From Thermomicrobiales bacterium (GTDB lineage: Bacteria; Chloroflexota; Chloroflexia; Thermomicrobiales; UBA6265), in NCBI GenBank assembly GCA_050696075.1, contig JBOGUF010000149.1, positions 10,507 through 74,506 of the forward strand: a DNA stretch of 64,000 nucleotides, given 5' to 3'. Shown piece by piece: positions 1-64,000 of the stretch (positions within the stretch are counted from its first letter, which is position 1; the number at the start of each line of letters is the position of its first letter). The notes beneath the pieces are model-generated. The model did not search any database, had not been told where the DNA came from, and saw nothing but the letters and a program-made list of their open reading frames with translations. A program made the translations under genes and the position numbers.

Positions 1-487
1 ATGCGACGCGAGCCGCCGAGCGGGAGGGCGCGTCCGAGCGCCACGGCCGATTCGAGGTCGGTGTAGTCGGGATCGAGGGCGGCGGGCGAGTCGCTCCAGG
101 CGCTGCCCAGGTCGTCCGCCGGTGCGGCCGGCTCCGAGAGGATGGGTTCCGAACCGAAATTGATGACGGCGGCGCGGTCGCTTGTGCCGGCGTCCTCCAA
201 CGCCTCCTCGATCCAAGTGTTGATCTGTGAACTTGTCTGGTCGGTGATGCTGCCGGAGCGATCGACGACAAAGACGGTGCTGACCGCCCCGGCGCCAGTC
301 GTCGTCAACGGCTCGGCGAGGGTGACGACGAGAAGGGCAACAATGACGACACGAAGCATGATGACGAGCCGTGACAGATCATCCTTGCGCGCGCTGAAGA
401 GCATCGCGGCGAGCGCGAAGAGAGGCGCTGCCAGCAAGAGCCAGAGGGCGTCCGGCCGGGCGAAGGTGAGGCCGAAGAGATCATCCA
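1..487 (-). CDS. VWA domain-containing protein (BatA/BatB-like), 5-prime part only; gene continues past window start
   Basis: Not in the ORF track because it is open at the window edge. Manual reverse translation from the ATG at 487 gives MDDLFGLTFARPDALWLLLAAPLFALAAM...GAVSTVFVVDRSGSITDQ. This is a BatA-type N-terminal TM segment followed by a DxSGS MIDAS motif. ATGA overlap with the stop of 481..2505. Confidence 0.75.
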
Positions 488-2505
488 TGGGCCGTTCGTC
501 CCGTCAGCGGTGCGCGGACGCGGCGGCGACGCCGCCACGGCACGACCGTGACCAACCACTCGAGCGCCAACAGGGCCAGGGCCGCCGCGACAAGCGCCGG
601 CCACAGATCGGAGAGTGTGCTCCCGAAACCCGCTTCGTCGCCGGCTTGCGCGGTGCCCAAGATCGCCGGCAGGTCGGGGTTGGCGCGCAGATCCGACTCC
701 CAGTCGCTGCCGGCATTGACGATGAAGCGGCCACTGCCGATCTCCTGCTCGTCGGCGCCGAGCTCAACGACCCCAAACTCGCCGGGCTGACCGGTGTCGG
801 CGAAGGCAACGTCGCGCAGTGGCTCCCGCGTTGACTCAGTCTCGTTTGCCGCTGCCTCGGCCCCGGCCACCGGCTCGCCGCCGCCGATGCGGAGATCGAT
901 CGGCTCGCCCGCGGGCGGGACGAAGCGGACGACGGACGCGGCCGAGCTCGGGCGGTAGAGTAGCGGCTCACCGAGCGGGACGGAGGAGGGGAGGGGACTC
1001 GGCGCCAGATCGTTGGCGATGTTGGCCATCAGGATCGGGAAGGCGTGACGCCGCGGCATGTTCGATTTGCCGACGTCGAACGCCAGCACGACCATCGGCT
1101 CGTTCGTGCCGGGCGTCGTGCCGCGGTAGATGAGCGGTCCCTCGGCGTCGGCCACAACCACGACATCGGCCGCGTCCAGCACGTGATCGGGTGTCTCGCC
1201 GAATTGGACGCCGGAGAGTTCGACGCCGAAGAGCAGCGGGTCCTCGGCGCGGATCGTCTCGGCGGCGGGGTCGTGCAGGACGCCCTCGACTTCGAAGAAG
1301 CCGCCCTGCTGGGGATGGACAAAGAGGACCGGCGTGCTGGGCAGGCCGCTGGCCGAGGGAGTCCAACTCTCGTAGACGACGAGGTCGTAGGCGCTGCCGG
1401 CGTTTTCGGCCGCCGGGCTGTCGGTCCCTTCGACAGTCACCTGAGCGCCGGGGAGGACCGAGAGGACGCGCTGCATCGTCAGCGGCGCATCGGATACCAG
1501 GAGGATGCGGAGGGCGAGGTCGTCGTCCTTTGCCAAGACGGCGGCAGCCCGGTTGTCGGCCGGTAGGGCGTCGTCATGGTCGACCGTGATGGTGACCTCG
1601 GTGGTGCCGGCGGGGATGCTTGTCACCAACTCGATGCTCGCGCCCGGCTCGATCGTCTCTTGCCCCGACTCCACCGAGACGACGTCGGCCAAGACCTCGT
1701 AGGGAACCGTCATCGGTTGATCGGAGAAGTTCGTGACTTGGGCATACAACTCGCGCTCGGCCGGGTTGGCGGCCGAGGCGCGGGTGGAGAGATCGGTGAT
1801 GGCGACGTTCGGCGACGCGGGATTGCCGACGGTGACGAGCTCGATCGGCGCGCCGACCGCGACGACGATGCCGGGGTCGGCGGTGAGCTTGCCGTCGGAG
1901 ATGAGGACGATCTGGTCATCCAAATCGGGCAGGATCAGATCCTTGGCCAGGCCGAGGGCGGCGTTGAGGTCGGCGCGACCGCCCGGCGCCGGGAAGCGGC
2001 CGAGTTGGTCGCGTAGCGCCTTGAGGCCGGCGGCGTCGGTCGCCTCGCGCGTCGTCAGATGGGTGCCGAGGATGAGGAGTGTTGCCACGTCGCCCTCGCG
2101 CAGGTCGTTGAGACGCGAGACAGCCTCGTCGCGGGCGGCCTCGTAGCGGGTGCGGGCGCCGTCGGCGTCGCGGGCGGTCATGCTCGTCGAGCCGTCGAGG
2201 AGGAGGATCAGGTGGCGCGGCTCGGTGCGCTGGCCGATCCCGGCCAAGACGGACGAGGTGACGGGGCGGGCGAGGGCGAACCCGATCGCGGCGACGATGA
2301 GCAGGTGGAGCAGGAGTAGGAGGCTCAGCGGCGGCCGGCGGAAGCGGGCCTCCTCTTGTTGCTCACGAATGGCGACCAGCCAGAAGCGAAGCGTCGGCAC
2401 GGGAAAGCGGTGCGGCGTGGTGTGCCGCATGTGAAACAGGATCACGAGCGGCAAGCCGACGAGCGCGGCCAAGCCCAGAGGGGCGAGCAGATCGATGCCG
2501 CTCAT
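481..2505 (-). CDS. VWA domain-containing protein (BatA-like N-terminal TM domain)
   Basis: 674-aa ORF with an N-terminal TM helix (LLAPLGLAALVGLPLVILFHMRH) and the VWA MIDAS motif LLLDGSTSM. ATGA start/stop overlap with the DUF58 gene. Confidence 0.85.
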   Translation of the reverse strand: MSGIDLLAPLGLAALVGLPLVILFHMRHTTPHRFPVPTLRFWLVAIREQQEEARFRRPPLSLLLLLHLLIVAAIGFALARPVTSSVLAGIGQRTEPRHLILLLDGSTSMTARDADGARTRYEAARDEAVSRLNDLREGDVATLLILGTHLTTREATDAAGLKALRDQLGRFPAPGGRADLNAALGLAKDLILPDLDDQIVLISDGKLTADPGIVVAVGAPIELVTVGNPASPNVAITDLSTRASAANPAERELYAQVTNFSDQPMTVPYEVLADVVSVESGQETIEPGASIELVTSIPAGTTEVTITVDHDDALPADNRAAAVLAKDDDLALRILLVSDAPLTMQRVLSVLPGAQVTVEGTDSPAAENAGSAYDLVVYESWTPSASGLPSTPVLFVHPQQGGFFEVEGVLHDPAAETIRAEDPLLFGVELSGVQFGETPDHVLDAADVVVVADAEGPLIYRGTTPGTNEPMVVLAFDVGKSNMPRRHAFPILMANIANDLAPSPLPSSVPLGEPLLYRPSSAASVVRFVPPAGEPIDLRIGGGEPVAGAEAAANETESTREPLRDVAFADTGQPGEFGVVELGADEQEIGSGRFIVNAGSDWESDLRANPDLPAILGTAQAGDEAGFGSTLSDLWPALVAAALALLALEWLVTVVPWRRRRRVRAPLTGRTAHG

Positions 2506-3509
2506 TCGATCAGCCCCTTCCCGTGCAGCAACCGGAGGACGATCGATTCGATCGGCCAGTTGGTCTGGAGGCGGAGGTAATCGACGTGCTCCGCGTTGCA
2601 GGCATGCTCGATCTCCGTCAGCCAGGCGCCAACCGCCTCCTCATATCGCTCCAGTACCCGCGTTGTTGGGGTCAGGCGCAGCCGGTCGCCAAGCTCGACC
2701 TCGATCAGCTCGGTTTGTTGCGGCCGGCCACCGAGACTGCTGGCGACGACGGACGCGGGAGACAATTCGGCCTCGTCGACGACGTGGAGCACGACCGTCT
2801 GCCAGCCGCGGCCGCGCAAGAGCAGCAAACTGTCCTCGATCTGTCCGGGATCGCCGGAGAGGAGGTCGGAGATCAGCAGCAGGATGCCGGGCCGGCGGCG
2901 GGCGCGCACGTACCGCTCGAGTGCCGCTGGCAGGTCGGTTTCGCCGAGCGGTTCGAGGCGGGTGAGATAGGTCAGCATCGGGACAACGTGCGCTCGTCCA
3001 TGAGATGGCCCGAAGGGTTGGCCAAGCTCGCGGCCGAAGGGGGTGATCACGACGCGGTCGAAATGCCACAGCGAGACATAACAGAGCGCGCCGGCGAGTT
3101 TCTGGGCATACCGGAGCTTCGTGGGGGTTTCCTCTTCGCCGCGCCAGTCCATCGAGTTGCTCGCGTCGAGCAGGACGTGGACGGTGAGCTCGGTGGTGAT
3201 CTCGCTGAGGCGGATGAAGACCTCGTCGAGGCGGGCGTAGAGGTTCCAGTCGATGCGGCGGTAGTCGTCGCCCTGACTGTAGCTCTTGAAGTCGGAGAAC
3301 TCGGGTGCGGAGCCGCGCCGCTTCGAGCGATGCTCACCGGTCAGGCCCTCGGCGATCGTGCGGCTGGAGACGACCGTCATCCGGCGCAGCCGCGCCAAGA
3401 GTTCTTCGGTGAAGAGCGGGGCTTCCCCGTGAGTGGACAGATTGCGCGTGCCACGGCCGTTGGCGGCCGACGGGCGGAGGCGGCCGAGGGTGGGGAGGGT
3501 CAGGCGCAT
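2502..3509 (-). CDS. DUF58 domain-containing protein
   Basis: Only the C-terminal 335 aa of the 818-aa track ORF. Start is the ATG at 3509 (MRLTLPTLGRL). EFSDFKSYSQGDDYRRIDWNLYAR and VLLDASNSM are typical of DUF58 proteins in MoxR/VWA clusters. Confidence 0.85.
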   Translation of the reverse strand: MRLTLPTLGRLRPSAANGRGTRNLSTHGEAPLFTEELLARLRRMTVVSSRTIAEGLTGEHRSKRRGSAPEFSDFKSYSQGDDYRRIDWNLYARLDEVFIRLSEITTELTVHVLLDASNSMDWRGEEETPTKLRYAQKLAGALCYVSLWHFDRVVITPFGRELGQPFGPSHGRAHVVPMLTYLTRLEPLGETDLPAALERYVRARRRPGILLLISDLLSGDPGQIEDSLLLLRGRGWQTVVLHVVDEAELSPASVVASSLGGRPQQTELIEVELGDRLRLTPTTRVLERYEEAVGAWLTEIEHACNAEHVDYLRLQTNWPIESIVLRLLHGKGLIE

Positions 3510-3564
3510 GGGGACCCTCCAGGCGGCGCCCCGACACGACGATTGACACGGCAAGCCATCTCCA

Positions 3565-5568
3565 TCACGAGTCACCGTCCGGGTCGGAGAAGTAGTCCTC
3601 AACGATGCCGCGGTAGGCGGGTGGGACACGGTTGCTGTCGGGGCCGGCCTCGTCGACCTCGCCCTGGACGGTGGCGCCGCTGCCCGCGGTGACGCCGGCG
3701 CCGGAGCCGAGGCTGGAGGTGCCGCTATTGCCACTGGTGCGGACGCTGCCCCCATCCGGACCCTCGTTGAGCTGGAGGGAGGAACTGGCGTCGGCGGTCG
3801 AATCCTGGCCTTCGCCTTCGCCGGGCTGCCGCGCGGAGACGTTCTCCTCCGACGGCGCGCCTTCGCCCCCCTCTCCGGTTTCCTGACGGCTCGTGCCGCT
3901 CGGGTCGTCGGAGGGCTGGCCACTGCCGGAGCCGGCGCCGGCGCCCTGTTGCGACTGCGCCTCCTCGGCGCCGGTGGCGCTGCTTTGGTCGCCGGCGGGC
4001 GGGCCCCCTGGACCCTCTTGACCACCCGGCTGGCCGACTTGGTCGTCCGGATTCCCGGCCTGTGCGCCCTGGCCGCCCTCGGCTTGCTCGCCCGGTATCT
4101 GGCCATCGCCCGGTTCCTGAGCAGAGGCGCCCGGCTCTCCCGAACCTTGTTGCTGCCCATCACCGGATTGGGCCTCGGCGCCAGAACCGGTGTCACCTGA
4201 TTGTGCCTGTTGAGCGGTCTGATCGGCGGCCTGGCCCTCTTGTCCGGGCTGGCCGTCTTGTTGGGCGCCCGGGTCCTGCTGAGCGGCATCGCTGCCGCCG
4301 GAGGGTGGGCTGTCGCCGTGCGTGGCTTGGGCCTGTTCCATCCGCTCGTTGAGCTCCTGCTGGGGGACCACCTGCTCGCCGGTGCGTTCGACCTCGTCGC
4401 CGAGCTGCCGCACGCCCTCCTGCGCCGGCGTGTCGCCCTGGCGCAGGCCATCGGCGGCCTGGTTGGTGGCGTCGGTGAGGTCCTGGCTGCCCGGCGACAT
4501 TTGCGACGCCGCCGCTTCCAGGTCCTGCGCCATGCCTTCGCGGGCCGACGGGGAGAGGTCGCCGGTGCGCTCGGAGAGGTCGCGCAGCTCGTTGGCGGCC
4601 GATTCATAGTCGCCCTGCTCGATCGCTTCGGCGGCGGCGCGAGTGACCGAGTGGTCGTTGAGCGCCTCGCCGAGGTGGTCGAGGTCCTGCCGTGCTTCGT
4701 TGGAGCGTTCGGCGGTTTGCTCGACCTCAGCCACGGTCGGCACGTTTGCCGGATCGACCTCGGCGGCGGCCTGGGCCGCGGCCTCGGCTTGCTGCTCGAA
4801 GCGCTCGACGGCGGGGACGAAGCGGGGCACCCCGGCGTTGGAGACATCCGGTACGACGCCGCCGACGCCGCGCAGGAAGTAGAGCGAGGCCAGGAGCAGC
4901 CCGACCGCGACGGCGAGGACAAGTTCCCGGACAGGCAGCCGGATGCGGAAGGCGGCATGGCGTCGCACCTCGGTGACGACGTTCGCCGCGTCGGCCATCT
5001 GAAGGTAGACGACCGAGGCGCGCTCGCCGTCGCGCGGTACGGCGCGGCCGAGATTCTCGACCGCGGTCGAGACGCGCTCGTGGAGGGCGAAGGAGCGGTC
5101 GAGCATCCGCGCCACCTGGTGGCGGGTGGGGCGGGAGAGGAAGGCCAGGATGACGCCGGGAATGGCGAGCGCGACGACGAGCACGATCAGCGCGTCGACG
5201 TCGAGCGCGGGGCCGCCGGCGAGCTCGACGAGGAGCCAAACGCACCCGGCGAGCAACCCGAGCCAGGAGGCGCGGGCGATGAATGTGAAGGCGCGTTGGA
5301 GCCAGATGCGGCGCGCGATCTGCCTTGTCATCCGGGCGACCTGCTCGCCCGCGAGTCCGGCGGCCTGCACCGGCGCATCCCGCGCTGGCAGTTGCGGCGG
5401 CGGCATGTCGGAACCGAGCCAGTAGGGCAGCCAAACGATCCGCCAGAGCAAGCGCCACCGCTCGTGACGGGTCAGCGGCGGCCGGGCGGCCGCTTCCCGC
5501 CATGCCGCGACGCGCGGCCGGACATCAAAGGGGGTCTGGGTTCGTGGGAGCGAGAGACGGGTAGCCAT
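3565..5568 (-). CDS. membrane protein with long Gln/Gly/Glu/Asp-rich low-complexity region
   Basis: 667-aa ORF with several N-terminal TM helices. About 250 aa of QGEDA-rich sequence follow, then a C-terminal VPPAYRGIVEDYFS motif. Position upstream of DUF58/VWA genes fits a Bat-like cluster. Confidence 0.7.
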   Translation of the reverse strand: MATRLSLPRTQTPFDVRPRVAAWREAAARPPLTRHERWRLLWRIVWLPYWLGSDMPPPQLPARDAPVQAAGLAGEQVARMTRQIARRIWLQRAFTFIARASWLGLLAGCVWLLVELAGGPALDVDALIVLVVALAIPGVILAFLSRPTRHQVARMLDRSFALHERVSTAVENLGRAVPRDGERASVVYLQMADAANVVTEVRRHAAFRIRLPVRELVLAVAVGLLLASLYFLRGVGGVVPDVSNAGVPRFVPAVERFEQQAEAAAQAAAEVDPANVPTVAEVEQTAERSNEARQDLDHLGEALNDHSVTRAAAEAIEQGDYESAANELRDLSERTGDLSPSAREGMAQDLEAAASQMSPGSQDLTDATNQAADGLRQGDTPAQEGVRQLGDEVERTGEQVVPQQELNERMEQAQATHGDSPPSGGSDAAQQDPGAQQDGQPGQEGQAADQTAQQAQSGDTGSGAEAQSGDGQQQGSGEPGASAQEPGDGQIPGEQAEGGQGAQAGNPDDQVGQPGGQEGPGGPPAGDQSSATGAEEAQSQQGAGAGSGSGQPSDDPSGTSRQETGEGGEGAPSEENVSARQPGEGEGQDSTADASSSLQLNEGPDGGSVRTSGNSGTSSLGSGAGVTAGSGATVQGEVDEAGPDSNRVPPAYRGIVEDYFSDPDGDS

Positions 5569-5581
5569 ATCGCGAAAGCCT

Positions 5582-5719
5582 CTAGCTGCTAGCTGCTAGC
5601 AACGAGTCGATCATCGAGACACAGATGCTGACCGCTTTGCCTACCCTTACGCTTGAAGTGCTCATGTGGTTCCCCGGTTCCGTGTGGCTAGCAGCTCGTG
5701 GCTAGCAGCTAGCGGCTAA
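5582..5719. repeat. inverted tandem-heptamer arrays (TAGCTGC units) flanking an ~85-bp spacer
   Basis: Left arm ctagctgctagctgctagc (5582-5600). Right arm ggctagcagctcgtggctagcagctagcggctaa (5686-5719). At least 12 bp are perfectly complementary. The right arm contains the TAG stop of 5716..7236. Confidence 0.8.
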
Positions 5720-7236
5720 TCCCAGGCCAGTTCCGAGCGGCCGCGGGCCCAGAGCCAGAGGCCGAGCCAGGCGATTGTGAGGGCGGCGAGGGCGCCCAGC
5801 ATCATGACGATGCGCCGCTGCCGGCTGTCGAGGTCGGCGAGCAGCGAGCGGGCCTGCGCGGTCATCTCCTCATCGCCGAGGCTGGCGTAGGTCGTGCCGG
5901 CTTGCAGGGCAGCGGCGCGGGCCTCCGGGTAGTCGCCCCAGCGGTGAGAGCGGGCGATCGCCTCGTCAAGCCGCGCGCCAGCGGCGACGCCGTCCGCGGC
6001 GAGGGTTTCGTAGGTGGTAATCAACTCGGTGGGGCGTTGGTCGACCGGCAGCTTCTCGTACTGGGAGACGGCCTGGATGAGGAGTGACGCGGCGCGATCG
6101 TAGGTATGGTGATCGAGCGCCTGTTGCACCTGGGTCATGAGTTGCTCGGCCTGGAGGCCGGTGTCGCATTGGGTCAGGAGGTCTTCGACTTCGGTCAGGC
6201 GTTCAGCGTCGCCGAGTTCGGAGAAGAGCTGCTGCGAGCCTTCAAGCGCCTGCTTGGCGGCGGCGTAGTTGCCCCGCGTCAGCAGGTTGCGCGCCGGTTC
6301 GAGGTCGAATCCGGCGACCAAATTGTCTTTCCACTCGCCGGCGACCCAGCGGGGAATGCTCTCCCGCCACTGCTTCTCAATATCCTCTGCTTCGCGGCCG
6401 TAGGTCTGCTCCAGCGCCTCGCGCCAGTCGGGTGCGGTGCGCAGGGTCGTCAGGAAGGTCTGGAGTTGCGGCAGGCGATACCGCGAGATCAGGAACGCGA
6501 CGACCGCGTAGGACTGACCGGCGATCAGGTTGTCGTCGTCGATGACCGGTGTCGGCCGGTTGAGATCGGACCAGGAGAGGAGGGGGCCGCTTTGGTTGGC
6601 TCCTTGGACGTCGGCGGCGTAGCGTGCGAGGCGCGCATTGACCGGCCGCTCCATATAGAGCGCGATCCCCTCGTCGAAGCCGCGGGGAATGGCGAAGTTG
6701 GAGGCGATGCCGGTCAGGATGTGGGAGACGGCGTGGCGCAGGGCGTTCTCCGCCTCGAGCGGCGTGCGGGCGCCGAAGCGGGAGTAGGCGATCGAGATCT
6801 CGTTCGCCGGCGGGTCGGCGACGGCCTCGACCCCTGGCATCTCGAACCGACCGGTCGCGGCGACGGCGGCGTCGAAGGCGGCCGTGTCGGCGTAGACGTA
6901 GACGGCGATCTTGTCGGCCGGCTGGACGGCAAAGACGACGCTCAACTCGGAGAGGGCGCGCTCGGCCGGATCCTGGTAGGTCCCGACGAAGGCGTCAGCG
7001 GTGAGGTGCTCGTTGGGTTGGACGTAAAAACGGAAGTGCTCGGTTTCGACCAGTGGCCAGTCGGACGGTTGGCCAGCCTCACCGGCTGGACCTGCCTGGT
7101 CAACCTGGCCAGCCAGCGGCGCGGCGGCGGCCGGCATAGTCGGCGCGAAGGTGAGCAGGACCAAGCCGAGCGTGGTGAGGAGCAGGGCACGCCGAAGGAT
7201 GGGGGGGGAGGGGGAGCGGTAAGAAGCGTAACCCAT
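5716..7236 (-). CDS. secreted/membrane-anchored protein with degenerate peptidase-MA-like domain and TPR-like C-terminal region
   Basis: 506-aa ORF with a signal-like N-terminus and a C-terminal TM helix. RHAVSHIL...GFDEGIALYME resembles the peptidase_MA_2 HExxH...EGxA pattern, but the Glu is replaced (HAVSH). Confidence 0.6.
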   Translation of the reverse strand: MGYASYRSPSPPILRRALLLTTLGLVLLTFAPTMPAAAAPLAGQVDQAGPAGEAGQPSDWPLVETEHFRFYVQPNEHLTADAFVGTYQDPAERALSELSVVFAVQPADKIAVYVYADTAAFDAAVAATGRFEMPGVEAVADPPANEISIAYSRFGARTPLEAENALRHAVSHILTGIASNFAIPRGFDEGIALYMERPVNARLARYAADVQGANQSGPLLSWSDLNRPTPVIDDDNLIAGQSYAVVAFLISRYRLPQLQTFLTTLRTAPDWREALEQTYGREAEDIEKQWRESIPRWVAGEWKDNLVAGFDLEPARNLLTRGNYAAAKQALEGSQQLFSELGDAERLTEVEDLLTQCDTGLQAEQLMTQVQQALDHHTYDRAASLLIQAVSQYEKLPVDQRPTELITTYETLAADGVAAGARLDEAIARSHRWGDYPEARAAALQAGTTYASLGDEEMTAQARSLLADLDSRQRRIVMMLGALAALTIAWLGLWLWARGRSELAWD

Positions 7237-7523
7237 CGGCGCAAGCCCTTCCGACGTCAGGCGTCAATGGAAGCGACCCGGGCTGGCCGGTCGACACGGA
7301 AACGGACACACCAGATATGCGAAGGAGTGCGTGAGACCGGCAGCCCCTCCGCCACCGCTGCAAGCGCATTTCCTTTGCCTACATGTTTCATTGTACGCCA
7401 TCCGCACGAATAGCCGTCGGCCAACCGAACCCAATCCGGTCTCCACTGGTTCGATCATCGCGCACCGCTGGGGGTTTGCACATCGGCAGGAATACGTAAA
7501 GTAGCCGGCGCGACTGTGCGTAG

Positions 7524-7560
7524 GCGGCAAGGCGGCAAGGCGTCAAGGCGGCAAGGCGTT
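7524..7560. repeat. tandem octamer array (GGCGGCAA x ~4.5)
   Basis: ggcggcaaggcggcaaggcgtcaaggcggcaaggcgtta read directly. No inverted partner seen nearby. Confidence 0.7.
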
Positions 7561-7611
7561 AGGGATGGCGAGCGGGCGAGTCGCCGCCTCGCCCAGTACC
7601 GAATCATCGCG

Positions 7612-8007
7612 CTATCGCCGCCAGAAGGCCCACCAGGGGCGGTCGGAGGTGGGTTCGGGGAGGGAGGCGGCGAGGTGGTCGCGGAGGTCGGCGAAGGGGA
7701 AGAGGTCGCGACGGCGGTCGCGCTCGTGCTCGAAGGCGGCGATGCGTTGGGCGAGGGTGGCGGTGTCGGCTTCGATCCAGCCCATGTCGAAGTCGCTCCA
7801 CTTCTTGTCGAGGGTAAGGATGGCGGCGAGGGTGTCGTTCTCGCGCTCGTCGGCGCTCTCCAACGCTAGCGCGTAGGCGCGTTGGTCGTGCTCCAGGTCG
7901 GCGCGCACCTCGGCGGCGACCTCAGTAACCGTTTTGCCGCGGTAGTCGGGATGCCACGTCAGGCGCTCGTTCATCGCGCCGGTAGTCGGTTCGCTGGCTT
8001 CTCCCAT
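7612..8007 (-). CDS. hypothetical protein
   Basis: 131-aa ORF with protein-like composition. No family recognised. Confidence 0.55.
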   Translation of the reverse strand: MGEASEPTTGAMNERLTWHPDYRGKTVTEVAAEVRADLEHDQRAYALALESADERENDTLAAILTLDKKWSDFDMGWIEADTATLAQRIAAFEHERDRRRDLFPFADLRDHLAASLPEPTSDRPWWAFWRR

Positions 8008-8054
8008 AGCTCACCCCTCCTTGCCCATACCAGGCGTCGGCATGGTTTCGGCCC

Positions 8055-9041
8055 CTAGTATGAAGGAACGGAGAGGAAGGCGATGACCTCATGGAGCAGT
8101 TGGGAACGGCCGCGCTCGTGCCGGTCGTTGAACAGATAGTGCGTGCCGTCCGGGATGGTGACGCTCCGCACCCGTTGGGCGTTGACCAGATCCTGTTCGA
8201 GCGCCGTTATGTCCACGGGGCGGGACCAGAAGTCGCGCTCGCCGCGCACGATGAGGGTGGCGGCGCGGATGTCTGCCGCGTCCCACTCTTTCCGTCCGCG
8301 CGTCAACTCGTAGCTCTCGCGTTGGAATCCAGTCGGGACGCGCATACTCGGTGGATTCCGCGTCTGGCTCGTCGGGTCACTGGCCAGCGCTTCGCGGGCG
8401 TAGGCGTCGGCGACGCGCGGGTCGCGCCATTCAGTCTTGTCCTCGACTGGGATCGTGCGATCCCACGAGGCGAGCAGACTCTCCGCCGTGCGGAGTCCGT
8501 AGGCGCCGATGGCGCGGTCGAACTCGCCGGGGCGATCCGAGGCCTCGAACCACGCCGCGATCGGCCAGGCTGCTTCGATGCCATAGATTGTGTTGAGCAG
8601 CACGAGGTGGCTGATGCGGTCGTTGTGTCCGGCCGCGTAGGCGGCGGCCCAATGCCCACCGGAGGCCCAGCCGAGGATCGCGACCCGTTCCACGTTGCGT
8701 CGTTCCCGGATGGTGTCGACGACCGCGCCAATGTCGCGCGCGGCTTCGGCGCAGCGCACGGCGGGCGGGTTGTCGGCAGCGGGCGCATCGAGGGCCGGGG
8801 GGCGTGTCGACCCACTCCAACCGCGCACATCACTGACGTAGACCGCGTGCCCGGCCATCGCGAGGTCGTGGGCAAGCGAGTAGCCAGGCACGGGCAGATC
8901 GAACGACGCGAGTCCGCCCGGCCCACCGCCGTGAACGAGAAGCAGCGGCGGTAGGTCGGCGGAGGCGCTGGCCGGTTTGATCTCGCGTACGAAGATGCTG
9001 ATGCCGGGTTCGCTGGTCGCGAAAAGGTCGGTTCGATCCAT
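8055..9041 (-). CDS. alpha/beta hydrolase
   Basis: 328 aa. LLLVHGGGPGG oxyanion region and the nucleophile elbow GWASGG. Start abuts the stop of the LuxR gene. Confidence 0.85.
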   Translation of the reverse strand: MDRTDLFATSEPGISIFVREIKPASASADLPPLLLVHGGGPGGLASFDLPVPGYSLAHDLAMAGHAVYVSDVRGWSGSTRPPALDAPAADNPPAVRCAEAARDIGAVVDTIRERRNVERVAILGWASGGHWAAAYAAGHNDRISHLVLLNTIYGIEAAWPIAAWFEASDRPGEFDRAIGAYGLRTAESLLASWDRTIPVEDKTEWRDPRVADAYAREALASDPTSQTRNPPSMRVPTGFQRESYELTRGRKEWDAADIRAATLIVRGERDFWSRPVDITALEQDLVNAQRVRSVTIPDGTHYLFNDRHERGRSQLLHEVIAFLSVPSY

Positions 9042-11468
9042 TCAGATAATCCCCAACTGGAAGCCGAGGGCGACAGCGGCGGCGCGGTTGTCGATGCCGA
9101 GCTTGACGAAGATGTTGGTGACGTGGGTGGTGGCGGTGCGGTGGCTGATGAAGAGCGCCTCGCCGATCTCGCGGCTCGACTTGCCCTCAGCCAGCAGGCG
9201 CAGCACTTCCAACTCGCGGGGCGTGATACCGGCACTCTCGGCGGCGGTGCGGACGGCGGGCGGGGCGGCAGGGTGGCTGGCGACGATCGCCGCGGCGTCG
9301 GCCACCGCCTGTTCGAGGGAGAGGTCGCGGCCGGCGATCCAGGCGGCGCGGAACCCTTCTTCGCCGAGCTGCTGCTTGGCAAGGGCGGTCGCGCGGTCGT
9401 ATTGGGCGCTGATGTAGGGTTGGAGGCTGAGGCCGATTCCCTCGCGGAGGGCGTCGGCGGCGGCGAAGAGGCGGACGGCGACCTCCGCCTGCTGGTGGGC
9501 GGCGGCGATGGCGGCGAGCCCGTGCAGGATCTCGACGACGCCCCACGGGTCGCGGTCGCCTTGTTCCCAGCCAAGGGTAAGGCTCTCGCGAAAGAGTTCG
9601 GCGGCGCGCTCGTCGTCGCCCTGGGCACGGGCGTAGATGGCGAGGTTGAGGAGGGCGGTGCCGATGCCCCAGATGTTGCCGAGGCGGCGCCAGCGGTCGA
9701 GCGCCTCCTGGTAGTGCCCGCCGGCGGCTTTCCAATTGCCGCGCTCGAAGGTTTCGATGCCGAACCGGTTGAGGGCGAACGGCACCCACGCGTCGTCGCC
9801 GAGCTCGTGGAAGAGGGCGAGGGCCGATTCGGCGTGGGAAGCCGCGTCGTCATGGTTGCCACGGGCGCCCTCGGCGAAGCTGAGGGTGAAGAGGCCACGG
9901 GCCCGGATTCGCGTGTCGCCGGCGTCTTCGGCAATGGCGATGGCTTCGCGCGCGAGATGGGCGCCGCGTTCGCCGTCGCCTTGGACGCTGGCGAAGAAGG
10001 CGGAGGCGAGCATCGCCCGCGCGCGGACGATCGGCGACACCTCGTCGGCCGCCGCGAGGAGACGGTCGTACCACCCGCGCCCTTCGGTGAGGTAGCCGCG
10101 CGTTTGCCAGAACCACCAGAGTGCGCGGGCCAGGCGGAGCGCCGTTTCGGGATCGCGTTCGGCGCTCCAGTCGAGCGCGGCGCGGAAGTTGGCGTGCTCC
10201 CATTCGAGCCGGTCGAGCCAGGCGATCTGGTCCAGGCCCCAGACGGCCGGTTCGGCTTCCTCGGCCAAAGCCAGCGCCCAGGCGGCGTGCCGCGCCCACG
10301 CCTCATCCTCTTCACCGGCCGCCACGAGTTGCTCGATCCCGAACTCGCGGATCGTTTGGAGCATCCAGAATCGCGGTTCCCCGCCCCGCTCGTCCTGTCG
10401 CAGCAGGCTCTTGTCGACGAGGGAGGCGAGACCGTCGAGGACGGAGTCATGCGTCGTGAGTCGTGGGTTGTGCGTAGCTCGTTCGTTGTTCCTCACGTCT
10501 CGCGACTCACGGCTCACGACTCGTTCGGCGGCGTCGAGCGAGCAGCCGCGGGCGAAGACGGCGAGGCGGCGGAAGAGGGTTTGCTCCTCCTCGTCGAGCA
10601 AGTCGTAGCTCCAGGCGATGGCGTCGCGCATCGTTTGGAGGCGGACAGGGAGGTCGCGCGGGCCGCCGGTGAGGACGTGCAGGCGGTTGGTGAGGCGAGC
10701 GAGCAGGGCTTGCGGCGAGAGGACTTTGACGCGGGCGGCGGCGAGCTCGATGGCGAGCGGCAGCCCGTCGAGGCGGCGGCAGATCTCGGCGACCGCGGCG
10801 GCGTTCGCCTCGGTGAGGGCGAATTCGGGACGGACGGCGCGGGCACGTTGGAGGAAGAGGGCGACAGCGTGGTTCGCCTCGAGATCGCCAAGCTGTGCGA
10901 TGCGGCCCGCGGGCAGCGGCAGTGGCGCGACCGGGAATTCATGCTCCCCGGTGAGGTGGAGCGAGACCCGGCTGGTAACGAGCGCCTTGACGCCGGGACA
11001 GGCGGCGAGCAGATTGGTGATGACCGGCGCGGCGGACGCGACCTGCTCGAAGCTGTCGATCACCAACAGCAGCGACTGGTGATGGAGCAGACGGTGGAGG
11101 CGCTGATCGACGGGCTCGTCGCCCTCATTGCGCAAATCGAACGCGCGCGCGATAGCGGGGAGGACGAGGGCGGGGTCGCGGATGGAGGCGAGGGGCACGA
11201 ACCAGACACCGTCGGGGAAGGCGTCCCGGAGGTCGGTGGCGGCTTGCAGGGCGAGGCGGGACTTGCCGACGCCGCTCGGTCCGGTCAGGGTGACGAGAGG
11301 GACGTGCTCCTCGGCGAGCAAGGCGCGGACGCCGGCGATCTCCTCGTCGCGGCCGATCAGGGGAGTGCGAGGCGTCGGCAGGCGCGCTCCGCCGCCCCCA
11401 TCGGGGCGGCGGAGCGGGGTCAGCATCGTTGGGCGCGTCTCTGGAGCCGCGGGCGTCGGGGTGGACAA
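9042..11468 (-). CDS. LuxR-family transcriptional regulator with N-terminal AAA/NB-ARC-like ATPase and TPR region
   Basis: 808 aa. Walker A GPSGVGKSRL, TPR-like repeats, and a C-terminal LuxR HTH (TPRELEVLRLLAEGKSSREIGEALFISHRTATTHVTNIFVKLG). Confidence 0.9.
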   Translation of the reverse strand: MSTPTPAAPETRPTMLTPLRRPDGGGGARLPTPRTPLIGRDEEIAGVRALLAEEHVPLVTLTGPSGVGKSRLALQAATDLRDAFPDGVWFVPLASIRDPALVLPAIARAFDLRNEGDEPVDQRLHRLLHHQSLLLVIDSFEQVASAAPVITNLLAACPGVKALVTSRVSLHLTGEHEFPVAPLPLPAGRIAQLGDLEANHAVALFLQRARAVRPEFALTEANAAAVAEICRRLDGLPLAIELAAARVKVLSPQALLARLTNRLHVLTGGPRDLPVRLQTMRDAIAWSYDLLDEEEQTLFRRLAVFARGCSLDAAERVVSRESRDVRNNERATHNPRLTTHDSVLDGLASLVDKSLLRQDERGGEPRFWMLQTIREFGIEQLVAAGEEDEAWARHAAWALALAEEAEPAVWGLDQIAWLDRLEWEHANFRAALDWSAERDPETALRLARALWWFWQTRGYLTEGRGWYDRLLAAADEVSPIVRARAMLASAFFASVQGDGERGAHLAREAIAIAEDAGDTRIRARGLFTLSFAEGARGNHDDAASHAESALALFHELGDDAWVPFALNRFGIETFERGNWKAAGGHYQEALDRWRRLGNIWGIGTALLNLAIYARAQGDDERAAELFRESLTLGWEQGDRDPWGVVEILHGLAAIAAAHQQAEVAVRLFAAADALREGIGLSLQPYISAQYDRATALAKQQLGEEGFRAAWIAGRDLSLEQAVADAAAIVASHPAAPPAVRTAAESAGITPRELEVLRLLAEGKSSREIGEALFISHRTATTHVTNIFVKLGIDNRAAAVALGFQLGII
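10453..10523. repeat. inverted heptamer arrays (GTCGTGA / TCACGNC) embedded in frame in the LuxR CDS
   Basis: Left arm gtcgtgagtcgtgggttgtgcg. Spacer tagctcgttcgttgttc. Right arm ctcacgtctcgcgactcacggctcacgactcg. The element encodes RVVSRESRDVRNNERATHNPRLTTHD. Confidence 0.8.
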
Positions 11469-11728
11469 CCATTCCTCCGATCAGCGAGCACATATCGGGC
11501 ACATGATGATTTCGCGCGGGTGGAACGTCAACCTGCGACCCGCGACCTGAAAGACGCGACCTGCCGCCGCGTTGCGAGCCGGTGTCCACGGATGGAACGT
11601 CGGGACCCTGATTCCGTTCCCCGCGGCGGGCGACGACGCGGATTCTGCGAAGATCGGAGCGAGCGAAGAGGCGCCCGGTCCTCTTTACGCGGTTCGTCAA
11701 TGCGCCGGGCAGCCCCTACCGCGCGTTC

Positions 11729-11923
11729 TTGGATTGGGAAGATTGCGCCACCGAGCCGGAGACGACGATCGCGCCGGAGTTGACGGCCTATGTCCGACCA
11801 GAGCTGACGTTCGCGAAACTGGGGTACGCCGGCATCCCGGAGACGCTCGGTGCGTATCCGCGGGACCTGGGGATGAACGAGCGGATGTTAGGGGCGCCAA
11901 ATGTGGTCGCGGCGGAGGAGTAG
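11729..11923 (+). CDS. possible small protein (64 aa), uncertain
   Basis: ORF with GC3-rich, coding-like codon usage. No recognisable family or clear RBS. Confidence 0.3.
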   Translation: MDWEDCATEPETTIAPELTAYVRPELTFAKLGYAGIPETLGAYPRDLGMNERMLGAPNVVAAEE

Positions 11924-11929
11924 CGAGCG

Positions 11930-12151
11930 CTATTCTCGCCACCATTCTCCGAAGATGCGGCCAAGCAGCAGCACGATGACGTGGCCGGCGAACGCGCCGG
12001 CGATGTAGCCGCCGATCAGGTGGAAGAGTCCCGCCGGGCTCAGGCCTTCCCCACTGAGCGAGAGCAAGAGGAAGCCGACGATCGCGCCAAGGATCACGGA
12101 CGCGCCGAGCGGACCGCAGCCGGCCCCAAAGCGGAAGCCACCTGGTGTCAT
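11930..12151 (-). CDS. GlsB/YeaQ/YmgE family stress-response membrane protein
   Basis: 73 aa, Gly-rich with 3 TM helices (GAIVGFLLL...LIGGYIAGAFAGHVIVLLLGRIF), typical of transglycosylase-associated proteins. Confidence 0.8.
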   Translation of the reverse strand: MTPGGFRFGAGCGPLGASVILGAIVGFLLLSLSGEGLSPAGLFHLIGGYIAGAFAGHVIVLLLGRIFGEWWRE

Positions 12152-12167
12152 GCTGGGGTGGCGTCCA

Positions 12168-13277
12168 TCACGCGATGCGCTCTTCGGTCTGGGGGTCGAA
12201 GAAGGCGGCGCGGCGGAAGCCGAAGTGGAAGTCGAGGTTGGCGTCGGGCTGGACGGTCAGGTGCGGATCGACGCGGCCGGTGTAGGTGCGGCCGCCGAGG
12301 TCGAAGTAGAGGAGCGCTTCGGAGCCGAGGTATTCGACGACCTTGACGGCTGCCTGGAAGCGGGCAGGCGGTCCCTCCACGCCGTTCGGTCCGACGTGGA
12401 GGTCCTCGGGGCGGATGCCAAGGGCGACGGGCTGGCCGACGAGTTCGGCGTAGCGGGCGCCGATTGCTGATGGCAGATCGACAACGAAGCCGTCGCCGAC
12501 GAGCTTCAAGCCGTCGGCTTGCTCCAGGCGACCGTGCATGATGTTCATCGGCGGCGACCCGATGAAGCCCGCGACGAAGAGGTTGGCCGGGTGATCGTAA
12601 AGGGCGCGCGGATCGGCCACCTGCTGGACGACGCCCTTGTTCATGACCACGATCTTTTGGCCCAGGGTCATCGCCTCGACCTGGTCGTGGGTGACGTAGA
12701 CCATGGTCGCGTCCAGGCGCTTGTGCAGTTCAGCGAGCTCGACGCGCATCGCGACCCGGAGTTGGGCGTCGAGATTGGAGAGCGGCTCGTCGAAGAGAAA
12801 AACCTTGGGTGAGCGGACAATGCAGCGGCCGAGCGCGACCCGCTGGCGCTGACCGCCGGAGAGTTCGCGCGGCCGGCGGTCGAGCATGGCGCTGATGCCG
12901 AGCATCTCCGCGGCGGAGCGGACCTTGGCGTCGACTACTTTCTTGGGGACGCCGAGGTTCACCAGGCCGAAGCTCATGTTCTTATAAACGCTCATGTGGG
13001 GGTAGAGCGCGTAGTCCTGGAAGACCATCGCGATGTCGCGCTCCTTCGGGTGCAGTTTGTTGACGACCCGATCGCCGATGGTGATCGTGCCCGAGGTTTG
13101 CTTCTCCAGGCCGGCGATCATGCGCAGGGTCGTCGTCTTGCCGCAGCCGGAGGGGCCAACGAGGACGACGAAGCGCCCGTCCTCGATGGCGAGGGTGGCG
13201 TTGTCGACCGCCTTGACTTCGCCCCGCATGCGGTCCTGGAAAATCTTGGTTACGTTGGTGAGTTGGACATCCGCCAT
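12168..13277 (-). CDS. sugar ABC transporter ATP-binding protein (MalK/UgpC/MsmX-like)
   Basis: 369 aa. Walker A GPSGCGKTT, signature LSGGQRQRVALGR, Walker B VFLFDEPLSNLD, and a TOBE-like C-terminus. Confidence 0.92.
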   Translation of the reverse strand: MADVQLTNVTKIFQDRMRGEVKAVDNATLAIEDGRFVVLVGPSGCGKTTTLRMIAGLEKQTSGTITIGDRVVNKLHPKERDIAMVFQDYALYPHMSVYKNMSFGLVNLGVPKKVVDAKVRSAAEMLGISAMLDRRPRELSGGQRQRVALGRCIVRSPKVFLFDEPLSNLDAQLRVAMRVELAELHKRLDATMVYVTHDQVEAMTLGQKIVVMNKGVVQQVADPRALYDHPANLFVAGFIGSPPMNIMHGRLEQADGLKLVGDGFVVDLPSAIGARYAELVGQPVALGIRPEDLHVGPNGVEGPPARFQAAVKVVEYLGSEALLYFDLGGRTYTGRVDPHLTVQPDANLDFHFGFRRAAFFDPQTEERIA

Positions 13278-13290
13278 GACTCTTCTCCGG

Positions 13291-13327
13291 AGGCGTTAGG
13301 CGTTAGGCGTTAGGCGTTAGGGCGTGT
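13291..13327. repeat. tandem heptamer array (AGGCGTT x ~5)
   Basis: aggcgttaggcgttaggcgttaggcgttagggcgt read directly. The inverse array is at 14411-14438, and the same heptamer recurs at 62873. Confidence 0.85.
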
Positions 13328-13334
13328 CTGCACC

Positions 13335-13435
13335 CCGTCATGCTGAGGCATCGAAGCATCCCCGCGCGAAGCGCAGCGGCGACTGACGACGATTCGGCTT
13401 CGCCGGGGGATGCTTCCCGGTGGTCAGCATGACGG
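13335..13435. repeat. REP/MITE-like nested palindrome, copy 1
   Basis: ccgtcatgctgaggc...gaagcatccccgcgcg...cgccgggggatgctt...ggtcagcatgacgg. Same family as the copies at 35931 and 58672. Intergenic within the ABC operon. Confidence 0.8.
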
Positions 13436-13460
13436 AGCGTCGCGAACATGCCCTCTCGCT

Positions 13461-14378
13461 TCATCCCTTTAATGCGCCGATTGTGAGGCCGCGTAGGAGG
13501 TAGCGTTGGAGGAGGAGGAAGATGATGATCACCGGGATGGCGGAGATGCTGGCACCGGCCATGAGCGGACCGTAGTCGATCGAGTTCTCGTAGCGGTATT
13601 GGGCGAGGCCGACGGAGAGGTTGCGCATGTCCGACGAGTTCGTGAAGAGGAGCCACCAGAAAAAGCTGTTCCATTCGTAGATGAAGGTGAAGATGGCGAC
13701 GACGGCGAGTCCAGGCTTGGCCAGCGGCAGGATGATCTTCCAGAAGATGCCGAACTCGGAGCAGGCGTCGATGCGGGCGCTGTCGATCAGGGTCGAGGGG
13801 AGCGTCTGCATGAACTGTTTGAGGAGGAACATGTTCCAGACGCTGCCAAGGCCGGGGATGATCAACACCCAGTAGGTGTTGATGAGTCTGAGGTCGGAGA
13901 TGAGCATGAAGAGCGGCACCCAAACGACGACGAAGGGGACCATGATCATGGAGAGGAGCAGCCAGAAGATCTGGCGACCGCCGGGAAAGCGCAGCTTGGC
14001 GAAGGCGTAGGCGGCCATCGCGTTGACGAAGAGGTTGCCGATGGTGACGACAATAGCGACGAGCGCGGTATTGAAGACCCACCGCGGCAGGTCGGACTCC
14101 TCGAAGATCGTGCGGTAATGGTCGAGGCTGATCGGATTAGGAATCCATTGCGGCGGCAGGCTCAGTAGTGAGGTGGATGACTTGACCGACGTGGTGAGCA
14201 TCCAATAGATCGGCAGGAGGGCAATACCGGCCCACGCGACCAAAATAGCGTAGACCAGCACCTTGGCGCCGACGTTCAGCGATCGGCTCGTTGGCAGCCA
14301 TGATGTCCGCTCGCGCGGCCGGGTTGAATCGAGCTCGGCGGCTCCGGCGGCTAATCGCTTCTCGTGGGTGATGCGCAC
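13461..14378 (-). CDS. carbohydrate ABC transporter permease
   Basis: 305 aa with the multi-TM MalG/BPD_transp_1 pattern. GTG start preceded by AGGAGG. Confidence 0.9.
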   Translation of the reverse strand: MRITHEKRLAAGAAELDSTRPRERTSWLPTSRSLNVGAKVLVYAILVAWAGIALLPIYWMLTTSVKSSTSLLSLPPQWIPNPISLDHYRTIFEESDLPRWVFNTALVAIVVTIGNLFVNAMAAYAFAKLRFPGGRQIFWLLLSMIMVPFVVVWVPLFMLISDLRLINTYWVLIIPGLGSVWNMFLLKQFMQTLPSTLIDSARIDACSEFGIFWKIILPLAKPGLAVVAIFTFIYEWNSFFWWLLFTNSSDMRNLSVGLAQYRYENSIDYGPLMAGASISAIPVIIIFLLLQRYLLRGLTIGALKG

Positions 14379-14410
14379 GACCGCGTTCCTCCTGGCTGTA
14401 CCCCGGCACC

Positions 14411-14438
14411 TAACGCCTAACGCCTAACGCCTCCGGCC
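14411..14438. repeat. tandem heptamer array (TAACGCC x 3-4), inverse of the 13291 array
   Basis: taacgcctaacgcctaacgcctccggcc read directly, just downstream of the stop of 14444..15421. Confidence 0.85.
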
Positions 14439-14443
14439 CCGTG

Positions 14444-15421
14444 TCAGTACTCGACGTCGGTCGACATCAGCTTGAATTGGAAGAGCGACAGGACGACGAT
14501 CACCGCGGCGAGAAGGAATGCCTGGGCCGACGCTAACCCGAATTGGTAGCGGGTGAAGGCGGTGAGGTAGATCTGATAGACCGCCGTAATCGTCCCGAAG
14601 TTCGGCCCGCCCTGGGTAAGCAGATAGATGAACTCGAAGACCTGGAACGAGGCGATCGTGCCGGTGACCAGCACGAAGAGGGTTGTCGGCTTGAGCAGCG
14701 GCCAGGTGATGCGTCGGAACTTGGTCCAGGCCGAAGCGGCGTCGATGTCGGCCGCCTCGTAGAGCGACTTGGGGATATTTCCCATCGCCGCCAGGTAGAG
14801 GATGACGCCGCCGCCGTGCCCGCCGAGGATGGGGATGAGCATCAGGGACCAGAGGCCGTGGGAGACGCCGAGAGTCGTGTTGGGGTCCTTGATCCAGAAC
14901 TGATTCTCGGCGCCGAAGAGCCCGACGAAATAGTTCAGGAGTCCGGCGATGGGATCGAACATCCAGTACCAGACCAGCGCGACCATGATCCCACCGATGT
15001 GGGCGGGTAAGTAATAGGCCGTCTTGAAGAAGTTTTGCGCCTTGGTGTTGAGGGGGAAGATCAACCAGGCAAGTGCCAACGAGATAACGATGCCCATGAC
15101 GACGGTGACACTGGCATAGACCGCGGTGTTCACCATCGCGCGCCGCCAGACCGAATCGGTGAGGGTGTCGCGGAAGTTCTTCAGCCCAACCCACGTCGCT
15201 TCCTGGTCGCGCCCGATCCCGACCTCCTGGAAGGCGATGAGGAACGAGCGAGCCAGCGGGTAGAGCAGAAAGAGGCCGACGAGTAGGACCAGCGGCGCAA
15301 TGAAGATATACGCCCACAGGTACTCGCGCCGGAAGTCGTTGAGCCGTTCGAGCCTGCTCGGCCGCTCGAATTCCGCGCGGGTACTGGCCGGATTGATATG
15401 TTGGGCCATCCTGTTCCCCAT
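14444..15421 (-). CDS. carbohydrate ABC transporter permease
   Basis: MalF-like multi-TM protein. The track ORF extends to 15568 across a palindromic repeat. Likely start is the ATG at 15421 or 15409 (MGNRMAQHINP...). Confidence 0.88.
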   Translation of the reverse strand: MGNRMAQHINPASTRAEFERPSRLERLNDFRREYLWAYIFIAPLVLLVGLFLLYPLARSFLIAFQEVGIGRDQEATWVGLKNFRDTLTDSVWRRAMVNTAVYASVTVVMGIVISLALAWLIFPLNTKAQNFFKTAYYLPAHIGGIMVALVWYWMFDPIAGLLNYFVGLFGAENQFWIKDPNTTLGVSHGLWSLMLIPILGGHGGGVILYLAAMGNIPKSLYEAADIDAASAWTKFRRITWPLLKPTTLFVLVTGTIASFQVFEFIYLLTQGGPNFGTITAVYQIYLTAFTRYQFGLASAQAFLLAAVIVVLSLFQFKLMSTDVEY

Positions 15422-15455
15422 CCATCCGGTGTGGGCCGCAACCGCGCCGTCACCC

Positions 15456-15642
15456 CGTCGTAGGGGAGGGACCCGCGCCGCAACTCCGCTCCCGTCGGGC
15501 GAAACCCGACATGCCGGCGTGCGGGCCGTCATGCCCCCATGGATGCGATCGCCAGCGGGAGGTCGCACTGGCCGCTGACGCGGCGTATCGCCCTACGGGC
15601 GATGGGGAGCGGAGTTGCGGCGCGGGTCCCTCCCCTACGACG
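15456..15642. repeat. 38-bp perfect inverted repeat enclosing a structured ~111-bp core (MITE- or ncRNA-like)
   Basis: cgtcgtaggggagggacccgcgccgcaactccgctccc (15456-15493) is the exact reverse complement of 15605-15642. Inner hairpins are gtcgggcgaaacccgac and atcgccctacgggcgat. Confidence 0.85.
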
Positions 15643-15655
15643 ACGGGTGGTCGCG

Positions 15656-17098
15656 TTATTCCTCCGCCATGATGCGCTCGACGTCGGAGACGATCCGTTC
15701 GAAGGCGTCTTCGGGCGACATGGCGCCGAGCATCATTGCTTCGTAACTGGGAAAGAGCCCCTCTTGCTGCGCTTTCGTCACCTTCGTGTTGATGTCCGAC
15801 GGCAGCGTGCGCGGGAGCACGCCGGCGCGGTCGAAGTACTCGCTGAAGAAGACGAGGTTGGGGTCAGCCATGTCGAGGATGCCGTTCTCCTGGCAGAAGT
15901 CGATGCCTGATTGGCGGGCCGGCACCTCATAGAGGTCCGCCGACCACACGCAGGTCGCTTCGGCCGTTGTCAAGTGCTTGGCGAAGTCGATGGCGACCCG
16001 ATAGAAGTCCGCCCCTTTGTCGTCGTCGCCCTGGAAGACGATATGGCCCGGAACGGACGTGGATGTGCCTTCCTTCTCGCCGTCGAGATGGGGGAAGGGG
16101 AGCAGCACAGGAGACAGGCAAGAGCCTTCTTCCTCTCCAGCTTCGATTTGGGCGCAGCGATTGGCCTCTTGCGGCACGGTGTAGGGGCCGGAGCGCGCGA
16201 TGAGCACCGCTTGCCAGGCGCGCCAGATCTCGACCCGGCGATCGGACTGGAGGGCGGGGGTTTCAGGCGGGGAGACGACGAGCTCGGTGTGGTAACTGAG
16301 CACGCGCTTCAAGTTCTCCAGCGCGCGCGGGTCGTTATAGAGGAACGTACCTTGTTCGTCGAAGGCGTAGGGCATCCCGGAGTTCATGTTCCAGAGCGAC
16401 CACATCTCGGGCATGCCGGAGTTGGCCCAGGTGCCGCTGTGGATCAGCCCCCACTGCTTGCCGTTGCGGCCCTCTTCCTTCGTGAGTTGCTGGGCGACCT
16501 CGGCGAACTCGTCGAAGGTCCAGCCGTTGGTCTGGATCGCCTTCCAGTCGATGCCGGCCTCTTCCAGCAGATCCTGGTTGCCGGACACGTTCCAGATTTG
16601 TTTCCAGATTGGGAAGCCCATCAGCTTGCCGTCGTAGGTGTAATACTGCAGGGTGTCCCCGAAGTCCGCCTTCTCTTCCTCAGTGAGGTACTCGTCGACG
16701 GACATCATGTAGCCGGTGTCGATCCAAGTTGGATTGAAGTAGGCGAACATGGTGTCGGGGGGCTCGCCGGCGGCGAGCTGAATGGTCACCTTCTGGGGGC
16801 CTTCTTCCCAGGTCAATTCCTCGTAATTGACCTCGACGTTGGGGTTGGCTTCGCGGAAGGTGTCGATAAAGTGTTGGAGGTTCTCTTCGTAGTGGTCCCC
16901 CTGGAACCAGGTCCAGAAGGTGAGGGAAACGTTCTCCTGGGCCGCGGTGGTGGCGTGCGCGCCATACGCCGCTACCAGGCCGGCAATCGTGGGGATTGAG
17001 AGCCGGAGGGCGATTGCGCGTTTCACCAACTCACGCCGTGAGACTCGACCGTACAGCGCATCCGCTCGGAGGATCTGGACAGCATCGTTGCTGGTCAT
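15656..17098 (-). CDS. ABC transporter substrate-binding protein (sugar, family 1)
   Basis: Tat/Sec-like leader (SRRELVKRAIALRLSIPTIAGLVAAYGAHA) and an SBP_bac_1-like body. The ATG at 17098 has an AAGGA RBS. The track ORF begins at the GTG at 17116. Confidence 0.88.
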   Translation of the reverse strand: MTSNDAVQILRADALYGRVSRRELVKRAIALRLSIPTIAGLVAAYGAHATTAAQENVSLTFWTWFQGDHYEENLQHFIDTFREANPNVEVNYEELTWEEGPQKVTIQLAAGEPPDTMFAYFNPTWIDTGYMMSVDEYLTEEEKADFGDTLQYYTYDGKLMGFPIWKQIWNVSGNQDLLEEAGIDWKAIQTNGWTFDEFAEVAQQLTKEEGRNGKQWGLIHSGTWANSGMPEMWSLWNMNSGMPYAFDEQGTFLYNDPRALENLKRVLSYHTELVVSPPETPALQSDRRVEIWRAWQAVLIARSGPYTVPQEANRCAQIEAGEEEGSCLSPVLLPFPHLDGEKEGTSTSVPGHIVFQGDDDKGADFYRVAIDFAKHLTTAEATCVWSADLYEVPARQSGIDFCQENGILDMADPNLVFFSEYFDRAGVLPRTLPSDINTKVTKAQQEGLFPSYEAMMLGAMSPEDAFERIVSDVERIMAEE

Positions 17099-17357
17099 CG
17101 TGCGTTCCTTTCTCACCGATTTCGGCTCGCCTTGCGCCGTTCCCCAACGGGCAGGGAGGGTAAGACATCGGTCCGCGGGTCAAGTGAATCCCATGGCTGC
17201 CTCCCGGTACCGGAACCGTCCGGTCTAGTGCGGGTAGCCCATCAGCTAGCAAGATGCTTGCCGAGAATGGGTCGCGTTCATCAGGCTTGCCCGATCACGT
17301 TGAACGGGGGTGATGGCGGCGGCGAGGTGTTGGACGCAGCATTGCCGCGGGCGCGAT

Positions 17358-18632
17358 TCAGCCGCCGAAGTAGTCTTCGCTGCCGACAGCGTAGCGCACC
17401 GCCTTCTCATCGTGCGCCTGCCACGGGCGCACGACGTGGGGCGGCGTGCGCTCCCAAGAGCTGTCGCCGGCCAGGCCGAAGGCGATCCCCAGCGGCGCCG
17501 GGCCGAGGTCGTTCAACCGCCCGTTGAACTTGTGCGATCCCCAGCGCGACCCGGTGGTCAGGAGGTCGAAGGTGCTAAAAGCCCCGCGCTCGTCGTCCCA
17601 GGTTGCTTCTCCCTGCAAGACGCAGTCGTAGCCGCTGGGGAGGCTGAAGAATTCGTCGCTATGGAACCGCGTGAACTCCACGTGCCAGGAGAGCCGCGCC
17701 GCGCCGGAGATGGTGAGCTCGATCCGGCGCCCATCGACGTGGGTGATCTCCGACGTAAGCTCCGCTCGCTCGATCGCCTCTTCGGGCCAGATGAACGGCT
17801 CGCCGCGCACGATGTCGCGCAGGTGGAAGCGGGCTAGCCGGCGCAGCACCGACCAGGGCGCGTCAGCACAGGCGCCGGCTTGGCGCGGCGCCGGTACGAG
17901 TGCTTTCGCTTCGTCGGCCGTGATCCAAGCAAAATCGTAGTTCCAGGCGTGCTTGTAGCGCGGGTTGTCGTCGTGCGGCTCGACGTCGCGCGGGAGGTCG
18001 CGGGCGACGATGTGAAGGACGAGGACGTCGTCGGGGACGGCGATGGCCACCGGCTCGGCGTCGGGCATCGGGGCCGGTTCGGCCGATCGGTCGTCGTCCA
18101 ACGCCTGCCAGCGCGCCAGTGCCTCCCGCATCATCCGCTCCATCTCGCGCGGATCGAGGCTGTTGCCGGAGGCGAGGAAGGCGCCATCAGGGCCGAAACA
18201 GTAACTCCCTTGGTGGCTGACCAATTCGCCCGGCTGATCGGCCATTCGTTGGGCGACGTGACCCTGGTGCGCGACGCCGCGGAAGAACCGTCCCTTGGCG
18301 TCGTCTTGCACCTGCATGCCGGAGACGTTCTCCGCCACTGGGACGAAGCGTTCGCTGGCGAGTTTGATGATCGTGGGATTGCTGAAGACCAGTGCACGGC
18401 CGGTCACGCCGTTGTTTCAGGTGCAGCCGAGGGGATTGCCGTTCATCGTCCAAAGGAAGACCGGCTTGTGCTGCGCCGCCGCGAGGCGGCAGGCTGCGAA
18501 GATGTCCTGCTGCCAGGGAATCGCCTGCCAGCGCAGTTCCTCTGCCTTCGGTCGGATGAACGCGAGGAGGTCGCGAAAGCGGCCCGCGTCAACCAGTACC
18601 TCGGCGTCCGCATTTGCTGGATGGGAACCCAT
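17358..18632 (-). CDS. thioredoxin-fold protein interrupted by one in-frame TGA (candidate selenoprotein or pseudogene)
   Basis: Track ORFs 18417..18632 and 17358..18407 are in the same frame, separated only by the TGA at 18417-18419. Joined sequence: ...HKPVFLWTMNGNPLGCT-TGA-NNGVTGRALVFSNPTIIKLASERFVPV. This looks like a thioredoxin_7/DUF255-type redox-motif region. Confidence 0.5.
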
Positions 18633-18791
18633 GACCCGTTACCTCTCTGCAACCGCTCGTCACGATGCGGCACGGCCGCCCTGAAGATCGTTGTTGCGTC
18701 CGCGACACTCTATCACCAGCCCTGAGCGATCGCCAGTCGTGCCCGACCAATCAACACAGGCTCTTTCCCATGCTCATCAGGCTCTTCTTCG

Positions 18792-19970
18792 TTAGATATC
18801 CGGTCCGGGTTCAAGGTCCTCGCAGATCAGGCCCCAGGGACGGGTGAGGGCGCGGGTCATGACGAGGGTGACGCGGCGGGGGCCGGTGAGCTTGAGGCGG
18901 CGGTGGAGGGCGGCGACGTCGCCGGGGAGGCCGCGGCGGCGGATGTTGACGGCGCCGACATCGAGTTGCCGCAGCCGGCTGGCGATCTGCTTCTGATGCC
19001 AGGGCAGCGACTCGACGACGCGCAGCGACCGGCCGAAGGGTGAACTGAGGGGTGCATCGGCGGAGAGGAAGGCGATCTGGTCGTCGATCTTCCAGGCGTC
19101 GAGGTCGCGGGCCAACTCCTCGACAAGGCCGGCGCGGGTGACGGCCGGGTTCGGGTCGAGGAGATAGGCGCCGGGCATGCGGACGGGAACGGGCGGGCCG
19201 GGGTTGGCGACCATGGTCGCGCCGGCTGGGAGGATGGTGGCGCGGCAGGAGGTGGTCGCCAGGGCAGGGGACCAGAGGACCGCTTCCTTCAAATCGCGGC
19301 CGTCGGCGACGAATTCGACTTCCCACCCGGGCGGGACGATCTCGCGCGGCAGTCCGGGCGCGGCTTTGACGCCGACGGCCGGAACGCGCTCGATCAGGCC
19401 GACGCACCAATCGAGCGGGGGTTCACTCTGGCCGTGGCCGAGTCGCCGGTCGCCGGCGCGGCGGGCGGGGTCGATGAAGATGGCATCAACGCCGTCGAGG
19501 GAGACGTCGCCGACGTCGCTTTCGATCGTGGTGATTGGGCCGGCGCGGTAGACGGCGGCGTTGAGTGCGGCCATGCGCAGGTGGACCGGATCGAGGTCGA
19601 CGGCGAGCGCCGCGCGACCGGCGGCGAGAGCAATCAGGTCGCCGCCGATGCCGGTGCAGAGATCGGCGACGGTCTGGACGCCGGCGTAGCGACGGGCGCG
19701 GTGGCGGGCGGTCAACTCGGAGGACGCCTGTTCCAGCCCCGGCCGGGTGAAATACATCGCCTTCGCCCGGCTGAACTTCGCCTGCCCAAGAACGCGCAGC
19801 TCGTGTTGCCAGAAGGCGGCGGCGACCAACTCCGCGGGATACTCGCGCCGCAGCGTGGCGGCGAGGCGCAACTCTTCCTCAGGCGTCGGCCGCGCCTGCT
19901 GGAGACGGGCCAGCACATCCTGACCGGCTATTGAAAGGAGGAGGTCCAGGCGCCTCATGCCGTCAGTCAT
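18792..19970 (-). CDS. class I SAM-dependent methyltransferase (THUMP-like C-terminal region)
   Basis: 392 aa with SAM motif I VADLCTGIGGDLIALA. Confidence 0.8.
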   Translation of the reverse strand: MTDGMRRLDLLLSIAGQDVLARLQQARPTPEEELRLAATLRREYPAELVAAAFWQHELRVLGQAKFSRAKAMYFTRPGLEQASSELTARHRARRYAGVQTVADLCTGIGGDLIALAAGRAALAVDLDPVHLRMAALNAAVYRAGPITTIESDVGDVSLDGVDAIFIDPARRAGDRRLGHGQSEPPLDWCVGLIERVPAVGVKAAPGLPREIVPPGWEVEFVADGRDLKEAVLWSPALATTSCRATILPAGATMVANPGPPVPVRMPGAYLLDPNPAVTRAGLVEELARDLDAWKIDDQIAFLSADAPLSSPFGRSLRVVESLPWHQKQIASRLRQLDVGAVNIRRRGLPGDVAALHRRLKLTGPRRVTLVMTRALTRPWGLICEDLEPGPDI

Positions 19971-20016
19971 GACGATAGGATGCCACGTTCTTGCCTGATG
20001 GCTGATAGCTGACGGC

Positions 20017-22425
20017 TCAGATCAGGCCGCGGCGGACGGCAACGGTGGCGGCCGCGGTGCGGTTGGCGGCGCCGAGCTTTTCCAGAATCGCGGCGACGTG
20101 CTTGGAGGCGGTGCGGGAGGAGATGAAGAGGGCGGCGGCGATCTCGTGGTCGGAGCGGCCCTCGCCGAGGAGGCGCAGCACGTCGCGCTCGCGCGGAGTG
20201 AGGCCGGCGCTGTCGGCCGGAGGCAGGGGTTCAGGGAGAGGCAACGCGAGAGCAGGCGCGGTTTCGGCGGCTGGTTCGAGGAGCGCCGTCGCGTGGGCGA
20301 TGGCCTGATCGAGGCGCCAGGCGCTGCCTATCGTCCAGGCAGCGGTGAAGGCTGTCTCGCCGAGGCGCGCGCAAGCGGCCTCCGCCGCGCGGGCGTACCG
20401 TTCTTGTTCGGGCAGTTCGAAGGCGTACCCGAGGGCCTGGGCGGCGGCCTCTGCCGCGCCGAGGAGCGCCGCGGCCTCTGCCGCCTGGTCGCGCTCCACG
20501 AGGAGGCAGGCGACGCGGGCCAAGGAGTCGACGATCCCTTCCTTCGACCCGACCCGTTGGTGCCAGGCGAGGCTCTCGCGGTACACCCGCGCGGCGCGGT
20601 CGTGGTCGCCAAGATCGCCGGTGACAAGTGCTAGGTCGCTGAGGGTGACGGCCACGCCCCATGGCTCATCGAGGTCGCGATAGCGACGCAGGGAGTCTTC
20701 GAGGAGGGCGACTGCCCGCGCCGGATCGCCCTGCCAGTAGGCGAGGATGCCGAGGTTGCAGCGGGCGAGGGCGACCCAGGTCGGCGCGTCCGACTGCTCG
20801 AAGAGGGCGAGCGCCTCCGCGAAGAGGGCAACCGCTCGATCGTAGTCGCCGCGACTCCGGGCCAGGGCGCCCAGCAAGTTGAGGATGGCGCCGGTGTCGC
20901 GGGTTTCATCAAGCTCGCGGTAGAGCGTCAGGGCTGATTCGGCGAAGGCGATGGCCCGCGCGGGATCACCGCGGGTGCGGGCGAGCGAGGCGGCGGCGTG
21001 GAGCGCCCGTGCCCGGATTGCGGGCGGCACTTCCGCCTGGCGCTCCACCGTGAGCGCCCGTTCAAGCCACTGCAACCCCTCGACGCGGTGGCTGCGGAGG
21101 GACCAGAAGGGCGCGAGGACGGTGGCCAGGCGGAGGAGAGACGTCGTGTCGCCGCGCTGCTCCAGCCAGGCCAGGGCCGCGCGCAAGTTGCCATACTCAC
21201 GCTCCAGGCGATCGAAGACTTCGGGATGGACCGGTTCCCGCATCGGGAAGGTCAGCGCGTGTTCGGCAAGATCCAGGCACCAGCGCGCGTGTTGACGCCG
21301 CGCCTCGTCGGCCTCGCCGCTCGCCGCCAGCCGCTCTAGGGCGTACTCCCGGATCGTCTCTAGGAGTCCGAAGCGCGACTCGTCTCCCTCTCCGCCGTCC
21401 TGTCGCACCAGGCTCTTGTCGACGAGGGAGGCGAGGAGGTCGAGGACGGAGGCGGAAGACGGAAGGCGGGAGGCGGGAGGCGGCCGAGGCGTCGTCATTA
21501 TCCGCCTTCCGCCTGCCGCCACCACTTCGGCGGCATCGAGGGAGAAGCCGGGGGTGAAGACGGCGAGGCGGCGGAAGAGGGCTTGCTCCTGCCCGTCGAG
21601 AAGGTCGTAGGACCAAGCGATGGCGGCGCGCAAGGTTTGGAGGCGGTCAGGGGCGTCGCGAGGGCCGCCGGTGAGGAGCGGCAAGCGTTGCTCGAGCCGG
21701 GAAAGGAGCGCGGGCAGGTTCAGGACTTTGACGCGGGCGGCAGCCAGCTCAATGGCGAGCGGCAGGTCGTCGAGGCGGGCGCAGATGGCATCGAGGAGCG
21801 GTTGATCGGCCGGCGTGACGGAAAATTGGGCGTCGACCGCGAGGGCGCGCTCGGCGAAGAGGCGGGCCGCGGCGGGTCGGGCCAGGGGCGGGACATGGAG
21901 GATACGCTCGCCGGAGAGACGGAGCGGTTCCCGGCTGGTGACCAGCGCGCGGAGGCGGGGGCAGACGGTGAGCAGCTCGGCCAAGATGGGCGCGGCGGCG
22001 ATGACGTGCTCGACATTGTCGATCAGGAGCAGCGCGTGGGTGTGACGGAGGGCGGCCTTCAGGCGGGCGATCAACGGCTGGTCGTGGGCCTCGCGCACGC
22101 CAAGGGCGCGGGCAATGGTCGCGGCGACAAGGTCCGGGTCGCGCAACGCGGCCAGCGGAATGAAAGCAACGCCGTCCTTGAAATCGGGTTCAAGTTCGGC
22201 CGCGACCTGAAGGGCGAGGCGCGTTTTGCCGACGCCACCGGGACCGGTCAGCGTCAGCAAACGGGTGTCGCCGCCCAGCAGCGTCGTCGCCATGGCGACT
22301 TCATCTGCCCGTCCGATGAGCGCGGTGAGCGGCGTCGGCAGGTTGGCGTCGGCGAACCGCTCCTCGCGGGGGAGGGTGGTGAGTTTGCTGGTTCGTGGCT
22401 TGGGTGAGAACGGCTCGGTCGACAT
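20017..22425 (-). CDS. LuxR-family transcriptional regulator with AAA ATPase and TPR region (paralog of 9042..11468)
   Basis: Walker A GPGGVGKTRL, TPR repeats and a C-terminal LuxR HTH. Start placed at the ATG at 22425 (MSTEPFSPKP). The upstream part of the track ORF translates a nonamer repeat (LANLANLAN). Confidence 0.9.
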   Translation of the reverse strand: MSTEPFSPKPRTSKLTTLPREERFADANLPTPLTALIGRADEVAMATTLLGGDTRLLTLTGPGGVGKTRLALQVAAELEPDFKDGVAFIPLAALRDPDLVAATIARALGVREAHDQPLIARLKAALRHTHALLLIDNVEHVIAAAPILAELLTVCPRLRALVTSREPLRLSGERILHVPPLARPAAARLFAERALAVDAQFSVTPADQPLLDAICARLDDLPLAIELAAARVKVLNLPALLSRLEQRLPLLTGGPRDAPDRLQTLRAAIAWSYDLLDGQEQALFRRLAVFTPGFSLDAAEVVAAGGRRIMTTPRPPPASRLPSSASVLDLLASLVDKSLVRQDGGEGDESRFGLLETIREYALERLAASGEADEARRQHARWCLDLAEHALTFPMREPVHPEVFDRLEREYGNLRAALAWLEQRGDTTSLLRLATVLAPFWSLRSHRVEGLQWLERALTVERQAEVPPAIRARALHAAASLARTRGDPARAIAFAESALTLYRELDETRDTGAILNLLGALARSRGDYDRAVALFAEALALFEQSDAPTWVALARCNLGILAYWQGDPARAVALLEDSLRRYRDLDEPWGVAVTLSDLALVTGDLGDHDRAARVYRESLAWHQRVGSKEGIVDSLARVACLLVERDQAAEAAALLGAAEAAAQALGYAFELPEQERYARAAEAACARLGETAFTAAWTIGSAWRLDQAIAHATALLEPAAETAPALALPLPEPLPPADSAGLTPRERDVLRLLGEGRSDHEIAAALFISSRTASKHVAAILEKLGAANRTAAATVAVRRGLI
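21448..21522. repeat. inverted heptamer arrays (GGAGGCG/GAAGGCG x5 and CCGCCTT x3) embedded in frame in the LuxR CDS
   Basis: Left arm ggaggcggaagacggaaggcgggaggcgggaggcg. Spacer gccgaggcgtcgtcattat. Right arm ccgccttccgcctgccgccac. The element encodes about GGRRIMTTPRPPPASRLPSSAS. Confidence 0.8.
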
Positions 22426-22532
22426 GCCAGGGTCCTGACGGGTAGTCAGCGTGCGGCGTGGCGCTATGGTTTCAACGATACCGCACTGGTAGCGGTTTTC
22501 GATATGAGCGTGGTGAGACAGGTTGGTGCGGT

Positions 22533-22568
22533 GGTTGGCCAGGTTGGCCAAGTTGGCCAGGTGGACAA
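22533..22568. repeat. tandem nonamer array (GGTTGGCCA x3-4) upstream of the LuxR gene
   Basis: ggttggccaggttggccaagttggccaggtggacaa read directly. Each unit contains the palindrome TGGCCA. Confidence 0.75.
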
Positions 22569-22943
22569 GCTGGAGCAATCGGACCGTGGGGCAGCGGGGG
22601 CCGCCCTGGACTAAAGTCGGGGCTCGGTGACGGCAGTCGGCTGGAAGCCGACTGCCCGCGGGCCGGGTGTGTCGATGATTCGGGCGATGGCACAGGGCAG
22701 CCGCTTGGTTGATCAGGTTGATCGCGGGATCAATCTGGGGTGGGTGAGAGACGACGAAAAGCGCCCTCTATCTATTAAGGCATTGATTTTTGGGGCAAAA
22801 TGGGACTCAGATTTCGATTATTGATCATGTGGTTATGTGTATTGTTGTGTCGTTCGTCGCGCTCGCTGGCTCCGATGCGGCGGGGAAGGACATGAGAGAA
22901 TGGGCGGTTATCGAGTGGTCATCCGTGGCGGTGATACGGGCGA

Positions 22944-23207
22944 ATGGATGGATTGTCCGTGGAGATAGCGAACGAGGAGATGCGGCGGTTGGCGGAGGAA
23001 CTCGCGGCGCTGACGAGCGAGGATGTGACGACGGCGATGACGGAAGCGATTCGAGAACGATTGGAACGCGTACGGTGCGAGCGAGGGAACGGCCTCGCGG
23101 AGCGACTCCTGGCAATCGGCCGAGATTGCGCGGCGCATCTGCCTGAGCCGGGGCGGTCCATCGATCATGGGGAGCTGCTGTACGACGAGCGTGGGTTGCC
23201 GCGGTAA
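22944..23207 (+). CDS. vapB: type II antitoxin VapB-like, orphan (no cognate PIN gene)
   Basis: 87 aa and clearly paralogous to 28412..28666. Shared sequence includes [10 protein letters not shown]...[14 protein letters not shown]. It is followed by no PIN ORF. Confidence 0.75.
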   Translation: MDGLSVEIANEEMRRLAEELAALTSEDVTTAMTEAIRERLERVRCERGNGLAERLLAIGRDCAAHLPEPGRSIDHGELLYDERGLPR

Positions 23208-23221
23208 ATGCGTTCGATTGA

Positions 23222-23542
23222 TCACCGAGTTACAACGGCACGCTGTTCAGCGAAGCGGGCGACCGCTTGTTCGTACGTTTCGCCGACGTGCGTGCGGGGA
23301 AATGCCTTGAACGTGTAATACGGTTGGTATGGTGATTCGGGCGGGAGTTCCGAACGCGCAGGCTGCTTCTTGAGCACCTCCGAGATGTCCCGACGGCTCG
23401 GTGAGTAGGCCAGTACGAAGCCCCGCACGGGTTCGGTGTACTGGTTGAAGACGGTCACCTTCATCAACACCCACTCACCGTAGTAGCGGGCAATCGCTTC
23501 GTCGAAGGTCTGCTCTTGTGGTTCGAGCGTCGATTCGTCCAC
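23222..23542 (-). CDS. hypothetical protein
   Basis: 106-aa ORF starting 60 bp downstream of a thyX-tail copy. No family recognised. Confidence 0.5.
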   Translation of the reverse strand: MDESTLEPQEQTFDEAIARYYGEWVLMKVTVFNQYTEPVRGFVLAYSPSRRDISEVLKKQPARSELPPESPYQPYYTFKAFPRTHVGETYEQAVARFAEQRAVVTR

Positions 23543-23602
23543 GGTCGTCTCCCCGCCGGTTGCCTAGGGTGATAGCGGCACCGATTTCGACAGAAGCCAA
23601 TC

Positions 23603-23701
23603 CTACATCGCCCGCCGTGCTTCCAAGTCCTCGAACTGGTCGTCGCGCCAGACGGGGATGTCGCGGTCGGGGTCGCCTTCGGGGCAGATGGGTTTGGCGG
23701 C
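23603..23701 (-). pseudogene. copy of the thyX-like gene 3-prime end (fragment)
   Basis: Reverse translation gives AAKPICPEGDPDRDIPVWRDDQFEDLEARRAM*. The thyX C-terminus is AAKPICPEGERYCGIPVWREYQFEELEARRVM*. Confidence 0.85.
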
Positions 23702-23774
23702 TGTCCTTTCGTACGTTATAACAGCGTATCAATGCTTACTCGACTTGTCCGTCCGGAAAAATGGGAGAGGTAAC

Positions 23775-24020
23775 GTGAGATCCCTTGAGCTGGTGGTGCC
23801 GGACGACCTCTACGCATCGGTCAGCGAAATCGAGATGCACAACCTGGCTCAGGAGGCACTCTTGGTCAGATTGTACGAACTCGGAAAGATTGGCTCGGGT
23901 CGTGCGGCTCAGGTTCTCGGCATCTCGCGCCGAGCATTCCTAGTTGATGTGCTCGGCCGCTACGGCGTGTCGTCGTTCGACGAGGAACTGGATTTGGCTG
24001 CCGAAGTTGCCCGTGGCTGA
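23775..24020 (+). CDS. UPF0175 family antitoxin-like protein
   Basis: GTG start after GGGAGAGG. LVRLYELGKIGSGRAAQVLGISRRAFLDVLGRYGV matches the UPF0175 pattern. 8-nt overlap with the downstream DUF3368 gene. Confidence 0.75.
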   Translation: MRSLELVVPDDLYASVSEIEMHNLAQEALLVRLYELGKIGSGRAAQVLGISRRAFLVDVLGRYGVSSFDEELDLAAEVARG

Positions 24021-24510
24021 ACAGTCACCTCTCGTGACGCCCGTCGTCAGCGATACAAGCCCACTGATCAGCCTCGCTGCTGTCGGCCTCATGTACCTCT
24101 TGCGTGATCTCTATCGAGAGATTGTCATCCCGGCCACCGTGCGCGACGAGTACGAGGTCGGCCGTCGGCCATCCGAGCCGCCTCTTCAGAACCTTACTTG
24201 GATCACGATCTCAGGCCTGGCACCCGACCTGTCGATCCCTGCTGCGCTCGACCCCGGTGAATCTGCCGCCATTGCGCTCGCGGTGCATATTCGAGCGCGC
24301 GCACTTCTGCTCGACGAGCGAATGGGGCGGCTGGTTGCTACCGAGCTCGGACTACCCGTGGTAGGCACCATGGGGGCGTTGTTGCGTGCGAAGCAGGCAG
24401 GTTTCGTCAAGGAAGTAAGACCGACGGTCGACGAGATGATTGCTCAGGGCATCCGCATCGGCCCTGCCGTGCGCTCGCAGGTGCTGCACATGGCCGGGGA
24501 AGACACGTAA
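24013..24510 (+). CDS. DUF3368 domain (PIN-like) toxin-like protein
   Basis: VVSDTSPLISLAAVGLMYLLRDLY...DPGESAAIALA...LLLDERMGR is typical of DUF3368. GTG start overlaps the stop of the upstream antitoxin-like gene. Confidence 0.8.
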   Translation: MAEQSPLVTPVVSDTSPLISLAAVGLMYLLRDLYREIVIPATVRDEYEVGRRPSEPPLQNLTWITISGLAPDLSIPAALDPGESAAIALAVHIRARALLLDERMGRLVATELGLPVVGTMGALLRAKQAGFVKEVRPTVDEMIAQGIRIGPAVRSQVLHMAGEDT

Positions 24511-24610
24511 TCGTCAATTCCTTCGAGACCACGACGCTGGATTCGACGTGCGATATTCATGCTGTCGTAGCGTTCGCTCGTTTCGGCTCCTTTGGGACAG
24601 CGACTTCTCG

Positions 24611-24686
24611 TTAGATCACCCGCCGCTTCTCCAACTCCTCGAACTGGTCGTTGCGCCAGACGGGGAGGCCGCGGTCGCGCTCGCCG
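24611..24686 (-). pseudogene. copy of the thyX-like gene 3-prime end (short fragment)
   Basis: Reverse translation gives ERDRGLPVWRNDQFEELEKRRVI*. Confidence 0.8.
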
Positions 24687-24745
24687 AAAGCGGAAAAGGT
24701 ATTCCTGTTTACAGTTGAGGCAACGCTTTGTAAGATCATTGGCAA

Positions 24746-25528
24746 GTGGAACGAAAATCAATACTTCGGCGAGTATCCGGCCGAAATCGCGACGATGCTT
24801 GCCACCGATTCAGGCAATTCAGGTTGTCGCTTTTCTGGTGGGTGACCGGAATAGACTCGTTAAGGATGATCGAGTGCGGTGGAGGCAATCGCGTGTCAAC
24901 GTCCCAGAGTCAGCCAACCAGCCTTTCCAACGAACAGTGGGAACAGTTCAGGAACAGCTTCGACGTTTGGCGCGCTCAGTCGAGCGCCAGTGACCAAGCA
25001 TTGTTCCAGCAGCCAATTGACGACAAGGCAACGCGCGCGGCCTTGCAACGAATTTTTCTCAACCACCCCGTGTACAGGAACTTGACTGTAAGGGAGGCTC
25101 TATTCCTTCTACGGCGAGAGGCACGAGATGCGATCGCGGCGTGTCGTGTCTTGCAGGCCAAGCCTGCCCCCTTTACACCGGACGAACAATCCCATCTCCT
25201 CCAACTCGACGCGGTTTGGTCCCAGTTTGGCGGATCGAATTGGTCACAGGTTGATTTCGCCGAATTGGCAGAGAAACGACTCGGATTTGAGTTCGCGCGC
25301 GACCATGGGCATACAAGGCCGAGGATTGCAGACAACGAGGGGGCAATTGAGGACTTGCAGAAGGGATGCGGCTGTCTGTTCCTGGGATTGCTCGTTACAG
25401 GCGGCACTTACCTGGTGGCTCGCGATGGAGGAACCTACATTGTGGCTTGGGGAGCCGTCGCCTGGGGACTCATCATGGTCTTATTGGCATTGCTGCGAAT
25501 CTTCAGCCAGCGAGTGCGCTCAAAATAA
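24746..25528 (+). CDS. hypothetical membrane-anchored protein (start uncertain)
   Basis: 260-aa ORF in a visibly AT-richer segment with two C-terminal TM helices. The real start may be internal, for example the ATG at 24866. Confidence 0.5.
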   Translation: MERKSILRRVSGRNRDDACHRFRQFRLSLFWWVTGIDSLRMIECGGGNRVSTSQSQPTSLSNEQWEQFRNSFDVWRAQSSASDQALFQQPIDDKATRAALQRIFLNHPVYRNLTVREALFLLRREARDAIAACRVLQAKPAPFTPDEQSHLLQLDAVWSQFGGSNWSQVDFAELAEKRLGFEFARDHGHTRPRIADNEGAIEDLQKGCGCLFLGLLVTGGTYLVARDGGTYIVAWGAVAWGLIMVLLALLRIFSQRVRSK

Positions 25529-25573
25529 CAGAGTCTTGGTCGCGCAAGGTCTCTTGATCAGCCACCGACGCCC

Positions 25574-25951
25574 CTAGAACAGCGCGGGGGCATCCAAACT
25601 CGACGAGGTAACCTGTTCGGGATCCAGTCCGTAAGTTGATGCCACCTTCTTTACAAGACTGTAGAGCCAGCCGGGGGATTCAGGAGCCACGTAAATCTTG
25701 TCGATTAGGGTATTGAGGTCCACGTTGATCTGAGTTCCGACCGCGATCTCCGAAGACGCGGGGGGTTTATGTAAGTGATAGTAAGGAAAGCACATAGCGC
25801 GTGCCTCGCGTTCATGTTCATAGCTCTTTCGTTTGTAAAGCAGCGCATAGGACACACGGCTCCTCGGAATCCTATCAGTATCAAAAGCAATGTACTTAAC
25901 TCTCCCGATTCGCACTGGAATCGAATCCCTAGGGTCGAATCTGTCGCGCAA
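25574..25951 (-). pseudogene. DUF2971-like protein, C-terminal fragment
   Basis: LLYKRKSYEHEREARAM resembles the conserved DUF2971 C-terminal motif. Separated from the N-terminal fragment (27307..27573) by the IS256 element. Confidence 0.6.
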
Positions 25952-25956
25952 CGGTC

Positions 25957-27316
25957 AAGTCCTCGAAGTTCTGTAAATTCCTCCGTGTCGTCGTTTCGTC
26001 GTAGTTGTGGTTAGTCCGCGGCGGTCGCCAGCGGCGTCGTTGGCTGGTCACGGGTGCGTCCCTGGTGGGTCATGTCCAGATACCGGCGCCCGCTCACCCA
26101 CTCCTCGCTCTGCTCCATCGCCAGCGCCGTCACCAACCGCAGCAGACTCGCCCGGTGCGGAAAGATGCGTACGACGCGGGTGCGTTGCTTGAGCTCCTGG
26201 TTGAGCCGCTCGACTCCCTTGGTCGTCCGGAGGCGCGTGCGGTGTTCGGCTGGGAAGCCCAGGCAGGTCAGTGCGTCGTCCAGATCGTCTTCCCACCGGA
26301 TCGCTAATGCCGGGTGGGTCGCTCGCCAGCGATCAGCGGCGTCCTGGGCCGCCGCGGTCGCCTGGCTATGGGTGCTCGCCGCGAAGATGCCGCGCAAATC
26401 GTCCGCCAGTTCTCGTCGGCGTCGCTGGCTGACGGTGGAGAGCAGGTTCCGGGTGACGTGGACCTGGCACCGCTGCCCGCTCGCCCCGTGGACGTGGCGT
26501 TCCATCGCCGCGTGCCAGCCCCGGTGGTCGTCACTGGTCACCCGTTCCACCCCGCGCCGTCCGCGCTCCTTGAGGGACCGGAAGAGGGTCTGGTAACTCG
26601 CCTCGTTCTCGGTATCGGCAACATCGACGGCCAGGATCTCACGCTGCCCATCACGCCGCACACCAGCCACGATCAGCACGCCCTGATTCACCACCCGACC
26701 GTCGCTCCGGACATGCTCGTAGCGCGCGTCCACCGCCAGGTACGGGTACGCTTGGTCCGTCAAGGTTCGGGTGCGCCATGCCGCCCGCTCGCCGTCGAGC
26801 CGACTCGTCAATGCCGAGACCTGGCTCGTGGAGAAGCTCATCCCACACAGCTCCTCGGTGATCGCGGCCACCTTTCGGGTCGAGACCCCCTGCACATACA
26901 TCTCCATCAAGGGGCTCACCAGCGCCTGCTCACTTCGCTGATACCGGGCGAAGAGCTCCGTCGAAAAGACGCCCTCCCGGTCTTGGGGAACGGCTAACGG
27001 CACCGCCCCCACCCGGGTCACCAGCGTCCGTGGCTTGGTGCCATGGCGGTACCCGGTGCGCCCCGCTGCGCGTTCATACCGCTCCGCCCCCAGATGCGCA
27101 CTCATTTCGGCTTCCAGGATTGCCTGCACGGTTCGCTCGACCAGACCCCGCGGAACCTCCGGATCGTCGATCAGCATTGGTCCTGTGGAACTGCGATCAC
27201 TACCATTGCTCATGGCCCTCGGTTGCTCCTCCTGATGGCGTGCGTCAACACCGCTATCGTGGAGGACGGTGGCCACCTCGGTCATCCGGCCACCTTTTAC
27301 AGAACTCTACGGACTC
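25957..27316 (-). mobile_element. IS256-family insertion sequence
   Basis: Imperfect terminal inverted repeats aagtcctcgaagttctgtaaa (25957-25977) and tttacagaactctacggactc (27296-27316), 16 of 21 matching. They enclose the transposase gene. No direct target duplication found. Confidence 0.8.
26011..27285 (-). CDS. IS256 family (Mutator-type) transposase
   Basis: 424 aa. Characteristic blocks LEAEMSAHLGAERYER, YPYLAVDARYEHVR, LIVAGVRRDGQREIL, QRCQVHVTRNLL and TTKGVERLNQELKQRTRVV. Confidence 0.92.
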   Translation of the reverse strand: MTEVATVLHDSGVDARHQEEQPRAMSNGSDRSSTGPMLIDDPEVPRGLVERTVQAILEAEMSAHLGAERYERAAGRTGYRHGTKPRTLVTRVGAVPLAVPQDREGVFSTELFARYQRSEQALVSPLMEMYVQGVSTRKVAAITEELCGMSFSTSQVSALTSRLDGERAAWRTRTLTDQAYPYLAVDARYEHVRSDGRVVNQGVLIVAGVRRDGQREILAVDVADTENEASYQTLFRSLKERGRRGVERVTSDDHRGWHAAMERHVHGASGQRCQVHVTRNLLSTVSQRRRRELADDLRGIFAASTHSQATAAAQDAADRWRATHPALAIRWEDDLDDALTCLGFPAEHRTRLRTTKGVERLNQELKQRTRVVRIFPHRASLLRLVTALAMEQSEEWVSGRRYLDMTHQGRTRDQPTTPLATAAD

Positions 27317-27573
27317 AATCCCTCGGCCGCGTCTGAGGCAATAAGGTCGATGGCTTCGTCTCCGGCAACCTCCAGATTGTTTTCATCGTAGCGATTGACC
27401 AAATTCCGTCGGGGATACGACCCCTCAAAGCGATCTCCACGTTTGTCAGCACGGGAAAAGAATAGTGCGGAGTCACTCAAAAGAGTGACGAACTTAGTGA
27501 AGTCCATGAACCGCCAAATCTTGGCATTTTCCGTTGGCCGAAGGGGGCTGCATGCAATGCTTGAACTTGGCAT
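27307..27573 (-). pseudogene. DUF2971-like protein, N-terminal fragment
   Basis: IWRFMDFTKFVTLLSDSALFFSRADKRGDRFEG matches the DUF2971 N-terminal motif. The ORF ends inside the IS terminal repeat. Confidence 0.6.
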
Positions 27574-27595
27574 CGACTCGCGGACCGCGCTATCT

Positions 27596-27940
27596 TCATG
27601 CGTAGTACAGAATGCCGTCGTCGAACAGTTCCTTGGGATCGGGGCGTCCTGAGCCACCAATTGTCCCGTCGGGACGTAGATACTGGTGGACGAGAGCGAT
27701 GCGCTGGCCGGCGGCGTCGAGGTATGCGACCATTTGACTACGGGTGCCTGGAGGTTCGGCCGGACTGCTGGGAGGACATTCGTCCCACAGCACTTGTGTG
27801 AACCCTCCGGCCTGTGCTCGCTGCCAATAGTCGCCGTCGTGGAAGCGCTGCCGTAGTTCCCACGGGCTGACGCGCTGGCGAGGAGGCCGATCCAATGAGG
27901 ATTCCTCTCGATCAAGCAATCCTTGACCAGCTTTCGGCAT
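27596..27940 (-). CDS. hypothetical protein
   Basis: 114-aa ORF (..VAYLDAAGQRIALVHQYLRPDGTIGGSGRPDPKELFDDGILYY). Its 5-prime end overlaps the divergent ORF 27895..28149, so the start is uncertain. Confidence 0.45.
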   Translation of the reverse strand: MPKAGQGLLDREESSLDRPPRQRVSPWELRQRFHDGDYWQRAQAGGFTQVLWDECPPSSPAEPPGTRSQMVAYLDAAGQRIALVHQYLRPDGTIGGSGRPDPKELFDDGILYYA

Positions 27941-28149
27941 TCTTGGCCGATGAAATCTCGCTCGACGAGTTTAAGGACTGGCTGGTCGACGCGACGTGGC
28001 ATCTTACTCCAGATGATGAATCGTCGGCTGCCAGGCTTGCCATCCGCATCAAGCACCGACTTGCCGAGCATTCGAGCGGGTACATCTCCGATGACGCGTT
28101 GAGGCAAGTACTTCGGCCCTACTCCCCTCAGCCGGTTGCTCGTGCATAG
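27895..28149 (+). CDS. hypothetical protein
   Basis: 84-aa ORF with helical, acidic composition. No family recognised. Confidence 0.45.
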   Translation: MRIPLDQAILDQLSAFLADEISLDEFKDWLVDATWHLTPDDESSAARLAIRIKHRLAEHSSGYISDDALRQVLRPYSPQPVARA

Positions 28150-28219
28150 GCCCAAAGCGGGATCACCGATGGACGTCCGCCGTGCCCTAATCCCTCGCTC
28201 CTGAATCCTGTCCCCTGAA

Positions 28220-28354
28220 TCACATCACCCGCCGGTTCTCTAATTCCTCGAACTGGTAGGCGCGCCAGACGGGGATGCCGCAGTAGCGTTCACCTTCGGG
28301 GCAGATCGGTTTAGCGGCGGAGCGGGCGCGCATGACGCGGGGGGCCGTCGACGT
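28220..28354 (-). pseudogene. copy of the thyX-like gene 3-prime end (fragment)
   Basis: Reverse translation gives (YVDG)PPRVMRARSAAKPICPEGERYCGIPVWRAYQFEELENRRVM*. Nucleotide similarity to 34132-34270 is obvious by eye. The stop sits at the end of a short CTGAATC/CTGTCCC heptamer array (28201-28221). Confidence 0.88.
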
Positions 28355-28370
28355 AAGAACAAGCCGGGCA

Positions 28371-28379
28371 TGGTAGAAT
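28371..28379 (+). promoter_or_regulatory. candidate extended -10 promoter element for vapBC
   Basis: tggtagaat (TGnTAGAAT) ends 32 nt upstream of the vapB ATG. It lies immediately beside the border of the thyX-tail copy. Confidence 0.4.
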
Positions 28380-28411
28380 TGATCTAACGATGAGGTAGAA
28401 AGGTAGAACAT

Positions 28412-28666
28412 ATGGGATTGAACATCAAGAACGCCGAGACGCAACGGCTCGCACGAGAGCTCGCAACTCTGACCGGCGAGAGCATGACGGCGGCCGTGAC
28501 CGAAGCCGTGCGAGAGCGGCTCGACCGCGTACGTCGGGAACAGGACGATGGCTTGGTCGATCGTCTCCTGGCGATCGGTCGGGATTGCGCGGCGCACATG
28601 ACGGAACCCTATAGGTCCGTCGATCATGGCGATCTGCTCTACGACGAGCGCGGGTTGCCAAGGTGA
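28412..28666 (+). CDS. vapB: type II antitoxin VapB
   Basis: 84 aa. 4-nt overlap with the downstream PIN gene. Confidence 0.85.
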
Positions 28667-29058
28667 TCGTCGACACGTCGGCGCTGATCGCCATTCTTCG
28701 TGACGAAGCCGAGGCTGAGCTGTGTGCCACGGCAATCCGACAAGCGAGCGTCCGGCGCATCTCGGCCGCTAATTTTCTCGAGGCCGCTGTCGTCGTCGAC
28801 GGGAGCCGCGACCCGATTGCCAGCCGCCGCTTTGATGAGTTTTGTCGCACGGCCAACCTTTTGATCGAACCGGTGACCGAAGCACAGGCGCGGATCGCGC
28901 GGGCCGCCTACCGGGACTTCGGCCGTGGCAGCGGACATCCGGCGCGGCTGAACTTCGGAGACTGCTTTGCTTACGCGCTGGCCAAGGTGACGGGCGAACC
29001 GCTGCTCTTCAAGGGCGATGACTTCGTCCACACAGATATCAAGCCGGTCTCCGCGTAA
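28663..29058 (+). CDS. vapC: type II toxin VapC (PIN domain ribonuclease)
   Basis: 131 aa. [12 protein letters not shown] (first acidic residue) and [11 protein letters not shown] motifs typical of VapC. Confidence 0.9.
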
Positions 29059-29103
29059 AACAACCTCCTCACCGCACTAACCCGACGTGGCCTGACCCTT
29101 GAC

Positions 29104-29229
29104 TCACATCACCCGGCGCGCTTCCAACTCCTCAAACCGGTCGTCGCGCCAGACGGGGAGGCCGCGGTCGGGGTCGCCGTCGGGGCAGATCGGTTTGGCG
29201 GCGGAGCGGGCGCGCATGACGCAGGGGGA
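29104..29229 (-). pseudogene. copy of the thyX-like gene 3-prime end (fragment)
   Basis: Reverse translation gives PPCVMRARSAAKPICPDGDPDRGLPVWRDDRFEELEARRVM*. It begins 9 nt after the stop of the anti-sigma-like gene. Confidence 0.88.
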
Positions 29230-29238
29230 GGCCGGCGA

Positions 29239-29583
29239 TTAGGCGGGCGGTCGGCGGGCCACCTGCCCGCGTCGCGAGCCGACGACGGACCATCCAACGG
29301 CGATGAGAAGGAGGAACAATCCGACGACGCCGACAACTTGCGACGCGCGCCGACGCCGGTGCGCCGCGCGCAGGTCATGACGCCGCGCGAATTGGGCGAC
29401 GATCGCCGCCCGCGCCGCCGGGTCGTCGACGCGGGGATAGTGCTCCTGCAGCAGCCGGGTGACGTCGTCGTCGGTTTCCAGCCGCGACCATCGCGGCCCA
29501 CGGATCGTGCGCCCGGTGTCGTCGGAGTCTCCGCCATCGGTTGCCGCCGGGTGATCGCCCGGCAGTCCTTCGGGAGTCGGCAT
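29239..29583 (-). CDS. putative anti-sigma factor / single-pass membrane protein
   Basis: The ATG at 29583 lies 17 nt after the sigma gene stop and has a GAGGG RBS. One TM helix (VVGVVGLFLLLIAVGWSVVG). The assignment rests on position downstream of the ECF sigma gene. Confidence 0.55.
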   Translation of the reverse strand: MPTPEGLPGDHPAATDGGDSDDTGRTIRGPRWSRLETDDDVTRLLQEHYPRVDDPAARAAIVAQFARRHDLRAAHRRRRASQVVGVVGLFLLLIAVGWSVVGSRRGQVARRPPA

Positions 29584-29599
29584 CGTCGTCGGTACGCCC

Positions 29600-30196
29600 T
29601 CAGCCTTCTTGCTCCGCGTCCCGAACGTACGCATCGTAGCGCAGTCGGAACTGTTGCTGCGCCCGGCTGATCCGGCGTTCGGCCGCGGCAATGGAGATCC
29701 CGAGGACGCCGGCCACCTCCGGGGCGGTGAGCCCCTTCAGGCTGTGCAGAAGCAGCGCCTCGCGCAACGCCGGACTGAGGTCAGCAAGCACCCGCTCGAC
29801 CAGCTCCCGTTCGCCGACGACGGCGAACTCGTCGGGTTGCCGCGATCCAGAGAGGACTTGCTCGGCCTGCCCCGGCTGTTCGCGCAGCCATTCCATCGAG
29901 ACAACCTGCCGCCGTCGCTGCTTCCGCCGCGCCGCCCGCAGGCGGTTCTGGGCGATGCGATAGAGCCAAGCGCCGAAATCGCGTTCGGCCCCCGGCTGGT
30001 CGAGATCGATAAGCGTGACGAGGAAGCTGTCTTGGGTGAGGTCAGCGGCCAGATCCGGATCGCCAGTGCGGCCGGTGAGGTAGCGCACCAGGAGCGGGTA
30101 GTAGCGCTCGACCAGGACCGTCCAGGCGGTCTCTGAGCCCGCGCGGGCGGCCACGACGAGCTGGGAGTCGGTGGACGAAGCGTCGGCGGAGGACAT
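29600..30196 (-). CDS. RNA polymerase ECF-type sigma-70 factor
   Basis: 198 aa. Region 2 (YYPLLVRYLTGRTGDPDLAADLTQDSFL, WLYRIAQNR) and region 4 (LKGLTAPEVAGVLGISIAAAERRISRA). Confidence 0.9.
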   Translation of the reverse strand: MSSADASSTDSQLVVAARAGSETAWTVLVERYYPLLVRYLTGRTGDPDLAADLTQDSFLVTLIDLDQPGAERDFGAWLYRIAQNRLRAARRKQRRRQVVSMEWLREQPGQAEQVLSGSRQPDEFAVVGERELVERVLADLSPALREALLLHSLKGLTAPEVAGVLGISIAAAERRISRAQQQFRLRYDAYVRDAEQEG

Positions 30197-30408
30197 CGTT
30201 GGCCCCAGAGCGAGCGGTCACTCTGCTTCTCCGCTCGATCTTTGTCCGGGGTAGTAGAACTCGAGATGCCAAACAAATGAGGAGGATGGGCTGGCCCGTT
30301 GTGGCTACGGCACGGCCAATCGGAGGTTGATGTCCGGTTGTGGGTCCCTCATGCACTTAACAGAGTAGAAGGACGTAGCTGCAGGGATACGCGACGGAGA
30401 GCGGAAGC

Positions 30409-31056
30409 ATGGAAGGATGGTGGCTAGCCTCCTACATAGGACTCTGGGGAGCAGTACTTCTCCAAGTGCTCGTCATCCTGGGGCTCGCGCGAGAAGTCGG
30501 GACCATGCGTCTCCATGACGGTTCCCCAGGCGCGCTAAAGTCGGATGTCGGACTCGCTCAGGGCAGCGCCGCTCCTGAGTTCGCGGCGACGGAGGTGCCC
30601 AGCGGTCGAGTCGTTCGCTTTCATGCTGCGGAGCGGCACCGGACGTTGTTGACGTTTGTTGCACCGAAATGTGTCCCTTGCCACCGGCTACTGTCCGAAA
30701 TTACAGGTGGTTGGGGCGATTCGAGTCGGAATCTTCGAGTCCACGTGGTCTGCGAGGGAGACGAAGCCGAGGCGAGTGCATTGCTGCGACAGATTGGCCT
30801 CAGGATACCTCTGCTCTCTGACCCCGGTGCCAAGATACGTGGGTTCTACGGCAATCCCCCGATTCCATTCGCGTACCTGATCAATGAACGTGGAGTCATC
30901 GCACAACGGGGCATTGTGAACACCCGCAACGATATTGAGCGGCTAATCGATGGCCATACTCACCTGCCACACGGGCATGATGGGATACCTGAAAGCCCAT
31001 CACCCAGCGGAACGATGTCGGCATCGGAAATCCCGGCCCAGTCGGGGAGGAGCTAG
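30409..31056 (+). CDS. MauD-like membrane-anchored TlpA/redoxin-family thiol-disulfide oxidoreductase
   Basis: 215 aa with an N-terminal TM helix, the CxxC motif PKCVPCH, and LINERGVIAQRGIVNTRNDIERLI resembling the MauD C-terminal region. The MauD comparison is from memory. Confidence 0.75.
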   Translation: MEGWWLASYIGLWGAVLLQVLVILGLAREVGTMRLHDGSPGALKSDVGLAQGSAAPEFAATEVPSGRVVRFHAAERHRTLLTFVAPKCVPCHRLLSEITGGWGDSSRNLRVHVVCEGDEAEASALLRQIGLRIPLLSDPGAKIRGFYGNPPIPFAYLINERGVIAQRGIVNTRNDIERLIDGHTHLPHGHDGIPESPSPSGTMSASEIPAQSGRS

Positions 31057-31059
31057 TTC

Positions 31060-31494
31060 ATGGAAAAGTGGATTGACGCCTTGTCATCAAGGCTGGCCCA
31101 GCGAACGTCGCGGAGAGGCGTGATCGGATTGAGTGGTCGAGCGCTCCTAGCTGTCAGCGCCGCCATATTCGGGATGGCTGCTAGGTCGGATAGCGTGGCC
31201 GCTGCCTGCTCAACATGTGGCGGTGGCGGATGCAGCGACGGCGTCGGCCGCCCCTGCGGCGGCACCGGCAACGGAACCTGCTATCCCCAATCGCTCCGGC
31301 TGTACGGTGGTAACTGCACCACCGGCGGCAACTGTAACGCGGCGGCTGGGCTGACAAATGGCTGGGTCTGGTACTGCTGCGATCCGCACTTGCAGATTAT
31401 CAAGTGTCAGGATTGCTGCGACAGCGATACCTCGGAATTCGTCGGCTTTTGCCAATCGTTTACTGGTTCCTACTGCGCCTCGCCAACGCCGTAA
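31060..31494 (+). CDS. Tat-exported cysteine-rich protein, methylamine dehydrogenase light chain (MauA)-like
   Basis: 144 aa. Leader MEKWIDALSSRLAQRTSRRGVIGLSGRALLAV resembles the long MauA Tat leader. The mature part has 14 Cys. TNGWVWYCCDP...QDCCD resembles the MauA ASWVASCYNP...RDCCG block. Confidence 0.65.
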   Translation: MEKWIDALSSRLAQRTSRRGVIGLSGRALLAVSAAIFGMAARSDSVAAACSTCGGGGCSDGVGRPCGGTGNGTCYPQSLRLYGGNCTTGGNCNAAAGLTNGWVWYCCDPHLQIIKCQDCCDSDTSEFVGFCQSFTGSYCASPTP

Positions 31495-31578
31495 GGACTG
31501 TCAGGCAGTAGAAGCGGAGGACGTGGGTTCTCTTGGCTGGAAACAGTTCATCTGAAGCTAGACGGTAAGGAGGTAGTC

Positions 31579-31743
31579 ATGGCGGGAATTGGAGCCCACG
31601 CTCGCTTAGTTACCGCGGCGACAAGCGGAGCGGTAGCAACAGCCGTCGTGGCCACAATAGGATGGTCACTGACCTGGGTGCTGTTCACCGGCAGCTTGGT
31701 GTTGGAGAGCGTTGTCGGGATGTCCAAGGCCAGCACTGCCTGA
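31579..31743 (+). CDS. small hydrophobic protein (54 aa), below ORF-track cutoff
   Basis: Manual translation gives MAGIGAHARLVTAATSGAVATAVVATIGWSLTWVLFTGSLVLESVVGMSKASTA*. It is preceded by a strong RBS (taAGGAGGtagtc ATG). Confidence 0.55.
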   Translation: MAGIGAHARLVTAATSGAVATAVVATIGWSLTWVLFTGSLVLESVVGMSKASTA

Positions 31744-31752
31744 GGGCTATCG

Positions 31753-32379
31753 ATGATCGGGACGATCAGCCCCCTCGTGCAGGAGGCGCGAAGCCAATGG
31801 TGGCAAAGCAGCGCCCTTCATTCCCTGGGAAGTGTTGCGGGCGGAGTGATCACATTGGGGGCGCTGGGAGGGCTCGGTTACTTCCTCATGAGGGGAATTG
31901 ATCAGACCGCACGCTGGGCAGCCTTCGGTCTGATCACCCTCTTGCTGGCTTTAGGGGAGTTGGATGTGCTTCGGTGGCCGCTCGTGCGGACCGCACGGAG
32001 CGTCCCCAAGTCTTGGTGGCAGGATTGGGGCCCGAGACGAGGAGCGTTCACCTACGGGTTTGTCCTAGGGCTGGGCGTCACTACTGTCATTCCGTTTGGA
32101 ACCTACTACGCAATGGCCGCCGGAGCGCTTCTCGTGGGCGATATCCTCTACGCCGTAGGAGTAGGTGTCGCATACGGTCTTGGTCGTGCCTTACCAGTTC
32201 TCGTCGTGGGTGCAGCCTTAGTGTACCCCCACCATGCGGCCACACCGCGGGTGGTCACGACGCAGATTACAGAGAAGATACTCGGCTCTCGGAGGACCGC
32301 ACATCTGGTTAATGGCCTTGTGGGGGCGAGCTTTGCGGGAGCAACCGCAATAACTGTGGCAGTGAGCCTATGGTCATAA
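31753..32379 (+). CDS. integral membrane protein (DsbD_2/CcdA-like topology, no Cys)
   Basis: 208 aa with about 6 predicted TM helices and Gly-rich helices. Family assignment is tentative. Confidence 0.65.
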   Translation: MIGTISPLVQEARSQWWQSSALHSLGSVAGGVITLGALGGLGYFLMRGIDQTARWAAFGLITLLLALGELDVLRWPLVRTARSVPKSWWQDWGPRRGAFTYGFVLGLGVTTVIPFGTYYAMAAGALLVGDILYAVGVGVAYGLGRALPVLVVGAALVYPHHAATPRVVTTQITEKILGSRRTAHLVNGLVGASFAGATAITVAVSLWS

Positions 32380-32849
32380 CTGATGTAAAGGATAACGATC
32401 GTTCCTGTGAAGTCGTCTGCGTGACAACGCGCTTGCGTTTCCGAGGGCTGTGCGCACTCGTCAAGTTTCTCCTTGCTTATCGGCACGTACGCCAGGACTT
32501 GCATGGTGCTCTTGGATTGATGCATGTGTCACTCGTGTGGGAGCGGCCCTCTACTGTCTATATTCTCTCCATCTGGCGTTCGGAGGAACTAATGCGTCGA
32601 TGGGTTGGCACCGAGGCCCATGTAAGTGCGGTTCGCCAAACGTACCGCAATCTCACGCACGAAACATGGTCGGGTCTGTGGCGGCTCAATGCCGTTAGCC
32701 CAAGCGCGCGGCGTTGGCCGTCGGCTCCAACGATGGAGGCGACACCGCCGGTATGCGCCCCCGGAGTTCCGGATTGGCCATCTCCAGGGCGCAGCAGCCG
32801 GACGTGCGACTTGATCACGAATATCCTTGCGACAATGTGGCGAGTATAA
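32370..32849 (+). CDS. hypothetical protein (possibly DUF3291/ABM-like)
   Basis: 159-aa ORF. VTTRLRFRG...LSIWRSEELMRRWVGTEAHVSAVR resembles the DUF3291 pattern. Weak call. Confidence 0.4.
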   Translation: MVITDVKDNDRSCEVVCVTTRLRFRGLCALVKFLLAYRHVRQDLHGALGLMHVSLVWERPSTVYILSIWRSEELMRRWVGTEAHVSAVRQTYRNLTHETWSGLWRLNAVSPSARRWPSAPTMEATPPVCAPGVPDWPSPGRSSRTCDLITNILATMWRV

Positions 32850-32976
32850 ACATAATGTAATCTACGATACATCATGTTTGGACGATCGACAGGGTGCAGA
32901 CGAACCAGTTGGCACTTTAGGCAGTATGGTTGATGGATTGTGCCATGCGGGGTATTGCATCTAGCACACGAGGAGG

Positions 32977-34080
32977 ATGCCGATGTCATGGGTGCGTAGG
33001 CTGGTCGGGATCGTTGCCGTGACCGTGCTCGGTCTGGGCGCCACCGCGCATGCCGATGTCCCTGCCGCGCCGGCGCGAGACTTCGTCGCTATCGAAGAAC
33101 GGGGCGTCGTGCACGTTGTCGATCCGGCTACTGGTGACGTGTGGGAGCAGTTAGGAGGTCACGGCGCCTTGGCGAGCGTGGCCGCCACGAGTGGACACGT
33201 CTATGTCAGCGTGGCATCGACCGATGGCAGTGGCACCATGGTGTTCGCCATTTGGATGCCGACCGCCCACCGCGAGTCGATCGGGCATCTGCCGGAGGTG
33301 GCGTTGGCAAACAGGCTGTCTCCGACCGGCGACCGCTTATATGTGACCGCGTTCGTGAACGGCTCCCCCATCACGACGCCCAGCGCGACGATCAGCTTGC
33401 CCCTTCCCGACGGTGGGCTGACCAAGCCCGACAACACCGCCGCCCGCGACGCGGGTGGCGGTGTCCTATCTCCCGAAGGGACGCGGTGGTATCGTCTACG
33501 CACCCTATGGAAGGAGGATCGGATAGAGGGGGTCGAGTTGCAAGCGCTGGCCTTCCAGGAGGGGGGCACGCCAATCGAATCGACCCTCCGGCTGCCGATG
33601 TCCGACTACCACTCGCTCCTCATGGCGCCGAACGGACGCACCCTGTTCGCCGTCGACTACGGAGGTGCGTTCAACCAGCAGCAAACCATTCACGTTATCG
33701 ACGCCGGACATGATCAGCCTACTCTGGCGCGGTCGATTGCGATCCAACGGGGGCCAACAAAGGCCCTGCTGTGCCAAGCTGCCCTCTCACCCCAGGGTGA
33801 CCGACTGTATGTGGCATCACACGACGGCCCAGCCCGGCACGGGATATTGGTGTTTGACACCGACTCCTGGGAGCGGGTTGCGCACCTACGCCCGGATGAC
33901 GCGTATCGGTGCCTGGTCGTCTCCCCCGATGGCGACCGGCTGTACGGGGCAGCAAAGGCCTCGGGCGGGTATGCTCTGGTGACGATCGACGCGCGGACGG
34001 GGGCTGAGCTCCGGCACGTGCCGCTGGAACTGGACAGCGGCTGCTGCCCGTCCGTTCTTCTGGCAGTCGCCTCTGAATGA
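32977..34080 (+). CDS. secreted beta-propeller repeat protein (YVTN/YncE-like; possible amine dehydrogenase heavy-chain analogue)
   Basis: 367 aa with a signal peptide (VLGLGATAHA). Repeated SP.GDRLYV motifs (LSPTGDRLYVTA, LSPQGDRLYVAS, VSPDGDRLYGAA). The stop lies 51 bp from the convergent thyX stop. Confidence 0.7.
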   Translation: MPMSWVRRLVGIVAVTVLGLGATAHADVPAAPARDFVAIEERGVVHVVDPATGDVWEQLGGHGALASVAATSGHVYVSVASTDGSGTMVFAIWMPTAHRESIGHLPEVALANRLSPTGDRLYVTAFVNGSPITTPSATISLPLPDGGLTKPDNTAARDAGGGVLSPEGTRWYRLRTLWKEDRIEGVELQALAFQEGGTPIESTLRLPMSDYHSLLMAPNGRTLFAVDYGGAFNQQQTIHVIDAGHDQPTLARSIAIQRGPTKALLCQAALSPQGDRLYVASHDGPARHGILVFDTDSWERVAHLRPDDAYRCLVVSPDGDRLYGAAKASGGYALVTIDARTGAELRHVPLELDSGCCPSVLLAVASE

Positions 34081-34131
34081 CCTTGGCCGCGGTCATCGCC
34101 ACGTTGCGGGATAGGCGCTGAGCCCCCGGGG

Positions 34132-35871
34132 TTACATCACTCGCCGTGCTTCCAACTCCTCGAACTGGTACTCCCGCCAGACGGGAATGCCGCAGTAGCG
34201 CTCGCCTTCGGGGCAGATCGGCTTGGCGGCGGAGCGGGAGCGCATGACGCAGGGGGGGCCGTCGACGTAGCGGCCGATGGTGGGGTGGACTTCCCGGATT
34301 TGGGCGACTTCCTGGCGGGCGGTGGCGAAGATTTCGCGCTGGGCGTCGTAGCAGAGGCGCTTGATCCACTTCCAAAAGTAGGTGAGTAGGGTACCGCTCT
34401 CGTAGAAGCGGACACGGTGGGCGTTGGGCAGGAGGTAGAGGGCGACTTCCGGGGCGACGCCCTGGTCGAGCAACGCGTTCTTCGCGTCCCAGAGCGCTTG
34501 GACGGTGGCGTCGTACTCGGCGCGGGCAGCCGGGTTGCGGGCAATGGCCCAGGGGAGGATGACGTCCGGGTCGCGGCGGAGGTGGGCGCTGAGGATGGGG
34601 CCGGAAGAGAGGGTGCCGCGGTGGCGCTGGTTTTGGGCTTCTTCCGCGCCGCTGATGCGCTTCTGGAAGGTGAAGGGAACGTGGTTCATCGTTTGCATCA
34701 GCTTCGAGTGCATGCCGAGGAAGAGGGCGTGGCCGAGGTACGGATTCTGTGAGCCATCGAGGACCTGAGCGATGGCGTCCTCGTCGGAGAGGGCGTCCGG
34801 GGTGAGGCCGAGGACGGTGCGGACGGCGTCGGCCATCGTCCGCTCGGCGGCGGGATTGTGGCTGATGAGCTTGCTGTCGAGGTCACCGAGCTCCTCGTCG
34901 AAGCGGCGGCAGAAGGCTTCCGTCTCCTCCGGGGTTTGGGCGAGGTTGGCTTGCCAATTGGCCAAGGCCTCAGCTTCGAGCGTGTCGTCGGTGCTGAGGG
35001 CGCGCAGATCGAGCGGGTGGTCGGGCGCGCCGAGGAAGTAGGGATCGAGGGCGAGGACTTCTTCGACCATGCGGTTGACGATGAAGCGGACCTCGGTCGG
35101 GGCGTCCGGTTGGTTGGCGAGGGCGTGGTAGCGGAGCAAGGTGAGCCCGTTGACGGTGTGATAGAGGTGGGCCGGGGTGGCGAGGGGGAGGACGTAGCGG
35201 GCGACTTCTTGGGCGCGCTTCTGGACGGCGCCGGCGACGCGCTCCTCGGCCCGTGGCCCCTTCGCCTTGGCACGGGCGGGAAAGACGGTGGCGTAGTCGC
35301 GCTGAAAGTCGGGGATGAGGATCTCGGTGAGGCGGCGGTAGCCCTCGAGGCTGCGCTCGATGGCGTCCTGGTAGATCGACAGCATCGGCTCGGGCAACGC
35401 CGGCGTGACCATGACCTTGCCGGAGACTTCGCGGTAGCGCTGGGAGACCTGCTCCGAGTTATAGAAGGGGTGGGCGTGGAAGAAGGACCAGATCGCCAGG
35501 CGGGAGACATTGTCGAGGACGAAGACGAAGGTGGCGTGCTGGAGGGTGGTGTGGTGGCCGGCGGCGAAGAGATCGGCGTAGAGCTTGAGGGTGCGCTGGC
35601 GGCGGTCTTCGCGTTCGGCGGCCTTTTCCGGGCTGAGACCTTCCGGGGCGGGGCCGTGGATGAGTTTGAGGACGTTCTCGACCTTGGCCGGGCGGGCGCC
35701 GTAGCAGGACCAGGCGGCGGCGACGGAGAGGGCGAAGGGGTGGTGGCTCGATTCGTCGCGCAACAGGGTGACGACGGGCGCGGCGGAATGGAACGGCGAC
35801 GGTGCGTGGCCGTTCGATGTCGCGGCCGGTGTTTGGGTGGTGGTTGGTTGTTCAATCACGGTGGCCGACAT
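34132..35871 (-). CDS. thyX: FAD-dependent thymidylate synthase ThyX-like, long two-lobe form with Cys-rich C-terminal tail
   Basis: ThyX motifs HHTTLQHATFVF..SEQVSQRY (first lobe, with RHR degenerate) and QNQRHRGTLSS (second lobe). Start placed at the ATG at 35871, with a GGAGG RBS 10 nt upstream. The track ORF N-terminus (MLRCLSMTT) is a translated REP element. Confidence 0.85.
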   Translation of the reverse strand: MSATVIEQPTTTQTPAATSNGHAPSPFHSAAPVVTLLRDESSHHPFALSVAAAWSCYGARPAKVENVLKLIHGPAPEGLSPEKAAEREDRRQRTLKLYADLFAAGHHTTLQHATFVFVLDNVSRLAIWSFFHAHPFYNSEQVSQRYREVSGKVMVTPALPEPMLSIYQDAIERSLEGYRRLTEILIPDFQRDYATVFPARAKAKGPRAEERVAGAVQKRAQEVARYVLPLATPAHLYHTVNGLTLLRYHALANQPDAPTEVRFIVNRMVEEVLALDPYFLGAPDHPLDLRALSTDDTLEAEALANWQANLAQTPEETEAFCRRFDEELGDLDSKLISHNPAAERTMADAVRTVLGLTPDALSDEDAIAQVLDGSQNPYLGHALFLGMHSKLMQTMNHVPFTFQKRISGAEEAQNQRHRGTLSSGPILSAHLRRDPDVILPWAIARNPAARAEYDATVQALWDAKNALLDQGVAPEVALYLLPNAHRVRFYESGTLLTYFWKWIKRLCYDAQREIFATARQEVAQIREVHPTIGRYVDGPPCVMRSRSAAKPICPEGERYCGIPVWREYQFEELEARRVM

Positions 35872-35930
35872 CTCCCGCATGCCTCCATTAGGCCGTATTT
35901 GCACACTGTCATCCGGCGGCGGCGGGCGCT

Positions 35931-36024
35931 CCGTCGTCATGCTGAGGCAGCGAAGCATCCCCGCGCGCCGCGCCGACGGACCGGCTTCGCCGGGGGATGC
36001 TTCGGCTTCGCCTCAGCATGACGG
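35931..36024. repeat. REP/MITE-like nested palindrome, copy 2
   Basis: ccgtcgtcatgctgaggcagcgaagcatccccgcgcg...cgccgggggatgcttcggcttcgcctcagcatgacgg. Flanking ttagg..tttgca / gcaaac..ccctaa extensions reach about 35888-36047. Confidence 0.85.
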
Positions 36025-36141
36025 GGCTTGGCAAACAGGCCCTAATCATCGGTCACGTCAACGCGGGACCGCGTGGCAACGGACCCATTATACATGTACG
36101 TACACTCCTGGTAAGGGGGCCATCTGAGCGGTGGGCGGTCG

Positions 36142-36975
36142 CTAGCGCATGGCGCCGACCAGGATGACTTCGCTCGGCAGGCGGATCTCGTTGTTATCGC
36201 GGTGCTGTTCAAGGAAGTCGACGATGCGACGGTGGAGGTGGTCGGCGTCGGCGGGGCGGCTGGCGAGGGCGGCGGCGAGTTGGCCATCGTTGCGGTTGAG
36301 CATCTGCTGCCAATATGCATCGGGGTCGTCGACGACGCGTTCGACGATGCGGCGCTCGACGGCGACGTGCTCGAAGCCAGCCTCGGCAACCAGGCGCTCG
36401 ATGAGGCCGGGTTCGCCGAGGGCGAGCGGACCGGGCAGGTTCGCGTCGTCAGGAGATGGAGGCACAACTTCGGCCACCATCCGTGCCGGGGCGAAGAGGG
36501 GGACGCGGTCGGCGGTGCTCCAGACGGCGATGCCGAGACGGCCGCCGGGACGCAGCACGCGCCGCAATTCGCCGAGCGCTCGCGCCCGATCGGGCACGAA
36601 CATGAGGCCGAACTGGCAGTAGGCGACGTCGAAGGAGGCGCCGGGGAGGTCGAGCGCCTCGGCGCCCATGGCGCGGAAGGAAACGTTCGGCAGCCCTTCG
36701 GCCGCGCTGGGGCCGGTGACGAACTCTTCCCATTCGGGCGCGATGTCGGTGGCGAGGACCGGGCCGGTCGGACCGGTGAGGCGGGCGGCGCGGAGGGCGA
36801 CGACGCCGGGGCCGGTGGCGACGTCGAGCACGCGGTCGCCGGGATCGGGCGCGACGAGGCCGAGCAGGAGGTCGGCGACGGCGGCGTTGATTTGGGCGGC
36901 GGCGGTGGCGTATTCGTGGCGGCGGGCGCCCCAATCGCGGCGCATACGGTCGCGGATTTCTGCGGACGAAGTCAT
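36142..36975 (-). CDS. class I SAM-dependent methyltransferase
   Basis: 277 aa from the ATG at 36975 (AAGGAG RBS). Motif I VLDVATGPG, then FDVAYCQFGLMF and LRPGGRLGIAVW. The upstream part of the track ORF is a frame shadow. Confidence 0.85.
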   Translation of the reverse strand: MTSSAEIRDRMRRDWGARRHEYATAAAQINAAVADLLLGLVAPDPGDRVLDVATGPGVVALRAARLTGPTGPVLATDIAPEWEEFVTGPSAAEGLPNVSFRAMGAEALDLPGASFDVAYCQFGLMFVPDRARALGELRRVLRPGGRLGIAVWSTADRVPLFAPARMVAEVVPPSPDDANLPGPLALGEPGLIERLVAEAGFEHVAVERRIVERVVDDPDAYWQQMLNRNDGQLAAALASRPADADHLHRRIVDFLEQHRDNNEIRLPSEVILVGAMR

Positions 36976-37132
36976 TGGTGGTGGCTCCTTGGGTCGGTGC
37001 GCGATGGCTTGTTCGCCATTATGGGGGATTGCGGCGCGCGGGGGAGTTTCCCGGCGTTGATGGCGTCCCCGACGTTGCAACGCCAGGCACAACCGACGAA
37101 GACCGACGCCGGGTTGAACCCCCCCGCTTAAC

Positions 37133-38002
37133 CTACGAAGCCCCTCCGGGACCGCGGACATCGCGGCCCGTGTGCAATCCCGACGGAGGTTGGTGGGTTG
37201 CGGAGTTTGGCACGGATGGTGGGGCGGGCCAGTCGAAGACGTCGAAGACTTGGGGGGCGAGGGCGGGTGGTGGCGGCAGGTAGCGATCGGCGCGGACCAT
37301 CGCTTCGACGTAGTCGTAGATGGCGACGACTTGCTCGTCGCCGGTGATTGAATGGATCCAGATCTGGTGGCCGGCGAAGAGGAGGAGGGCGACGTTGGAG
37401 AGGGCGCAGGGGCCGAGGCAGCCGCCAATAGAGAGGTGGACCTTGTGGCGGATGCGGCGGCGGGCCCATTCGCGGTGATAGAGGTCGGTGGGGACGGGGG
37501 CGTGGCCGCGTTCGGTGTGGCCGCAGCAGCAGCCGGTGGCGCAGACGAAGAGTTGCCCCGGACGGCGAAAGACGTTGATCGGCTCGCCGTCGCCACGCCA
37601 GACGATATTGCGCACGGCCGAGGTGTGCGGCGAGCGGGTGAGGCTGTCGATGGCGTCCGAGGTGGTTTCGTAGTGCTCGTGGTCGTCGTAGACGCCCGCG
37701 GCGTGCTCGGCGGTGCGGGCGTCGAGCTCGTCGGGGGTGATGAGATTCGTCTCGATCAGGAGGCGCTCGAAGGAGGCGAGCCAGCGCTCGTAGTAACCGG
37801 AGTCGTCGCCGTGCCCCTCGGCGGCGGCGATCTCGGCGGCGAGGCGGGCGCGGAAGTCGTCCCAGGGAAACTGCTCGGCGTCGCTGAGGGCGACGGCCAT
37901 GCCGAAGATGCGGCCCTCCCAGGGGGCTTCGAAGACCAACTCGCCGTTGCGGCGGGGGACGGCGAGGTCGTCGCCGAGCTCTTCGATACGGTGATCGGAC
38001 AT
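37133..38002 (-). CDS. nitrile hydratase accessory protein fused to a Cys-rich ferredoxin-like domain
   Basis: The N-terminal ~100 aa (ELVFEAPWEGRIFGMAVALSDAEQFPWDDFRARLAAEI...YYERWLASFERLL) match NHase activator proteins. The C-terminal half has FVCATGCCCGH and GGCLGPC. Confidence 0.7.
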   Translation of the reverse strand: MSDHRIEELGDDLAVPRRNGELVFEAPWEGRIFGMAVALSDAEQFPWDDFRARLAAEIAAAEGHGDDSGYYERWLASFERLLIETNLITPDELDARTAEHAAGVYDDHEHYETTSDAIDSLTRSPHTSAVRNIVWRGDGEPINVFRRPGQLFVCATGCCCGHTERGHAPVPTDLYHREWARRRIRHKVHLSIGGCLGPCALSNVALLLFAGHQIWIHSITGDEQVVAIYDYVEAMVRADRYLPPPPALAPQVFDVFDWPAPPSVPNSATHQPPSGLHTGRDVRGPGGAS

Positions 38003-38019
38003 CGCCGCGCTCCTTGCCG

Positions 38020-38628
38020 TCAGCCCGCCAGCCCGGAGGTTGCCGGCGCGGCCACCTTGGCGACGCCGATCATGGCGTCGCGGGTGACGAGCGCGGCGAG
38101 TTCTTCCTCGGTGAGGTGATCGGTTCCGGCGGGGCGTTCCGGGAGGATCATGTAGCGTTGGTCGGCGCTGCTGTCCCAGACGTGGATCGTGACGGTCTCG
38201 TCGATGTCCAGGCCGAACTCGGTAAGCACCTCGCGCGGCTCGATAACGGTGCGGGAGCGGTAGGCGAAGCTCTTGTACCAGGTCGGAGGCAGCCCGAGCA
38301 CCCTCCAGGGATAGCAGGAGCAGAGGGTACAGACCACGAGGTGGTGGTCGGTCGGCGTGTTCTCGATCACGACGAGGGGGGCGCCGCTGGGGATGCCGAA
38401 ATCGGTGATGGCCGCGCCGGCGTCGTGGAGCAGGCGCTGCTTGAAGGCGGGGTCGGACCAGGCGCGGGCGACGATGCGGGCGCCCATGAGCGGACCGATG
38501 TCCTGCTCGAACTTGCTGATTTGAGCGTCGACGGCCTCGGCGGAAATGAGTCCCTTTTCGATGAGGAGCGACTCGATGGCTTTGGTGCGCAACGCGACAT
38601 ACGGTTCCTGTTCCGGGTCGTACGGCAT
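38020..38628 (-). CDS. nthA: nitrile hydratase alpha subunit, cobalt type
   Basis: Metal-binding signature VCTLCSCYPW (the Thr/Tyr variant is cobalt-type). Start at the ATG at 38628 with an AAAGGA RBS. Confidence 0.92.
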   Translation of the reverse strand: MPYDPEQEPYVALRTKAIESLLIEKGLISAEAVDAQISKFEQDIGPLMGARIVARAWSDPAFKQRLLHDAGAAITDFGIPSGAPLVVIENTPTDHHLVVCTLCSCYPWRVLGLPPTWYKSFAYRSRTVIEPREVLTEFGLDIDETVTIHVWDSSADQRYMILPERPAGTDHLTEEELAALVTRDAMIGVAKVAAPATSGLAG

Positions 38629-38663
38629 GGCGCGCATCCTTTCGGCGGCTGTCTGGTCAGACG

Positions 38664-39332
38664 TCAGGACGAGGTGGGTTCGAGGTAACTCTCCCAGAGG
38701 TCGATGTTGAGCATTTGGCACGGCTCGGCGGGTTTGCCCCAGAGTTCGCGGCTATCGAAGCGGACGTTGTAGACGACTTGCGGGTCCGCGCCCAGGCCGT
38801 GGGCGTTGGTGTCGGGGAAGATTTCTGGACCATGGACGAGATGGATGACGCCCTGCTTGCCGCGAGCGTAGCGTGGGAGCCGGGTATGGCCTGTCGGATG
38901 GACGTTGCGGGTGACGACCGGGTCGCCGACTGAAAAGCGCGGCGTCAACCGCGGAAGCGGCGCGTGCGAGGTCTCGCGCGGCGACCACTGAGGGGGCGCG
39001 GCGGTGGGCCGAGGCAGGGGGGCGTCGGGATCGGAGCGAAGTCGTTCCGTTCTGGCGTCAAGTTCGTCGGCGGTGAGGATGCCCGCCTGGATCAGGTTGT
39101 CCTCGATGGTGGCGAGCCAGCGCTCGTAATAGGTCGAGCGCAGGTAGTGGGCGGGGTCCATGCGTTCGATGCCGTAGCGGAAGGCGTCGAGATTGAAGTA
39201 GCCCTGGCCGAGGGTGAGTTGCTGGAGGGCGAGGACGTGGGCTTCCCACGCGGCATGAAAGAGCGGCTCGTCCTTCTCCCGCGCGATCGGTCCAAAACCG
39301 TGCATCCCGCCGAGGTCGTGGACGCCGTTCAT
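38664..39332 (-). CDS. nthB: nitrile hydratase beta subunit
   Basis: Starts MNGVHDLGGMHGFGPI, the canonical NHase beta N-terminus. 222 aa. The upstream part of the track ORF belongs to a hydrolase relic. Confidence 0.92.
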   Translation of the reverse strand: MNGVHDLGGMHGFGPIAREKDEPLFHAAWEAHVLALQQLTLGQGYFNLDAFRYGIERMDPAHYLRSTYYERWLATIEDNLIQAGILTADELDARTERLRSDPDAPLPRPTAAPPQWSPRETSHAPLPRLTPRFSVGDPVVTRNVHPTGHTRLPRYARGKQGVIHLVHGPEIFPDTNAHGLGADPQVVYNVRFDSRELWGKPAEPCQMLNIDLWESYLEPTSS

Positions 39333-39396
39333 GGCTCGTCTCCCACCGTGTCGCGCCATCCGCATTGAGATCGTACCGCATCGGCGGCGTCCGGTG

Positions 39397-39632
39397 TCAG
39401 GCTTTCGATATTTCGTCTCGGAAAGAGAGGAGGGCGTCGGCGACGGCGCCGGGGTGGGTGTAGATGACGCCGTGGGGGGCGCGGGGAACATCGACGCGCT
39501 GAGCCCGTGAATGAGGAGGATGGGCGGCCCCGTCCATTGCGGTGGACCTGGCCAGACGCGGGCGTGCCAGCGGCGACCTTCGACGGTCTGCACACACCGG
39601 ACCGGACGTGGCGGGGAGTAATCGGTAGTCAT
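39397..39632 (-). pseudogene. alpha/beta hydrolase relic (N- and C-terminal pieces joined, frameshifted)
   Basis: One frame gives ..WTGPPILLIHGLSAS, a hydrolase N-terminus. Another gives QRVDVPRAPHGVIYTHPGAVADALLSFRDEISKA*, a hydrolase C-terminus. The catalytic core is missing. Confidence 0.55.
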
Positions 39633-39645
39633 CGGTCGAGCTACG

Positions 39646-40116
39646 TCACACGCCGAACGCCGAACGCCGAACTTCTTCGACCGCGGCGGCGCACCAGGCG
39701 GCGACCTCTTCGGTGAGACCGAGGGTTGGCCACTGGTCGGAGCCGTGCCAGCCGACGCTGTCGTCGGCGACGGTGATTGTGGGATCGGCAGCGGTGGCGA
39801 AGTAGATGAGATCGATGTGCTGGTGGCCGGGGGTGATCTCTTCGAGTTGGATGCCGGCGGGGCGGCAAAGTTGGCGAGGAAGACCGGGGTGGTCGAGATC
39901 GAGGCCGTGGGCGGGGAGGAGGGTCGCCTCGACGCCGGTCTCTTCGCGCACCTCGCGCAGGGCGGCCTCGTCGGGCAGCTCGTCGGGTTCGATGTGGCCG
40001 CCGGGCGGCAGCCAGCGGGCGAGCTTGCGATGCCAATGGAGGAGTACGCGACCGTCGTGGACGACGAGGACCGCGACGGTGAAATCGCGGCTCGGCTGGG
40101 ACGGGGTGTTGGTCAT
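39646..40116 (-). CDS. NUDIX hydrolase
   Basis: Nudix box GGHIEPDELPDEAALREVREETG. Start at the ATG at 40116, overlapping the stop of the upstream gene (ATGA). Confidence 0.85.
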   Translation of the reverse strand: MTNTPSQPSRDFTVAVLVVHDGRVLLHWHRKLARWLPPGGHIEPDELPDEAALREVREETGVEATLLPAHGLDLDHPGLPRQLCRPAGIQLEEITPGHQHIDLIYFATAADPTITVADDSVGWHGSDQWPTLGLTEEVAAWCAAAVEEVRRSAFGV

Positions 40117-40880
40117 GCGTTGGAAGCCGGCGTATCCGGGTCGTCGGGCGGCGGAGGCGGAGTGACGGCCGGGGAGGGTTGCTCCGGGTCGCCGGGCGTC
40201 AACCAGGAGGCAGCGGCGGCTTCGACCCACGACCAGTGGGCGGGGGTGGTGCCGACGTGGTACCCCTCGTTGGATGCAATGTAGTCATCATCGGGCGGCG
40301 GTGCCCCGTGGGCACGTTCCGGCCAGGCTCCGGACGTGATAGAGACAGTATCGCGGCTCGGCCAGGGATGGACGCCGTGTGGGGTGTGGCCGTTGGCGCC
40401 GGGAGCGGGCGCGGTGGTGGTGACGACCGCGGCGGGGTCGTTGGCGTCCATCAGGGTGCGCCAACTGCCACGGAGATCGCGCCACCAGGCGCCGTGGGCC
40501 TGGCCGTTCGCCGGGGCGGTCGAAGGCGCGGCGACACCTGTCTGAGCGGCGGGCAACGGGCCGGAGATGGGGCGATCGAGGACCGGGGCGACGGGATCAA
40601 GGTGCTCTTCGTGGATGGCCCAGCGCACGATCTGGAAGACGGTCACCGCCAGGGCGTGGAGCGCGACGATCGAGCCCCAGGCGCGCAGGCCGTCATCGAC
40701 GGTGATTTGATCCGGTGAGCGGTAGAGATCGAGCAGGATGAGGGCGGTCGCCGCGACGAGGAAGAGGGCGACGTGGAGGCCAACCAGGCCGAAGCCAAGT
40801 GCCCACGTGCCGCATCGGCGACCCAGTCGCGCGAGCCGCAGCATCTGCCAGGTCTCTTTGGGCGAGCGTGCCGTTGCCAT
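40113..40880 (-). CDS. membrane protein (two TM helices, Pro-rich C-terminus)
   Basis: Start at the ATG at 40880 (MATARSPKETWQM). Two hydrophobic helices. No family recognised. Confidence 0.6.
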   Translation of the reverse strand: MATARSPKETWQMLRLARLGRRCGTWALGFGLVGLHVALFLVAATALILLDLYRSPDQITVDDGLRAWGSIVALHALAVTVFQIVRWAIHEEHLDPVAPVLDRPISGPLPAAQTGVAAPSTAPANGQAHGAWWRDLRGSWRTLMDANDPAAVVTTTAPAPGANGHTPHGVHPWPSRDTVSITSGAWPERAHGAPPPDDDYIASNEGYHVGTTPAHWSWVEAAAASWLTPGDPEQPSPAVTPPPPPDDPDTPASNA

Positions 40881-40930
40881 GAAACCGTCTGTCCCGTGAC
40901 GCCGTCGACGGTGCGCGTCGGGCGGGCGTC

Positions 40931-41389
40931 CTACCGCGCCGGAAGCATGCCCAGAATACGTTCCAACTGCTTGCGGTCGTTCTCGACCAGATCCCGGATG
41001 CGCGCGCGAATCGTTGTCCCGCCGGTGACCTCCTGATCCCATTCGCCTTCTTCGAGTGGGCGCAGGAGGGCGAGTGTGACCTCGCGGGCGTAGCCGAACT
41101 GCGCGATCAGCACGGCGGTCGTGTCGTCTGAGTGCTCGGTGCCGACGATCGGCGCCTCGTCCCCGAAGATGTCGGGCATCGGCACACCGGTCACGTACTC
41201 CTTCAGCGCCTGCGAGAAGCGCAACTCATCATCACGCAAGCGGCGTACCACGTCGCGGACGGAGGCGCCGCCGGAGCCCACTTGGCGGGCCTGTGCCTCC
41301 GGCGCCTGGCGGACCTTGATGTTGAGCTCGCGAAAGGTGTTGATGAGCCCATCGATGAGCTCCTGGGATGATCCCGTCTGCACCGCCAT
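40931..41389 (-). CDS. DinB-like helical-bundle protein (tentative)
   Basis: About 152 aa with a helical pattern. Weak resemblance to DinB/YfiT-type proteins. Confidence 0.5.
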   Translation of the reverse strand: MAVQTGSSQELIDGLINTFRELNIKVRQAPEAQARQVGSGGASVRDVVRRLRDDELRFSQALKEYVTGVPMPDIFGDEAPIVGTEHSDDTTAVLIAQFGYAREVTLALLRPLEEGEWDQEVTGGTTIRARIRDLVENDRKQLERILGMLPAR

Positions 41390-41749
41390 GATTCCTCCCC
41401 CCGTTCCGCGCATTCCCCTGCCAGTTAATACGCACGACGCGGCGTTTGGTTTATCCGCGCCCCGTGCCGCGCCGGTCGCTTGCTACCGATTGTACGCACC
41501 AACGTGCTCGACGCCAACAACCGGGCGTACTATCGGGGCGGTCCATTCGTTCGGATGGGCGTGCGGGAGCGGTGGAAGGCGCGGGAATTGAGGGGGGTGG
41601 AACGAGTGAAGCGAGTGTTGAATGCCGATGACCCGGGGATAAATCCCCAGGCTCCACCGACGAAGCCCTTCCCAGGCTGTGCTGATCGCGCATTGAGTTT
41701 AATCCAGCGAGGCGGCAGCTACCGAGGACCCAGATGACACGGTGCTGCC

Positions 41750-42097
41750 ATGTACCGTGCCTATTACGCCGCCTTTAGCAGTGCGGCGGAGTATCTCCTG
41801 GCGAATACACCGAATCTTGTCCGAACCGCACTGACCCACGACACCGTCTGGCACGCGTTCCGCGACACGACCGATCGTGATCGCTGGACGATCTTCGACG
41901 ATGGCATGAATCTCAAACACCATAGGATCGACGCCGACTATTGGCGACCGATGGGGGTACGCCGGCCCCAATCCATTGTGCGCGACGTGCTCATTCGTTC
42001 GGCGCGGATTCTGCGCGTGCTTCAGCAAGTCCAGTCCTCGTTAGGATCAGATCGCCAGCAACTCCTCAACCTTGAACAGATCGGCGTTGAGGATTGA
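41750..42097 (+). pseudogene. degenerate paralog of the HEPN-like gene at 50106..50501
   Basis: Shares AAEYLLANTPNL..THD.VWH.F...RDRWTIFDDGMNLKHHRIDADYWRPM with the intact copy. It lacks the first ~40 aa; the upstream frame is broken by a frameshift and a stop. It reads through into the asd-tail copy. Confidence 0.6.
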
Positions 42098-42105
42098 GGG
42101 TCTGA
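42047..42105 (-). pseudogene. copy of the asd 3-prime end (fragment)
   Basis: Reverse translation gives PSILNADLFKVEELLAI*. The asd C-terminus is GASILNAELFRVEGLLPV*. Confidence 0.75.
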
Positions 42106-42253
42106 TGGAGTCGAGGACGGCGATGTGGTCGACGATCCGGTGGATTGGACAGGGACCGTGGGGCCGGCTTACAGGGCAATGTATGGGGGCGTGGAGCGGT
42201 TTGGTAAGATAGACGCAAAGTATCAGTGTATCGGTCGTGGCGAGGTGTGGGCG

Positions 42254-45200
42254 ATGGTGGCGCCGTTCGATGCGCCGGTCGTCTGCCCGATCCTCGTCGG
42301 GCGCGCACTGCACCTGGCCTCGCTTCAGCGCTGCATCAATCAGGTGCTGGGCGGGCAGGGCAAGCTCGTGCTCGTCGGGGGCGAGGCGGGCATCGGCAAG
42401 TCGCGGTTGGTGACCGAGGCGAGAACGCTTGCCGAAGGGCAAGGGATGCTCGGCTTGCAGGGACATGCCTTCGAGCCGGACCGCGCGGTGCCCTATGCGC
42501 CGCTGCTCGACCTGTTGCGGACCTTCGTCGCTTCCCTGGCGCCGGAGGAGGTACCACGGCAGCTTGGTCCGTCCGGTCCCGAGTTGACGAAGTTGGTCCC
42601 TGAGCTGTGCGGGTTGTTGCCCGCCGCGCGGCCGATGCCCGCGCTCGATCCCGCGCACGAGAAGCGTCGCCTTTTTCACGCGCTCGGGCAATTTCTTAGC
42701 CACCAGGCCGAAACGCGGCCGGTGCTGGTCGTCGTCGAAGACGTGCATTGGACCGACGACACGAGCCTGGAATGGTTGCGCTACCTGGCGGGGCGGATCG
42801 CCACGCGGCCGATACTCATCCTCCTGACCTTCCGCAACGACGAGGTGGGGGAGAGCCTGGCCCACACGCTGGCGGAACTGGACCGAGTGCGGGCCGTGGC
42901 CGAGCTGCGCTTGACGCGGTTATCTGCCGCCGACGCCCGCGCGATGGTCGACGCGATCGTTGCGGGACAGCGCCGGTTTCCCGGCGCCCTGATCAACGAG
43001 ATCTACGCTCTGACTGACGGCAACCCGTTCTTCATCGAAGAAGTCTTGCGCTCGGTGATTGCCGCGCGGTCAGACGACGGTGGCGGGGCAACGGCCGCGA
43101 TCGGTGGGCTGCCGATCCCCCGCGGCGTCGAGGATGCGATCCAACGGCGGGCGGCACAACTCAGCGAGGACGCCCGCCGGACCTTGACGCTGGCGGCCGT
43201 GACCGGGCGGCGCTTCGACTTCACGCTCTTGCAGGCGCTGACCCGGTGTGGCGCAGCCGACCTCCTGCGGCAGATCAAGGAACTGATCGCGGCGCAACTG
43301 GTGGTCGAGGAGTCGGACGAGCGGTTCGCCTTCCGCCACGCGCTGACGCGGCAAGCGATCGACGCCGGTCTCCTGGCGCGGGAGCGCCACGCGTTGCACC
43401 GGGAGGTGGCGGAGACGATCGAGCGAACCTACGCGGGCGCGCTCGATGAGTACGTCGCTGATCTGGCGCAGCACTTCTTCGAGGCGGGGGTGTGGGCGAA
43501 GGCGTTGGAGTACGCGCGGCGTGCCGGGGAAAACGCGCTCGGTTTGCATGCGCCGCGTGCTGCGGTCGAACACCTGACGCGCGCGCTGGAGGCAGAGACG
43601 CGGTTGGGACTGCCCGCAAGAGCGCGGACGCGGCGAGATCGCGGGCGAGCCTACGAGACGCTTGGCGACTTTGAGCGGGCACGCGCCGACGACGAGGCGG
43701 CGCTGGAGATTGCGCTAACGGCGGGCGATCGACGGGAGGAGTGGCAGGCGCTTCTGGCACTGGGGATGTTGTGGGCGGGCCGTGACTACGCGCGGACCGG
43801 CGGCTATTGGCGGCGCGCCCTGGACGTGGCGCGGGAGATGGGCGATGCCTCCGCGATTGCCCACAGCCTGAATCGGGTGGGCAATTGGCACACGAACATC
43901 GAAGAACCGCACGCCGCGCGGGCGTACCATCAGGAAGCACTCGCCATCTTTGAAACGGCCAACGACCGGCGCGGCATCGCCGAGACGTTGGATTTCCTGG
44001 GCATGGCGAGCTACCTCGGCGGCGACGTGCTCCCTGCCGCGCGCTACTACGAACGCGCCGTCGATCTGTTCGGCGAGTTGGACGACCGGCAAGGCGTGGT
44101 TTCCGGCCTGGCAATGATGACGATCGGGAGCGGAGACATCGCGGCCTATACCAAACCTTCACCCATCACGACCTTCGCCGAGCGGGCGCGGGCCGGCGAG
44201 CTGGGCGAGTTGGCGGTAGCGATCACGCGTGAAATCGACTGGCGTTCCGGCGAAGCGTATGCCTGTTTCACCACGGCGATCTGCGCCAGCGCGAAAGGGG
44301 AGTACGCGTTGGCGTTGCCGCGCGCTCACGAGGCCCTGGCCATTGCGCGGGAGATCGAGCACCGGCAGTGGACGACGTCGTCGCAAATCGGTCTGGGCAT
44401 CCTCTTTCTTGATTTGCTGGACTTGGCGCAGGCTCAGCGCCACCTAGAGCAGGCCGTGGCGCTGGCGAACGCCATCGGGTCGCTGTACTGGGTTCGTATG
44501 GGCTCGGGGTTTCTTGCCTCGACGCTCGTTGCGCGGCGTGATCTCGCGCGGGCGGAATCCGTCCTGCAGACAGCCCTCGGACCCGATGACCCGGCGCAGA
44601 CCCTGGCGCAACGACGGGTCTGGTATGCACGCGGTGAGCTTGCCCTTGCCCGCGGCGACGCGGACCTCGCCTTGCGGATCGTCGACCAATTGGTCGCGAC
44701 CGCCGATGACGGCGAGGACAGCAACGCGAGGAGTGTTCCCCATCTTGGACGGCCGCGGGGGGCGGCGCTGGCCGCGCTGGGGCGACCGGCGGAGGCGGAA
44801 GCCGCGTTCCAGGCGGCGCGCGTTGGGGCGGAAGCCCGCGGGGCACGGCCGCTGCTGTGGCGTGTCCACCTCGCCCTTGGCGATCTGTTCGAGACCCAGA
44901 CTCGCGGAGACGCCGCCGCGCGCGAGTTCGCGGCTGCCCGCGCCATCATCGAGGCGCTGGCCGTCGATATACCCGATGACGCCGTGCGGGCAACGTTTCT
45001 GCGGGGCGCGGCCGAGCTTCATCCACGGCTGAGGCCGCTCTCGCCGCACCAAGCCGCGAAGCGGGCGTTCGGTGGGCTGACCGAGCGCGAACGGGACGTG
45101 GCCGCTCTGATCGCGCGAGGCAAGTCGAACCGGGAGATCGCGGCGGACTTGTTCGTCAGCGAGCGGACCGTGGCCACCCACGTCGGCAATATCCTCGCCA

Positions 45201-45271
45201 AGTTAGGGCACTCCTCGCGGACCCAGGTTGCGCTCTGGGCGCAGGCAAAGGGGCTAACGGACCCAGAGTGA
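42254..45271 (+). CDS. large LuxR-family regulator (LAL/MalT-like: AAA ATPase + TPR + LuxR HTH)
   Basis: Walker A GGEAGIGKSRL, TPR repeats, and the C-terminal HTH LTERERDVAALIARGKSNREIAADLFVSERTVATHVGNILAKLG. Start set at the ATG at 42254 (GAGGTG RBS). The track start at 42125 lies in the asd-tail copy. Confidence 0.88.
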   Translation: MVAPFDAPVVCPILVGRALHLASLQRCINQVLGGQGKLVLVGGEAGIGKSRLVTEARTLAEGQGMLGLQGHAFEPDRAVPYAPLLDLLRTFVASLAPEEVPRQLGPSGPELTKLVPELCGLLPAARPMPALDPAHEKRRLFHALGQFLSHQAETRPVLVVVEDVHWTDDTSLEWLRYLAGRIATRPILILLTFRNDEVGESLAHTLAELDRVRAVAELRLTRLSAADARAMVDAIVAGQRRFPGALINEIYALTDGNPFFIEEVLRSVIAARSDDGGGATAAIGGLPIPRGVEDAIQRRAAQLSEDARRTLTLAAVTGRRFDFTLLQALTRCGAADLLRQIKELIAAQLVVEESDERFAFRHALTRQAIDAGLLARERHALHREVAETIERTYAGALDEYVADLAQHFFEAGVWAKALEYARRAGENALGLHAPRAAVEHLTRALEAETRLGLPARARTRRDRGRAYETLGDFERARADDEAALEIALTAGDRREEWQALLALGMLWAGRDYARTGGYWRRALDVAREMGDASAIAHSLNRVGNWHTNIEEPHAARAYHQEALAIFETANDRRGIAETLDFLGMASYLGGDVLPAARYYERAVDLFGELDDRQGVVSGLAMMTIGSGDIAAYTKPSPITTFAERARAGELGELAVAITREIDWRSGEAYACFTTAICASAKGEYALALPRAHEALAIAREIEHRQWTTSSQIGLGILFLDLLDLAQAQRHLEQAVALANAIGSLYWVRMGSGFLASTLVARRDLARAESVLQTALGPDDPAQTLAQRRVWYARGELALARGDADLALRIVDQLVATADDGEDSNARSVPHLGRPRGAALAALGRPAEAEAAFQAARVGAEARGARPLLWRVHLALGDLFETQTRGDAAAREFAAARAIIEALAVDIPDDAVRATFLRGAAELHPRLRPLSPHQAAKRAFGGLTERERDVAALIARGKSNREIAADLFVSERTVATHVGNILAKLGHSSRTQVALWAQAKGLTDPE

Positions 45272-45529
45272 TATCCCCGACATTTCGAACCGCCGCGAGG
45301 GATCGTCCCGTGCCTCTTACGTAGGCGAGATTCCTCTCTGCGATCGGAATGACGGAGTGGCGCTCTCCGCGTAGACCGGAATCTCCGTAACACCGTACCC
45401 ACCATCTCGTCATTTTTGCTGATCCCTCAGGACGACCACGCTTCTACTGTGGAAGGCGTCACCGTTGGCACGGCGGCCAGGCGCGGCGGAACGTTGGTCG
45501 GTGGGTGATGTGCGGAAAGGAGAGCGCCG

Positions 45530-45811
45530 ATGCCCAAGTTTCTGGTTGAGCGGAAGATCCCGAGTGCCGGGCGAATGAGTCTTGAGGAGTTGCGGGCCAC
45601 CGCCGCAACGTCGAACGACGTCGTCCATGACATGCAGCGGGACGGCACGCCGATCCAGTGGGTCCAGGGATTCGTCACGGACGACGCGATCTTCTGCGTC
45701 TATCTGGCGCCGGACGCGGAGGCGATTCGCGGCCACGCCAGCACCAGCGGGTTCCCGGCCGACCAGGTGATGGACGTGCGCGCCGTCATCGACCCGACGA
45801 CCGGGGAGTAG
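45530..45811 (+). CDS. DUF4242 domain-containing protein
   Basis: 93 aa. MPKFLVER...FCVYLAPDAEAIRGHASTSGFPADQV matches the DUF4242 pattern. GGAAAGGAG RBS. Confidence 0.7.
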   Translation: MPKFLVERKIPSAGRMSLEELRATAATSNDVVHDMQRDGTPIQWVQGFVTDDAIFCVYLAPDAEAIRGHASTSGFPADQVMDVRAVIDPTTGE

Positions 45812-45944
45812 TAGGTAGCAGAACCGATTTCTGAACAAAGGGGATCGCCATGCGACGCCCTACCGTTGCCCTCGAGACCGTCGTCCTCGGACGGATGGCT
45901 CGATGACGCACGCGGCACGCAATTGCAATGCAGGAGGAACTGCT

Positions 45945-47168
45945 GTGAATCATCGTCGCAGATTGACTCTCGCCGTCGTCGGCACGCTGGCATTGATACT
46001 GTTCGGACCGCTCTTTGCCGCGGCCCAAGATGCCACCCCGGATGCTTCCCAAGGCGGAGTGACGGTGGTAGCGAGCGGGCTGACCAATCCACGGGGTTTT
46101 GTGTGGGACGAGGACGGCACGATGTACCTCGCCCTGGCTGGTACCGGCCTTGATACCTCGGCCATGCCGGCGGGCACTGGTTCTCCCGCGGCAGAAAGCG
46201 AGGATGCCGGGGCCGGGACCGGCTCGCCGGTCGTCGAGGGCGTCGGCGAGGGCGGGACGACCGCCAGCCTGACCGCCGGGGTGATCACCATCGTCGACGG
46301 CTGCGCCATGCCGGTGGTGGAGGGTTGGCCCTCGGGCGGGCTGCCGGAGTTGGGGTGGGTGCTGGGCGTCTCCGACCTGGCGTTCCTGGACGGCCAACTC
46401 TATGCCCTGGTGGACCTGCACGGGGCCGGTCCGGTCGCGTCGCACGAGGAGGAGGTGCCGAACGGCGTCTACCGGGTCGAGGACGACGGCACGATGACGC
46501 TGGCGGCCGACATCTCCGCCTGGATCCAGGCCAACCCGGTCGCGGAGCCGCACGAGCCGCTCAGCCCGTATGGCGAGCCGTTCGCGATGATCGCCGGGGA
46601 CGGCATGCTCTGGATTGCCGAGGCAAACCATCAGCAGGTGCTGACCGTGACGCCGGACGGCACGATCGCCCGCGTGGCCGATCTCTCGGTGCTGGGCAAC
46701 GCGGCGCCGGACGCGCTGGCGCCGGCGCCGGGCGGCGGGGTCTACGTCGGGCTGCTGACGGCGCTGCCGTTTACCGATGGCACGGCGAAGGTGATCGAGG
46801 TGGCGCCCGATGGGACCGTCTCCGACATCTGGACCGGGTTGACGGCGGTGACGTCGATCGCGGTGGCGGACGACGGGACGCTCTACGCGCTGGAGATGGC
46901 GACGGGCAACAGCCCCGATCCGCCGTTCTATGCGCCCGGCACCGGGAAGGTCGTGCGCCAGACCGGGCTGGACAGCGCCGAGGAGGTCGTGAGCGGGCTG
47001 ACCTTCCCGGTCAAGATGAAGTTCGGGCCGGATGGCGGGCTCTACGTCGGTTCCCCCGCCGTCGGCGCGAACAGCGGCGAGGGGATGATTGTGCGGATCG
47101 ACGTGTCGTCGGCCAACGTGATCGCGATGGCGGATCAGGCCGCGACTGAGGATTCCTGCACGTCGTAA
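45945..47168 (+). CDS. ScyD/ScyE-family beta-propeller-like secreted protein
   Basis: GTG start after GGAGGA, followed by a signal peptide. GLTNPRGFVWDEDGTMYLA is typical of the ScyD/ScyE family. Confidence 0.7.
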   Translation: MNHRRRLTLAVVGTLALILFGPLFAAAQDATPDASQGGVTVVASGLTNPRGFVWDEDGTMYLALAGTGLDTSAMPAGTGSPAAESEDAGAGTGSPVVEGVGEGGTTASLTAGVITIVDGCAMPVVEGWPSGGLPELGWVLGVSDLAFLDGQLYALVDLHGAGPVASHEEEVPNGVYRVEDDGTMTLAADISAWIQANPVAEPHEPLSPYGEPFAMIAGDGMLWIAEANHQQVLTVTPDGTIARVADLSVLGNAAPDALAPAPGGGVYVGLLTALPFTDGTAKVIEVAPDGTVSDIWTGLTAVTSIAVADDGTLYALEMATGNSPDPPFYAPGTGKVVRQTGLDSAEEVVSGLTFPVKMKFGPDGGLYVGSPAVGANSGEGMIVRIDVSSANVIAMADQAATEDSCTS

Positions 47169-47376
47169 CGGCTTCTCCCGCGCTTCCGAGGTCGGGCCGC
47201 GGCACGGCCGCGTCGTCGGGCAAACGGTGATTGAGCGCAGCCACTGACGGCGGAGATTGACCACGGGCACGGCACCTCCGGCATGCGGTACGACACCGGC
47301 ATGTCGGAGGTGAAGCATCCAACCCGTTGAAGAACTCGCGGTCCGCGCGGACCGTCGAGCAGAGGAGGCTCTTGCC

Positions 47377-48549
47377 ATGTGTGAGACGGCTTCGAATCCG
47401 GCTGATGCCGGCGCCGTAGCGAAGATCCTCTCGTCGAAAGGTGCGGCGGCCTCTCGTTTCAGCGATTCAGAACGGGGCGCGATTGCGGCGCACCATCGGG
47501 CGCTCGCCGACAGGCGATGGACCGAGAGCCTGCATGCACGCAGCGAGGCCCTACATCATCATGCGCTGCTGCACGCCGTCCAGGACCAGGAAGTCGGGTC
47601 ACTTCGCAACGCCGTAACGTGGGGGCCTGTGTCATCACAGATCGTTGAGCAAGCGAGACCGCGGAACGCCAGAACCTCCGGCATTGGGCAATCGCCGATT
47701 GGATGCGACGCACATCGCACCTCTCCCCCTTATGCACTTGGCGACCCGCTGCAGGAAGACGTGGGGGTCGGTGCAACGGTGTTGGTGTCGGACGATCCCG
47801 TGGCCCCGGTGTTTGCGGGAGTGGTGCCGGATCTCAACAACCTGAAGACGTTCTCTCAGCTCGCATTGCCCAACGACGGCAAGCTCTCCTTGGGCGTCGG
47901 TCTCGGGAAAGTCCGCGTTGGTGCGAACGTCTACACGCTGCATCCACCCGCTATGGAGTTCCCACAGACCTTCCCAATACGAGGCGGGCTATTGGAGGTG
48001 ACTAACGCCAAAGCTAGCCTGGGCTACCACCTCGCTGTCCTGCCTGGTGCTCCGCTCCAGGTCGAGAAGCTGCTGAAGGTGGCAGTGGACATCATCGTCG
48101 GTGAGCAATCTCGACCATTTTACCTCGTCAATCCACCGGCGATGGGTCCGCCGATTCTGCAAGCGTTCGGCGTTGCCCATCTCGTTGTCTCCAGCTCGGA
48201 CGGGGGAGTAGCCGAAGACGACGTGGTCTTCCTTGAGCACAGGGAGGGAGCCTTCCAGATTTTCGGTACGCCGACCGTCATGCGCGAATTCAGCATCGCT
48301 CAGACGCTCACCCTGCTGCCGGGGACACGCTGGGTATACGTGGGGATCGAGGTGCGTCTAGAAGTACACCGGTGGTTTATTCTGCCGCCACCCCCAGATG
48401 TCGAAGACAGAGAGGGCTTCGTCATGATTGACCTGCGATCGCCCGCGCACAATACGCAGCCCATCCACCATCTCCTCGCACCTGGTGGCTCTGTGAACGT
48501 GCCACATATTGGCATGACGATCTGCCGTCCCGATGAGGTCTTCGCGTAG
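47377..48549 (+). CDS. hypothetical protein (orphan; extent uncertain)
   Basis: 390-codon open frame in an AT-richer segment. About 70 percent GC at third positions in the stretch I checked, which favours this strand. Opposite-strand ORFs are short and in mixed frames. Confidence 0.4.
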   Translation: MCETASNPADAGAVAKILSSKGAAASRFSDSERGAIAAHHRALADRRWTESLHARSEALHHHALLHAVQDQEVGSLRNAVTWGPVSSQIVEQARPRNARTSGIGQSPIGCDAHRTSPPYALGDPLQEDVGVGATVLVSDDPVAPVFAGVVPDLNNLKTFSQLALPNDGKLSLGVGLGKVRVGANVYTLHPPAMEFPQTFPIRGGLLEVTNAKASLGYHLAVLPGAPLQVEKLLKVAVDIIVGEQSRPFYLVNPPAMGPPILQAFGVAHLVVSSSDGGVAEDDVVFLEHREGAFQIFGTPTVMREFSIAQTLTLLPGTRWVYVGIEVRLEVHRWFILPPPPDVEDREGFVMIDLRSPAHNTQPIHHLLAPGGSVNVPHIGMTICRPDEVFA

Positions 48550-48630
48550 CGCGGGGCAGGGTGCGGAGAGCAGCAGGCGCCGCTGCTCTCCGCTCGTCTT
48601 GCCGATCAGAAGGCGGCCCTCTCGCTCCCC

Positions 48631-48690
48631 AAACCGGTAGCAGCCCTTCGACATGGTATTGTGGCCGAGGAGGACGTACTCGATGTCGAT
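48631..48690 (-). pseudogene. copy of the asd 3-prime end with internal ~46-nt deletion
   Basis: aaaccggtagcagcccttcgac matches the asd terminus. It is directly joined to atggtattgtggccgaggaggacgtactcgat, which matches asd 50558-50590 (VLLGHNT). Confidence 0.75.
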
Positions 48691-48760
48691 CGTACAACAT
48701 TGTACAATCGGTGCATTGCTGAACGAACGTATTGTCGTGCCCATGGTAAGGACGAGAGCG

Positions 48761-49078
48761 ATGAGCGAACGAAGCCCTGTAACACAGACGATGAAGGCGT
48801 CCGACGCGCGGCAGCAGTTCAGCGACGTCATCAATCGTGTGTATCGCAACCAGTCGCGCATCCTGATTGAACGTAGCGGCATCCCAGTCGCGGCGATCGT
48901 TCCCGCCGATGACCTGGCACGCTTGGATCGGCTGGAGCGGGAGCGGGCCGAGCGCTTCGCCGGCCTGAGGCGGATCAGCGACGCCTTCGCCGACGTGCCG
49001 GTTGACGAACTGGAACGCGAGGTTGAGCGAGCCGTCGTGGCCCGCCGGGAGCGGGCGCAGGCCGCTGCTGAAGCGTGA
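48761..49078 (+). CDS. Phd/YefM family antitoxin
   Basis: MKASDARQQFSDVINRVYRNQSRILIERSGIPVAAIVPADDLARL is a typical Phd/YefM N-domain. Start is uncertain (48761 or 48791). GTGA overlap with the PIN gene. Confidence 0.78.
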   Translation: MSERSPVTQTMKASDARQQFSDVINRVYRNQSRILIERSGIPVAAIVPADDLARLDRLERERAERFAGLRRISDAFADVPVDELEREVERAVVARRERAQAAAEA

Positions 49079-49515
49079 TTCGCGCGGTCCTCGACATCAA
49101 CGTCCTCCTCTCCGGCATCGTCGGCGTGGAGCGGGGGAGGAGTACCCCGGGTGGGCTCATGCGCGCCTGGCGGGCGCAACGCTTCGAACTCGTCACCTCG
49201 GAGCACATCCGAAGCAGTGTCCAGCGCAACCTGACCGAGGATCCATACTTTTCCCGGCGCCTCCCACCCGAGGAGGTAGCGGCCAATATTGTCTCCTTGG
49301 CCGTCGACGTGACACACGCCATCATTTCCGTCCAGGTGGTTGGGGTTGCAACCCACTCGGAAGACGACTTGGTGCTCTCCGCCGCCGCTAGCGCCGGCAT
49401 CGACTACCTCGTGACCGGCGATCACGGGCTACAAGGCGTCGGATCCTACCAAGGGGTGAAGATCGTCAACCCTCGCGCGTTCCTGGATGTCCTGACAGCG
49501 GAAGTAGCGCCATAA
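49075..49515 (+). CDS. PIN-domain toxin (TIGR00305-like)
   Basis: 146 aa. AVLDINVLLSG and DYLVTGD motifs. Confidence 0.82.
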   Translation: MIRAVLDINVLLSGIVGVERGRSTPGGLMRAWRAQRFELVTSEHIRSSVQRNLTEDPYFSRRLPPEEVAANIVSLAVDVTHAIISVQVVGVATHSEDDLVLSAAASAGIDYLVTGDHGLQGVGSYQGVKIVNPRAFLDVLTAEVAP

Positions 49516-49658
49516 GCCGCTCCGCCCCACGCCGCGAGTCAGCCGACGATCGGGTTGCGGCCAGGTACCGTAATGACGCCGGTAAAACGTCGTCTTAGCT
49601 CGGAACAAGCCACAAGTCCTTTGATTTGACCAGGGCAGGCACGGGAACTTGATGGTCC

Positions 49659-49718
49659 TTACACCGGCAAGAGCCCTTCGACCTTGAAGCGTTCGGCGTT
49701 GAGGATCGACGCCCCGCG
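49659..49718 (-). pseudogene. copy of the asd 3-prime end (fragment)
   Basis: Reverse translation gives RGASILNAERFKVEGLLPV* with its own TAA stop. Confidence 0.8.
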
Positions 49719-49780
49719 AACTGGGATGGATTTGGACGCCTTCGTGCTAATCTATCCATTGGCACCAGTTGGAGGAGCGC

Positions 49781-50113
49781 ATGAGGGCAACAGCGGCATA
49801 CAGTGCAACGGACTATCTGTTTCGCGACGAGGGAGCGGTCCGCGCCTATCTGGACGAGCATCCGGAGGTCATTCCGGCACTGGTCGAAGCCAGCCGACTG
49901 TTGCCGCACTCCTTTGGTATGAACGCTGCCATCGTGCTCGACGTATTGACCGATCCGGAGGAACCAGACGCTACGAACCTTTTTGCGCTCATACGGACCT
50001 CATTGGAGCCCAACGAGGCGCTCCCGTTGCTCGACGACTTCAACGAGCGTTGGTGGCGCCCCGTCTCCGCGACCTTCGACGCCGATGTCCATTTCGGCCT
50101 CGACTATGTCTGA
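49781..50113 (+). CDS. hypothetical protein, putative partner of the HEPN-like protein
   Basis: The ATG at 49781 follows GGAGGAG. 110 aa. 8-nt overlap with the downstream gene, consistent with a two-gene module. Confidence 0.6.
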   Translation: MRATAAYSATDYLFRDEGAVRAYLDEHPEVIPALVEASRLLPHSFGMNAAIVLDVLTDPEEPDATNLFALIRTSLEPNEALPLLDDFNERWWRPVSATFDADVHFGLDYV

Positions 50114-50501
50114 GCCGTTCGAATGGCGGCATCTCCTTGACCTTGCTCTGGAACTCGCACAGCACGCAGATGACGAGACTCGACTGCGAACGGCGGTCAG
50201 TCGCGCCTATGACGCCGCTTATTGCAGCGCGGCAGAATATGTGCTGGCGAATACGCCGAACCTGAAACGCACAGACCTCACACATGACGCTGTTTGGCAT
50301 GTGTTCCGGACTCCAAGCAACCGCGATCGCTGGACGATCTTCGACGACGGGATGAATCTCAAGCATCACCGTATCGACGCGGACTATTGGCGACCGATGC
50401 AGGCCCGTCGACCGGCATCGATTATGCGCGACGCGCTTTATCGATCCGCGCGGATCTTGAGATTGCTCGAAAGGCTGGAACCTGAGTCATCAGACCGGTA
50501 G
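50106..50501 (+). CDS. HEPN domain-like protein (putative toxin)
   Basis: 131 aa. SRAYDAAYCSAAEYVLAN..THDAVWHVF and NLKHHRIDADY resemble the HEPN (PF05168-type) helices and R..ADY motif. Its 3-prime end overlaps the convergent asd stop by 12 nt. Confidence 0.6.
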   Translation: MSEPFEWRHLLDLALELAQHADDETRLRTAVSRAYDAAYCSAAEYVLANTPNLKRTDLTHDAVWHVFRTPSNRDRWTIFDDGMNLKHHRIDADYWRPMQARRPASIMRDALYRSARILRLLERLEPESSDR

Positions 50502-51551
50502 CAGCCCCTCGACCCTGAAGAGTTCGGCGTTGAGGATGGAGGCGCCGGCGGCGCCGCGGATGGTGTTGTGGCCGAGGAGGACGTACTTGACGCCGAGGAT
50601 GGGGCAGGGGCGGACGCGGCCGACGACGGAGGCCATGCCGCGCTCCGCCTCACGGTCGAGGATCGGTTGGGGGCGGTTGCGCTCCTGACGGACGATGACC
50701 GGGCGCGCGGGGGCGCTGGGGAGACCGAGTTCCTGCGGCTTGCCGCGGAAGTTCTCGAAGGCCGCCACGACCTCCTCGGGCGAGGCGGGCTGCTTGAAAC
50801 GAACCGAGACCGCTTCGGTGTGGCCGTCGCGGACCGGGACGCGGTTGCAGGAGGCGCTGACGGTCACCGGGAGGAAGCTGAAGCCGCCGTCGGGTCCGGG
50901 GTAGGCGCCAAGCAGTTTTTGGGTCTCCTCGGCCATTTTCTCTTCTTCGCTGCTGATGAAGGGGACGACGTTGTCGATCATGTCGAGCGAGGGGACGCCG
51001 GGGTAGCCGGCGCCGGAGACGGCCTGCATCGTGGTGACCATCACCGCGTCGAGGCCGAAGGCGTCCTGGAGCGGTTTGAGGGTGAGGACCATGTGGATGG
51101 CGGAACAGTTCGGGTTGGTGGCGATGAAGCCGGACCAGCCGCGGTTGCGCTTTTGCAGCTCGATCGCCTGGACGTGGTCAGGGTTGACTTCGGGGATCAA
51201 GAGGGGGACGTCCGGCTCCATGCGGTGGGTCGAGGTGTTACTGAGGACGGCGTGCCCGTCTTTGGCCAGGCGCTGCTCGATTTCGCCGGCGACCTCGCCG
51301 GGGAGGGCGGAGAAGGCGATCGGGCTGTCGATCTGGTCGGCGTAGTCCTTGATGACCAAGTCGGCGGCGTCCGAGGGCATGAAAGCATCGAGCCGCCAGT
51401 CGGTCGCCTCGCGGTACGTCTTGCCGATCGAGCGTTCGGAAGCGACGAGTTCGGCCACCCGGAACCAAGGGTGGTTGTCAAGGAGTTGGACGAAACGCTG
51501 TCCAACGCTGCCTGTGGCGCCGAGCACGGCTACGGGAATGCGGTCTGCCAT
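50490..51551 (-). CDS. asd: aspartate-semialdehyde dehydrogenase
   Basis: 353 aa. VAVLGATGSVGQRF NAD(P) motif, active-site region NPNCSAI, and C-terminal LLGHNTIRGAAG. Confidence 0.93.
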   Translation of the reverse strand: MADRIPVAVLGATGSVGQRFVQLLDNHPWFRVAELVASERSIGKTYREATDWRLDAFMPSDAADLVIKDYADQIDSPIAFSALPGEVAGEIEQRLAKDGHAVLSNTSTHRMEPDVPLLIPEVNPDHVQAIELQKRNRGWSGFIATNPNCSAIHMVLTLKPLQDAFGLDAVMVTTMQAVSGAGYPGVPSLDMIDNVVPFISSEEEKMAEETQKLLGAYPGPDGGFSFLPVTVSASCNRVPVRDGHTEAVSVRFKQPASPEEVVAAFENFRGKPQELGLPSAPARPVIVRQERNRPQPILDREAERGMASVVGRVRPCPILGVKYVLLGHNTIRGAAGASILNAELFRVEGLLPV

Positions 51552-51574
51552 TGATTGCTCCTTTCGGTCGCAAC

Positions 51575-51604
51575 GGGTCAGGGGTCGGGAGTCAGGAGTC
51601 AGGG
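51575..51604. repeat. tandem heptamer array (GRGTCRG x4), left arm of the four-helix-bundle cassette
   Basis: gggtcaggggtcgggagtcaggagtcaggga. It contains the TGA stop (tca at 51599-51601) of the four-helix-bundle gene. Confidence 0.85.
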
Positions 51605-51973
51605 ACGACGTTCGAGCTTACGCTCAAGAGCGTTTCTTAGAGAAGCGAGTTGTTTGCCTAAGGGCACGACGATTTCCTTCACTTCCTCGAATTGTGCGGC
51701 CTTCAGATACCCAAATCGGACCGCTAATTCACATTGCGTTTCAACCTCCGCCAATGAACTACGAGCAATAGAGATGGCTTGCAAATACTCCTTCGTCGAT
51801 TCCCTGGTGTGTCCCTCCGCGACGTTGGATGGAATTGAAACGGCAGCTCGGCGCAGTTGATTTGCCAGACCATACAGTTCGTGACGAGGAAATGCTTCGG
51901 TTTGCTTGTGGATCATTTCCGCGAGGTCCATCCCTAGTTTCCACACCCGAAGATCCCGAAAGCTCTCAATCAC
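51599..51973 (-). CDS. four helix bundle protein (TIGR02436 / 23S rRNA intervening-sequence protein family)
   Basis: GTG start at 51973 after GAGAGGAG. FRDLRVWKLGMDLAEMIHKQTEAFPRHELYGLANQLRRAAVSIPSNVAEG is the family signature. The upstream part of the track ORF is a shadow. Confidence 0.85.
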   Translation of the reverse strand: MIESFRDLRVWKLGMDLAEMIHKQTEAFPRHELYGLANQLRRAAVSIPSNVAEGHTRESTKEYLQAISIARSSLAEVETQCELAVRFGYLKAAQFEEVKEIVVPLGKQLASLRNALERKLERRP

Positions 51974-51997
51974 CTTCGCTCCTCTCGTCGCCTTTGC

Positions 51998-52026
51998 CCC
52001 TGACTCCTGACTCCTGACCCCTGTCA
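51998..52026. repeat. tandem heptamer array (CCTGACY x4), right arm, inverse of 51575-51604
   Basis: cctgactcctgactcctgacccctgtca. Its reverse complement matches the left arm with 1-2 mismatches over ~24 bp. It contains the TGA stop of aspartate kinase (52024-52026). Confidence 0.85.
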
Positions 52027-53475
52027 CCCAACTCGTAATGATTCGGCCAGCATGTCGGAGCGGCGGGGGCGGCGGCCACGGGCGCTGGCGGTTTGGGGGC
52101 GGATGAAGGCGGTGTGGATCGCTACGACGGCGCGGTCGGCGGCGCGGGCCGGGACGGCGGCGACGAGGGCCGCGTTCGACATCTGCTGACTCGCGGCCAG
52201 GACGGGAACGCCGGCGCGGTGGAGGACGCCGAGCATGCGGGCCAGGGCAGCGGGTTTTTCGGCCGCGCCCTGGCCGATCGCGGCGACGACGGCGACCTCC
52301 TCGGTGCAACCGACTTCGGCCTCGAAGTCGCGGGCGCCAAGGACTTCCTCGATCCGGCACTGGGTGCGGCCACAGCCGCCGCCGGTGGCGGCGTCGACCA
52401 GGTAGGTCATGCGGCGGCGGGAGGAGGCTTGGGCGGCGAGCACGACTTCGATCCGGTCTTCGTGCAGCGCGCCGAAGACGGCCGAGGCGGCGCCGGAGAG
52501 GTCTTCCAGCTCCGGGACGTCGACGGTCAGAAGCAGCAGACCGTGCATAGCGGTGACCGCCTTGACTTGGTCGCCGGCCGCCTCGCGAGTGACGAGCGTG
52601 CCCGGCTCGGTGGGGGCGACGGTGGAAAGGATGCGGACCGGAATGCCGCGGGCGACGGCGGGACGGATGGTGCGGGGGTGGAGGACCTTGGCGCCGAAGT
52701 GGGCCAGCTCTTGGGCCTCGTCGAAGCTGACGCTCGGCACGACGCGGGCGTCGGGCACCTTGCGGGGGTCGGCGGAGAGGACGCCGGGCACGTCGGTCCA
52801 GATATGGATCTCGTCGGCGTCGAGGGCCGCGCCGAGCAGCGTTGCGCTGTAGTCGGAACCTCCGCGGCCGAGGGTGGTCGTCGTCCCGTCCGGGGCGAAG
52901 CCGATGAAGCCGGTCATGACGACGGTGAGCCCCTGGTCGAGGAGGGGGCGGACGACGGCGTTCGCCTGCTCGCGGGTGCGGACACGGTCGGGGCGAGCCG
53001 CGCCGAAGCGGTCGTCAGTGGCGATGACGCGGTCGGCGAAGAGGTGGACGGCCGGCGTGCCGCGCGATCTGAGCGTGGCGGCCATGAGGACGCTGAGTGC
53101 CTTTTCACCGGTGGCGCCGATGCGGTCCGAGTCGCGGTGGGAAAGGTCGCCGGCTTCGGCGACGTCGTTGAGGGCGTCGTCAAGCGTGGCGTGGAGTTGG
53201 TCGAGCTCGACGAGGGCGGCGAGGCGCTCCGCTTCGTCCTCGATGCCGTCTGCAATGCCGAGGTGCTTTTCGCGGATAGTGGCGGCGATGGCAGCGGCCT
53301 GGTCGCGCTCGCCGGTCGCGGCGGCGCGGGCAGCGTCGAGAAGCAGGTTAGTGACGCCGCTGGCGGCGGAGACAACCGCGGCGCGGGGTTGGGGTTGGGC
53401 CTCGGTAATCGCGGCGGCATCCCGGACGCGGTCGCGATTGCCGACCGAGGTGCCGCCGAATTTGAGGACGATCAT
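52024..53475 (-). CDS. ask: aspartate kinase
   Basis: 483 aa. N-terminal MIVLKFGGTSVG, a kinase core, and C-terminal ACT-like regions. Confidence 0.92.
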   Translation of the reverse strand: MIVLKFGGTSVGNRDRVRDAAAITEAQPQPRAAVVSAASGVTNLLLDAARAAATGERDQAAAIAATIREKHLGIADGIEDEAERLAALVELDQLHATLDDALNDVAEAGDLSHRDSDRIGATGEKALSVLMAATLRSRGTPAVHLFADRVIATDDRFGAARPDRVRTREQANAVVRPLLDQGLTVVMTGFIGFAPDGTTTTLGRGGSDYSATLLGAALDADEIHIWTDVPGVLSADPRKVPDARVVPSVSFDEAQELAHFGAKVLHPRTIRPAVARGIPVRILSTVAPTEPGTLVTREAAGDQVKAVTAMHGLLLLTVDVPELEDLSGAASAVFGALHEDRIEVVLAAQASSRRRMTYLVDAATGGGCGRTQCRIEEVLGARDFEAEVGCTEEVAVVAAIGQGAAEKPAALARMLGVLHRAGVPVLAASQQMSNAALVAAVPARAADRAVVAIHTAFIRPQTASARGRRPRRSDMLAESLRVG

Positions 53476-53480
53476 GACGT

Positions 53481-53589
53481 AGCTCCTAGCCGCTAGCTGC
53501 TGGCCTCTAGCTTCTTGCGTGCCATCTCCACGTCGCTGTGGACACCCGCTAACTCAAGGCTAGGAGCTAACGGCTAATGGCTAGTTGCT
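53481..53589. repeat. imperfect inverted heptamer arrays (AGCNNCT-type) between attenuator and ask start
   Basis: Left arm agctcctagccgctagctgctggcctctagcttcttg. Right arm caaggctaggagctaacggctaatggctagttgct. 53480-53491 and 53558-53569 are 12 bp perfectly complementary and include the ask Shine-Dalgarno sequence. Confidence 0.75.
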
Positions 53590-53590
53590 G

Positions 53591-53623
53591 ACAAAACAAG
53601 AGCGGGAGCGTTGCCGCTCCCGC
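53591..53623 (-). terminator. intrinsic terminator (attenuator) downstream of the leader peptide
   Basis: On the minus strand: GCGGGAGCG-GCAA-CGCTCCCGC followed by TCTTGTTTTGT. Confidence 0.75.
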
Positions 53624-53659
53624 CTGCCGGTTCGTTTGGATGTTCGCCGGGCCTTCGCC

Positions 53660-53776
53660 CTACTCGCTACGCACCCTCCGACCGACAGGCATGGGCTTGG
53701 TAATCATGATGCCGGTGATGGCAATCATGGTCTCAGTAGTGGTGCCGGTCGTGATAGCGCGCACAATCTCACTCAT
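53660..53776 (-). CDS. putative Thr/Ile/Met-rich leader peptide of the ask-asd operon
   Basis: Manual translation gives [38 protein letters not shown]. That is 8 Thr, 6 Ile and 3 internal Met in 38 codons. It lies upstream of the terminator and ask. Confidence 0.65.
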
Positions 53777-53923
53777 GGCAGCACTATAAACGGTGAAGCG
53801 TTGGAACGCAAGAGGTTACGGCCCCCGGCCGGTCGATTGCTTGGCGATGCATTTTCGGCATGGAATGTGCTGCTAGCGTCGGGGTATCTGGAACCATGGA
53901 CCGATAACAAGGGAGGGAAGGTG

Positions 53924-55141
53924 ATGGTCGCTGTCTGCTCGCGCGCGCGAGATCGGTTGGCCGCGATACTGGGCGCCGTCGTCGTGCTCGCCGTGGTGGT
54001 CGCGTCGTCGGGCGTCGCCGTGGCGGGTGCGCAGACCGCGTCGCCGCCGGCTGGGGCGACGCCGGCCGGTGCGCCGGGCATCGTGAAGGAGCCGTACGGA
54101 ACCGTGGATGGCGAGGCAGTCGATCGGTACACCTTGACCAACGCCGCCGGCATGGAGGTCGTGATTTTGACCTACGGCGGCATCATGCAATCGATTACCG
54201 TGCCCGACCGCGACGGGACTTTGGCGAATGTCGCGCTCGGGTTCGACAACCTGGACGACTACGTCAACCGTAACCCGTACTTCGGCTGCATCACCGGCCG
54301 CTACGCGAACCGGATCGCCAATGGATCCTTTACCCTCGAGGGCGAGACGTACCAATTGGCGATCAACAACGACCCGAACACGCTCCATGGCGGCGAGAAG
54401 GGGTTTGACAAGTACGTTTGGGCGGCGGAAGAGGTGAGCGGCGCGGACGGCATGGGCATCCGGCTCAGCCGCGTCAGCCCGGACGGCGAGGAGGGCTACC
54501 CCGGCACGCTGACGGTCGAGGTGACGTACACCCTGACGGAGAACAACGAACTGCGGATCGACTATCGCGCCACGACCGACGCCGCGACGGTGGTCAACCT
54601 GACCAACCACTCGTACTTCAACCTGGCCGGGGAGGGCGCGGGGAGCATCTTCGACCACGAACTGCAGATCTTCGCGGCCAACTACACGCCGGTCGACGGG
54701 ACGTTAATTCCGACCGGGGCGATCGCCCCGGTCGCGGGGACGCCGTTCGACTTCACGCGGTCGACGGCGATCGGCGCCCGTATCCGCGACGGGAGCAACG
54801 AGCAGATCGTGATCGGACGGGGATACGACCATAACTTCGTGCTCGACCGCGCCAGCTCAGACGATGTCTCGCTGATCGCGGCGGCGCGGGTACATGACCC
54901 GGCGAGTGGGCGGGTGATGGAGGTTTCGACAACCGAGCCGGGCATCCAGTTCTACACCGGCAACTTCCTCGACGCGACGCTGGTCGGCCCGAACGGCGCG
55001 ATCTACCGCCAGGGCGACGGCTTCGCCCTTGAAACGCAGCACTACCCGGACTCCCCGAACCAACCGGATTTCCCCTCGACCGTGCTGCAGCCGGGCGAGG
55101 AGTACACCTCGACGACGGTGTACGCGTTTTCGACGGAGTAG
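53924..55141 (+). CDS. galM: aldose 1-epimerase (galactose mutarotase), secreted/anchored form
   Basis: ATG at 53924 after GGGAGGGAAGG, followed by a signal/TM segment. Motifs [38 protein letters not shown] and HSYFNL. Confidence 0.88.
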
Positions 55142-55153
55142 GGCGGCAAGAGC

Positions 55154-55188
55154 GGGAGGCGGAAGGCGGAAGGCGGAAGGCGGGAGAC
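55154..55188. repeat. tandem heptamer array (GGAAGGC x ~5), solitary
   Basis: gggaggcggaaggcggaaggcggaaggcgggagac starts 13 nt after the galM stop. It is followed by the hairpin gccgggttgaaaacccggc. Confidence 0.8.
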
Positions 55189-55273
55189 GGCCAGGCGGGG
55201 TCATTCCGGCGTTGCGTGACGCCGGGTTGAAAACCCGGCGATCAGATCAAGTACGCCGTGCTGGAGCGCAGCG

Positions 55274-56377
55274 GTGGCATCACGATCATCCCCAAGCACG
55301 TCGGCTAAGCAGGCGAAACAGACTCTGAACGGCAATGCGGTGGCGGATGCCCGCGCGGCAGGGCCGCGGTACGTTACCGACGCCAAGCCGGGCATCCGGC
55401 GGCAGCGGTCGGGACGCGGTTTCCGCTACCTGGATGCAAACGACAAGCCGGTGCGCGACCAGGCGACACTGGCGCGGATCAAGGCGCTGGCGATCCCGCC
55501 GGCCTGGACCGACGTCTGGATCAGCCCGTCGCCGAGCGGTCACATCCAGGCGACCGGGCGGGACAACGCCGGGCGCAAGCAGTACCGCTACCACCCCGCC
55601 TGGCGAGAGGTGCGGGACGAGGCGAAGTACGTTCGGCTCGTCGCGTTCGGCCGGGCGTTGCCGGCGATCCGGGCGCGCGTAAGCGAGGACATGGGGCGGC
55701 GCGACTTGTCGCGCGACCGGGTAGTCGCGGCGGTCGTGCGGCTGCTCGAGGAAACGCTGATTCGGGTCGGCAACGAGGAGTACGCGCAAGCGAACCGCTC
55801 GTTCGGGCTGACGACGCTGCGCGACCGGCACGTCGAGGTGAACGGCGCCACGCTGCACTTCCAATTCCGGGGCAAGGGCGGGAAGGAGCACGCGATCGAG
55901 TTGCACGACCCGCGGGTGGCCCGCGTCGTCCGGCGCTGCCGCGAGATCCCCGGCCAGGCGCTGTTTCAGTACCTCGACGAGGCGGGCGAGCGCCAGCTTG
56001 TCGACTCGGGCGACGTCAACGACTACCTGGGAGAGGTCGCGGGCGCGGAGTTCACGGCGAAGGACTTTCGGACCTGGGCGGGCACCCTCTCGGCTTGCCG
56101 CGCCTTCCTGGCGTGCGAACAGGCGACGTCGAAGACGGAGGCGGAACGGCTAGTCGTCGGCGTCGTCGACGAGGTGGCGGCGCACCTGGGCAACACCCGC
56201 GCCGTCTGCCGCCGCTGTTACATCCACCCGGCGGTGATCGACGCCTTTGTGGAGGGCAGCCTGGCCGCAGCCTTCGCGGCCGACGAGGAGGCGTCCGACG
56301 GGGAAGGACCGGAACTGACGGAGCGCGAGCGGGACCTGCTGAACTTCCTGGAAAAGGCGGCCAAGGCGAGCCGTTGA
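55274..56377 (+). CDS. DNA topoisomerase IB (bacterial poxvirus-like type)
   Basis: 367 aa. YVTDAKPGIRRQRSGRGFRYLD, LAIPPAWTDVWISP and GRKQYRYHP are typical of bacterial TopIB. C-terminal catalytic region with CRRCYIHP. Confidence 0.85.
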   Translation: MASRSSPSTSAKQAKQTLNGNAVADARAAGPRYVTDAKPGIRRQRSGRGFRYLDANDKPVRDQATLARIKALAIPPAWTDVWISPSPSGHIQATGRDNAGRKQYRYHPAWREVRDEAKYVRLVAFGRALPAIRARVSEDMGRRDLSRDRVVAAVVRLLEETLIRVGNEEYAQANRSFGLTTLRDRHVEVNGATLHFQFRGKGGKEHAIELHDPRVARVVRRCREIPGQALFQYLDEAGERQLVDSGDVNDYLGEVAGAEFTAKDFRTWAGTLSACRAFLACEQATSKTEAERLVVGVVDEVAAHLGNTRAVCRRCYIHPAVIDAFVEGSLAAAFAADEEASDGEGPELTERERDLLNFLEKAAKASR

Positions 56378-56389
56378 CGGCCCACGACG

Positions 56390-57019
56390 TTACCCAAGCA
56401 GCTCTCGGACGATTTGGGCGACCGCCTTGCCGAGTTTTTCGTGTTCGCTTGATTCGAAGTGGATGCCGTCGAGGTCGGAGGAGACGATGACGCCGGCGGC
56501 GTCGAGGAAGGTGACGCCGGGATACCAGGAGGCGCACGCGCGGTAGTGGTAGGCGAAGTCGCGGGATTTTGGCTGGGCGCCGGCGAACATGTCGGCGAAG
56601 GCGGTGAGCGTGGCGACCGGGGGCGGGGCGATGAGGAGCACCTTGGGCGGTCCGCCGTCCGGACCGAACGGGGTGAGGCGGGCGAGATTGGCGAGGTAGG
56701 CGGCGCTTTCGGCGATGTCGGATGCGCTCCGGTGGAAGCGTTCCTTCAGGTCGTTGGCGCCGAGCATGATCGTGACCAGATCGAACGGGTGGTGCGATTC
56801 AAGGCAGGGTGGCAGGTAGTCGAGACCGTTGCGGTGCGGTTGGAGGGGGTCGTCGACGTTGGTCGTGCGGCCGTTGAGCCCTTCCTCGATCACGCGGTAA
56901 TCGGGGCCGAGTTCCCGCTGGAGGACGCCGGGCCAGCGGGTGTCCGGGCCGAACCGGAGGTGGGTCGCCGGGTCGTAGCCCCAGGTGTTCGAATCGCCGA
57001 AGCAGACGACGGTCTTCAC
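56390..57019 (-). CDS. SGNH/GDSL hydrolase family protein
   Basis: 209 aa. Block I FGDSNTWG, and GANDL. Confidence 0.88.
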   Translation of the reverse strand: MKTVVCFGDSNTWGYDPATHLRFGPDTRWPGVLQRELGPDYRVIEEGLNGRTTNVDDPLQPHRNGLDYLPPCLESHHPFDLVTIMLGANDLKERFHRSASDIAESAAYLANLARLTPFGPDGGPPKVLLIAPPPVATLTAFADMFAGAQPKSRDFAYHYRACASWYPGVTFLDAAGVIVSSDLDGIHFESSEHEKLGKAVAQIVRELLG

Positions 57020-57128
57020 GCGGTGCTCCTTTGCCGATCAGGATCGGTGTGACCGGCGCAGGATACCCGCGTCGTTTCTGCCGGCCAAGACCCCTTGCCG
57101 AAACCTCGATCAGTTCCTATTCTCTGTT

Positions 57129-57165
<37 letters not shown>

Positions 57166-57340
57166 AGTGATGACCATGCGGTGCGCCAATCCGCCGGGGG
57201 CGACTGTGGACGGCAAGCCCGGCTGGTGCTACATCGATATGAGCGATCTCCCGCTGTCCTGAGACGTTTGCGTGCGTGGACAGCGGGGGTGGGCGCCGAG
57301 GAAGCGACCCCCTCCCGGTTTTTTCGGGGGTAGCTTGCAC

Positions 57341-58627
57341 ATGGTCAATCGACGATGGGTCCGCCTCGGCGGCCTCTGGCGGCACGCCGACTTCCGGCGG
57401 TTTTGGGCTGCCGAGACAATTTCGCAATTCGGCTCCCACATCACGCTCCTTGTCCTGCCGCTGATGGCGGTGATCAGCCTCGACGCTTCTCCCTTCGAGA
57501 TGGGCCTACTGACGGCGATGGGAACGCTGCCGTTCCTGCTCGTCGGCCTCTTCGTCGGGGTCTGGGTGGATCGGATGCGGCGGCGGCCAATCATGGTCAT
57601 CACCGACGTCGGCCGGGCGGCGGTGCTGCTCGTGATCCCGGTCGTCGCCTGGTTCGACCGGCTGAACATGGGCGTGCTCTACACCGTCGCGTTCCTGGTC
57701 GGGGTGCAAACGGTCTTCTTCGACGTCGCCTACGCCTCGTACGTACCGTCGCTGGTGCGGCGGGAGCGGTTGGTCGATGCGAACAGCAAGTTGCAGGCGT
57801 CGGCTTCGGTGGCGCAGGTCGCCGGGCCGGGTCTGGGCGGCGTGCTGGTTGGGTTGATCACCGCGCCGGTGGCGATCCTGCTCGACGCCTGCTCGTTTCT
57901 CCTCTCGGCGCTCTTTCTGCGGCGAATCGAGACGGATGAGGCGGAACCGGAGCGGGCCGCGGAACGCCAGCCGATGCTGCGCCAGATCCGCGAGGGGCTG
58001 GCCGTGGTCGGGTCGGACCGGGTGCTCCGGGCACTGGTCGGAACGAGCGCGGTCAACACGTTTGCGGGCTACATCTTCCTCTCGGTCTACATCCTCTTCA
58101 TGTCGCGCGAGTTGAACCTGGGGGCGACGGCAATCGGGGTGGTGCTAGCGACCGGGGGCGTCGGCGCGTTCATCGGCGCGATGCTTGCGGGGCCGGCGGC
58201 GCGGCGCTTTGGACAGGGGCCGGCGCTGATTCTCGGCCAGTTTCTCTTCGGCGCGACCGGGCTGACGGTGCCGCTGGCGATCTTCATTCCGAGCGTGGCG
58301 TTGCCGCTGGTGATCGCCGCGGAGTTCCTCCAATGGCTGACGCTGCTGATCTACAGCGTGAATGCGGTCAGCCTGCGGCAGGCAATCACGCCCGACCGCC
58401 TCTTGGGGCGGGTGAACGCGACGGCTCGATTTGTCGCCACGGGGGCGCAGCCGATCGGCTCGCTGGCCGGCGGCGCGCTGGGTGGGTTGATCGGGGTGCC
58501 GATGACGCTGGTGGTGGGGGAGATCGGGATGTTCGTCGCCGTCGCCTGGCTGCTCTGGTCGCCGGTGCGGGCGATCCGGCAGGCGGTGGTGGTGGAGGAG
58601 CCGGCAGCCGTCACGGCTGCCGCGTGA
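57341..58627 (+). CDS. MFS transporter
   Basis: ATG at 57341 (MVNRRWVRLGGLWRHADFRRFWAAETISQFG), about 12 TM helices, MFS_3/EntS-like N-terminus. Confidence 0.88.
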   Translation: MVNRRWVRLGGLWRHADFRRFWAAETISQFGSHITLLVLPLMAVISLDASPFEMGLLTAMGTLPFLLVGLFVGVWVDRMRRRPIMVITDVGRAAVLLVIPVVAWFDRLNMGVLYTVAFLVGVQTVFFDVAYASYVPSLVRRERLVDANSKLQASASVAQVAGPGLGGVLVGLITAPVAILLDACSFLLSALFLRRIETDEAEPERAAERQPMLRQIREGLAVVGSDRVLRALVGTSAVNTFAGYIFLSVYILFMSRELNLGATAIGVVLATGGVGAFIGAMLAGPAARRFGQGPALILGQFLFGATGLTVPLAIFIPSVALPLVIAAEFLQWLTLLIYSVNAVSLRQAITPDRLLGRVNATARFVATGAQPIGSLAGGALGGLIGVPMTLVVGEIGMFVAVAWLLWSPVRAIRQAVVVEEPAAVTAAA

Positions 58628-58671
58628 CGGGACGAGTCCTCATTGCATTCGGAATGGCGGGGTGTGTTGCG

Positions 58672-58817
58672 GTTAGGGTCTGTTTGAAAAGCTCCGTCAT
58701 GCTGAGGCGAAGCCGAAGCATCCCCGCGCGAAGCGCCGCGCTGGCGGTGAGGCACGCGGCGTCGCCGGGGGATGCCCTTCGGTGCCTCAGCATGACGGTG
58801 TGCAAACGCGCCCTAAT
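58672..58817. repeat. REP/MITE-like nested palindrome, copy 3 (full length with outer arms)
   Basis: gttagggtctgtttgaaaagctccgtcatgctgaggc ... gcctcagcatgacggtgtgcaaacgcgccctaatc. The outer arm overlaps the TAG stop of the S8 peptidase gene. Confidence 0.85.
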
Positions 58818-60372
58818 CGTCTGACTCCTCGGAATCCTCTGAATCGTCGGATTCGTCATCGTCGTCGTCCGCCTCTTCGGTGACCGTCGCGGTCGGCTCT
58901 GGCGGCGTGGTTGGTTCGATGGTGGGGGTTGGTTCGATCGTCGCGGTCGGCTCCGCCGTTGGGCTGGCCGCGAGGGTGGCGGTGGGCTCGGCGGTGGGGC
59001 TGGCGACTTCGTCCGCCGCGGCGACGGTCGGACAGTCGACGGCGGCGACGACGTCGAGCCGACCGGCGCCGAGCAGACCGACAAAGCTCGGATTGGCGCC
59101 GTCGACGTCGACGGCGGTCGCCTGGAGTTGGGCGTTCACCTCGGCGGCCGACCAGCCGGGGTTCTGGGACAAGAGCAGCGCGGCGGCGCCGGAGACGAAC
59201 GGCGTCGCCATGCTCGTCCCGCTCCAGGTGGCGTAGCCGCCGCCCGGCACGGTGCTGGCGATGCCGGTGCCCGGCGCGCTCACGGCGAGCGCGGGGTGGA
59301 AGTTGCTGAAGGCGCTCTTCAGGTCTTGCGCGTCGGTCGCGGCGACGCCGAGGGCGACGCCGCCACTGGCGGGATATTCCTCGGGCTCGAATCGGTTGAG
59401 GTTGCCGGCGGCGGCGGTGACGATGATGCCTCGCCCGGCCGCGTCGGCGACCGCCTCCTCGGTGACGATGGCATCGTGGGTCGAGCCAAGACTCAGGTTG
59501 ATGACGCGGGCGCCGTGGTCGATCGCATAGTAGATCGCGGCGGCAAGGAAGAAAGCGTCGCCGCCGCCGTCGCTGTCGAGTGCCTTGACCGGGAGGATGG
59601 AGGCGCCGGGGGCGGTCAGGACGATGGTGCCGGCGACGTGGGTGCCGTGCCCGACCATCTCGTCGACGAAGCCGTCGCCGTCGTCGTCGATGCCGTTGCC
59701 GACGTCGGCCACGTTGCCGTTCTGCTCGAAGACGTTCCAGCCGGTTGCCAGGACGCGCCCAGCGAAGACGGGGTGCGCGGCGTCGATGCCGGTGTCGATC
59801 ACGGCGACAACGACCCCGTCACCGCGGGCGCAATCGTGCGCCGCGGGCAGGCCGAGGAGGTCGGACGCGTACTGGCCGTTGTAGGCGCCGGCGTCCGCGC
59901 CGCCGCTGGTGAAGAAGTAACCTGGGCGCCCCTCCGGCGCCTGGCTGGTGAAGTTCAGCTCCGCCCAGACTGCCGCCGGGTCGTCCTCCAGTGTGTCCGC
60001 GAGGTCTTCCTCGTCGACACTGTCCGGCAGGCGCAGCAGGTAGATGCCGCGTGAGGCGATGTCGGCGATAACGGAGGCGCCATGGCGGCTGTTGAAGGCG
60101 GCAACATCGGCGCCGGGGGCGAGTCGCACGATCGCTTGGTCGGCGCGGAAGCGGTCCACCGTTGGGTCGTCGTCATCGTCATCGTCGTCATCATCGGCGT
60201 CGTCGTCGTCGCTGTCCTGATGGCGCGCGAGATCGCCCGCGCGTGCCCCGCCATCGGGCGCGGCGAAGCCCGCCACGGTGGCGATGGCCGACCAGAACGG
60301 CACGATCAGCAGACAGGCCATCAGCGCGAGGATGCTCACGCGCCGCACGGTACGCTCAACCATTCGGGTCAC
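58813..60372 (-). CDS. S8 family (subtilisin-like) serine peptidase with acidic tracts and Pro/Thr-rich repeats
   Basis: Catalytic triad motifs VAVIDTGID, GHGTHVAG and GTSMATPFVSG. Poly-Asp run DSDDDDADDDDDDDDDD. C-terminal PTAEPTAT repeats and an acidic tail. Confidence 0.9.
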   Translation of the reverse strand: MTRMVERTVRRVSILALMACLLIVPFWSAIATVAGFAAPDGGARAGDLARHQDSDDDDADDDDDDDDDDPTVDRFRADQAIVRLAPGADVAAFNSRHGASVIADIASRGIYLLRLPDSVDEEDLADTLEDDPAAVWAELNFTSQAPEGRPGYFFTSGGADAGAYNGQYASDLLGLPAAHDCARGDGVVVAVIDTGIDAAHPVFAGRVLATGWNVFEQNGNVADVGNGIDDDGDGFVDEMVGHGTHVAGTIVLTAPGASILPVKALDSDGGGDAFFLAAAIYYAIDHGARVINLSLGSTHDAIVTEEAVADAAGRGIIVTAAAGNLNRFEPEEYPASGGVALGVAATDAQDLKSAFSNFHPALAVSAPGTGIASTVPGGGYATWSGTSMATPFVSGAAALLLSQNPGWSAAEVNAQLQATAVDVDGANPSFVGLLGAGRLDVVAAVDCPTVAAADEVASPTAEPTATLAASPTAEPTATIEPTPTIEPTTPPEPTATVTEEADDDDDESDDSEDSEESDD

Positions 60373-60573
60373 TCCACTACCCTACAGCCGCTCCCGGACG
60401 GTTCCGCGACGTCGCCTGTCGGACCATGAGAAATGCCTGTCATGCAAGAAACATGCCCGGCACCGTTCGCTTAGGAGAGGCGCTATCGGCCGAGGAAAAT
60501 ACATCCGCGCCCGATCTTCCCTCCGTGTGGATAATCGCTTCACGGCGGGCACGGCACGACGTGCCCCTACCGA

Positions 60574-62895
60574 GTGGGAAGAGGGATGGAGAGCGGGACA
60601 GAACGCATTGGTTACGTAGGGCGGTCGATCCGGCGATTGGGGGACGAGCGGCTATTGCGTGGGGCGGGTCGTTTTGTGGACGACGTGCGGATTGCCGGCA
60701 CGCTCCACGTCGCGTTTGCGCGCGGTCCAGTGGCGCATGGGGTGATCCGGTGGATTGACGCGACGGCGGCGGCGCGTGTGCCCGGCGTCGTGGGTGTCTT
60801 CACCGGGGAGGAGGTCGCGGGGTGGGTCGAACCGGTGGGTGGCGGGGCGGATCTATTGCCGGGGCGTGAGTTGCGGCGGTATCCGCTCGCGGTCGCACGG
60901 GTGCGGTTCGTGGGGGATGCGGTCGCGGCAGTGGTGGCGGACGATCCGGCCGTTGCCCGCGACGCCGCGGACCGGATCGAAGTCGCCTACGACGAGTTGC
61001 CGGTGGTGGTCGACGCCGAGGCGGCGCTGGCCGCGGACGCGCCGCTGGTCTATCCGGGATGGGGGAGCAACCTTGCCTTCCGCTGGCAGGTCGAAGCGGG
61101 CGACGTCGAGGACGCCTTCGCCCGGGCAGAGCGGATTGTTTCGATCCGGGTAGTCAACCAGCGGGTCTACGCCGCTTTCCTCGAGCCGCGCGGGGTGCTG
61201 GCCAACCCGGAGCCGGGCGGTGATCTGACCGTTTGGGCCTCGACCCAAGGGCCGCACGGGTTGCGAACGGCGATTGCCGGCAGCCTGCGCGTTCCCGAGC
61301 ACCGGTTGCGGGTGATCGCGCCGGACGTGGGCGGCGCGTTCGGCAGCAAGGGCGGGACTTACCCTGAGTACCTGCTGATTCCCGCGCTGGCGATGCGGCT
61401 GGGGCGTCCGGTCAAGTGGATCGAGAGCCGGACGGAGAGCTTGCTGGCGACCAGCCACGGCCGGGACCAGGTACAGCGGTTGCGGGCGGCGGTGGCGGCG
61501 GACGGCGAGATTTTGGGGGTCGACATCGAGATCGTCGCCAACCTGGGGGCGTACAACGCGGCGATGACCGGGCGGATGACGGGGTTGATGTCGGCCGGGC
61601 CGTACCGATTCCGCAATCTGCGCACGACGGTCCTGGGGGCGATGACGAATGTGACGCCGCTCGGCTCCTACCGCGGCGCGGGCCGGCCGGAGGGGGCCTA
61701 CATGCTGGAGCGGCTGATCGAAGCGGTGGCGCGTGAGTTGGAGCTTGACTCGGCAGCGGTTCGTCGCCGCAACTTCATCCCGCCCGCGGCCTTCCCGTAC
61801 CAGTCGCCAACCGGCGCGATCTACGACAGCGGCGACTACGACACGACGTTGACCGAAGCCCTGAGCCGGCTGGACTACGACGCCTTCCGAATGGAGCTAG
61901 CGGAGGCGCGGCGTGCCGGGCGGTTGGTCGGCGTCGGCATCGGCGTCTATTGCGAGTATGCGGGGCCGGGTTGGGACACGGCGACGGTGCGGGTCAGCCC
62001 AAGTGGGGCGGTGACGGTGACGTCCGGAACCTCGCCGCACGGGCAGGGACAGGAGACGAGTTTGGCGCAGGTGGTCGCCGATCAGTTGGGGGTGACGCCG
62101 GATGACGTAGCGGTGCGGACCGGTGACACCGCGTTGACGCCGCAAGGGCTGGGCACCTTTGGCAGTCGCGGCACGTCGGTCGGCGGCTCGGCGATCCTGC
62201 TGGCGGCGCGGGAGGTCCACCAGAAGGCGCGACGGATTGCCGCGCACCTGCTGGAAGCGGCGGACGAGGACGTCGTCTTTGCCAATGGGCGCGTCGAGGT
62301 GCGGGGCGTGCCTAATCGGGGGATCGCGTTTGCCGACATCGCCCGCGCCGCGCACGCCTTCAACGGACCACCGGGCGGCGAGGAGCCGGGGCTGGAAGCG
62401 ACGCGGACCTTTCTGCCGTCGAACAGGACGACCCCGTATGGGGTCCACCTGGCGGTGGTCGAGGTCGACCGCGAAACGGGCGAGGTAGCGTTGCAACGCT
62501 ACCTGGCTGTCGACGACTGCGGCCCGCTGATCAACCCGCAATTGGTGGAGGGGCAGGTAGTGGGCGGGCTGGCGCAGGGGGTCGGCCAGGCGCTGTACGA
62601 GGCGATTGTCTTCGACGGTGCGGGGCAGCCGCTGACGGGCTCGTTCCTCGACTACGCCGTGCCGCGGGCGACGCAACTGCCGACCTTCGAGACCGCCCAC
62701 ACCGTGACGCCAAGCCCGTTCAACCCGCTCGGCGTCAAGGGGGTGGGCGAGGCCGGCACGACGGGGGCGCCGCCGGCGGTGGTCAACGCGGTGCTGGACG
62801 CGCTGACCCCGCTCGGCGTGCGGCATCTGGATATGCCGCTGACGCCGGAGCGGGTGTGGCGGGCGATGAACGAGGCGTTAGGCGTTAGGCGTTAG
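60574..62895 (+). CDS. xanthine dehydrogenase/aldehyde oxidase family molybdopterin-binding subunit (CoxL-like)
   Basis: 773 aa. An N-terminal a/b-hammerhead-like region (GRFVDD), GGAFGSK and GQGQET motifs. The start may be the ATG at 60586. The C-terminus (ALGVRR*) is encoded by the heptamer array. Confidence 0.9.
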   Translation: MGRGMESGTERIGYVGRSIRRLGDERLLRGAGRFVDDVRIAGTLHVAFARGPVAHGVIRWIDATAAARVPGVVGVFTGEEVAGWVEPVGGGADLLPGRELRRYPLAVARVRFVGDAVAAVVADDPAVARDAADRIEVAYDELPVVVDAEAALAADAPLVYPGWGSNLAFRWQVEAGDVEDAFARAERIVSIRVVNQRVYAAFLEPRGVLANPEPGGDLTVWASTQGPHGLRTAIAGSLRVPEHRLRVIAPDVGGAFGSKGGTYPEYLLIPALAMRLGRPVKWIESRTESLLATSHGRDQVQRLRAAVAADGEILGVDIEIVANLGAYNAAMTGRMTGLMSAGPYRFRNLRTTVLGAMTNVTPLGSYRGAGRPEGAYMLERLIEAVARELELDSAAVRRRNFIPPAAFPYQSPTGAIYDSGDYDTTLTEALSRLDYDAFRMELAEARRAGRLVGVGIGVYCEYAGPGWDTATVRVSPSGAVTVTSGTSPHGQGQETSLAQVVADQLGVTPDDVAVRTGDTALTPQGLGTFGSRGTSVGGSAILLAAREVHQKARRIAAHLLEAADEDVVFANGRVEVRGVPNRGIAFADIARAAHAFNGPPGGEEPGLEATRTFLPSNRTTPYGVHLAVVEVDRETGEVALQRYLAVDDCGPLINPQLVEGQVVGGLAQGVGQALYEAIVFDGAGQPLTGSFLDYAVPRATQLPTFETAHTVTPSPFNPLGVKGVGEAGTTGAPPAVVNAVLDALTPLGVRHLDMPLTPERVWRAMNEALGVRR

Positions 62896-62981
62896 GCGTT
62901 AGCACTTCCGTCGTGCCGGGCCAGATGCCTCGACGAACTCCGACGCTCGGCATGACGATGCTGACGCCTGACGCCTAACGG
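62873..62981. repeat. inverted heptamer arrays (AGGCGTT x4 / CTGACGC-CTAACGG) around a diverged REP-like core
   Basis: Left arm aggcgttaggcgttaggcgttaggcgtt. Core with cgtcgtgccggg...ctcggcatgacg. Right arm ctgacgcctgacgcctaacgg. It lies between two convergent genes. Confidence 0.8.
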
Positions 62982-62984
62982 CTG

Positions 62985-63521
62985 CTACGCCACTCTTCGC
63001 TGTCGGATCGCGACCACGAACAGTACGGTCGCGGCGGCGCCGAGCGCGAGGAGCAGCGAGGTCGAGTCGCCGAGGGCGGTAGTGCCGGCGCCGGTTGCAG
63101 GCACCTGGGTTGGGGCGCTGCCGTCGTCTGCCGCGGGATCGGGCGCGGGATCGGGCGCGGGATCGGCGGCGCCGGTGACGACGACGACGGCGGTCATGTT
63201 GGGATGGATGGCGCAGAAGTAGCTGTAGGTGCCGGGCGTGTCGAAGGTCAGGCTATAGGTATCCCCTTGGCCGAGGTTGCCGGAGTCGAATGAGCCGTCG
63301 TCGGCGGTGACGGTGTGCGGAGCCGAGTCGTTGTTGGTCCAGGTGACCGTGGTGCCCACCGAGACGGTGATCGAGCCCGGCGCGAAGGCGAAGCCTTCGA
63401 TTGCGACCGATGAATCCTGGGCGCGAGTCGTCCCCCCGCTGGAGATGACAAGCAGGGCCACGGCCATCGTAATCGCCGTCACGAGCGACAGCATCGCCCG
63501 TGGGGAATGCAGTCGGGTCAT
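62985..63521 (-). CDS. cupredoxin (plastocyanin/amicyanin-like) with C-terminal sorting-signal-like tail
   Basis: Copper ligand pattern HTV...YFCAIHPNM. Pro/Asp linker (PAPDPAPDPA). Tail is VPATG + a hydrophobic helix + RQRRVA. Confidence 0.85.
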   Translation of the reverse strand: MTRLHSPRAMLSLVTAITMAVALLVISSGGTTRAQDSSVAIEGFAFAPGSITVSVGTTVTWTNNDSAPHTVTADDGSFDSGNLGQGDTYSLTFDTPGTYSYFCAIHPNMTAVVVVTGAADPAPDPAPDPAADDGSAPTQVPATGAGTTALGDSTSLLLALGAAATVLFVVAIRQRRVA

Positions 63522-63662
63522 CGCTTCCCCCCATCATGTGGTTCTTCAGCGTGTGTGGCGTATCCCTCCGCGGGCATTCACCGCCCCGGGAACGGCGGCC
63601 CGTGCCAATACTACGCGGACGCCTTCGCGGTGGATGGGGCGTCCCCGGCGTGCCTTGGTCGG

Positions 63663-63691
63663 TTGACTTTCGGATAGACGCTGCCTATACT
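63663..63691 (+). promoter_or_regulatory. candidate sigma-70-type promoter
   Basis: TTGACT, a 17-nt spacer, then TATACT, read directly. About 140 nt upstream of the ATG at 63831. Confidence 0.45.
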
Positions 63692-63830
63692 CCGGCTAAA
63701 TCTGCAACCGTGTTTCACGATATAAAATCCTTCGCGTTTCATGGTTCCTGGGGACAGGCTCGGCGTTGCGCGTGGATGGGTGGATGGCGACGGTCGCGCA
63801 TTGCGCGACCAATGCACCAAGGAGGCAACG

Positions 63831-64000
63831 ATGGATCAGCGCGAAGTCCTGGCAGTGCTCACGGCGAAGCTGCGAAGCGGGGCGATCTCCCGACGACAGT
63901 TCCTGCAAGCGGCATCATTCTTCGGATTGGGGGCAGCCGCTGTGCCGATGGGTGCGGCAGCCGCACCGGCTCCTCGCGCCCGCGGCGTGCGGTCCATGGC
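63831..64000 (+). CDS. Tat-signal protein, 5-prime part only (runs off window end)
   Basis: AAGGAGG RBS. MDQREVLAVLTAKLRSGAISRRQFLQAASFFGLGAAAVPMGAAAA is a twin-arginine leader. Function not determinable. Confidence 0.6.
   Translation, partial: MDQREVLAVLTAKLRSGAISRRQFLQAASFFGLGAAAVPMGAAAAPAPRARGVRSM

What the first reader, a model, noticed from the sequence alone, without database searches (positions are those of the whole stretch)
21448..21522. Paralogous LuxR regulator carries a different heptamer-array element at the same protein position
The 802-aa paralog has five GGAGGCG/GAAGGCG units, a spacer, and three CCGCCTT-type units. The segment encodes about GGRRIMTTPRPPPASRLPSSAS.

In both proteins the element lies between LDAAE(R/V)V and VLD(G/L)LASLVDKSL. 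The position is the same, but the heptamer sequence is unrelated (GGAAGGC-type here, TCACGAC-type in the other).

There are two readings. One is that a permissive linker was hit twice independently. The other is that the process generating these arrays is targeted by local structure rather than carrying a fixed sequence.

The GGAAGGC heptamer also occurs as a solitary intergenic array at 55154-55188.
Basis: seen in the sequence. Interest (0 to 1): 0.65.

Follow-up and report, generated by a model that had tools for sequence, protein, structure and literature searches.

The report
Heptamer-repeat hairpins colonise one regulator loop
A 75-base palindrome built from tandem 7-base repeats sits in frame inside a regulator gene of a Thermomicrobiales bacterium, and unrelated palindromes of the same design have repeatedly occupied exactly this protein loop in paralogs, orthologs and distant relatives, which makes the loop a genuine hotspot for a little-understood kind of bacterial repeat.

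Summary
Window 21448-21522 is five GGAGGCG-type heptamers, a 19-nt loop and three inverted CCGCCTT-type heptamers, in frame in an 802-aa NB-ARC/TPR/LuxR regulator. Paralog A (10443-10526) has an unrelated heptamer hairpin at the same position.

The site is a family-wide hotspot. I found at least 8 unrelated repeat units there (period 7, once period 8), in Thermomicrobiales, Anaerolineales and Acidobacteriota homologs. The syntenic ortholog (75% identity) carries a different unit. A third paralog in the same genome carries B's element, loop included (93.7% over 63 nt), but in the opposite orientation. A further copy is intergenic (55152).

The elements therefore post-date paralog divergence and form dispersed families. 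The loop is disordered in an AlphaFold model. In-frame stop codons are purged from the arrays.

Uninserted sites show no pre-existing nucleic-acid structure, so targeting by local structure is not supported. Tolerance alone, however, does not explain the concentration.

The closest known relatives are cyanobacterial STRR heptamer hairpins, Geobacter heptamer elements and Rickettsia palindromic elements. I file it as a new variant of a known kind.

In passing: PF05635 (Avd-like, 23S-IVS protein) genes are flanked by inverted heptamer arrays inside housekeeping operons in all four contexts examined.

The parts
20017..22425 (-). Gene B: 802-aa STAND (NB-ARC/AAA) + TPR + LuxR/GerE regulator that hosts the element
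   Evidence: ORF and translation; Pfam; identical protein annotated in Thermomicrobiales MAG GCA_975325355.1
21448..21482 (+). Arm 1 of the element: 5 heptamers, GGAGGCG GAAGACG GAAGGCG GGAGGCG GGAGGCG as read on the + strand (antisense to gene B)
21483..21501 (+). Loop GCCGAGGCGTCGTCATTAT. It is family-specific and shared with paralog C on L163.
21502..21522 (+). Arm 2: 3 inverted heptamers, CCGCCTT CCGCCTG CCGCCAC, which pair with arm 1
9042..11468 (-). Paralog A: 808-aa regulator with the same architecture, 44% identical to B
10443..10526 (+). Paralog A's element at the homologous loop: 5 GAGTCGT-type units, a 14-nt spacer and 5 inverted CTCACGA-type units. The unit whose TGA would fall in frame reads CGA instead.
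55152..55205 (+). Intergenic copy of B's family: about 5.6 GGCGGAA-type units plus a loop remnant GCCAGGCGGGGTCATT. It starts about 10 nt after the stop (55139-55141) of an aldose-1-epimerase gene. The right arm is degenerate.
62873..62981 (+). Intergenic hairpin of another family: (AGGCGTT)x4, a 58-nt core that is itself a hairpin, then inverted CTGACGC CTGACGC CTAACGG. RNA fold -73.6 kcal/mol, z = -8.4.
51577..52023 (-). Cargo-bearing version: inverted GGTCAGG/CCTGACT-type arrays flank a 124-aa PF05635 (23S rRNA IVS protein, Avd-like) gene at 51599-51973. It lies between the asd and aspartate kinase genes.
19996..20016 (-). Three-unit array (GCCGTCA GCTATCA GCCATCA) directly after gene B's stop codon. 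The ortholog has GCCGTTA GGCGTTA GGCGTTA at the same spot between conserved flanks.

Best explanation
The segment is a copy of a dispersed palindromic element of the STRR type. It has two inverted arrays of a 7-nt unit around a short, family-specific loop.

The element entered the DNA that encodes the loop between the helices at residues 296-303 and 327-336, ahead of the beta-hairpin I read as the wing of the winged-helix domain (domain assignment inferred), of a STAND-TPR-LuxR regulator. Entry was by insertion or by recombination. It did so after the paralogs had diverged.

Three conditions let it persist:
- The loop is disordered and tolerates 14-40 extra residues.
- The total length is a multiple of three.
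- The GGCGGAA unit has no stop codon in any frame in either orientation. In families that do carry a stop, the one in-frame copy is mutated away.

Other families of the same design have colonised the same loop independently in paralog A, in the syntenic ortholog and in homologs from other phyla. Once in place, the arrays change by slippage and concerted evolution.

The translated product is a low-complexity surface loop with no shown function. The hairpin is being eroded on the mRNA strand.

Shown: the anatomy, the pairing, family relationships including the flipped orientation, the hotspot, disorder of the loop, stop-codon purging and concerted change of an orthologous array.

Inferred: how the element moves, any spread between paralogs through the highly conserved flanks, and neutrality.
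For: Anatomy and pairing.

Dispersed family, loop included:
- B and paralog C (L163, same MAG, 46% aa identity) share 63 nt at 93.7% identity, E = 1e-20.
- The match is + strand to + strand, while gene B is on the - strand and gene C on the + strand, so the orientation relative to the gene is opposite.
- There is an intergenic copy at 55152.
- L164 in the sister MAG has six GGCGGAA units (five exact, first GGCGGAC).

Different families at the same site:
- A: GAGTCGT.
- Syntenic ortholog L002: AGTGCCC.
- L070, Acidobacteriota: GAAGAGGA, period 8.
- L081: GGAGGAC. L084: CGGACCA. L156: CTGAGGA.
- L102: GGGTTTC.

Element types are polyphyletic. B's nearest backbone relative, at 81% identity, carries another type.

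Hotspot statistics:
- 7 of 50 array rows, from 6 loci, lie in the hotspot; I estimate the hotspots at ~0.5% of the 2.0 Mb fetched (about 163 sites x ~60 nt; my estimate).
- 7 of the 19 strongest hairpins inside 177 matched gene segments (tblastn HSPs) map to B residues 302-321.
- Hairpins elsewhere in these genes are not arrays.
- The hotspot is the most length-variable internal segment (sd 9.9 aa), apart from two domain-scale indel sites that I attribute to extra TPR repeats and N-terminal fusions (inference from ~40-aa gap sizes and Pfam lists).

Tolerance: pLDDT is below 50 only at residues 1-26, 306-323 and 722-736, and the insert lies between helices 296-303 and 327-336.

Reading-frame filter: in A and in L156, the single unit whose TGA would be in frame is the mutated one.

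mRNA-strand erosion: the antisense strand folds at least 3 kcal/mol better in 6 of 10 hotspot elements, and the reverse never occurs.

Turnover in place: an orthologous intergenic array changed its unit in concert.
Against: - I found no target-site duplication, no empty or filled allele pair and no transposase, so mobility itself is not demonstrated.
- The opposite orientation in B and C could also arise if recombination between the arms inverted the loop.
- The elements replace almost the whole canonical loop, with near-constant junctions right after AEAV and right before VLD. Simple random insertion does not predict that.
- The pre-HTH linker is equally disordered yet shows no arrays and little length variation (sd 3.8 aa), so tolerance alone is insufficient.
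- In several non-Thermomicrobiales loci, the hotspot array is the only array in 6-22 kb of flank.
Confidence: 0.55

Rival explanations
1. The element was generated in place at a predisposed site. A local process builds array palindromes from whatever sequence lies between the two helices: slippage of 7-nt units plus fold-back or template-switch copying that keeps the arms complementary. The process is attracted to this site by a property of the DNA or RNA, or by the conserved flanks.
For: - Orthologous arrays change their unit in concert between conserved flanks.
- An array is present or absent at an orthologous spacer, with a 1.5-unit seed in the window.
- All array hairpins inside these genes lie at one site, with near-constant junctions.
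- At least 8 units are involved, one of period 8.
- B-type units (GAGGCGG) resemble the native codons GCC GAG GCG GTG.
- The loops often contain small palindromes (CTGCAG, CGATCG, GCCGGC), as expected for inverted duplication.
Against: - Uninserted sites are not structured: median MFE percentile 0.63 for sense and 0.72 for antisense, relative to other windows of the same gene.
- Flank complementarity equals the reverse and complement controls.
- B, C, L164 and the intergenic 55152 copy belong to one arm (unit) family; the B-C match (63 nt, 93.7%) also spans the asymmetric 19-nt loop, whereas for L164 and 55152 BLAST matched only the arms and the loop resemblance is by eye. That points to spread of a pre-formed sequence.
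- A 7-nt step is frame-breaking, so stepwise growth inside an ORF would pass through lethal intermediates.
Confidence: 0.25
2. The feature is selected for a function. The candidates are: a regulatory nucleic-acid hairpin inside the gene; a slippage-driven on/off (phase-variation) switch, because a change of one heptamer shifts the frame; or a beneficial flexible loop that tunes the regulator.
For: - The element recurs at one site in many lineages.
- About 55% of the 120 closest homologs carry an insert.
- L164 has six GGCGGAA units (five exact, 41 nt perfectly periodic).
- Intergenic members sit at operon spacers where stem-loops plausibly act on mRNA. The STRR literature makes the same suggestion (PMC2670836).
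Against: - The hairpin is weaker on the mRNA strand than on the antisense strand.
- The peptide sequences are unrelated to each other.
- 101 of 115 homologs in the broad sample lack any insert.
- No frameshifted alleles occur at the hotspot in 164 loci.
- Most arrays are short and imperfect, hence poor slippage substrates.
Confidence: 0.12
3. The segments are ordinary diverged linker sequence that only looks repetitive because of GC-rich codon usage.
For: The genome is 62-72% GC. The flanking codons (GCC, GAG, GCG, CTC, TCC) are themselves quasi-repetitive.
Against: - Period-7 arrays number 7, against 0 in shuffles and 0-1 for other periods. Across 1.36 Mb the count is 36 for period 7 against at most 7 for any other period.
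- Arm complementarity is significant.
- The element is 93.7% identical between paralogs that share only 46% aa identity, and it is flipped.
- The ortholog carries an unrelated insert.
Confidence: 0.02

Closest known systems
STRR (short tandemly repeated repetitive) heptamer sequences of heterocyst-forming cyanobacteria
   Same: - Tandem 7-bp units, with several unit families per genome.
- Mostly located in operon spacers.
- Inverted arrays form hairpins (PMC2670836).
- They also occur inside a structured gene, the RNase P RNA gene (Vioque 1997, title cited in PMC2858038). My recollection, not checked here, is that they extend helix P12.
- By my recollection of Elhai et al. 2008 (not retrievable), small dispersed repeats are embedded in such arrays. 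The window shows the same arrangement.
   Different: - The host is Chloroflexota (Thermomicrobiales), with about 68% GC, not a cyanobacterium.
- The units are different.
- Here the hairpins are translated in frame inside a protein gene and recur at a single protein loop.
Geobacter metallireducens multicopy elements with four tandem heptanucleotide repeats
   Same: A dispersed family of 49 copies built on four heptamer repeats, found within genes as well as between them (PMC2700814).
   Different: - It is a single unit family with no reported inverted partner arm.
- There is no reported hotspot at a paralogous protein position.
Rickettsia palindromic elements (RPE) and other in-frame MITEs
   Same: Palindromic selfish repeats inserted in frame into protein genes at positions compatible with the fold (PMC10969869).
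   Different: - RPEs are about 150 bp with a fixed consensus and a conserved peptide.
- They are not built of tandem heptamers.
- They hit many unrelated genes rather than one loop of one family.
23S rRNA intervening sequences (IVS) that carry a PF05635 ORF
   Same: A long stem of inverted repeats encloses an optional gene for a four-helix-bundle, Avd-like protein, placed where extra sequence is tolerated (PMC10053308). The window element 51577-52023 has exactly this layout.
   Different: - The window element lies in an mRNA operon spacer (aspartate kinase to asd), not in rRNA.
- Its stems are made of heptamer arrays.
- The elements in the regulator loop carry no ORF.
REP/REPIN elements
   Same: Short dispersed palindromes located in operon spacers.
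   Different: - No conserved GTAG or CGTC tag is evident.
- No RAYT transposase is seen in the window.
- The arms are tandem arrays.

Membership tests
STRR-type heptamer repeats | Tandem repeats of a 7-nt unit, over-represented relative to other periods | tested here: met
   7 arrays against 0 in shuffles, and 0-1 at other periods. Across 1.36 Mb, 36 at period 7 against at most 7 at any other period.
STRR-type heptamer repeats | Several unit families dispersed in one genome, mainly intergenic, able to form hairpins through inverted arrays | tested here: met
   About 10 unit types in 64 kb. Seven inverted pairs and four solitary arrays.
STRR-type heptamer repeats | Host is a heterocyst-forming cyanobacterium (as the class was defined) | tested here: not met
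   The source is a Thermomicrobiales MAG, GCA_975325355.1.
MITE / transposable palindromic element | Multiple dispersed copies sharing internal sequence as well as terminal inverted repeats | tested here: met
   BLAST: B-C match of 63 nt at 93.7% spans both arms and the loop; 55152 and L164 match B only over the arrays (32-38 nt); their loop resemblance is by eye.
MITE / transposable palindromic element | Target-site duplication and empty or filled sites | tested here: inconclusive
   No flanking direct repeat is seen at B, C, A or 55152. No empty-site allele was available.
MITE / transposable palindromic element | A cognate transposase in the genome | not testable with these tools
   Only 64 kb plus two short contigs of this MAG were available.
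Rickettsia palindromic elements | In-frame insertion into ORFs at structurally tolerated positions | tested here: met
   The ORFs are intact. The insert has pLDDT below 50 and lies between two helices.
Rickettsia palindromic elements | Sequence consensus of an RPE family, with a conserved encoded peptide | tested here: not met
   The units and peptides are unrelated between elements. No Rfam match in the window.
23S rRNA IVS | Stem of inverted repeats enclosing a PF05635 ORF | tested here: met
   Applies to 51577-52023 only: PF05635 E = 8e-35; arm duplex -66 kcal/mol.
23S rRNA IVS | Located inside a 23S rRNA helix | tested here: not met
   The flanking genes are asd and aspartate kinase. No rRNA match in the window.
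Phase-variable contingency locus | Long perfect repeat tract whose copy number varies and switches the reading frame | tested here: not met
   B has 5 imperfect units. No frameshifted alleles occur at the hotspot in 164 loci. Population data were not available.
LAL / MalT-like STAND LuxR regulators (host gene) | N-terminal P-loop NOD, followed by a helical/winged-helix region, TPR sensor repeats and a C-terminal LuxR HTH | tested here: met
   Pfam finds NB-ARC, AAA_22, TPR_12 and GerE. AF2 mean pLDDT 84.9; its helix/strand order fits such a layout, domain by domain (my reading).

The most novel reading that the evidence does not exclude
Heptamer-array stems may be the ends of an IVS-like cassette system. 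In its cargo-bearing form, the cassette carries a PF05635 gene for an Avd-like four-helix-bundle protein. The cargo-less hairpins, including those in the regulator loop, would then be derivatives of it, much as ORF-less IVSs or MITEs derive from full elements.

The Avd-like protein, perhaps acting with a reverse transcriptase or another nucleic-acid enzyme, would take part in making or moving the arrays. The elements would reach this one loop through the exceptionally conserved flanking DNA of a multi-paralog family, in a form of homing between paralogs.
Probability: 0.2. Interest if true: 0.85.

Novelty: new variant of a known kind. Interest (0 to 1): 0.6.

Why it matters
The origin and function of heptamer tandem repeats in bacteria (STRR and related arrays) have stayed unexplained since their description in cyanobacteria around 1990 (my recollection of the literature, not retrieved here).

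This locus provides a natural experiment. It is a single, well-defined protein loop that has been colonised many times, by many unit families, in several phyla, in both orientations. The reading frame acts as a built-in filter that records which arrays survive.

That makes several questions tractable with genome data alone:
- insertion versus growth in place;
- strand bias;
- rates of concerted evolution;
- spread between paralogs.

The locus also shows that selfish or structural DNA repeats can create new disordered loops in signalling ATPases.

The side observation, if general, gives the large uncharacterised PF05635 family a genomic context and links it to 23S rRNA intervening sequences. 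In every context examined, the Avd-like PF05635 gene sits between inverted heptamer arrays inside a housekeeping operon.

Tried and rejected
1. **Pre-existing stem at the uninserted site.** The longest complementary k-mer between the AAEAV and LDGLASLVD codons matched the reverse and complement controls in 101 canonical homologs. The MFE of the canonical site was no lower than other windows of the same gene. Rejected.

2. **Peptide search for the element in other protein families.** I searched the 5.8-billion-protein set with five stop-free frames of the B/C element. Nothing scored at E <= 10, possibly because of low-complexity filtering (my guess). This is uninformative, not negative evidence.

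3. **Phase variation.** No adjacent matched segments in different frames at the hotspot.

4. **Recent gene conversion between B and C.** The flanks are 80-87% identical, no more than between B and A (83-88%). The high flank identity is a property of the family, not a conversion tract.

5. **Known RNA family.** No Rfam match at gathering threshold anywhere in the window.

6. **DNA for four further homologs.** P0003, P0029, P0104 and P0109 were not on record, so their element types rest on peptide motifs only.

7. **Papers not held.** Elhai et al. 2008 and Vioque 1997 could not be retrieved. Details attributed to them are from memory.

8. **First regex for the linker.** It failed and was replaced by MAFFT column extraction.
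Full report
**1. The observation**

The window comes from a Thermomicrobiales metagenome-assembled genome (GCA_975325355.1, contig CDICZW010000127.1).

On the + strand, 21448-21482 reads GGAGGCG GAAGACG GAAGGCG GGAGGCG GGAGGCG. Then 21483-21501 is GCCGAGGCGTCGTCATTAT, and 21502-21522 is CCGCCTT CCGCCTG CCGCCAC.

The segment lies in frame in ORF 20017-22425(-). From its ATG the ORF encodes 802 aa and reads ...SLDAAEVVAAGGRRIMTTPRPPPASRLPSSASVLDLLASLVDKSL.... The protein has NB-ARC/AAA_22, TPR_12 and GerE (LuxR HTH) domains.

Paralog A, 9042-11468(-), is 44% identical to B. Between the same motifs, at 10443-10526, it carries five GAGTCGT-type units, a 14-nt spacer and five inverted CTCACGA-type units.

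Period 7 is specifically over-represented. The window has 7 clean arrays, against 0.0 in shuffles and 0-1 for periods 4-12. Across 1.36 Mb of related loci, the count is 36 for period 7 against at most 7 for any other period.

In each element the second array is the reverse complement of the first, so each element is a hairpin. RNA fold z-scores are -2.65 for B, -2.49 for A and -8.4 for an intergenic example at 62873.

**2. The site is a family-wide hotspot**

I aligned the 120 closest homologs, mostly Thermomicrobiales. The segment between AAEAV and VLDxLxSLVDKSL has the canonical short form (xxxGDLxxD) in 54 of the 121 aligned sequences (120 homologs plus paralog A). The other 67 carry low-complexity inserts.

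In a taxonomically broader DNA sample, 101 of 115 homologs are canonical and 14 carry inserts.

Wherever DNA was available, the inserts are hairpins, and most are array palindromes with unrelated units:
- AGTGCCC in the syntenic ortholog L002, which is 75% aa identical and has the same downstream Thump-like gene.
- GAAGAGGA, period 8, in an Acidobacteriota MAG (L070).
- GGAGGAC in an Anaerolineales MAG (L081).
- CGGACCA (L084) and CTGAGGA (L156).
- GGGTTTC (L102).

Hotspot statistics:
- 7 of 50 period-7/8 array rows, from 6 loci, fall in the hotspot; I estimate the hotspots at ~0.5% of the 2.0 Mb fetched (about 163 sites x ~60 nt; my estimate).
- 7 of the 19 strongest hairpins inside 177 matched gene segments (tblastn HSPs) map to B residues 302-321.
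- Hairpins elsewhere in these genes are plain inverted repeats, not arrays.
- One solitary array lies in a second loop, near B residue 185 (L104).

**3. The elements are younger than the genes and belong to dispersed families**

A third paralog in the same MAG (P0037, on L163, 46% aa identity to B) carries B's element at the same site. The match is 63 nt at 93.7% identity (E = 1e-20) and includes the asymmetric loop. It runs + strand to + strand, while gene B is on the - strand and gene C on the + strand. The element is therefore flipped relative to the gene.

Because the arms are mutually inverted, both orientations encode GGRR...RLP(P/S)SAS. Only the loop peptide differs: IMTTPRP in B against EAAEAASLP in C.

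The same family occurs intergenically at 55152, about 10 nt downstream of the stop (55139-55141) of an aldose-epimerase gene. It also occurs with six GGCGGAA units (five exact) in another paralog of the sister MAG (L164).

Element types are polyphyletic on the protein backbone. B's nearest relative, at 81% backbone identity, carries the AGTGCCC type. The three recognisable types each occur in mutually distant paralogs.

The segments do not align as ordinary diverged sequence.

**4. Why the elements survive here**

An AlphaFold2 model (mean pLDDT 84.9) has confidence below 50 in only three segments: residues 1-26, 306-323 (the insert) and 722-736. The insert lies between helices 296-303 and 327-336, just before the beta-hairpin I take to be the wing of a winged-helix domain (my reading of the model).

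The reading frame acts as a filter. GGCGGAA has no stop codon in any frame in either orientation. The most common window family, AGGCGTT, contains TAG in one orientation and TAA in the other, so it is only ever found between genes.

In A and in L156 the unit contains TGA. The single unit whose TGA would fall in frame reads CGA in A and CCA in L156, while the out-of-frame copies keep TGA. This shows that the arrays are a DNA-level feature that translation has had to accommodate.

In 6 of 10 hotspot elements, the antisense strand folds at least 3 kcal/mol better than the mRNA strand, and the reverse never occurs. That argues against a selected mRNA hairpin. It fits erosion of a burdensome structure on the mRNA strand.

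**5. Testing 'targeted by local structure'**

Canonical sites have no flank complementarity beyond the controls. Their folding energy is no lower than that of other windows of the same gene: the median percentile is 0.63 for sense and 0.72 for antisense. I found no support for a pre-existing nucleic-acid structure.

Tolerance alone is nevertheless insufficient, for three reasons:
- The equally disordered pre-HTH linker has no arrays and varies little in length. Its sd is 3.8 aa, against 9.9 aa at the hotspot.
- In several non-Thermomicrobiales loci, the hotspot array is the only array in the locus.
- The elements replace nearly the whole canonical loop, with near-constant junctions.

One candidate extra factor is that the hotspot lies between the most conserved DNA of the family. 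Paralogs share 80-92% nt identity there, against a gene mean of about 60%. That could allow an element to spread from paralog to paralog by recombination. This is inference: the B-C flanks show no excess identity over the B-A flanks.

**6. How the arrays evolve**

Directly after gene B's stop codon, the window has GCCGTCA GCTATCA GCCATCA. The ortholog has GCCGTTA GGCGTTA GGCGTTA at the same place. The position, copy number and flanks are conserved, but the unit has changed in concert.

At the SBP-permease spacer, the ortholog has a roughly 6-unit array where the window has only about 1.5 units.

Slippage with homogenisation therefore operates in place. This keeps the generation-in-place rival alive.

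**7. The wider system in the window**

The window contains seven inverted array pairs:
- 5577/5698
- 10443/10492
- 21448/21502
- 51577/51994
- 53486/53571
- 62873/62961
- 13291/14407

It also contains four solitary arrays, at 7522, 39643, 55152 and 57129.

The cores between the arms vary. They include:
- loops of 14-19 nt;
- a MITE-like palindrome family, whose full copy at 58694-58798 folds at -87.5 kcal/mol, with related copies next to AGGCGTT arrays;
- a PF05635 gene.

**8. Comparison with known systems**

- Heptamer hairpins in operon spacers match cyanobacterial STRR sequences (PMC2670836). STRRs also occur inside the RNase P RNA gene (title cited).
- Geobacter metallireducens has 49 copies of a four-heptamer element, found both within and between genes (PMC2700814).
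- In-frame palindromic insertions are known from Rickettsia RPEs (PMC10969869).
- PF05635 is Avd-like and was first found in 23S rRNA intervening sequences (PMC10053308).

What is new here:
- the host phylum;
- translation of array palindromes;
- the repeated, multi-family, multi-phylum occupation of a single loop of one regulator family.

I rate it a new variant of a known kind, with interest 0.6.

Noticed in passing
window 51577-52023; L165-L174 about 1400-1925; L175 1445-1820; L176 1443-1937: PF05635 (23S rRNA IVS protein, four-helix-bundle, Avd-like) genes are flanked by inverted heptamer arrays. They sit co-oriented inside housekeeping operon spacers. The unit differs in three of the four contexts (the window and its ortholog L175 share GGTCAGG/CCTGAC-type arms). 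The contexts are aspartate kinase | asd (window, and ortholog L175), ftsW | murG (the 10 places shown, of 24 contigs read; GGGGCCA/CCCTGGC, duplex -115 kcal/mol) and E1alpha | E1beta (GGTGCTG/CACCCAG). Most homologs sit on contigs of 0.5-2 kb, as expected for repeats that break assemblies.
   Followed up: partly
window 58694-58798; also 13322-13400, 35935-35967, 62903-62960; L163 1193-1223: A MITE-like or REP-like palindromic family, CCGTCATGCTGAGGC...GCCTCAGCATGACGG. The full copy is 105 nt and folds at -87.5 kcal/mol. Copies lie directly next to, or nested between, AGGCGTT heptamer arrays. This recalls small dispersed repeats embedded in heptamer arrays in Nostoc.
   Followed up: partly
window 19996-20016 versus L002 4263-4289: An orthologous three-unit array directly after the regulator's stop codon. 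The position, copy number and flanks are the same, but the unit changed in concert: GCCATCA-type in the window against GGCGTTA-type in L002.
   Followed up: yes
window 13291-13321 and 14407-14432: (AGGCGTT)x4.4 and its inverse (CCTAACG)x3.7 lie 1.1 kb apart in two spacers of an ABC-transporter operon. They bracket one permease cistron. The predicted duplex is about -70 kcal/mol, so a long-range mRNA stem is possible.
   Followed up: no
window 10457-10477 (paralog A); L156 2634-2661: Stop-codon purging inside translated arrays. Of four TGA-containing units, only the one whose TGA would be in frame is mutated, to CGA in A and to CCA in L156.
   Followed up: yes
L104 2653-2692; L072 2869-2900 and 8172-8197: Heptamer arrays in frame elsewhere. 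One is a solitary (CGACCGA)n array in a second loop of a STAND-LuxR homolog, near B residue 185. Others lie in a linker before a hydrophobic stretch in an 827-aa open frame, and near the N-terminus of a 475-aa ORF that by eye resembles threonine synthase (not searched), in a Chloroflexia MAG.
   Followed up: partly
window 53480-53585 and 5577-5719: CTAGCTG/GCTAGCA-type array palindromes fill whole intergenic regions. One lies between the start of the aspartate kinase gene and the aldose-epimerase gene. The other lies between two minus-strand genes.
   Followed up: no
window 55274-56377: A bacterial type IB topoisomerase gene (Topoisom_I + Top1B_N_bact) lies about 85 nt downstream of the intergenic GGCGGAA array. 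No link was tested.
   Followed up: no
window 1-64000: GC skew is positive along the whole window. Four of five intergenic or genic hairpins fold better on the + strand whatever the gene orientation. This could reflect a replication-strand or mutational bias.
   Followed up: no
window 11385-11416 (paralog A, N-terminal region): A perfect 14-bp palindrome, CGCTCCGCCGCCCC GATG GGGGCGGCGGAGCG, lies inside the coding sequence of paralog A's disordered N-terminus.
   Followed up: no

Follow-up and report, generated by a model that had tools for sequence, protein, structure and literature searches.

The question raised by this locus is why the 3' end of one thyX gene recurs four more times, always on the same strand, in the DNA downstream of it. 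The gene (34132..35871, minus strand) is intact, has all family-invariant C-terminal residues and encodes a tandem-domain, FAD-dependent thymidylate synthase of 579 aa (Pfam Thy1, 1e-54), 100% identical to the Thermomicrobiales MAG protein P0001. A repeat search of the window, that is the whole 64-kb stretch of DNA analysed, gave a thyX-tail family with five direct members (23607-23678, 24615-24686, 28224-28295, 29108-29179 and 34136-34207), the first copy being the resident tail itself (34132..34269, minus strand), a putative att-like target. A 23-nt core of the repeat was matched four times at ≤3 mismatches, as against no match in 100 shuffles. Using the thyX tail as query, blastn-short matched exactly these five places in the window with E values of 4e-8 to 3e-33, so that the five copies reported in the first-pass annotation are borne out at the nucleotide level.

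All four extra copies are pseudo-tails damaged at invariant residues. Pseudo-tail 1 (29104..29233, about 130 nt with 86% identity to the resident tail, stop TGA) carries R558P, Y559D, C560R and Y568D; pseudo-tail 3 (24611..24685, 75 nt, stop TAA) carries Y559D, C560R and Y568D; and pseudo-tail 4 (23603..23701, 99 nt, stop TAG) carries R558P, Y559D, C560R, G561D and Y568D. Pseudo-tail 2 (28220..28355, about 138 nt, stop TGA), which like the others lies on the minus strand, is of the thyX-like ERYCG type and extends back as far as 'YVDG'. It has, however, a 2-nt deletion that disrupts the C541 codon, and its 'PPRVMR' reading is therefore a frameshift artefact. Similarity to thyX ends at the stop codon, except for 13 nt past it common to the copies at 29104 and 28220, while its 5' start varies (about 130, 138, 75 and 99 nt from the stop for 29104, 28220, 24611 and 23603, respectively). 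Each copy does have its own stop codon, as had been claimed, but the open frames claimed alongside are weak evidence, given that 38–58% of random 75–135-nt windows of the region are open in any given frame.

The tail copies bound five units in an 11.5-kb low-GC insert (GC 0.54–0.63 in the array region compared with about 0.69 in the flanks). Unit A (4.9 kb, 29234..34131) encodes a 367-aa secreted beta-propeller-like protein, an ABM-like ORF, DsbD_2, a Cys-rich 144-aa ORF, an AhpC/TSA redoxin and an ECF sigma factor with an adjacent ORF. Unit B (0.75 kb, 28356..29103) is a compact cassette of VapB (28412..28666, plus strand) and VapC/PIN (28663..29058, plus strand), convergent with thyX. Unit C (3.5 kb, 24686..28219) contains orphan ORFs, a 260-aa membrane ORF and a gene interrupted by a transposase of the IS256 family (26011..27285, minus strand; Pfam Transposase_mut, 1e-114). 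Unit D (0.9 kb, 23702..24610), again convergent with thyX, is a compact toxin-antitoxin (TA) cassette of UPF0175 and a PIN-like DUF3368. Unit E (22579..23602) has a 106-aa ORF (23222..23542, minus strand) and an orphan VapB (22944..23207, plus strand), and no distal tail copy was found for it. Beyond it lies a LuxR/NB-ARC/TPR regulator (20017..22578, minus strand; Pfam), which by synteny with loci L002, L147, L091 and L163 is the backbone gene next after thyX in relatives. The cargo first described was for the most part supported by Pfam (two VapB-like proteins matching PSK_trans_fac, the PIN toxin, the UPF0175 and DUF3368 pair, the IS256/Mutator transposase, the ECF sigma factor, the redoxin and DsbD_2), but the labels 'MauA-like' and 'DUF2971' had no Pfam support. 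The array is the same in two assemblies of the organism (1 mismatch over 21.7 kb); there is no sign that it is currently active.

It had been proposed that two tail types, one of them with the motif DPDRGLP, were imported from other thyX alleles. This part of the interpretation is not supported. The pattern CPEGER[YF]CG[IV]PVW is present in 120/120 of the nearest ThyX proteins and in 85/85 distinct Thermomicrobiales-type loci, none of which has DPDRG or WRDD in an intact thyX. The three DPDRG copies have derived changes in common at the invariant C560 and also at Y559 and Y568 (TAC TGC to GAC CGC, and TAC to GAC), and are for this reason regarded as related non-coding arms. These substitutions are absent from intact thyX; the three pseudo-tails derive from one another or from arms borne on cassettes, and did not decay independently.

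The same window contains a second array, with three copies of the tail of asd (aspartate-semialdehyde dehydrogenase, 50490..51551, minus strand; Pfam Semialdhyde_dh and Semialdhyde_dhC). The last ~87 nt of the gene (50490-50576, minus strand) are the first copy of this second repeat family. Behind it lies unit alpha1 (0.8 kb, 49719..50489), two small overlapping ORFs (49769..50113 and 49983..50501, plus strand) convergent with asd. Only 4 homologues of alpha1 were found in 5.8 billion proteins, and those with readable context all adjoin asd or an asd pseudo-tail. Then follow asd pseudo-tail 1 (49659..49718, minus strand; RGASILNAERFKVEGLLPV, stop TAA) and unit beta (7.5 kb, 42139..49658), in which Pfam and the gene list gave a PhdYefM and PIN_3 TA pair (48653..49515), a 421-aa SGL-like protein, an SCO4226-like ORF and a 1048-aa LuxR/AAA regulator. 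Next come asd pseudo-tail 2 (42047..42138, minus strand, repeat families D4 and D12; ending in SIRPSILNADLFKVEELLAI, stop TGA) and unit alpha2 (41480..42046), an older paralogue of alpha1 with a 115-aa ORF (41750..42097, plus strand). Pseudo-tail 2 and the next ~290 nt are collinear with the resident tail and alpha1 at 74% identity; being one block of 380 nt, they indicate that an asd tail was inherited together with its downstream unit. The gene next after alpha2 is the backbone DinB-like gene, in the order seen in L163. In this genome two housekeeping genes, thyX and asd, are therefore each followed by a stack of small accessory units, TA pairs for the most part, with decayed copies of the final 60–140 bases of the gene as boundaries.

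Comparison with relatives supports the claim that elements integrated repeatedly at the thyX 3' end. The presence of units varies among relatives. The insert is absent from syntenic relatives. L163 has the same backbone (AA_kinase-asd-DinB-x-NUDIX-thyX-isochorismatase-LuxR) with nothing inserted behind asd or thyX, in L002 thyX is followed after 870 nt by the same LuxR-type gene, and in L147 and L091 this gene is next after thyX. Other relatives have different units at the site. In L162 (thyX 84% identical) a PIN with 76% aa identity to the VapC of unit B lies directly behind thyX, although unit B is second from thyX in the window, and in L146 (thyX 86% identical) a homologue of the unit D pair (57–66% aa identity) occupies this position. 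Four Thermomicrobiales contigs (L096, L140, L139 and L166) have thyX, one compact TA cassette (MazE and PIN or Xre and RES, spacers ≤160 nt) and a same-strand pseudo-tail 87–94% identical to the resident tail; in L139 a homologue (61% identical) of the 106-aa unit E ORF comes right after the pseudo-tail. Of the 62 loci that have ≥1 kb of downstream sequence, 5 show such an arrangement. In seven units (B, D, alpha1 and those of the four contigs) a single TA pair fills the whole space from tail to pseudo-tail, with spacers of -12 to 160 nt.

The reading that best accommodates these results, and which on balance we consider probable, is serial accretion: cassettes without an integrase of their own would recombine, one after another, at an att site that stems from a gene terminus, the recombinase being supplied in trans or lost. 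Small circular cassettes, each with an att site from the last 75–160 nt of thyX, would insert successively at the 3' end of the gene. Each recombination event would keep thyX intact, place the new cargo directly behind it and leave a hybrid pseudo-tail on the far side of that cargo, with a 5' arm from the cassette and a 3' arm that is the previous gene end, still joined to the older downstream unit. Newer units would thus be nearest the gene and older ones pushed away, and units would persist because of their TA cargo. The asd array would have arisen by the same process. We infer a circular intermediate and a recombinase, the latter not cassette-encoded and, unless lost, most probably an integrase of the tyrosine type provided by an autonomous element located elsewhere.

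Counting for accretion are the direct tail copies, whose number (five) is well above chance expectation, the low-GC insert, the empty sites, the modularity and recurrence of the cassettes, the asd array, the common substitutions of three pseudo-tails, two mosaics and the published precedents discussed below. In addition, all nine pseudo-tails measure 60–160 nt, and TCTGGCG is unchanged in 8/8 resident and pseudo-tail pairs at thyX. In the L096 pseudo-tail, with distances counted from the final base of the stop, 11 mismatches fall at 38–109 nt and 0 in the 36 nt immediately before that base (p about 0.01–0.02). The 3' arm of the copy at 29104 has 'R-F' (CGN TTT) in common with the functional tail to which cassette B is joined in L162. 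At least the final ~40 nt thus act like former gene ends that move with the downstream unit. Crossover may have occurred near codons 565–569, about 40 nt before the stop, judging from two cases only. Against accretion, no integrase or resolvase was found anywhere in the window (Pfam, among the matches listed, and a motif scan), as first reported, or in the gene lists around L166, L162 and L163, and the 99 ORFs that lie behind thyX in relatives showed no recurrent integrase family (best 25 families). A single integrase could lie beyond the best 25 Pfam families, in the window or among these ORFs. Nor was a free or phage-borne attP with these tails found (0 matches in viral contigs, and 0 in metagenomes for the DPDRG type), current activity is not apparent and the similarity between cassette arm and gene (75–160 nt) exceeds typical integrase identity blocks.

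The absence of integrase in these searches would also fit a homology-driven process, in which a circle carrying cargo and a 3'-terminal thyX or asd fragment enters by a single RecA-dependent, Campbell-type crossover without a dedicated integrase and can loop out again between tail and pseudo-tail. Only 3'-terminal fragments would survive since these leave the essential gene intact. The varying 5' limits (75 to 160 nt) and the resemblance of each pseudo-tail to the tail of its own host would be equally expected from such a process, and it would explain the use of two unrelated gene ends in one genome and the patchy mosaics within 3' arms. RecA recombination usually needs ~20–30 nt of exact identity; younger cases keep sufficient exact runs of 31–43 nt between tail and pseudo-tail, but the longest runs in the window are 17–19 nt, so a RecA-driven process would now be frozen there. 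Longer homology would be favoured by RecA, yet no pseudo-tail exceeds ~160 nt. When 1.85 Mb of sequence surrounding thyX, taken from 160 loci, was compared with itself, tail duplications were seen only at thyX, not at random conserved genes, and the hints of breakpoints gather near one position. We regard this explanation as unlikely but with some plausibility.

Rather improbable, in our view, is that the units are relics of large islands (ICEs, IMEs or prophages) which integrated at thyX and asd with their own integrases and later became smaller through deletions, whereas TA modules and att remnants stayed since loss of a TA module is counter-selected. Signs of decay are visible, in the orphan VapB, the IS256-split gene and the fragmentary ORFs of units C and E, and in other genomes pseudo-tails are interrupted by in-frame stops, are shifted in frame or lack their stop codon; a route in three steps, from integration through decay to a CIME and on to renewed integration, has been published (PMC5704250). 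However, the seven single-pair units would require deletions that stopped, time and again, precisely at the two att sites, which is unlikely, no unit contains an integrase pseudogene or other island debris, and the alpha family is known only beside asd tails.

An integron-like origin, with tail copies as folded attC-type sites, the thyX end as attI and an IntI-like enzyme acting on single-stranded hairpins, is very improbable. Sedentary chromosomal integrons do have short, TA-rich cassettes between 60–140-nt repeats, but the defining features fail when tested: neither strand of any thyX-tail copy folds better than shuffled sequence (z -0.95 to +1.84), these copies have no conserved imperfect hairpin and no Rfam match, no intI lies beside the array among the matches listed, cassettes occur in both orientations, some with several genes and their own regulators, and the two arrays have unrelated repeats. 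That the thyX end was merely duplicated locally, by slippage or unequal crossing-over, with unrelated DNA inserted later is scarcely credible even though each copy most resembles the tail of its own host, e.g. in the lineage-specific 'SAAKP', given units that all differ and are foreign in composition, the same architecture with other cargo in other lineages and behind asd, and cassette B joined to a functional tail in L162.

The integration footprint first proposed is retained, but the claim to novelty made for it at first is not supported. Repeated integration at gene 3' ends is a known principle; ICESt1 and ICESt3, for example, reportedly integrate at the 3' end of fda. Compact TA-rich cassettes, repeats of ~60–140 nt and a recombinase outside the cassette recall sedentary chromosomal integrons, but here there is no attC-type hairpin and no intI or attI platform, the repeats copy the coding end of the neighbouring gene and cassette orientation is mixed. 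Tn7-like elements (at glmS or other conserved genes) likewise use the 3' coding end of a housekeeping gene as a safe, element-collecting site, but make a 5-bp duplication rather than a 60–160-nt gene-end copy and need Tns proteins, for which no genes are present. Arrays bounded by gene termini have been described as CIMEs and tandem ICE/IME accretion in streptococci (PMC5704250), where the 3' end of a protein gene is targeted and restored, elements are bounded by direct repeats of the gene end, those without integrase keep attL and attR, and arrivals add units in tandem. Unlike these, the units here measure 0.75–5 kb, many consist of one TA pair and as many as five follow one another, neither array nor window has a partner that bears an integrase, the repeats (60–160 nt) are only 80–94% alike and the host belongs to the Chloroflexota. 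From the same phylum, the ssrA-specific islands of Dehalococcoides, 15 of them without an integration module, stand in tandem behind a single essential gene and are each delimited by a direct copy of that gene's 3' end, with a conserved gene/repeat mismatch marking the element-derived arm; they differ in having a tmRNA gene target, a 20-bp repeat, mostly a serine-recombinase module, reductive dehalogenase genes as cargo and a length of many kb (PMC3146451). Tycheposon arrays in Prochlorococcus genomic islands are a further precedent: successive same-site integrations push older elements deeper, and partial target-gene copies and degenerate remnants are scattered through the island, but the targets described are tRNA genes and the elements have tyrosine recombinases, replication modules and experimentally shown excision (10.1101/2020.12.28.424599). 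No integrase-less arrays on protein-gene termini with units the size of a TA pair were found in the literature searched. The locus shows the known principle at an unusually small scale and with no visible integrase, and what is apparently undescribed is such a miniature version, confined to TA units and sited at the termini of protein genes, in Chloroflexota.

The 3' end of thyX (34132..35871, minus strand) was found to recur in the window, as the first-pass annotation had claimed. A repeat search of the window returned a five-member direct-repeat family (23607-23678, 24615-24686, 28224-28295, 29108-29179 and 34136-34207), and a 23-nt core of the repeat occurred four times at ≤3 mismatches as against no occurrence in 100 shuffles. 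When each copy was compared with the whole window by sensitive blastn, exactly five places were found, and their E-values against the tail of thyX ran from 4e-8 to 3e-33, so the similarity is significant at the nucleotide level. All five copies are on the strand of the gene (minus). In gene orientation the similarity stops at the stop codon, a further 13 nt being common to copies 29104 and 28220 only (copies are named by their start), and its 5' limit varies, lying ~130, 138, 75 and 99 nt from the stop in copies 29104, 28220, 24611 and 23603, respectively. No promoter-like or terminator-like signals coincided with the tails.

The resident gene encodes a 579-aa two-domain ThyX (Pfam Thy1) identical to a protein of Thermomicrobiales MAG GCA_975325355.1, and a second assembly of this locus has a single base difference over 21.7 kb, the array being otherwise the same. 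Alignment of 38 homologues gave C541, C553, R558, C560, G561 and W565 as invariant, and the resident thyX is intact in that it retains every one of these C-terminal residues. The ending CPEGER[YF]CG[IV]PVW.. was present in 120/120 of the nearest ThyX proteins and in all 85 distinct Thermomicrobiales-type loci. In copies 29104, 24611 and 23603, D-R replaces Y559-C560 and D replaces Y568, with R558P additionally in 29104 and 23603. Copy 28220 is thyX-like but a 2-nt deletion takes out the C541 codon. Since three copies have the same three nucleotide changes, they did not decay independently and are related to each other. The copies had been read as two tail types from other thyX alleles, a reading contradicted by the absence of the DPDRG type from the 120 homologues and the 85 loci; a degenerate DNA pattern for this type also gave no match in IMG/VR and JGI metagenomes. 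Judged from their sequence, the extra copies are pseudo-tails, i.e. decayed copies of the end of the gene, and not alleles. Little weight can be given to the open frame of each copy, noted earlier, because one frame is open in 38-58% of random windows of tail length from this region and the pseudo-tails of other genomes contain stops and frameshifts. On the random-window frequency, the open frame was rejected as a sign of selection. A comparison of selection on the 3' and 5' arms (broken invariant residues about 10% versus 4%) involved too few sites and was dropped.

From thyX up to the backbone gene that follows, the GC content is 0.54-0.63 compared to ~0.69 outside. Pfam supported most of the cargo described earlier for this region, namely two VapB-like proteins, a PIN protein, UPF0175 with DUF3368, an IS256-family transposase, an ECF sigma factor, a redoxin and DsbD_2, but gave no support for the labels 'MauA' and 'DUF2971'. 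A comparison of the region downstream of thyX across relatives, as the first-pass annotation had proposed, gave empty sites in four loci of other genomes (L163, L002, L147 and L091) and differing units elsewhere. The thyX gene of L163 is 80% identical to that of the window and the gene order there is AA_kinase-asd-DinB_2-x-NUDIX-thyX-isochorismatase-LuxR/NB-ARC-Peptidase_MA ... DUF58-BatA. These backbone genes are present in the window with their order kept, and in L163 the insert is absent behind both asd and thyX. In L002, thyX is followed after 870 nt by the LuxR-type gene and then by transporter genes that match those of the window, and this LuxR-type regulator is also found behind thyX in L147 and L091. 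By this comparison of gene order, the whole 11.5 kb is an insert at the thyX end.

Several other features of this part of the window were observed. The IS256/Mutator-family transposase (26011-27285, minus strand) sits within unit C of the five units A-E behind thyX and appears to split a gene, the fragments of which (27307..28155 and 25574..25951) have DUF2971-like motifs and no Pfam match. Next after the last thyX pseudo-tail, and on the strand of thyX, comes an ORF of 106-124 aa both in the window (23222-23542, minus strand) and in locus L139 (2251-2625). The two ORFs have 61% amino acid identity and no Pfam match, and may represent an older unit or an ancestral neighbour. Genes for nitrile hydratase alpha and beta and a methyltransferase lie at 36142-39632, between the NUDIX gene and thyX. 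As NUDIX is directly upstream of thyX in L163, this segment represents another lineage-specific insert, at which no boundary repeats were recognisable. A 48-nt repeat (containing GTCATGCTGAGGC and CGAAGCATCCCCGCGCG) is present at 13329-13376, 35928-35975 and 58691-58738, the copies being 75-79% alike. Two of them are ~50-60 nt upstream of minus-strand genes, thyX included, and there is no Rfam match; the repeat possibly has a regulatory role or is REP-like.

The recurrence of the arrangement was examined in 79 metagenome loci and a few contigs retrieved by exact protein. Four more loci contained a same-strand thyX pseudo-tail, and in each a single TA pair occupies the space between gene and pseudo-tail with spacers of ≤160 nt. 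The pair is MazE+PIN in L096, where the pseudo-tail of 125 nt is 91% identical to the resident tail with the invariant residues unbroken, and also in L140, where a pseudo-tail of about 104 nt (87%) has lost its stop codon. L139 has an Xre-like+RES pair and a pseudo-tail of 85 nt (94%) with C560R, while L166 has PIN+MazE and a pseudo-tail of about 149 nt (90%) with an in-frame TAG, a frameshift and a lost stop. Overall, a pseudo-tail was present in 5/62 loci with at least 1 kb downstream of thyX, and when 1.85 Mb of these loci were compared with themselves in a generic scan, thyX was the sole gene with a duplicated tail. Of 43 loci from Thermomicrobiales species representatives, none had another tail within 10 kb of thyX.

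The position of individual units also differed between genomes. The closest thyX with flanking data, in L162, is 84% identical, and a PIN gene beginning 15 nt after it is 76% identical to the VapC of unit B (VapB + VapC/PIN). Unit B is the second unit in the window, yet its PIN relative is the first behind thyX in L162. Similarly, a homologue of unit D (UPF0175 + DUF3368) is directly behind thyX in L146 (thyX 86%). These positions, and the differing TA cassettes that fill the site in L096, L140, L166 and L139, show that units are gained or lost independently at the thyX site. The VapC of unit B has a very large family, with 76-83% identity across many sources. In another organism (L167-L173), VapBC with 83% identity to the unit B VapC and a second small gene pair are located directly upstream of the rpsJ ribosomal-protein operon, and no flanking direct repeats were found there. 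Given that the family is widespread and that this VapBC lacks flanking repeats, the duplication belongs to the integration site and is not a property of the TA family.

A second array was found behind asd, spanning 41480-51551, and this site is empty in L163. The asd gene itself (50490..51551; Pfam Semialdhyde_dh/dhC) is a full-length ORF with both domains. The whole-window repeat search located copies of its tail at 49659-49718 and 42047-42138 on the same strand as asd, each with its own stop codon, and the core ATCCTCAACGCCGA is invariant in 3/3 asd-tail copies though it is also conserved coding sequence. The resident asd tail and the next 290 nt are collinear with the 42047 copy and its next 290 nt at 74% identity. 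This collinearity past the tail indicates that the asd tail was inherited together with the unit downstream. That unit, alpha, consists of two small overlapping ORFs and occurs twice (alpha1 and alpha2, 74% nucleotide identity). Only four homologues were present in 5.8 billion proteins, two of them being those of the asd array, and one homologue adjoins a convergent 303-aa gene running off a 2.5 kb contig, which is the position of asd here. A PhdYefM/PIN_3 pair and larger genes are among the cargo between the asd copies. The window also contains three paralogous LuxR/AAA/TPR (NB-ARC-type) regulators (9042-11468, 20017-22578 and 42125-45271). The first two have stretches of 81-93% identity (10391-10784 versus 21396-21786) and the third lies within the asd array.

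The junctions themselves give some indication of where recombination took place. Resident and pseudo-tail of L096 differ internally at 11 positions, all of them 38-109 nt away from the final base of the stop, and are identical over the 36 nt preceding it (p about 0.01-0.02). In its 3' arm, copy 29104 has CGN-TTT (R-F), as does the functional tail of L162, which is linked to cassette B; the resident tail has CAG-TTC at this place. The DPDRG-type features end at codon 568. Taken together, and on two cases only, this points to a crossover around codons 565-569, some 40 nt ahead of the stop codon. The 5' arm of a pseudo-tail would then come from the gene-side unit and the 3' arm from the far-side unit. 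The heptamer TCTGGCG is invariant in 8/8 thyX resident/pseudo pairs but, again, is also conserved coding sequence.

Gene-end direct repeats, an intact target, an empty site and independent units are among the features of a site-specific island or CIME array and are present here. The explanation with the best support is that units accreted serially at an att site that derives from the end of the gene, through a recombinase supplied in trans or lost. In agreement with the earlier statement that the window has no integrase, neither integrase nor resolvase was found in the 64 kb by Pfam on its ORFs, among the families listed, or by a motif scan; the scan covered all loci and was noisy, with nothing in the window. 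There was no recurrent recombinase among the best 25 Pfam families listed for 99 ORFs downstream of thyX in relatives, a cut below which a single recombinase could lie, and no integrase within 10 kb of the first cassette, the neighbour of which is thyX (or asd). A bacterial topoisomerase IB (55274..56377, plus strand; Pfam Topoisom_I and Top1B_N_bact) is located 3.7 kb from asd. The IS256 transposase aside, no other enzyme of the window has a tyrosine-recombinase-like catalytic fold, and nothing ties the topoisomerase to the arrays.

The failure to find an integrase is also what would be expected of the main rival, RecA-dependent Campbell integration of circles bearing a 3'-terminal gene fragment, as are the use of two unrelated target genes in one genome and the similarity of pseudo-tails to the tail of their own host. 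However, such integration does not account for the repeats not exceeding about 160 nt, the confinement to particular genes or the clustering of the breakpoint hints, and the exact runs in the window array are only 17-19 nt. Decay of large islands, in its simple form, explains units C and E but leaves seven compact TA-only units unexplained. An integron was rejected, there being neither intI nor attI beside the first cassette, and the copies are not attC sites since no strand of any of the five folds better than shuffled DNA (z-scores of -0.95 to +1.84, both strands). A tRNA/tmRNA-targeting island and a prophage or phage-borne attP were dismissed, ARAGORN finding no tRNA or tmRNA gene and Rfam no matching family in the window, and three pattern scans of IMG/VR for the tails (one DPDRG-type and two thyX-type) giving 0 matches on viral contigs.

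Serial accretion at gene ends thus remains the preferred explanation. Integration into the 3' end of a gene, replacement of that end and tandem accretion are known already, so it was too strong to claim that recurring boundaries formed by the end of a protein gene are undescribed. What was not found in the literature searched is the specific form seen here, that is, cassettes of 0.75-1.2 kb comprising a single TA pair and a 60-160-nt copy of a protein-gene end, with an integrase neither in the cassettes nor nearby, up to five in a row, at two essential genes within 64 kb and recurring across Thermomicrobiales. To our knowledge, there is as yet little explanation of how chromosomal toxin-antitoxin modules pass from one genome to another. 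An insertion footprint in the form of a duplicated gene end accompanies at least seven TA-only units, which suggests a mechanism for TA mobility that can be tested. The 3' ends of the essential protein genes thyX and asd can be accessory-gene hot spots in a poorly studied phylum, and pseudo-copies of gene tails help to mark where islands begin and end but, read naively, may pass for alternative alleles or small ORFs. It is conceivable, though we consider it unlikely, that Thermomicrobiales host minimal mobile cassettes, each a TA pair with ~100 nt of an essential-gene end, which would carry no recombinase and perhaps dispense with any site-specific enzyme, their insertion being guided by homology. 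If so, a conserved gene terminus would be a portable landing pad with TA addiction fixing the insert, integron-like arrays would grow at several housekeeping genes in each genome, and the spread of chromosomal TA modules would have a concrete mechanism.

Amongst known systems, CIME accretion is the published scenario that matches the serial accretion proposed here (PMC5704250). Members lacking an integration module are also known in Dehalococcoides, where 15 ssrA islands are without one (PMC3146451), and in this they are like the present arrays. In tycheposons, newer elements displace older ones into the island (10.1101/2020.12.28.424599), and the accretion proposed here would likewise move older units away from the gene as new ones arrive.

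Follow-up and report, generated by a model that had tools for sequence, protein, structure and literature searches.

Background

The closest described counterpart of the locus analyzed here is the mau cluster of Paracoccus and Methylobacterium (mauF-mauE-mauD-mauA), in which the genes for MauE, the anchored redoxin MauD and the small subunit MauA follow one another in the order E-D-A and which also encodes a seven-blade propeller. To our knowledge, the role of MauF in the biogenesis of methylamine dehydrogenase has remained unexplained since the 1990s. Homologs of Mau proteins occur outside methylamine metabolism as well: MauE with a CXC motif is a DsbB-like oxidase (bioRxiv 10.64898/2026.03.05.709764), and in Streptomyces, MauE and MauD homologs encoded beside Cys-rich precursors with at least 8 cysteines have been flagged as candidate RiPP families (PMC7794033). 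A 2026 review of the prokaryotic selenoproteome lists no MauF or methylamine-related family (PMC13188914).

An earlier, sequence-only reading related a gene cluster from a Thermomicrobiales MAG to the mau system. As described below, this relation turns out to be fuller than that reading had it, comprising a MauD-like redoxin, a MauA-type leader, a MauF homolog and, in relatives, MauE in the canonical E-D-A order, whereas its interpretation of the cluster as encoding an amine-dehydrogenase-like or otherwise cross-linked Cys/Trp protein is not supported.

Genomic context and conservation

The cluster spans positions 29239-34080 of the window (the whole 64-kb stretch of DNA that was analyzed), and a check of ORFs and translations confirmed all originally reported ORFs at their coordinates. 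The sequence-only reading had proposed looking for these genes together elsewhere; the gene set indeed co-occurs in 7 loci, each from an independent assembly. In every locus, a MauF homolog and an ABM-fold protein accompany a small Cys-rich protein (hereafter, the client), the gene of which lies directly 3' of the gene for a MauD-like CxxC redoxin, the two being adjacent and coupled, or overlapping, in all loci. The regulators encoded in the cluster differ among loci and are either ECF sigma factors or LuxR-type proteins. Overall, the cluster is rare and apparently mobile, with a patchy distribution.

The cluster adjoins thyX and forms a cassette with a copy of the thyX 3' end at either boundary. 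The right boundary is the genuine thyX 3' end (34133-34270, minus strand), which was recognized by sequence and family matches, and the left boundary is a copy located at 29106-29238, with 86% identity to the former over 133 nt. These flanking direct repeats and the lower GC content of the unit fit mobility, in agreement with the original description of the cluster as a mobile unit.

Redoxin, MauE and regulatory genes

The redoxin gene (30409-31056, plus strand) encodes a membrane-anchored protein of the thioredoxin fold with an N-terminal anchor, a CVPC motif and a match to Pfam AhpC-TSA. Among the NCBIfam models, the best match is TIGR02661 (MauD), with a full-length alignment of 67.3 bits; the cutoff of this equivalog model, on which genuine MauD scores 372.9, is 188.6 and is not reached. 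The alignment with genuine MauD is full-length as well, with 29% identity (E-value 5e-17). All redoxins of these clusters have MauD as their best-matching model, and homologs are encoded in all related loci. Together with the anchor, the CxxC thioredoxin fold and the location of the gene directly before that of a small subunit, all of which are traits of MauD, these similarities identify the protein as MauD-like, which is how it had been read originally.

A tblastn search detects no MauE in the window, where genes for MauG, amicyanin or cytochromes were not found either. The statement that mauG, mauE and cytochrome genes are missing thus stands for the window. For mauE, it does not extend to the family as a whole, because four relatives (L002, L004, L006 and L013) encode MauE (PF07291) directly upstream of the redoxin. 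The order in these loci is mauE-mauD-client, the same E-D-A order as in the canonical mau cluster, and the C-x-C motif of MauE is kept in all four.

Divergently from the operon, the window encodes an ECF sigma factor (29600-30196, minus strand) that contains both regions 2 and 4 (Sigma70_r2 and r4_2), scores 71.8 bits with TIGR02937 (cutoff 42.9) and is 49% identical to the sigma factor in the same position of L002. The ORF located downstream (29239-29691, minus strand; likely start at ATG 29634 or 29583) encodes a protein with one C-terminal TM segment and no family match in Pfam or NCBIfam, so that, of the sigma and anti-sigma pair noted earlier, the first member is supported by family models and the second is a putative anti-sigma factor by position only. 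The 10-mer ATGTCCGGTT (30330-30339, plus strand), which is followed by GGGTC, is common to the window and the intergenic region of L002 and is located upstream of the operon in both loci that carry the ECF sigma factor; it is a candidate ECF-dependent promoter element, this function being inferred.

The Cys-rich client protein

The client gene (31060-31494, plus strand) encodes a Tat-exported protein of 144 amino acids, in which the mature part starts at about residue 49 and contains 14 cysteines; the leader, the Cys count and the core motifs (GWVWYCC and CQDCC) are as originally reported. The family, of which a search of 1.84 billion proteins yielded 48 representatives, has a mature part of about 95 residues that contains 8-20 cysteines. 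In the family alignment, W104, C92, C106, C116 and C119 are invariant and D118 is nearly so, and the AlphaFold2 (AF2) model of the mature domain (pLDDT >90) predicts a compact fold.

The sequence-only reading suggested a divergent amine-dehydrogenase-like system in which the propeller could serve as the heavy subunit. In such a quinoprotein, the client would be a shortened MauA homolog with a Trp-derived cofactor on the invariant Trp104, made with the help of an ABM-fold oxygenase. The leader and the mau-like gene neighbors speak for this interpretation. A search of PDB with the client family profile retrieves a single match, the MauA precursor (E-value 3.8e-10), and an hhalign comparison limited to the leaders aligns the client with MauA at 98.7% (E-value 2e-16). 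Moreover, an HMM of the leader scores MauA leaders at 24-48 bits vs 7-12 bits for ordinary Tat signals. Judging from these comparisons, the long twin-arginine leader, which ends in an AxA cleavage site, is specifically of the MauA type.

The results for the mature domain count against the quinoprotein. The single client sequence matches none of the models of the methylamine dehydrogenase (MADH) light chain in Pfam (PF02975) and NCBIfam at E<=1, the searches that had been suggested for this protein. In profile-profile comparison with the MADH light chain, the mature domain does not rise above the null, with 22 of 200 shuffles reaching its score, and the MADH light chain is not among the 50 best matches listed in a Foldseek search with the confident client model. 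The likeness to MauA that had been proposed for the entire protein therefore is supported for the leader and not for the mature domain: as far as the sequences allow one to judge, the link between the client and MauA rests on the leader and the gene order, and homology of the mature domains is not demonstrable. A colinear motif, C-P-x-G...W...C...D-C-C, is in register with Cys46, Trp57, Cys61, Asp76 and Cys77/78 of MauA and, like the invariance of Trp104 and near invariance of D118, favors the quinoprotein. Nevertheless, the residue that aligns with Trp57 is an aromatic one, and the invariant Trp is offset from it by two positions. The second tryptophan (Trp108) of the tryptophan tryptophylquinone (TTQ) cofactor had been thought to be replaced by Phe; this Trp is indeed missing, but so is the whole region around it.

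The number of cysteines is even in 31 of the 36 client family members. Because the number is nearly always even, all client cysteines are probably engaged in disulfides. The even counts leave no free cysteine for a Cys-Trp link and argue for all-disulfide chemistry over the cross-linked Cys/Trp protein envisaged previously.

The propeller and the ABM-fold protein

The last gene of the cluster (32977-34080, plus strand) encodes a secreted seven-blade beta-propeller, as noted originally, which a profile comparison with PDB identifies as YVTN-type. The matches include the YVTN S-layer protein (E-value 2.6e-24), the beta subunit of hydrazine synthase (1e-15) and the beta subunit of QHNDH (2e-7), with MADH heavy chains (8e-5 to 4e-4) ranking behind all three; the suggested search with PF06433 (MADH heavy chain) yields no match. 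Thus, although the profile reaches the QHNDH and MADH propellers weakly, as the quinoprotein interpretation would have it, the protein is best classified, by its profile matches, as a member of the broad YVTN group. The propeller occurs in one subclade, being present in the window, L001, L002, L003 and L007, and is missing from L006 and L013, which is another point against the quinoprotein.

The protein encoded at 32370-32849 (plus strand; 159 amino acids, no signal peptide) is predicted to adopt the ABM fold, a dimeric alpha-beta barrel. The copy in the window is, as noted before, weakly ABM-like, with matches to ABM/af470-like Pfam families below the cutoff (19.3 bits for PF03992, cutoff 23.1); the best homolog reaches an E-value of 6e-6, and ABM-fold structures are matched weakly by the profile. 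Homologs are encoded in all 7 loci, which is compatible with the oxygenase role assigned to this protein in the quinoprotein. With the light-chain comparisons, the missing Trp108 region and the window's lack of MauG, amicyanin and cytochrome genes on the other side, we consider the quinoprotein improbable.

A MauF-like protein with an in-frame UGA

Between the client gene and the ABM-fold gene, the sequence-only reading placed a 54-aa peptide and a Cys-less 6-TM protein. Both ORFs exist: the first (31579-31743, plus strand) is preceded by TAAGGAGG, and the second (31753-32379, plus strand; 208 amino acids) lacks Cys and matches PF13386 (DsbD_2) with 29.5 bits, above the Pfam cutoff, whereas other family members and MauF itself reach no Pfam model. 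However, the two ORFs share the same frame and are separated solely by the TGA at 31741-31743, and a single in-frame TGA interrupts this reading frame in all 7 loci, so that they most likely represent one gene (31579-32379, plus strand). Elsewhere in the window, no stop codon is more common than TGA.

Comparison of the joined protein with MauF by hhalign (97%, E-value 1e-10) covers 169 columns of the membrane core. The score of 76.4 compares with 13.5+/-2.6 for column shuffles (maximum 23.3) and 32.2+/-3.9 for block shuffles (maximum 44.1), so that no shuffle comes near it; by this comparison, the joined protein is identified as a MauF homolog. Both hhalign and MAFFT align the UGA with Cys86 of MauF, which is the only conserved Cys of that protein and is present in both Methylobacterium and Paracoccus. 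In other words, all 7 loci have a UGA codon where MauF has the Cys of its S-P-C-G-Y-S motif. The sequence that follows, G-x-S-x6-P, is also conserved, and no second conserved Cys is found in the MauF-like proteins, which accordingly have a single U/C position.

If the UGA were an ordinary stop, two separate products, the small membrane peptide and the Cys-less 6-TM protein, would arise through translational coupling, in which UGAGG would be the ribosome-binding site of an ATG located nine bases on. Consistent with this, an ATG lies exactly 9 nt past the TGA, with GAGG between, in 6 of the 7 loci; gene callers split the gene everywhere; and the upstream 54-aa peptide alone does not align significantly with MauF. 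The seventh locus, L006, speaks against this explanation: it contains no ATG, GTG or TTG until 12 codons past the TGA, and yet the intervening stretch, GLSLLGALTPL, is conserved in the protein and includes three residues, G, S and P, that are shared invariantly with MauF. Furthermore, the spacer varies mostly at third codon positions, and in MauF a single polypeptide runs through this site, the only conserved Cys falling exactly where the UGA is.

The UGA is followed by a SECIS-like stem-loop (31741-31776, plus strand, including the UGA) with an upper hairpin (31754-31768, loop GGA) and an outer stem GAGG/CCUC. In RNAfold and RNAalifold predictions for the 7 loci, the hairpin has a G-rich loop and begins 11 nt downstream of the UGA. 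Two stem pairs show compensatory changes, and the register of the hairpin shifts in L006 and L013; this retention of a hairpin despite sequence change is a further argument against the ordinary stop. The stem-loop has no Rfam match, including the SECIS models, and the NCBIfam selenoprotein models do not match the MauF-like protein. The 64-kb window contains no tRNA, and none of its genes that were examined is Sec-related, a result on the side of the ordinary stop. All considered, translation of two separate proteins appears unlikely.

Given the location of the UGA on the only conserved Cys of MauF, the hairpin that follows it, the lack of a start codon after the UGA in L006 and the homology to MauF, the protein encoded at 31579-32379 is probably a new selenoprotein, in which the UGA at 31741-31743 is putatively read through as selenocysteine, which would make it a Sec variant of MauF and not a standard family member. 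We further judge it likely that it represents a new selenoprotein family, MauF homologs with Sec at the single conserved MauF Cys, acting in a hitherto undescribed pathway that depends on MauF/E/D and serves the folding of a new class of Tat-exported, hyper-disulfide proteins. In that case, Cys86 of MauF would be marked by the Sec/Cys pair as a catalytic redox residue, which would offer the first mechanistic handle on MauF.

Proposed function

The gene content appears, with some room for doubt, to favor a self-contained oxidative-folding module of the MauF/E/D type that serves the export and folding of one new disulfide-rich client and is not a TTQ enzyme. Under this scenario, the client precursor would leave the cell via the Tat pathway, and the MauD-like redoxin, located outside the membrane, would introduce and shuffle its disulfides (seven in the window). 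MauE, where present, would re-oxidize the redoxin through quinones. The MauF-like membrane protein, a distant DsbD relative in which one reactive residue is kept (in this case, the UGA-encoded selenocysteine), might act as a redox partner or isomerase. In the subclade of the window, the folded client could then associate with the co-encoded secreted propeller, which is a guess, as is, at the weakest step of the scheme, a role of the ABM-fold protein as a cytoplasmic chaperone or oxygenase. The ECF sigma factor would drive the operon.

A toxin or antimicrobial is another conceivable fate of a secreted Cys-rich protein: in a ribosomal natural-product or bacteriocin-type cluster, MauE/MauD-type enzymes would set its disulfides, and immunity or binding would be the task of the propeller. 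The Streptomyces precedent (PMC7794033), the rarity, mobility and patchiness of the cluster and the variable regulators agree with such a role. The leader of the client is, however, a Tat signal with a cleavage site rather than a RiPP recognition leader, proteases, transporters and core RiPP enzymes are missing from the cluster, and the compact fold predicted for the mature part of some 95 residues also speaks against it, which makes this explanation very unlikely compared with the folding module.

Comparison with known systems

The locus shares with the mau cluster an anchored redoxin of the MauD type, a MauF homolog, MauE (in relatives), the order of E, D and small subunit, a small, Cys-rich protein whose long twin-arginine leader is the same and, within the operon, a gene for a seven-blade propeller. 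It differs in that MauG, MauJ, amicyanin and MauL/M/N are missing; homology is not detectable in the mature domain of the small protein, where the second TTQ Trp is missing too; the propeller does not belong to PF06433; an ABM-fold gene is added; in the gene for the MauF homolog, a UGA replaces the Cys codon; and the host is a Thermomicrobiales MAG instead of a proteobacterial methylotroph. The MauE-centred disulfide pathway (bioRxiv 10.64898/2026.03.05.709764) has in common with the four MauE-encoding relatives the C-x-C motif but is a generalist, whereas here a dedicated operon combines one client with MauD- and MauF-like partners. The Cys-rich precursor families reported by decRiPPter (PMC7794033) are likewise encoded beside MauE/MauD homologs, outside methylamine metabolism, but are not described as having a MauA-type Tat leader, a MauF-like selenoprotein, an ABM-fold protein or a propeller. 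With the DsbD/CcdA superfamily (PF13386, DsbD_2), the MauF-like protein shares the multi-pass membrane architecture and a reactive residue in an early S/T-P/A-[C/U]-G motif, although it has one such residue rather than the Cys pair of TM1 and TM4. Finally, in having, by prediction, Sec where a Cys-containing homolog has its redox Cys, and in its thiol-oxidoreductase setting, the protein parallels known prokaryotic selenoproteins, e.g., the rhodanese/DsbD fusion TsoB (NF045694).

Gene content and conservation of the cluster

The ORFs listed in the sequence-only reading are all present in the window, in a cluster that adjoins thyX. The ECF sigma factor gene (29600-30196, minus strand) has a clear family assignment in both Pfam and NCBIfam, whereas the ORF downstream of it, which encodes one membrane segment and has no match in either collection, is a putative anti-sigma factor by position. 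The gene at 30409-31056 encodes a redoxin that is anchored at its N terminus and contains the motif CVPC. The best NCBIfam model for this protein is indeed MauD (TIGR02661), matched over the full length, although the score of 67 bits lies far below the equivalog cutoff of 188.6; the alignment with a genuine MauD runs from end to end (29% identity, E 5e-17). Next come a 144-aa protein (31060-31494) with a twin-arginine leader and 14 cysteines in the mature part, a 54-aa ORF (31579-31743), a 208-aa membrane ORF (31753-32379) that narrowly passes PF13386 (DsbD_2), a weakly ABM-like 159-aa ORF and, as the final gene, a secreted YVTN-type propeller.

The Cys-rich 144-aa protein is very rare, with 5 relatives among 5.8 billion proteins searched; when 1.84 billion representatives are searched in full with HMMER, the family comprises 48 members, all of 100-150 aa, with a common leader (MD.WIE.LS..LA.RTSRRG.IG..G) and a common core (C-P-x-G..G-W-x-W-Y-C-C..C-Q-D-C-C..C). 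On the contigs of the relatives (loci numbered with the prefix L), the gene order is identical, namely redoxin, Cys-rich protein, short hydrophobic ORF, membrane protein and ABM-like protein, with the propeller present in one subclade, so the co-occurrence of the cluster genes is conserved. There is no MauE, MauG or MauJ gene in the 64-kb window, as the sequence-only reading held for the first two, but in four relatives (L002, L004, L006 and L013) a MauE gene (PF07291) is located immediately 5' of the redoxin gene; the resulting order, mauE-mauD-small protein, matches the canonical mauF-B-E-D-A-C-J-G. In L005, the cluster redoxin (100-756) contains C-G-S-G and has thus lost the second active-site cysteine of the CxxC motif that is found in all the others.

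A scan of 185,579 GTDB species genomes with the MauF-like alignment identified no relatives, and a tblastn search of 72,556 plasmids gave no match; these scans are pattern-based, so distant members might have been missed. The DNA pattern W[YF]CC...CQDCC has five matches in the GTDB species genomes, all by chance. When the joined membrane protein discussed below served as the query of a word-based search for homologs, hydrophobic candidates swamped the output and only three matches were obtained.

The regulators vary by locus: an ECF sigma factor is encoded in the window and in L002, and a LuxR-type protein in L003, L004 and L013. Upstream of the operon in both ECF-sigma loci (window 30330-30339 and around position 1311 of L002) lies ATGTCCGGTT followed by GGGTC, which may be the promoter recognized by the cluster ECF sigma factor.

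A MauF homolog interrupted by UGA

The 54-aa and 208-aa ORFs were taken in the sequence-only reading for a separate peptide and a 6-TM protein. Both ORFs exist, but they share one frame and are separated by a single TGA (31741-31743 in the window) in 7 of the 7 loci that cover this region, within the context ...SKA(S/T)TA-TGA-G(L/A/G)S-M(I/V)GTI(S/A)PLVQ.... MauF is required for the production of methylamine dehydrogenase (MADH) but, to our knowledge, has no assigned function; there is no Pfam or NCBIfam model for it, and a search of NCBIfam with either MauF or the joined protein matches no model. Comparison of the downstream part alone with MauF from a Methylobacterium mau cluster using hhalign gives 88% and E 3e-6; the upstream peptide alone shows no significant similarity to MauF. 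When the seven joined sequences, with X at the TGA, are compared with two MauF proteins, the match spans 169 columns and rises to 97%, with E 1e-10. The sequences align without a gap through the TGA, and X falls on MauF Cys86, the sole cysteine of the motif L-L-S-T-W-S-P-C-G-Y-S-S that is conserved in both MauF sequences; G47, [U/C]55, G56, S58 and P65 are invariant in both groups. This alignment scores 76.4, whereas column shuffles reach 13.5+/-2.6, block shuffles 32.2+/-3.9 and the reversed target 20.3. Judging from these alignments, the joined membrane protein is a MauF homolog interrupted by UGA.

Global recoding of UGA can be rejected: most ordinary genes in the window end in TGA, which is used there more often than any other stop codon, so the genetic code is not globally altered. 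The main alternative to selenocysteine is that the UGA is a real stop and that translation starts anew at an ATG nine bases further along, for which UGAGG would be the ribosome-binding site. Evidence against this scenario comes from the ungapped course of the MauF alignment through the TGA and from the most distant locus, L006 (32% identity in the membrane protein), which reads ...GWTQIGGV-TGA-GLSLLGALTPLVKV... and has its first ATG, GTG or TTG only 12 codons past the TGA; the residues between the TGA and that codon are conserved at the protein level. A hairpin begins 11 nt past the UGA (UGAUCG-GGA-CGAUCA in the window, with the outer stem GAGG/CCUC) and is retained in L006 and L013 despite the differences in sequence, with compensatory change in two pairs. 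The hairpin does not match the SECIS models in Rfam, a result that is uninformative because bacterial SECIS elements are poorly covered there. Of the four features usually expected of bacterial selenoproteins, the conserved in-frame UGA, the Cys homolog and the downstream hairpin are seen fully or in part; the fourth is the presence of the selenocysteine machinery in the genome. Selenoproteins are known from some Chloroflexi (PMC1794560), and a 2026 review of prokaryotic selenoproteins (PMC13188914) includes no MauF- or methylamine-related family. Taken together, we consider it fairly likely that the UGA in the MauF homolog is read as selenocysteine.

A Cys-rich protein with a MauA-type leader

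A search of the PDB with the profile of 36 family members of the small protein yields a sole significant match, to the precursor of the MADH light chain (3c75_L, E 3.8e-10); the mature MADH chains in the PDB are not matched. Against 39 sequences of MauA, the MADH light chain, hhalign gives 98.4% for the complete protein and 98.7% (E 2e-16) when the comparison is restricted to the leader. An HMM of the leader assigns 24-48 bits to MauA leaders compared with 7-12 bits to ordinary Tat signals, and the similarity extends to the region N-terminal to the twin arginines, outside the generic Tat motif. Thus, as the sequence-only reading had it, the leader is, by these comparisons, of the MauA type.

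The resemblance proposed for the core is not supported. Cys92, the aromatic residue 102, Cys106, Asp118 and Cys119/120 fall in register with MauA Cys46, Trp57, Cys61, Asp76 and Cys77/78, but the similarity of the mature domain has P of 0.02-0.06, and its score is reached by 22 of 200 column shuffles. The single 144-aa sequence matches no Pfam or NCBIfam model, those for MADH light chains included, at E<=1. In the AF2 model, the mature domain has pLDDT >90, and a Foldseek search with this model finds no significant neighbor in the PDB and no MADH light chain among the 50 best matches listed. The tryptophan tryptophylquinone cofactor of MADH is made from Trp57 and Trp108. The invariant tryptophan of the family is located two residues off the position aligned with Trp57, and the proteins are too short to include the Trp108 region. 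There is no positive evidence of a cross-linked cofactor; the number of cysteines is even in 31 of the 36 members, as expected if every cysteine is disulfide-bonded. Given that the leader is similar to MauA and the mature domain lacks such support, the small protein is better described as a putative novel client with a MauA-type leader and Mau-type neighbors than as a MADH light chain.

The ABM-fold protein, the propeller and the cassette setting

The ABM-fold protein, which has no signal peptide, is found in 7 of 7 loci, and the propeller is absent in L006 and L013. The propeller profile matches a YVTN S-layer protein (2.6e-24), hydrazine synthase beta (1e-15), QHNDH beta (2e-7), and also YncE and the MADH heavy chain (about 1e-4). 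The propeller thus belongs to a broad YVTN-type group and not to PF06433, the MADH heavy-chain family whose role had been suggested for it. In L017, a 1.6-kb Logan contig, a MauA-type leader is fused straight to a propeller (P0022, 242-1330), and the contig lacks the mature Cys-rich domain as well as the MauF-like and ABM-like genes, which reflects either a natural deletion or a chimeric assembly.

The GC content is about 0.61 in the cluster (30001-34000) compared with about 0.68-0.69 in the flanks, and the cluster genes also have a lower third-position GC than their neighbors, consistent with horizontal acquisition. The 3' end of thyX (34133-34270) has copies at 29106-29238, 28222-28355, 24610-24685 and 23604-23701 (81-87% identity). 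These five direct copies of the last ~100-135 nt of the gene, the genuine end included, delimit four cassettes lined up downstream of thyX that contain a DUF3368 protein (~0.9 kb), an IS256-type transposase (3.5 kb), a VapBC-like pair (0.75 kb) and the mau-like cluster (4.9 kb), which is therefore the thyX-proximal one. This arrangement resembles the outcome of several site-specific insertions, one after another, at the 3' end of thyX. The varying flanking genes of the related loci fit a mobile unit as well, as had been proposed, although no integrase or recombinase was found among the window genes examined. The thyX gene itself (34132-35958, minus strand) encodes a 608-aa product, roughly double the usual size, that contains two Thy1 stretches. 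Just past it, a set of nitrile hydratase alpha/beta genes, which includes an additional beta-N-terminal-like protein (37133-39632, minus strand), appears to be unrelated to the mau-like cluster. On the metagenome contig L013, the cluster is followed by a large 826-aa ORF (8407-10887, minus strand).

Predicted function and comparison with the mau system

The original interpretation is supported in part: the genes make up a Mau-like maturation system and their co-occurrence is conserved, but a MADH-like quinoprotein is not demonstrable. According to the established genetics of van der Palen et al. (1997), as cited in PMC7794033, the small subunit of MADH depends on MauF, MauE and MauD, and MauE has been shown to be able to replace DsbB (bioRxiv 10.64898/2026.03.05.709764). 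For these reasons, we infer that the cluster is a dedicated export and oxidative-folding module for one hyper-disulfide client. The alternative of cytochrome c maturation (CcdA/ResA) was rejected given that there are no cytochrome or heme-handling genes and that the best matches are to MauD and MauF. In the proposed oxidative-folding module, the client would be exported by the Tat pathway via its MauA-type leader, and its disulfides would be formed and shuffled by the anchored MauD-like redoxin, which would be re-oxidized by MauE where the latter is present. The single, highly reactive selenocysteine of the MauF-like protein would serve as a redox partner or isomerase, and the folded product would probably then bind the propeller in the subclade that includes the window.

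The most interesting content of the cluster is the probable selenocysteine-containing MauF homolog, a candidate family to be added to the bacterial selenoproteome, together with the new client family, a rare group of very Cys-rich secreted proteins. A natural selenocysteine at the one conserved cysteine of MauF, along with the distant link to DsbD, would predict a role for MauF in redox catalysis. The MauF/E/D set might then be a portable oxidative-folding module with clients beyond MauA, which fits and extends the recent finding of MauE as a DsbB-like oxidase.
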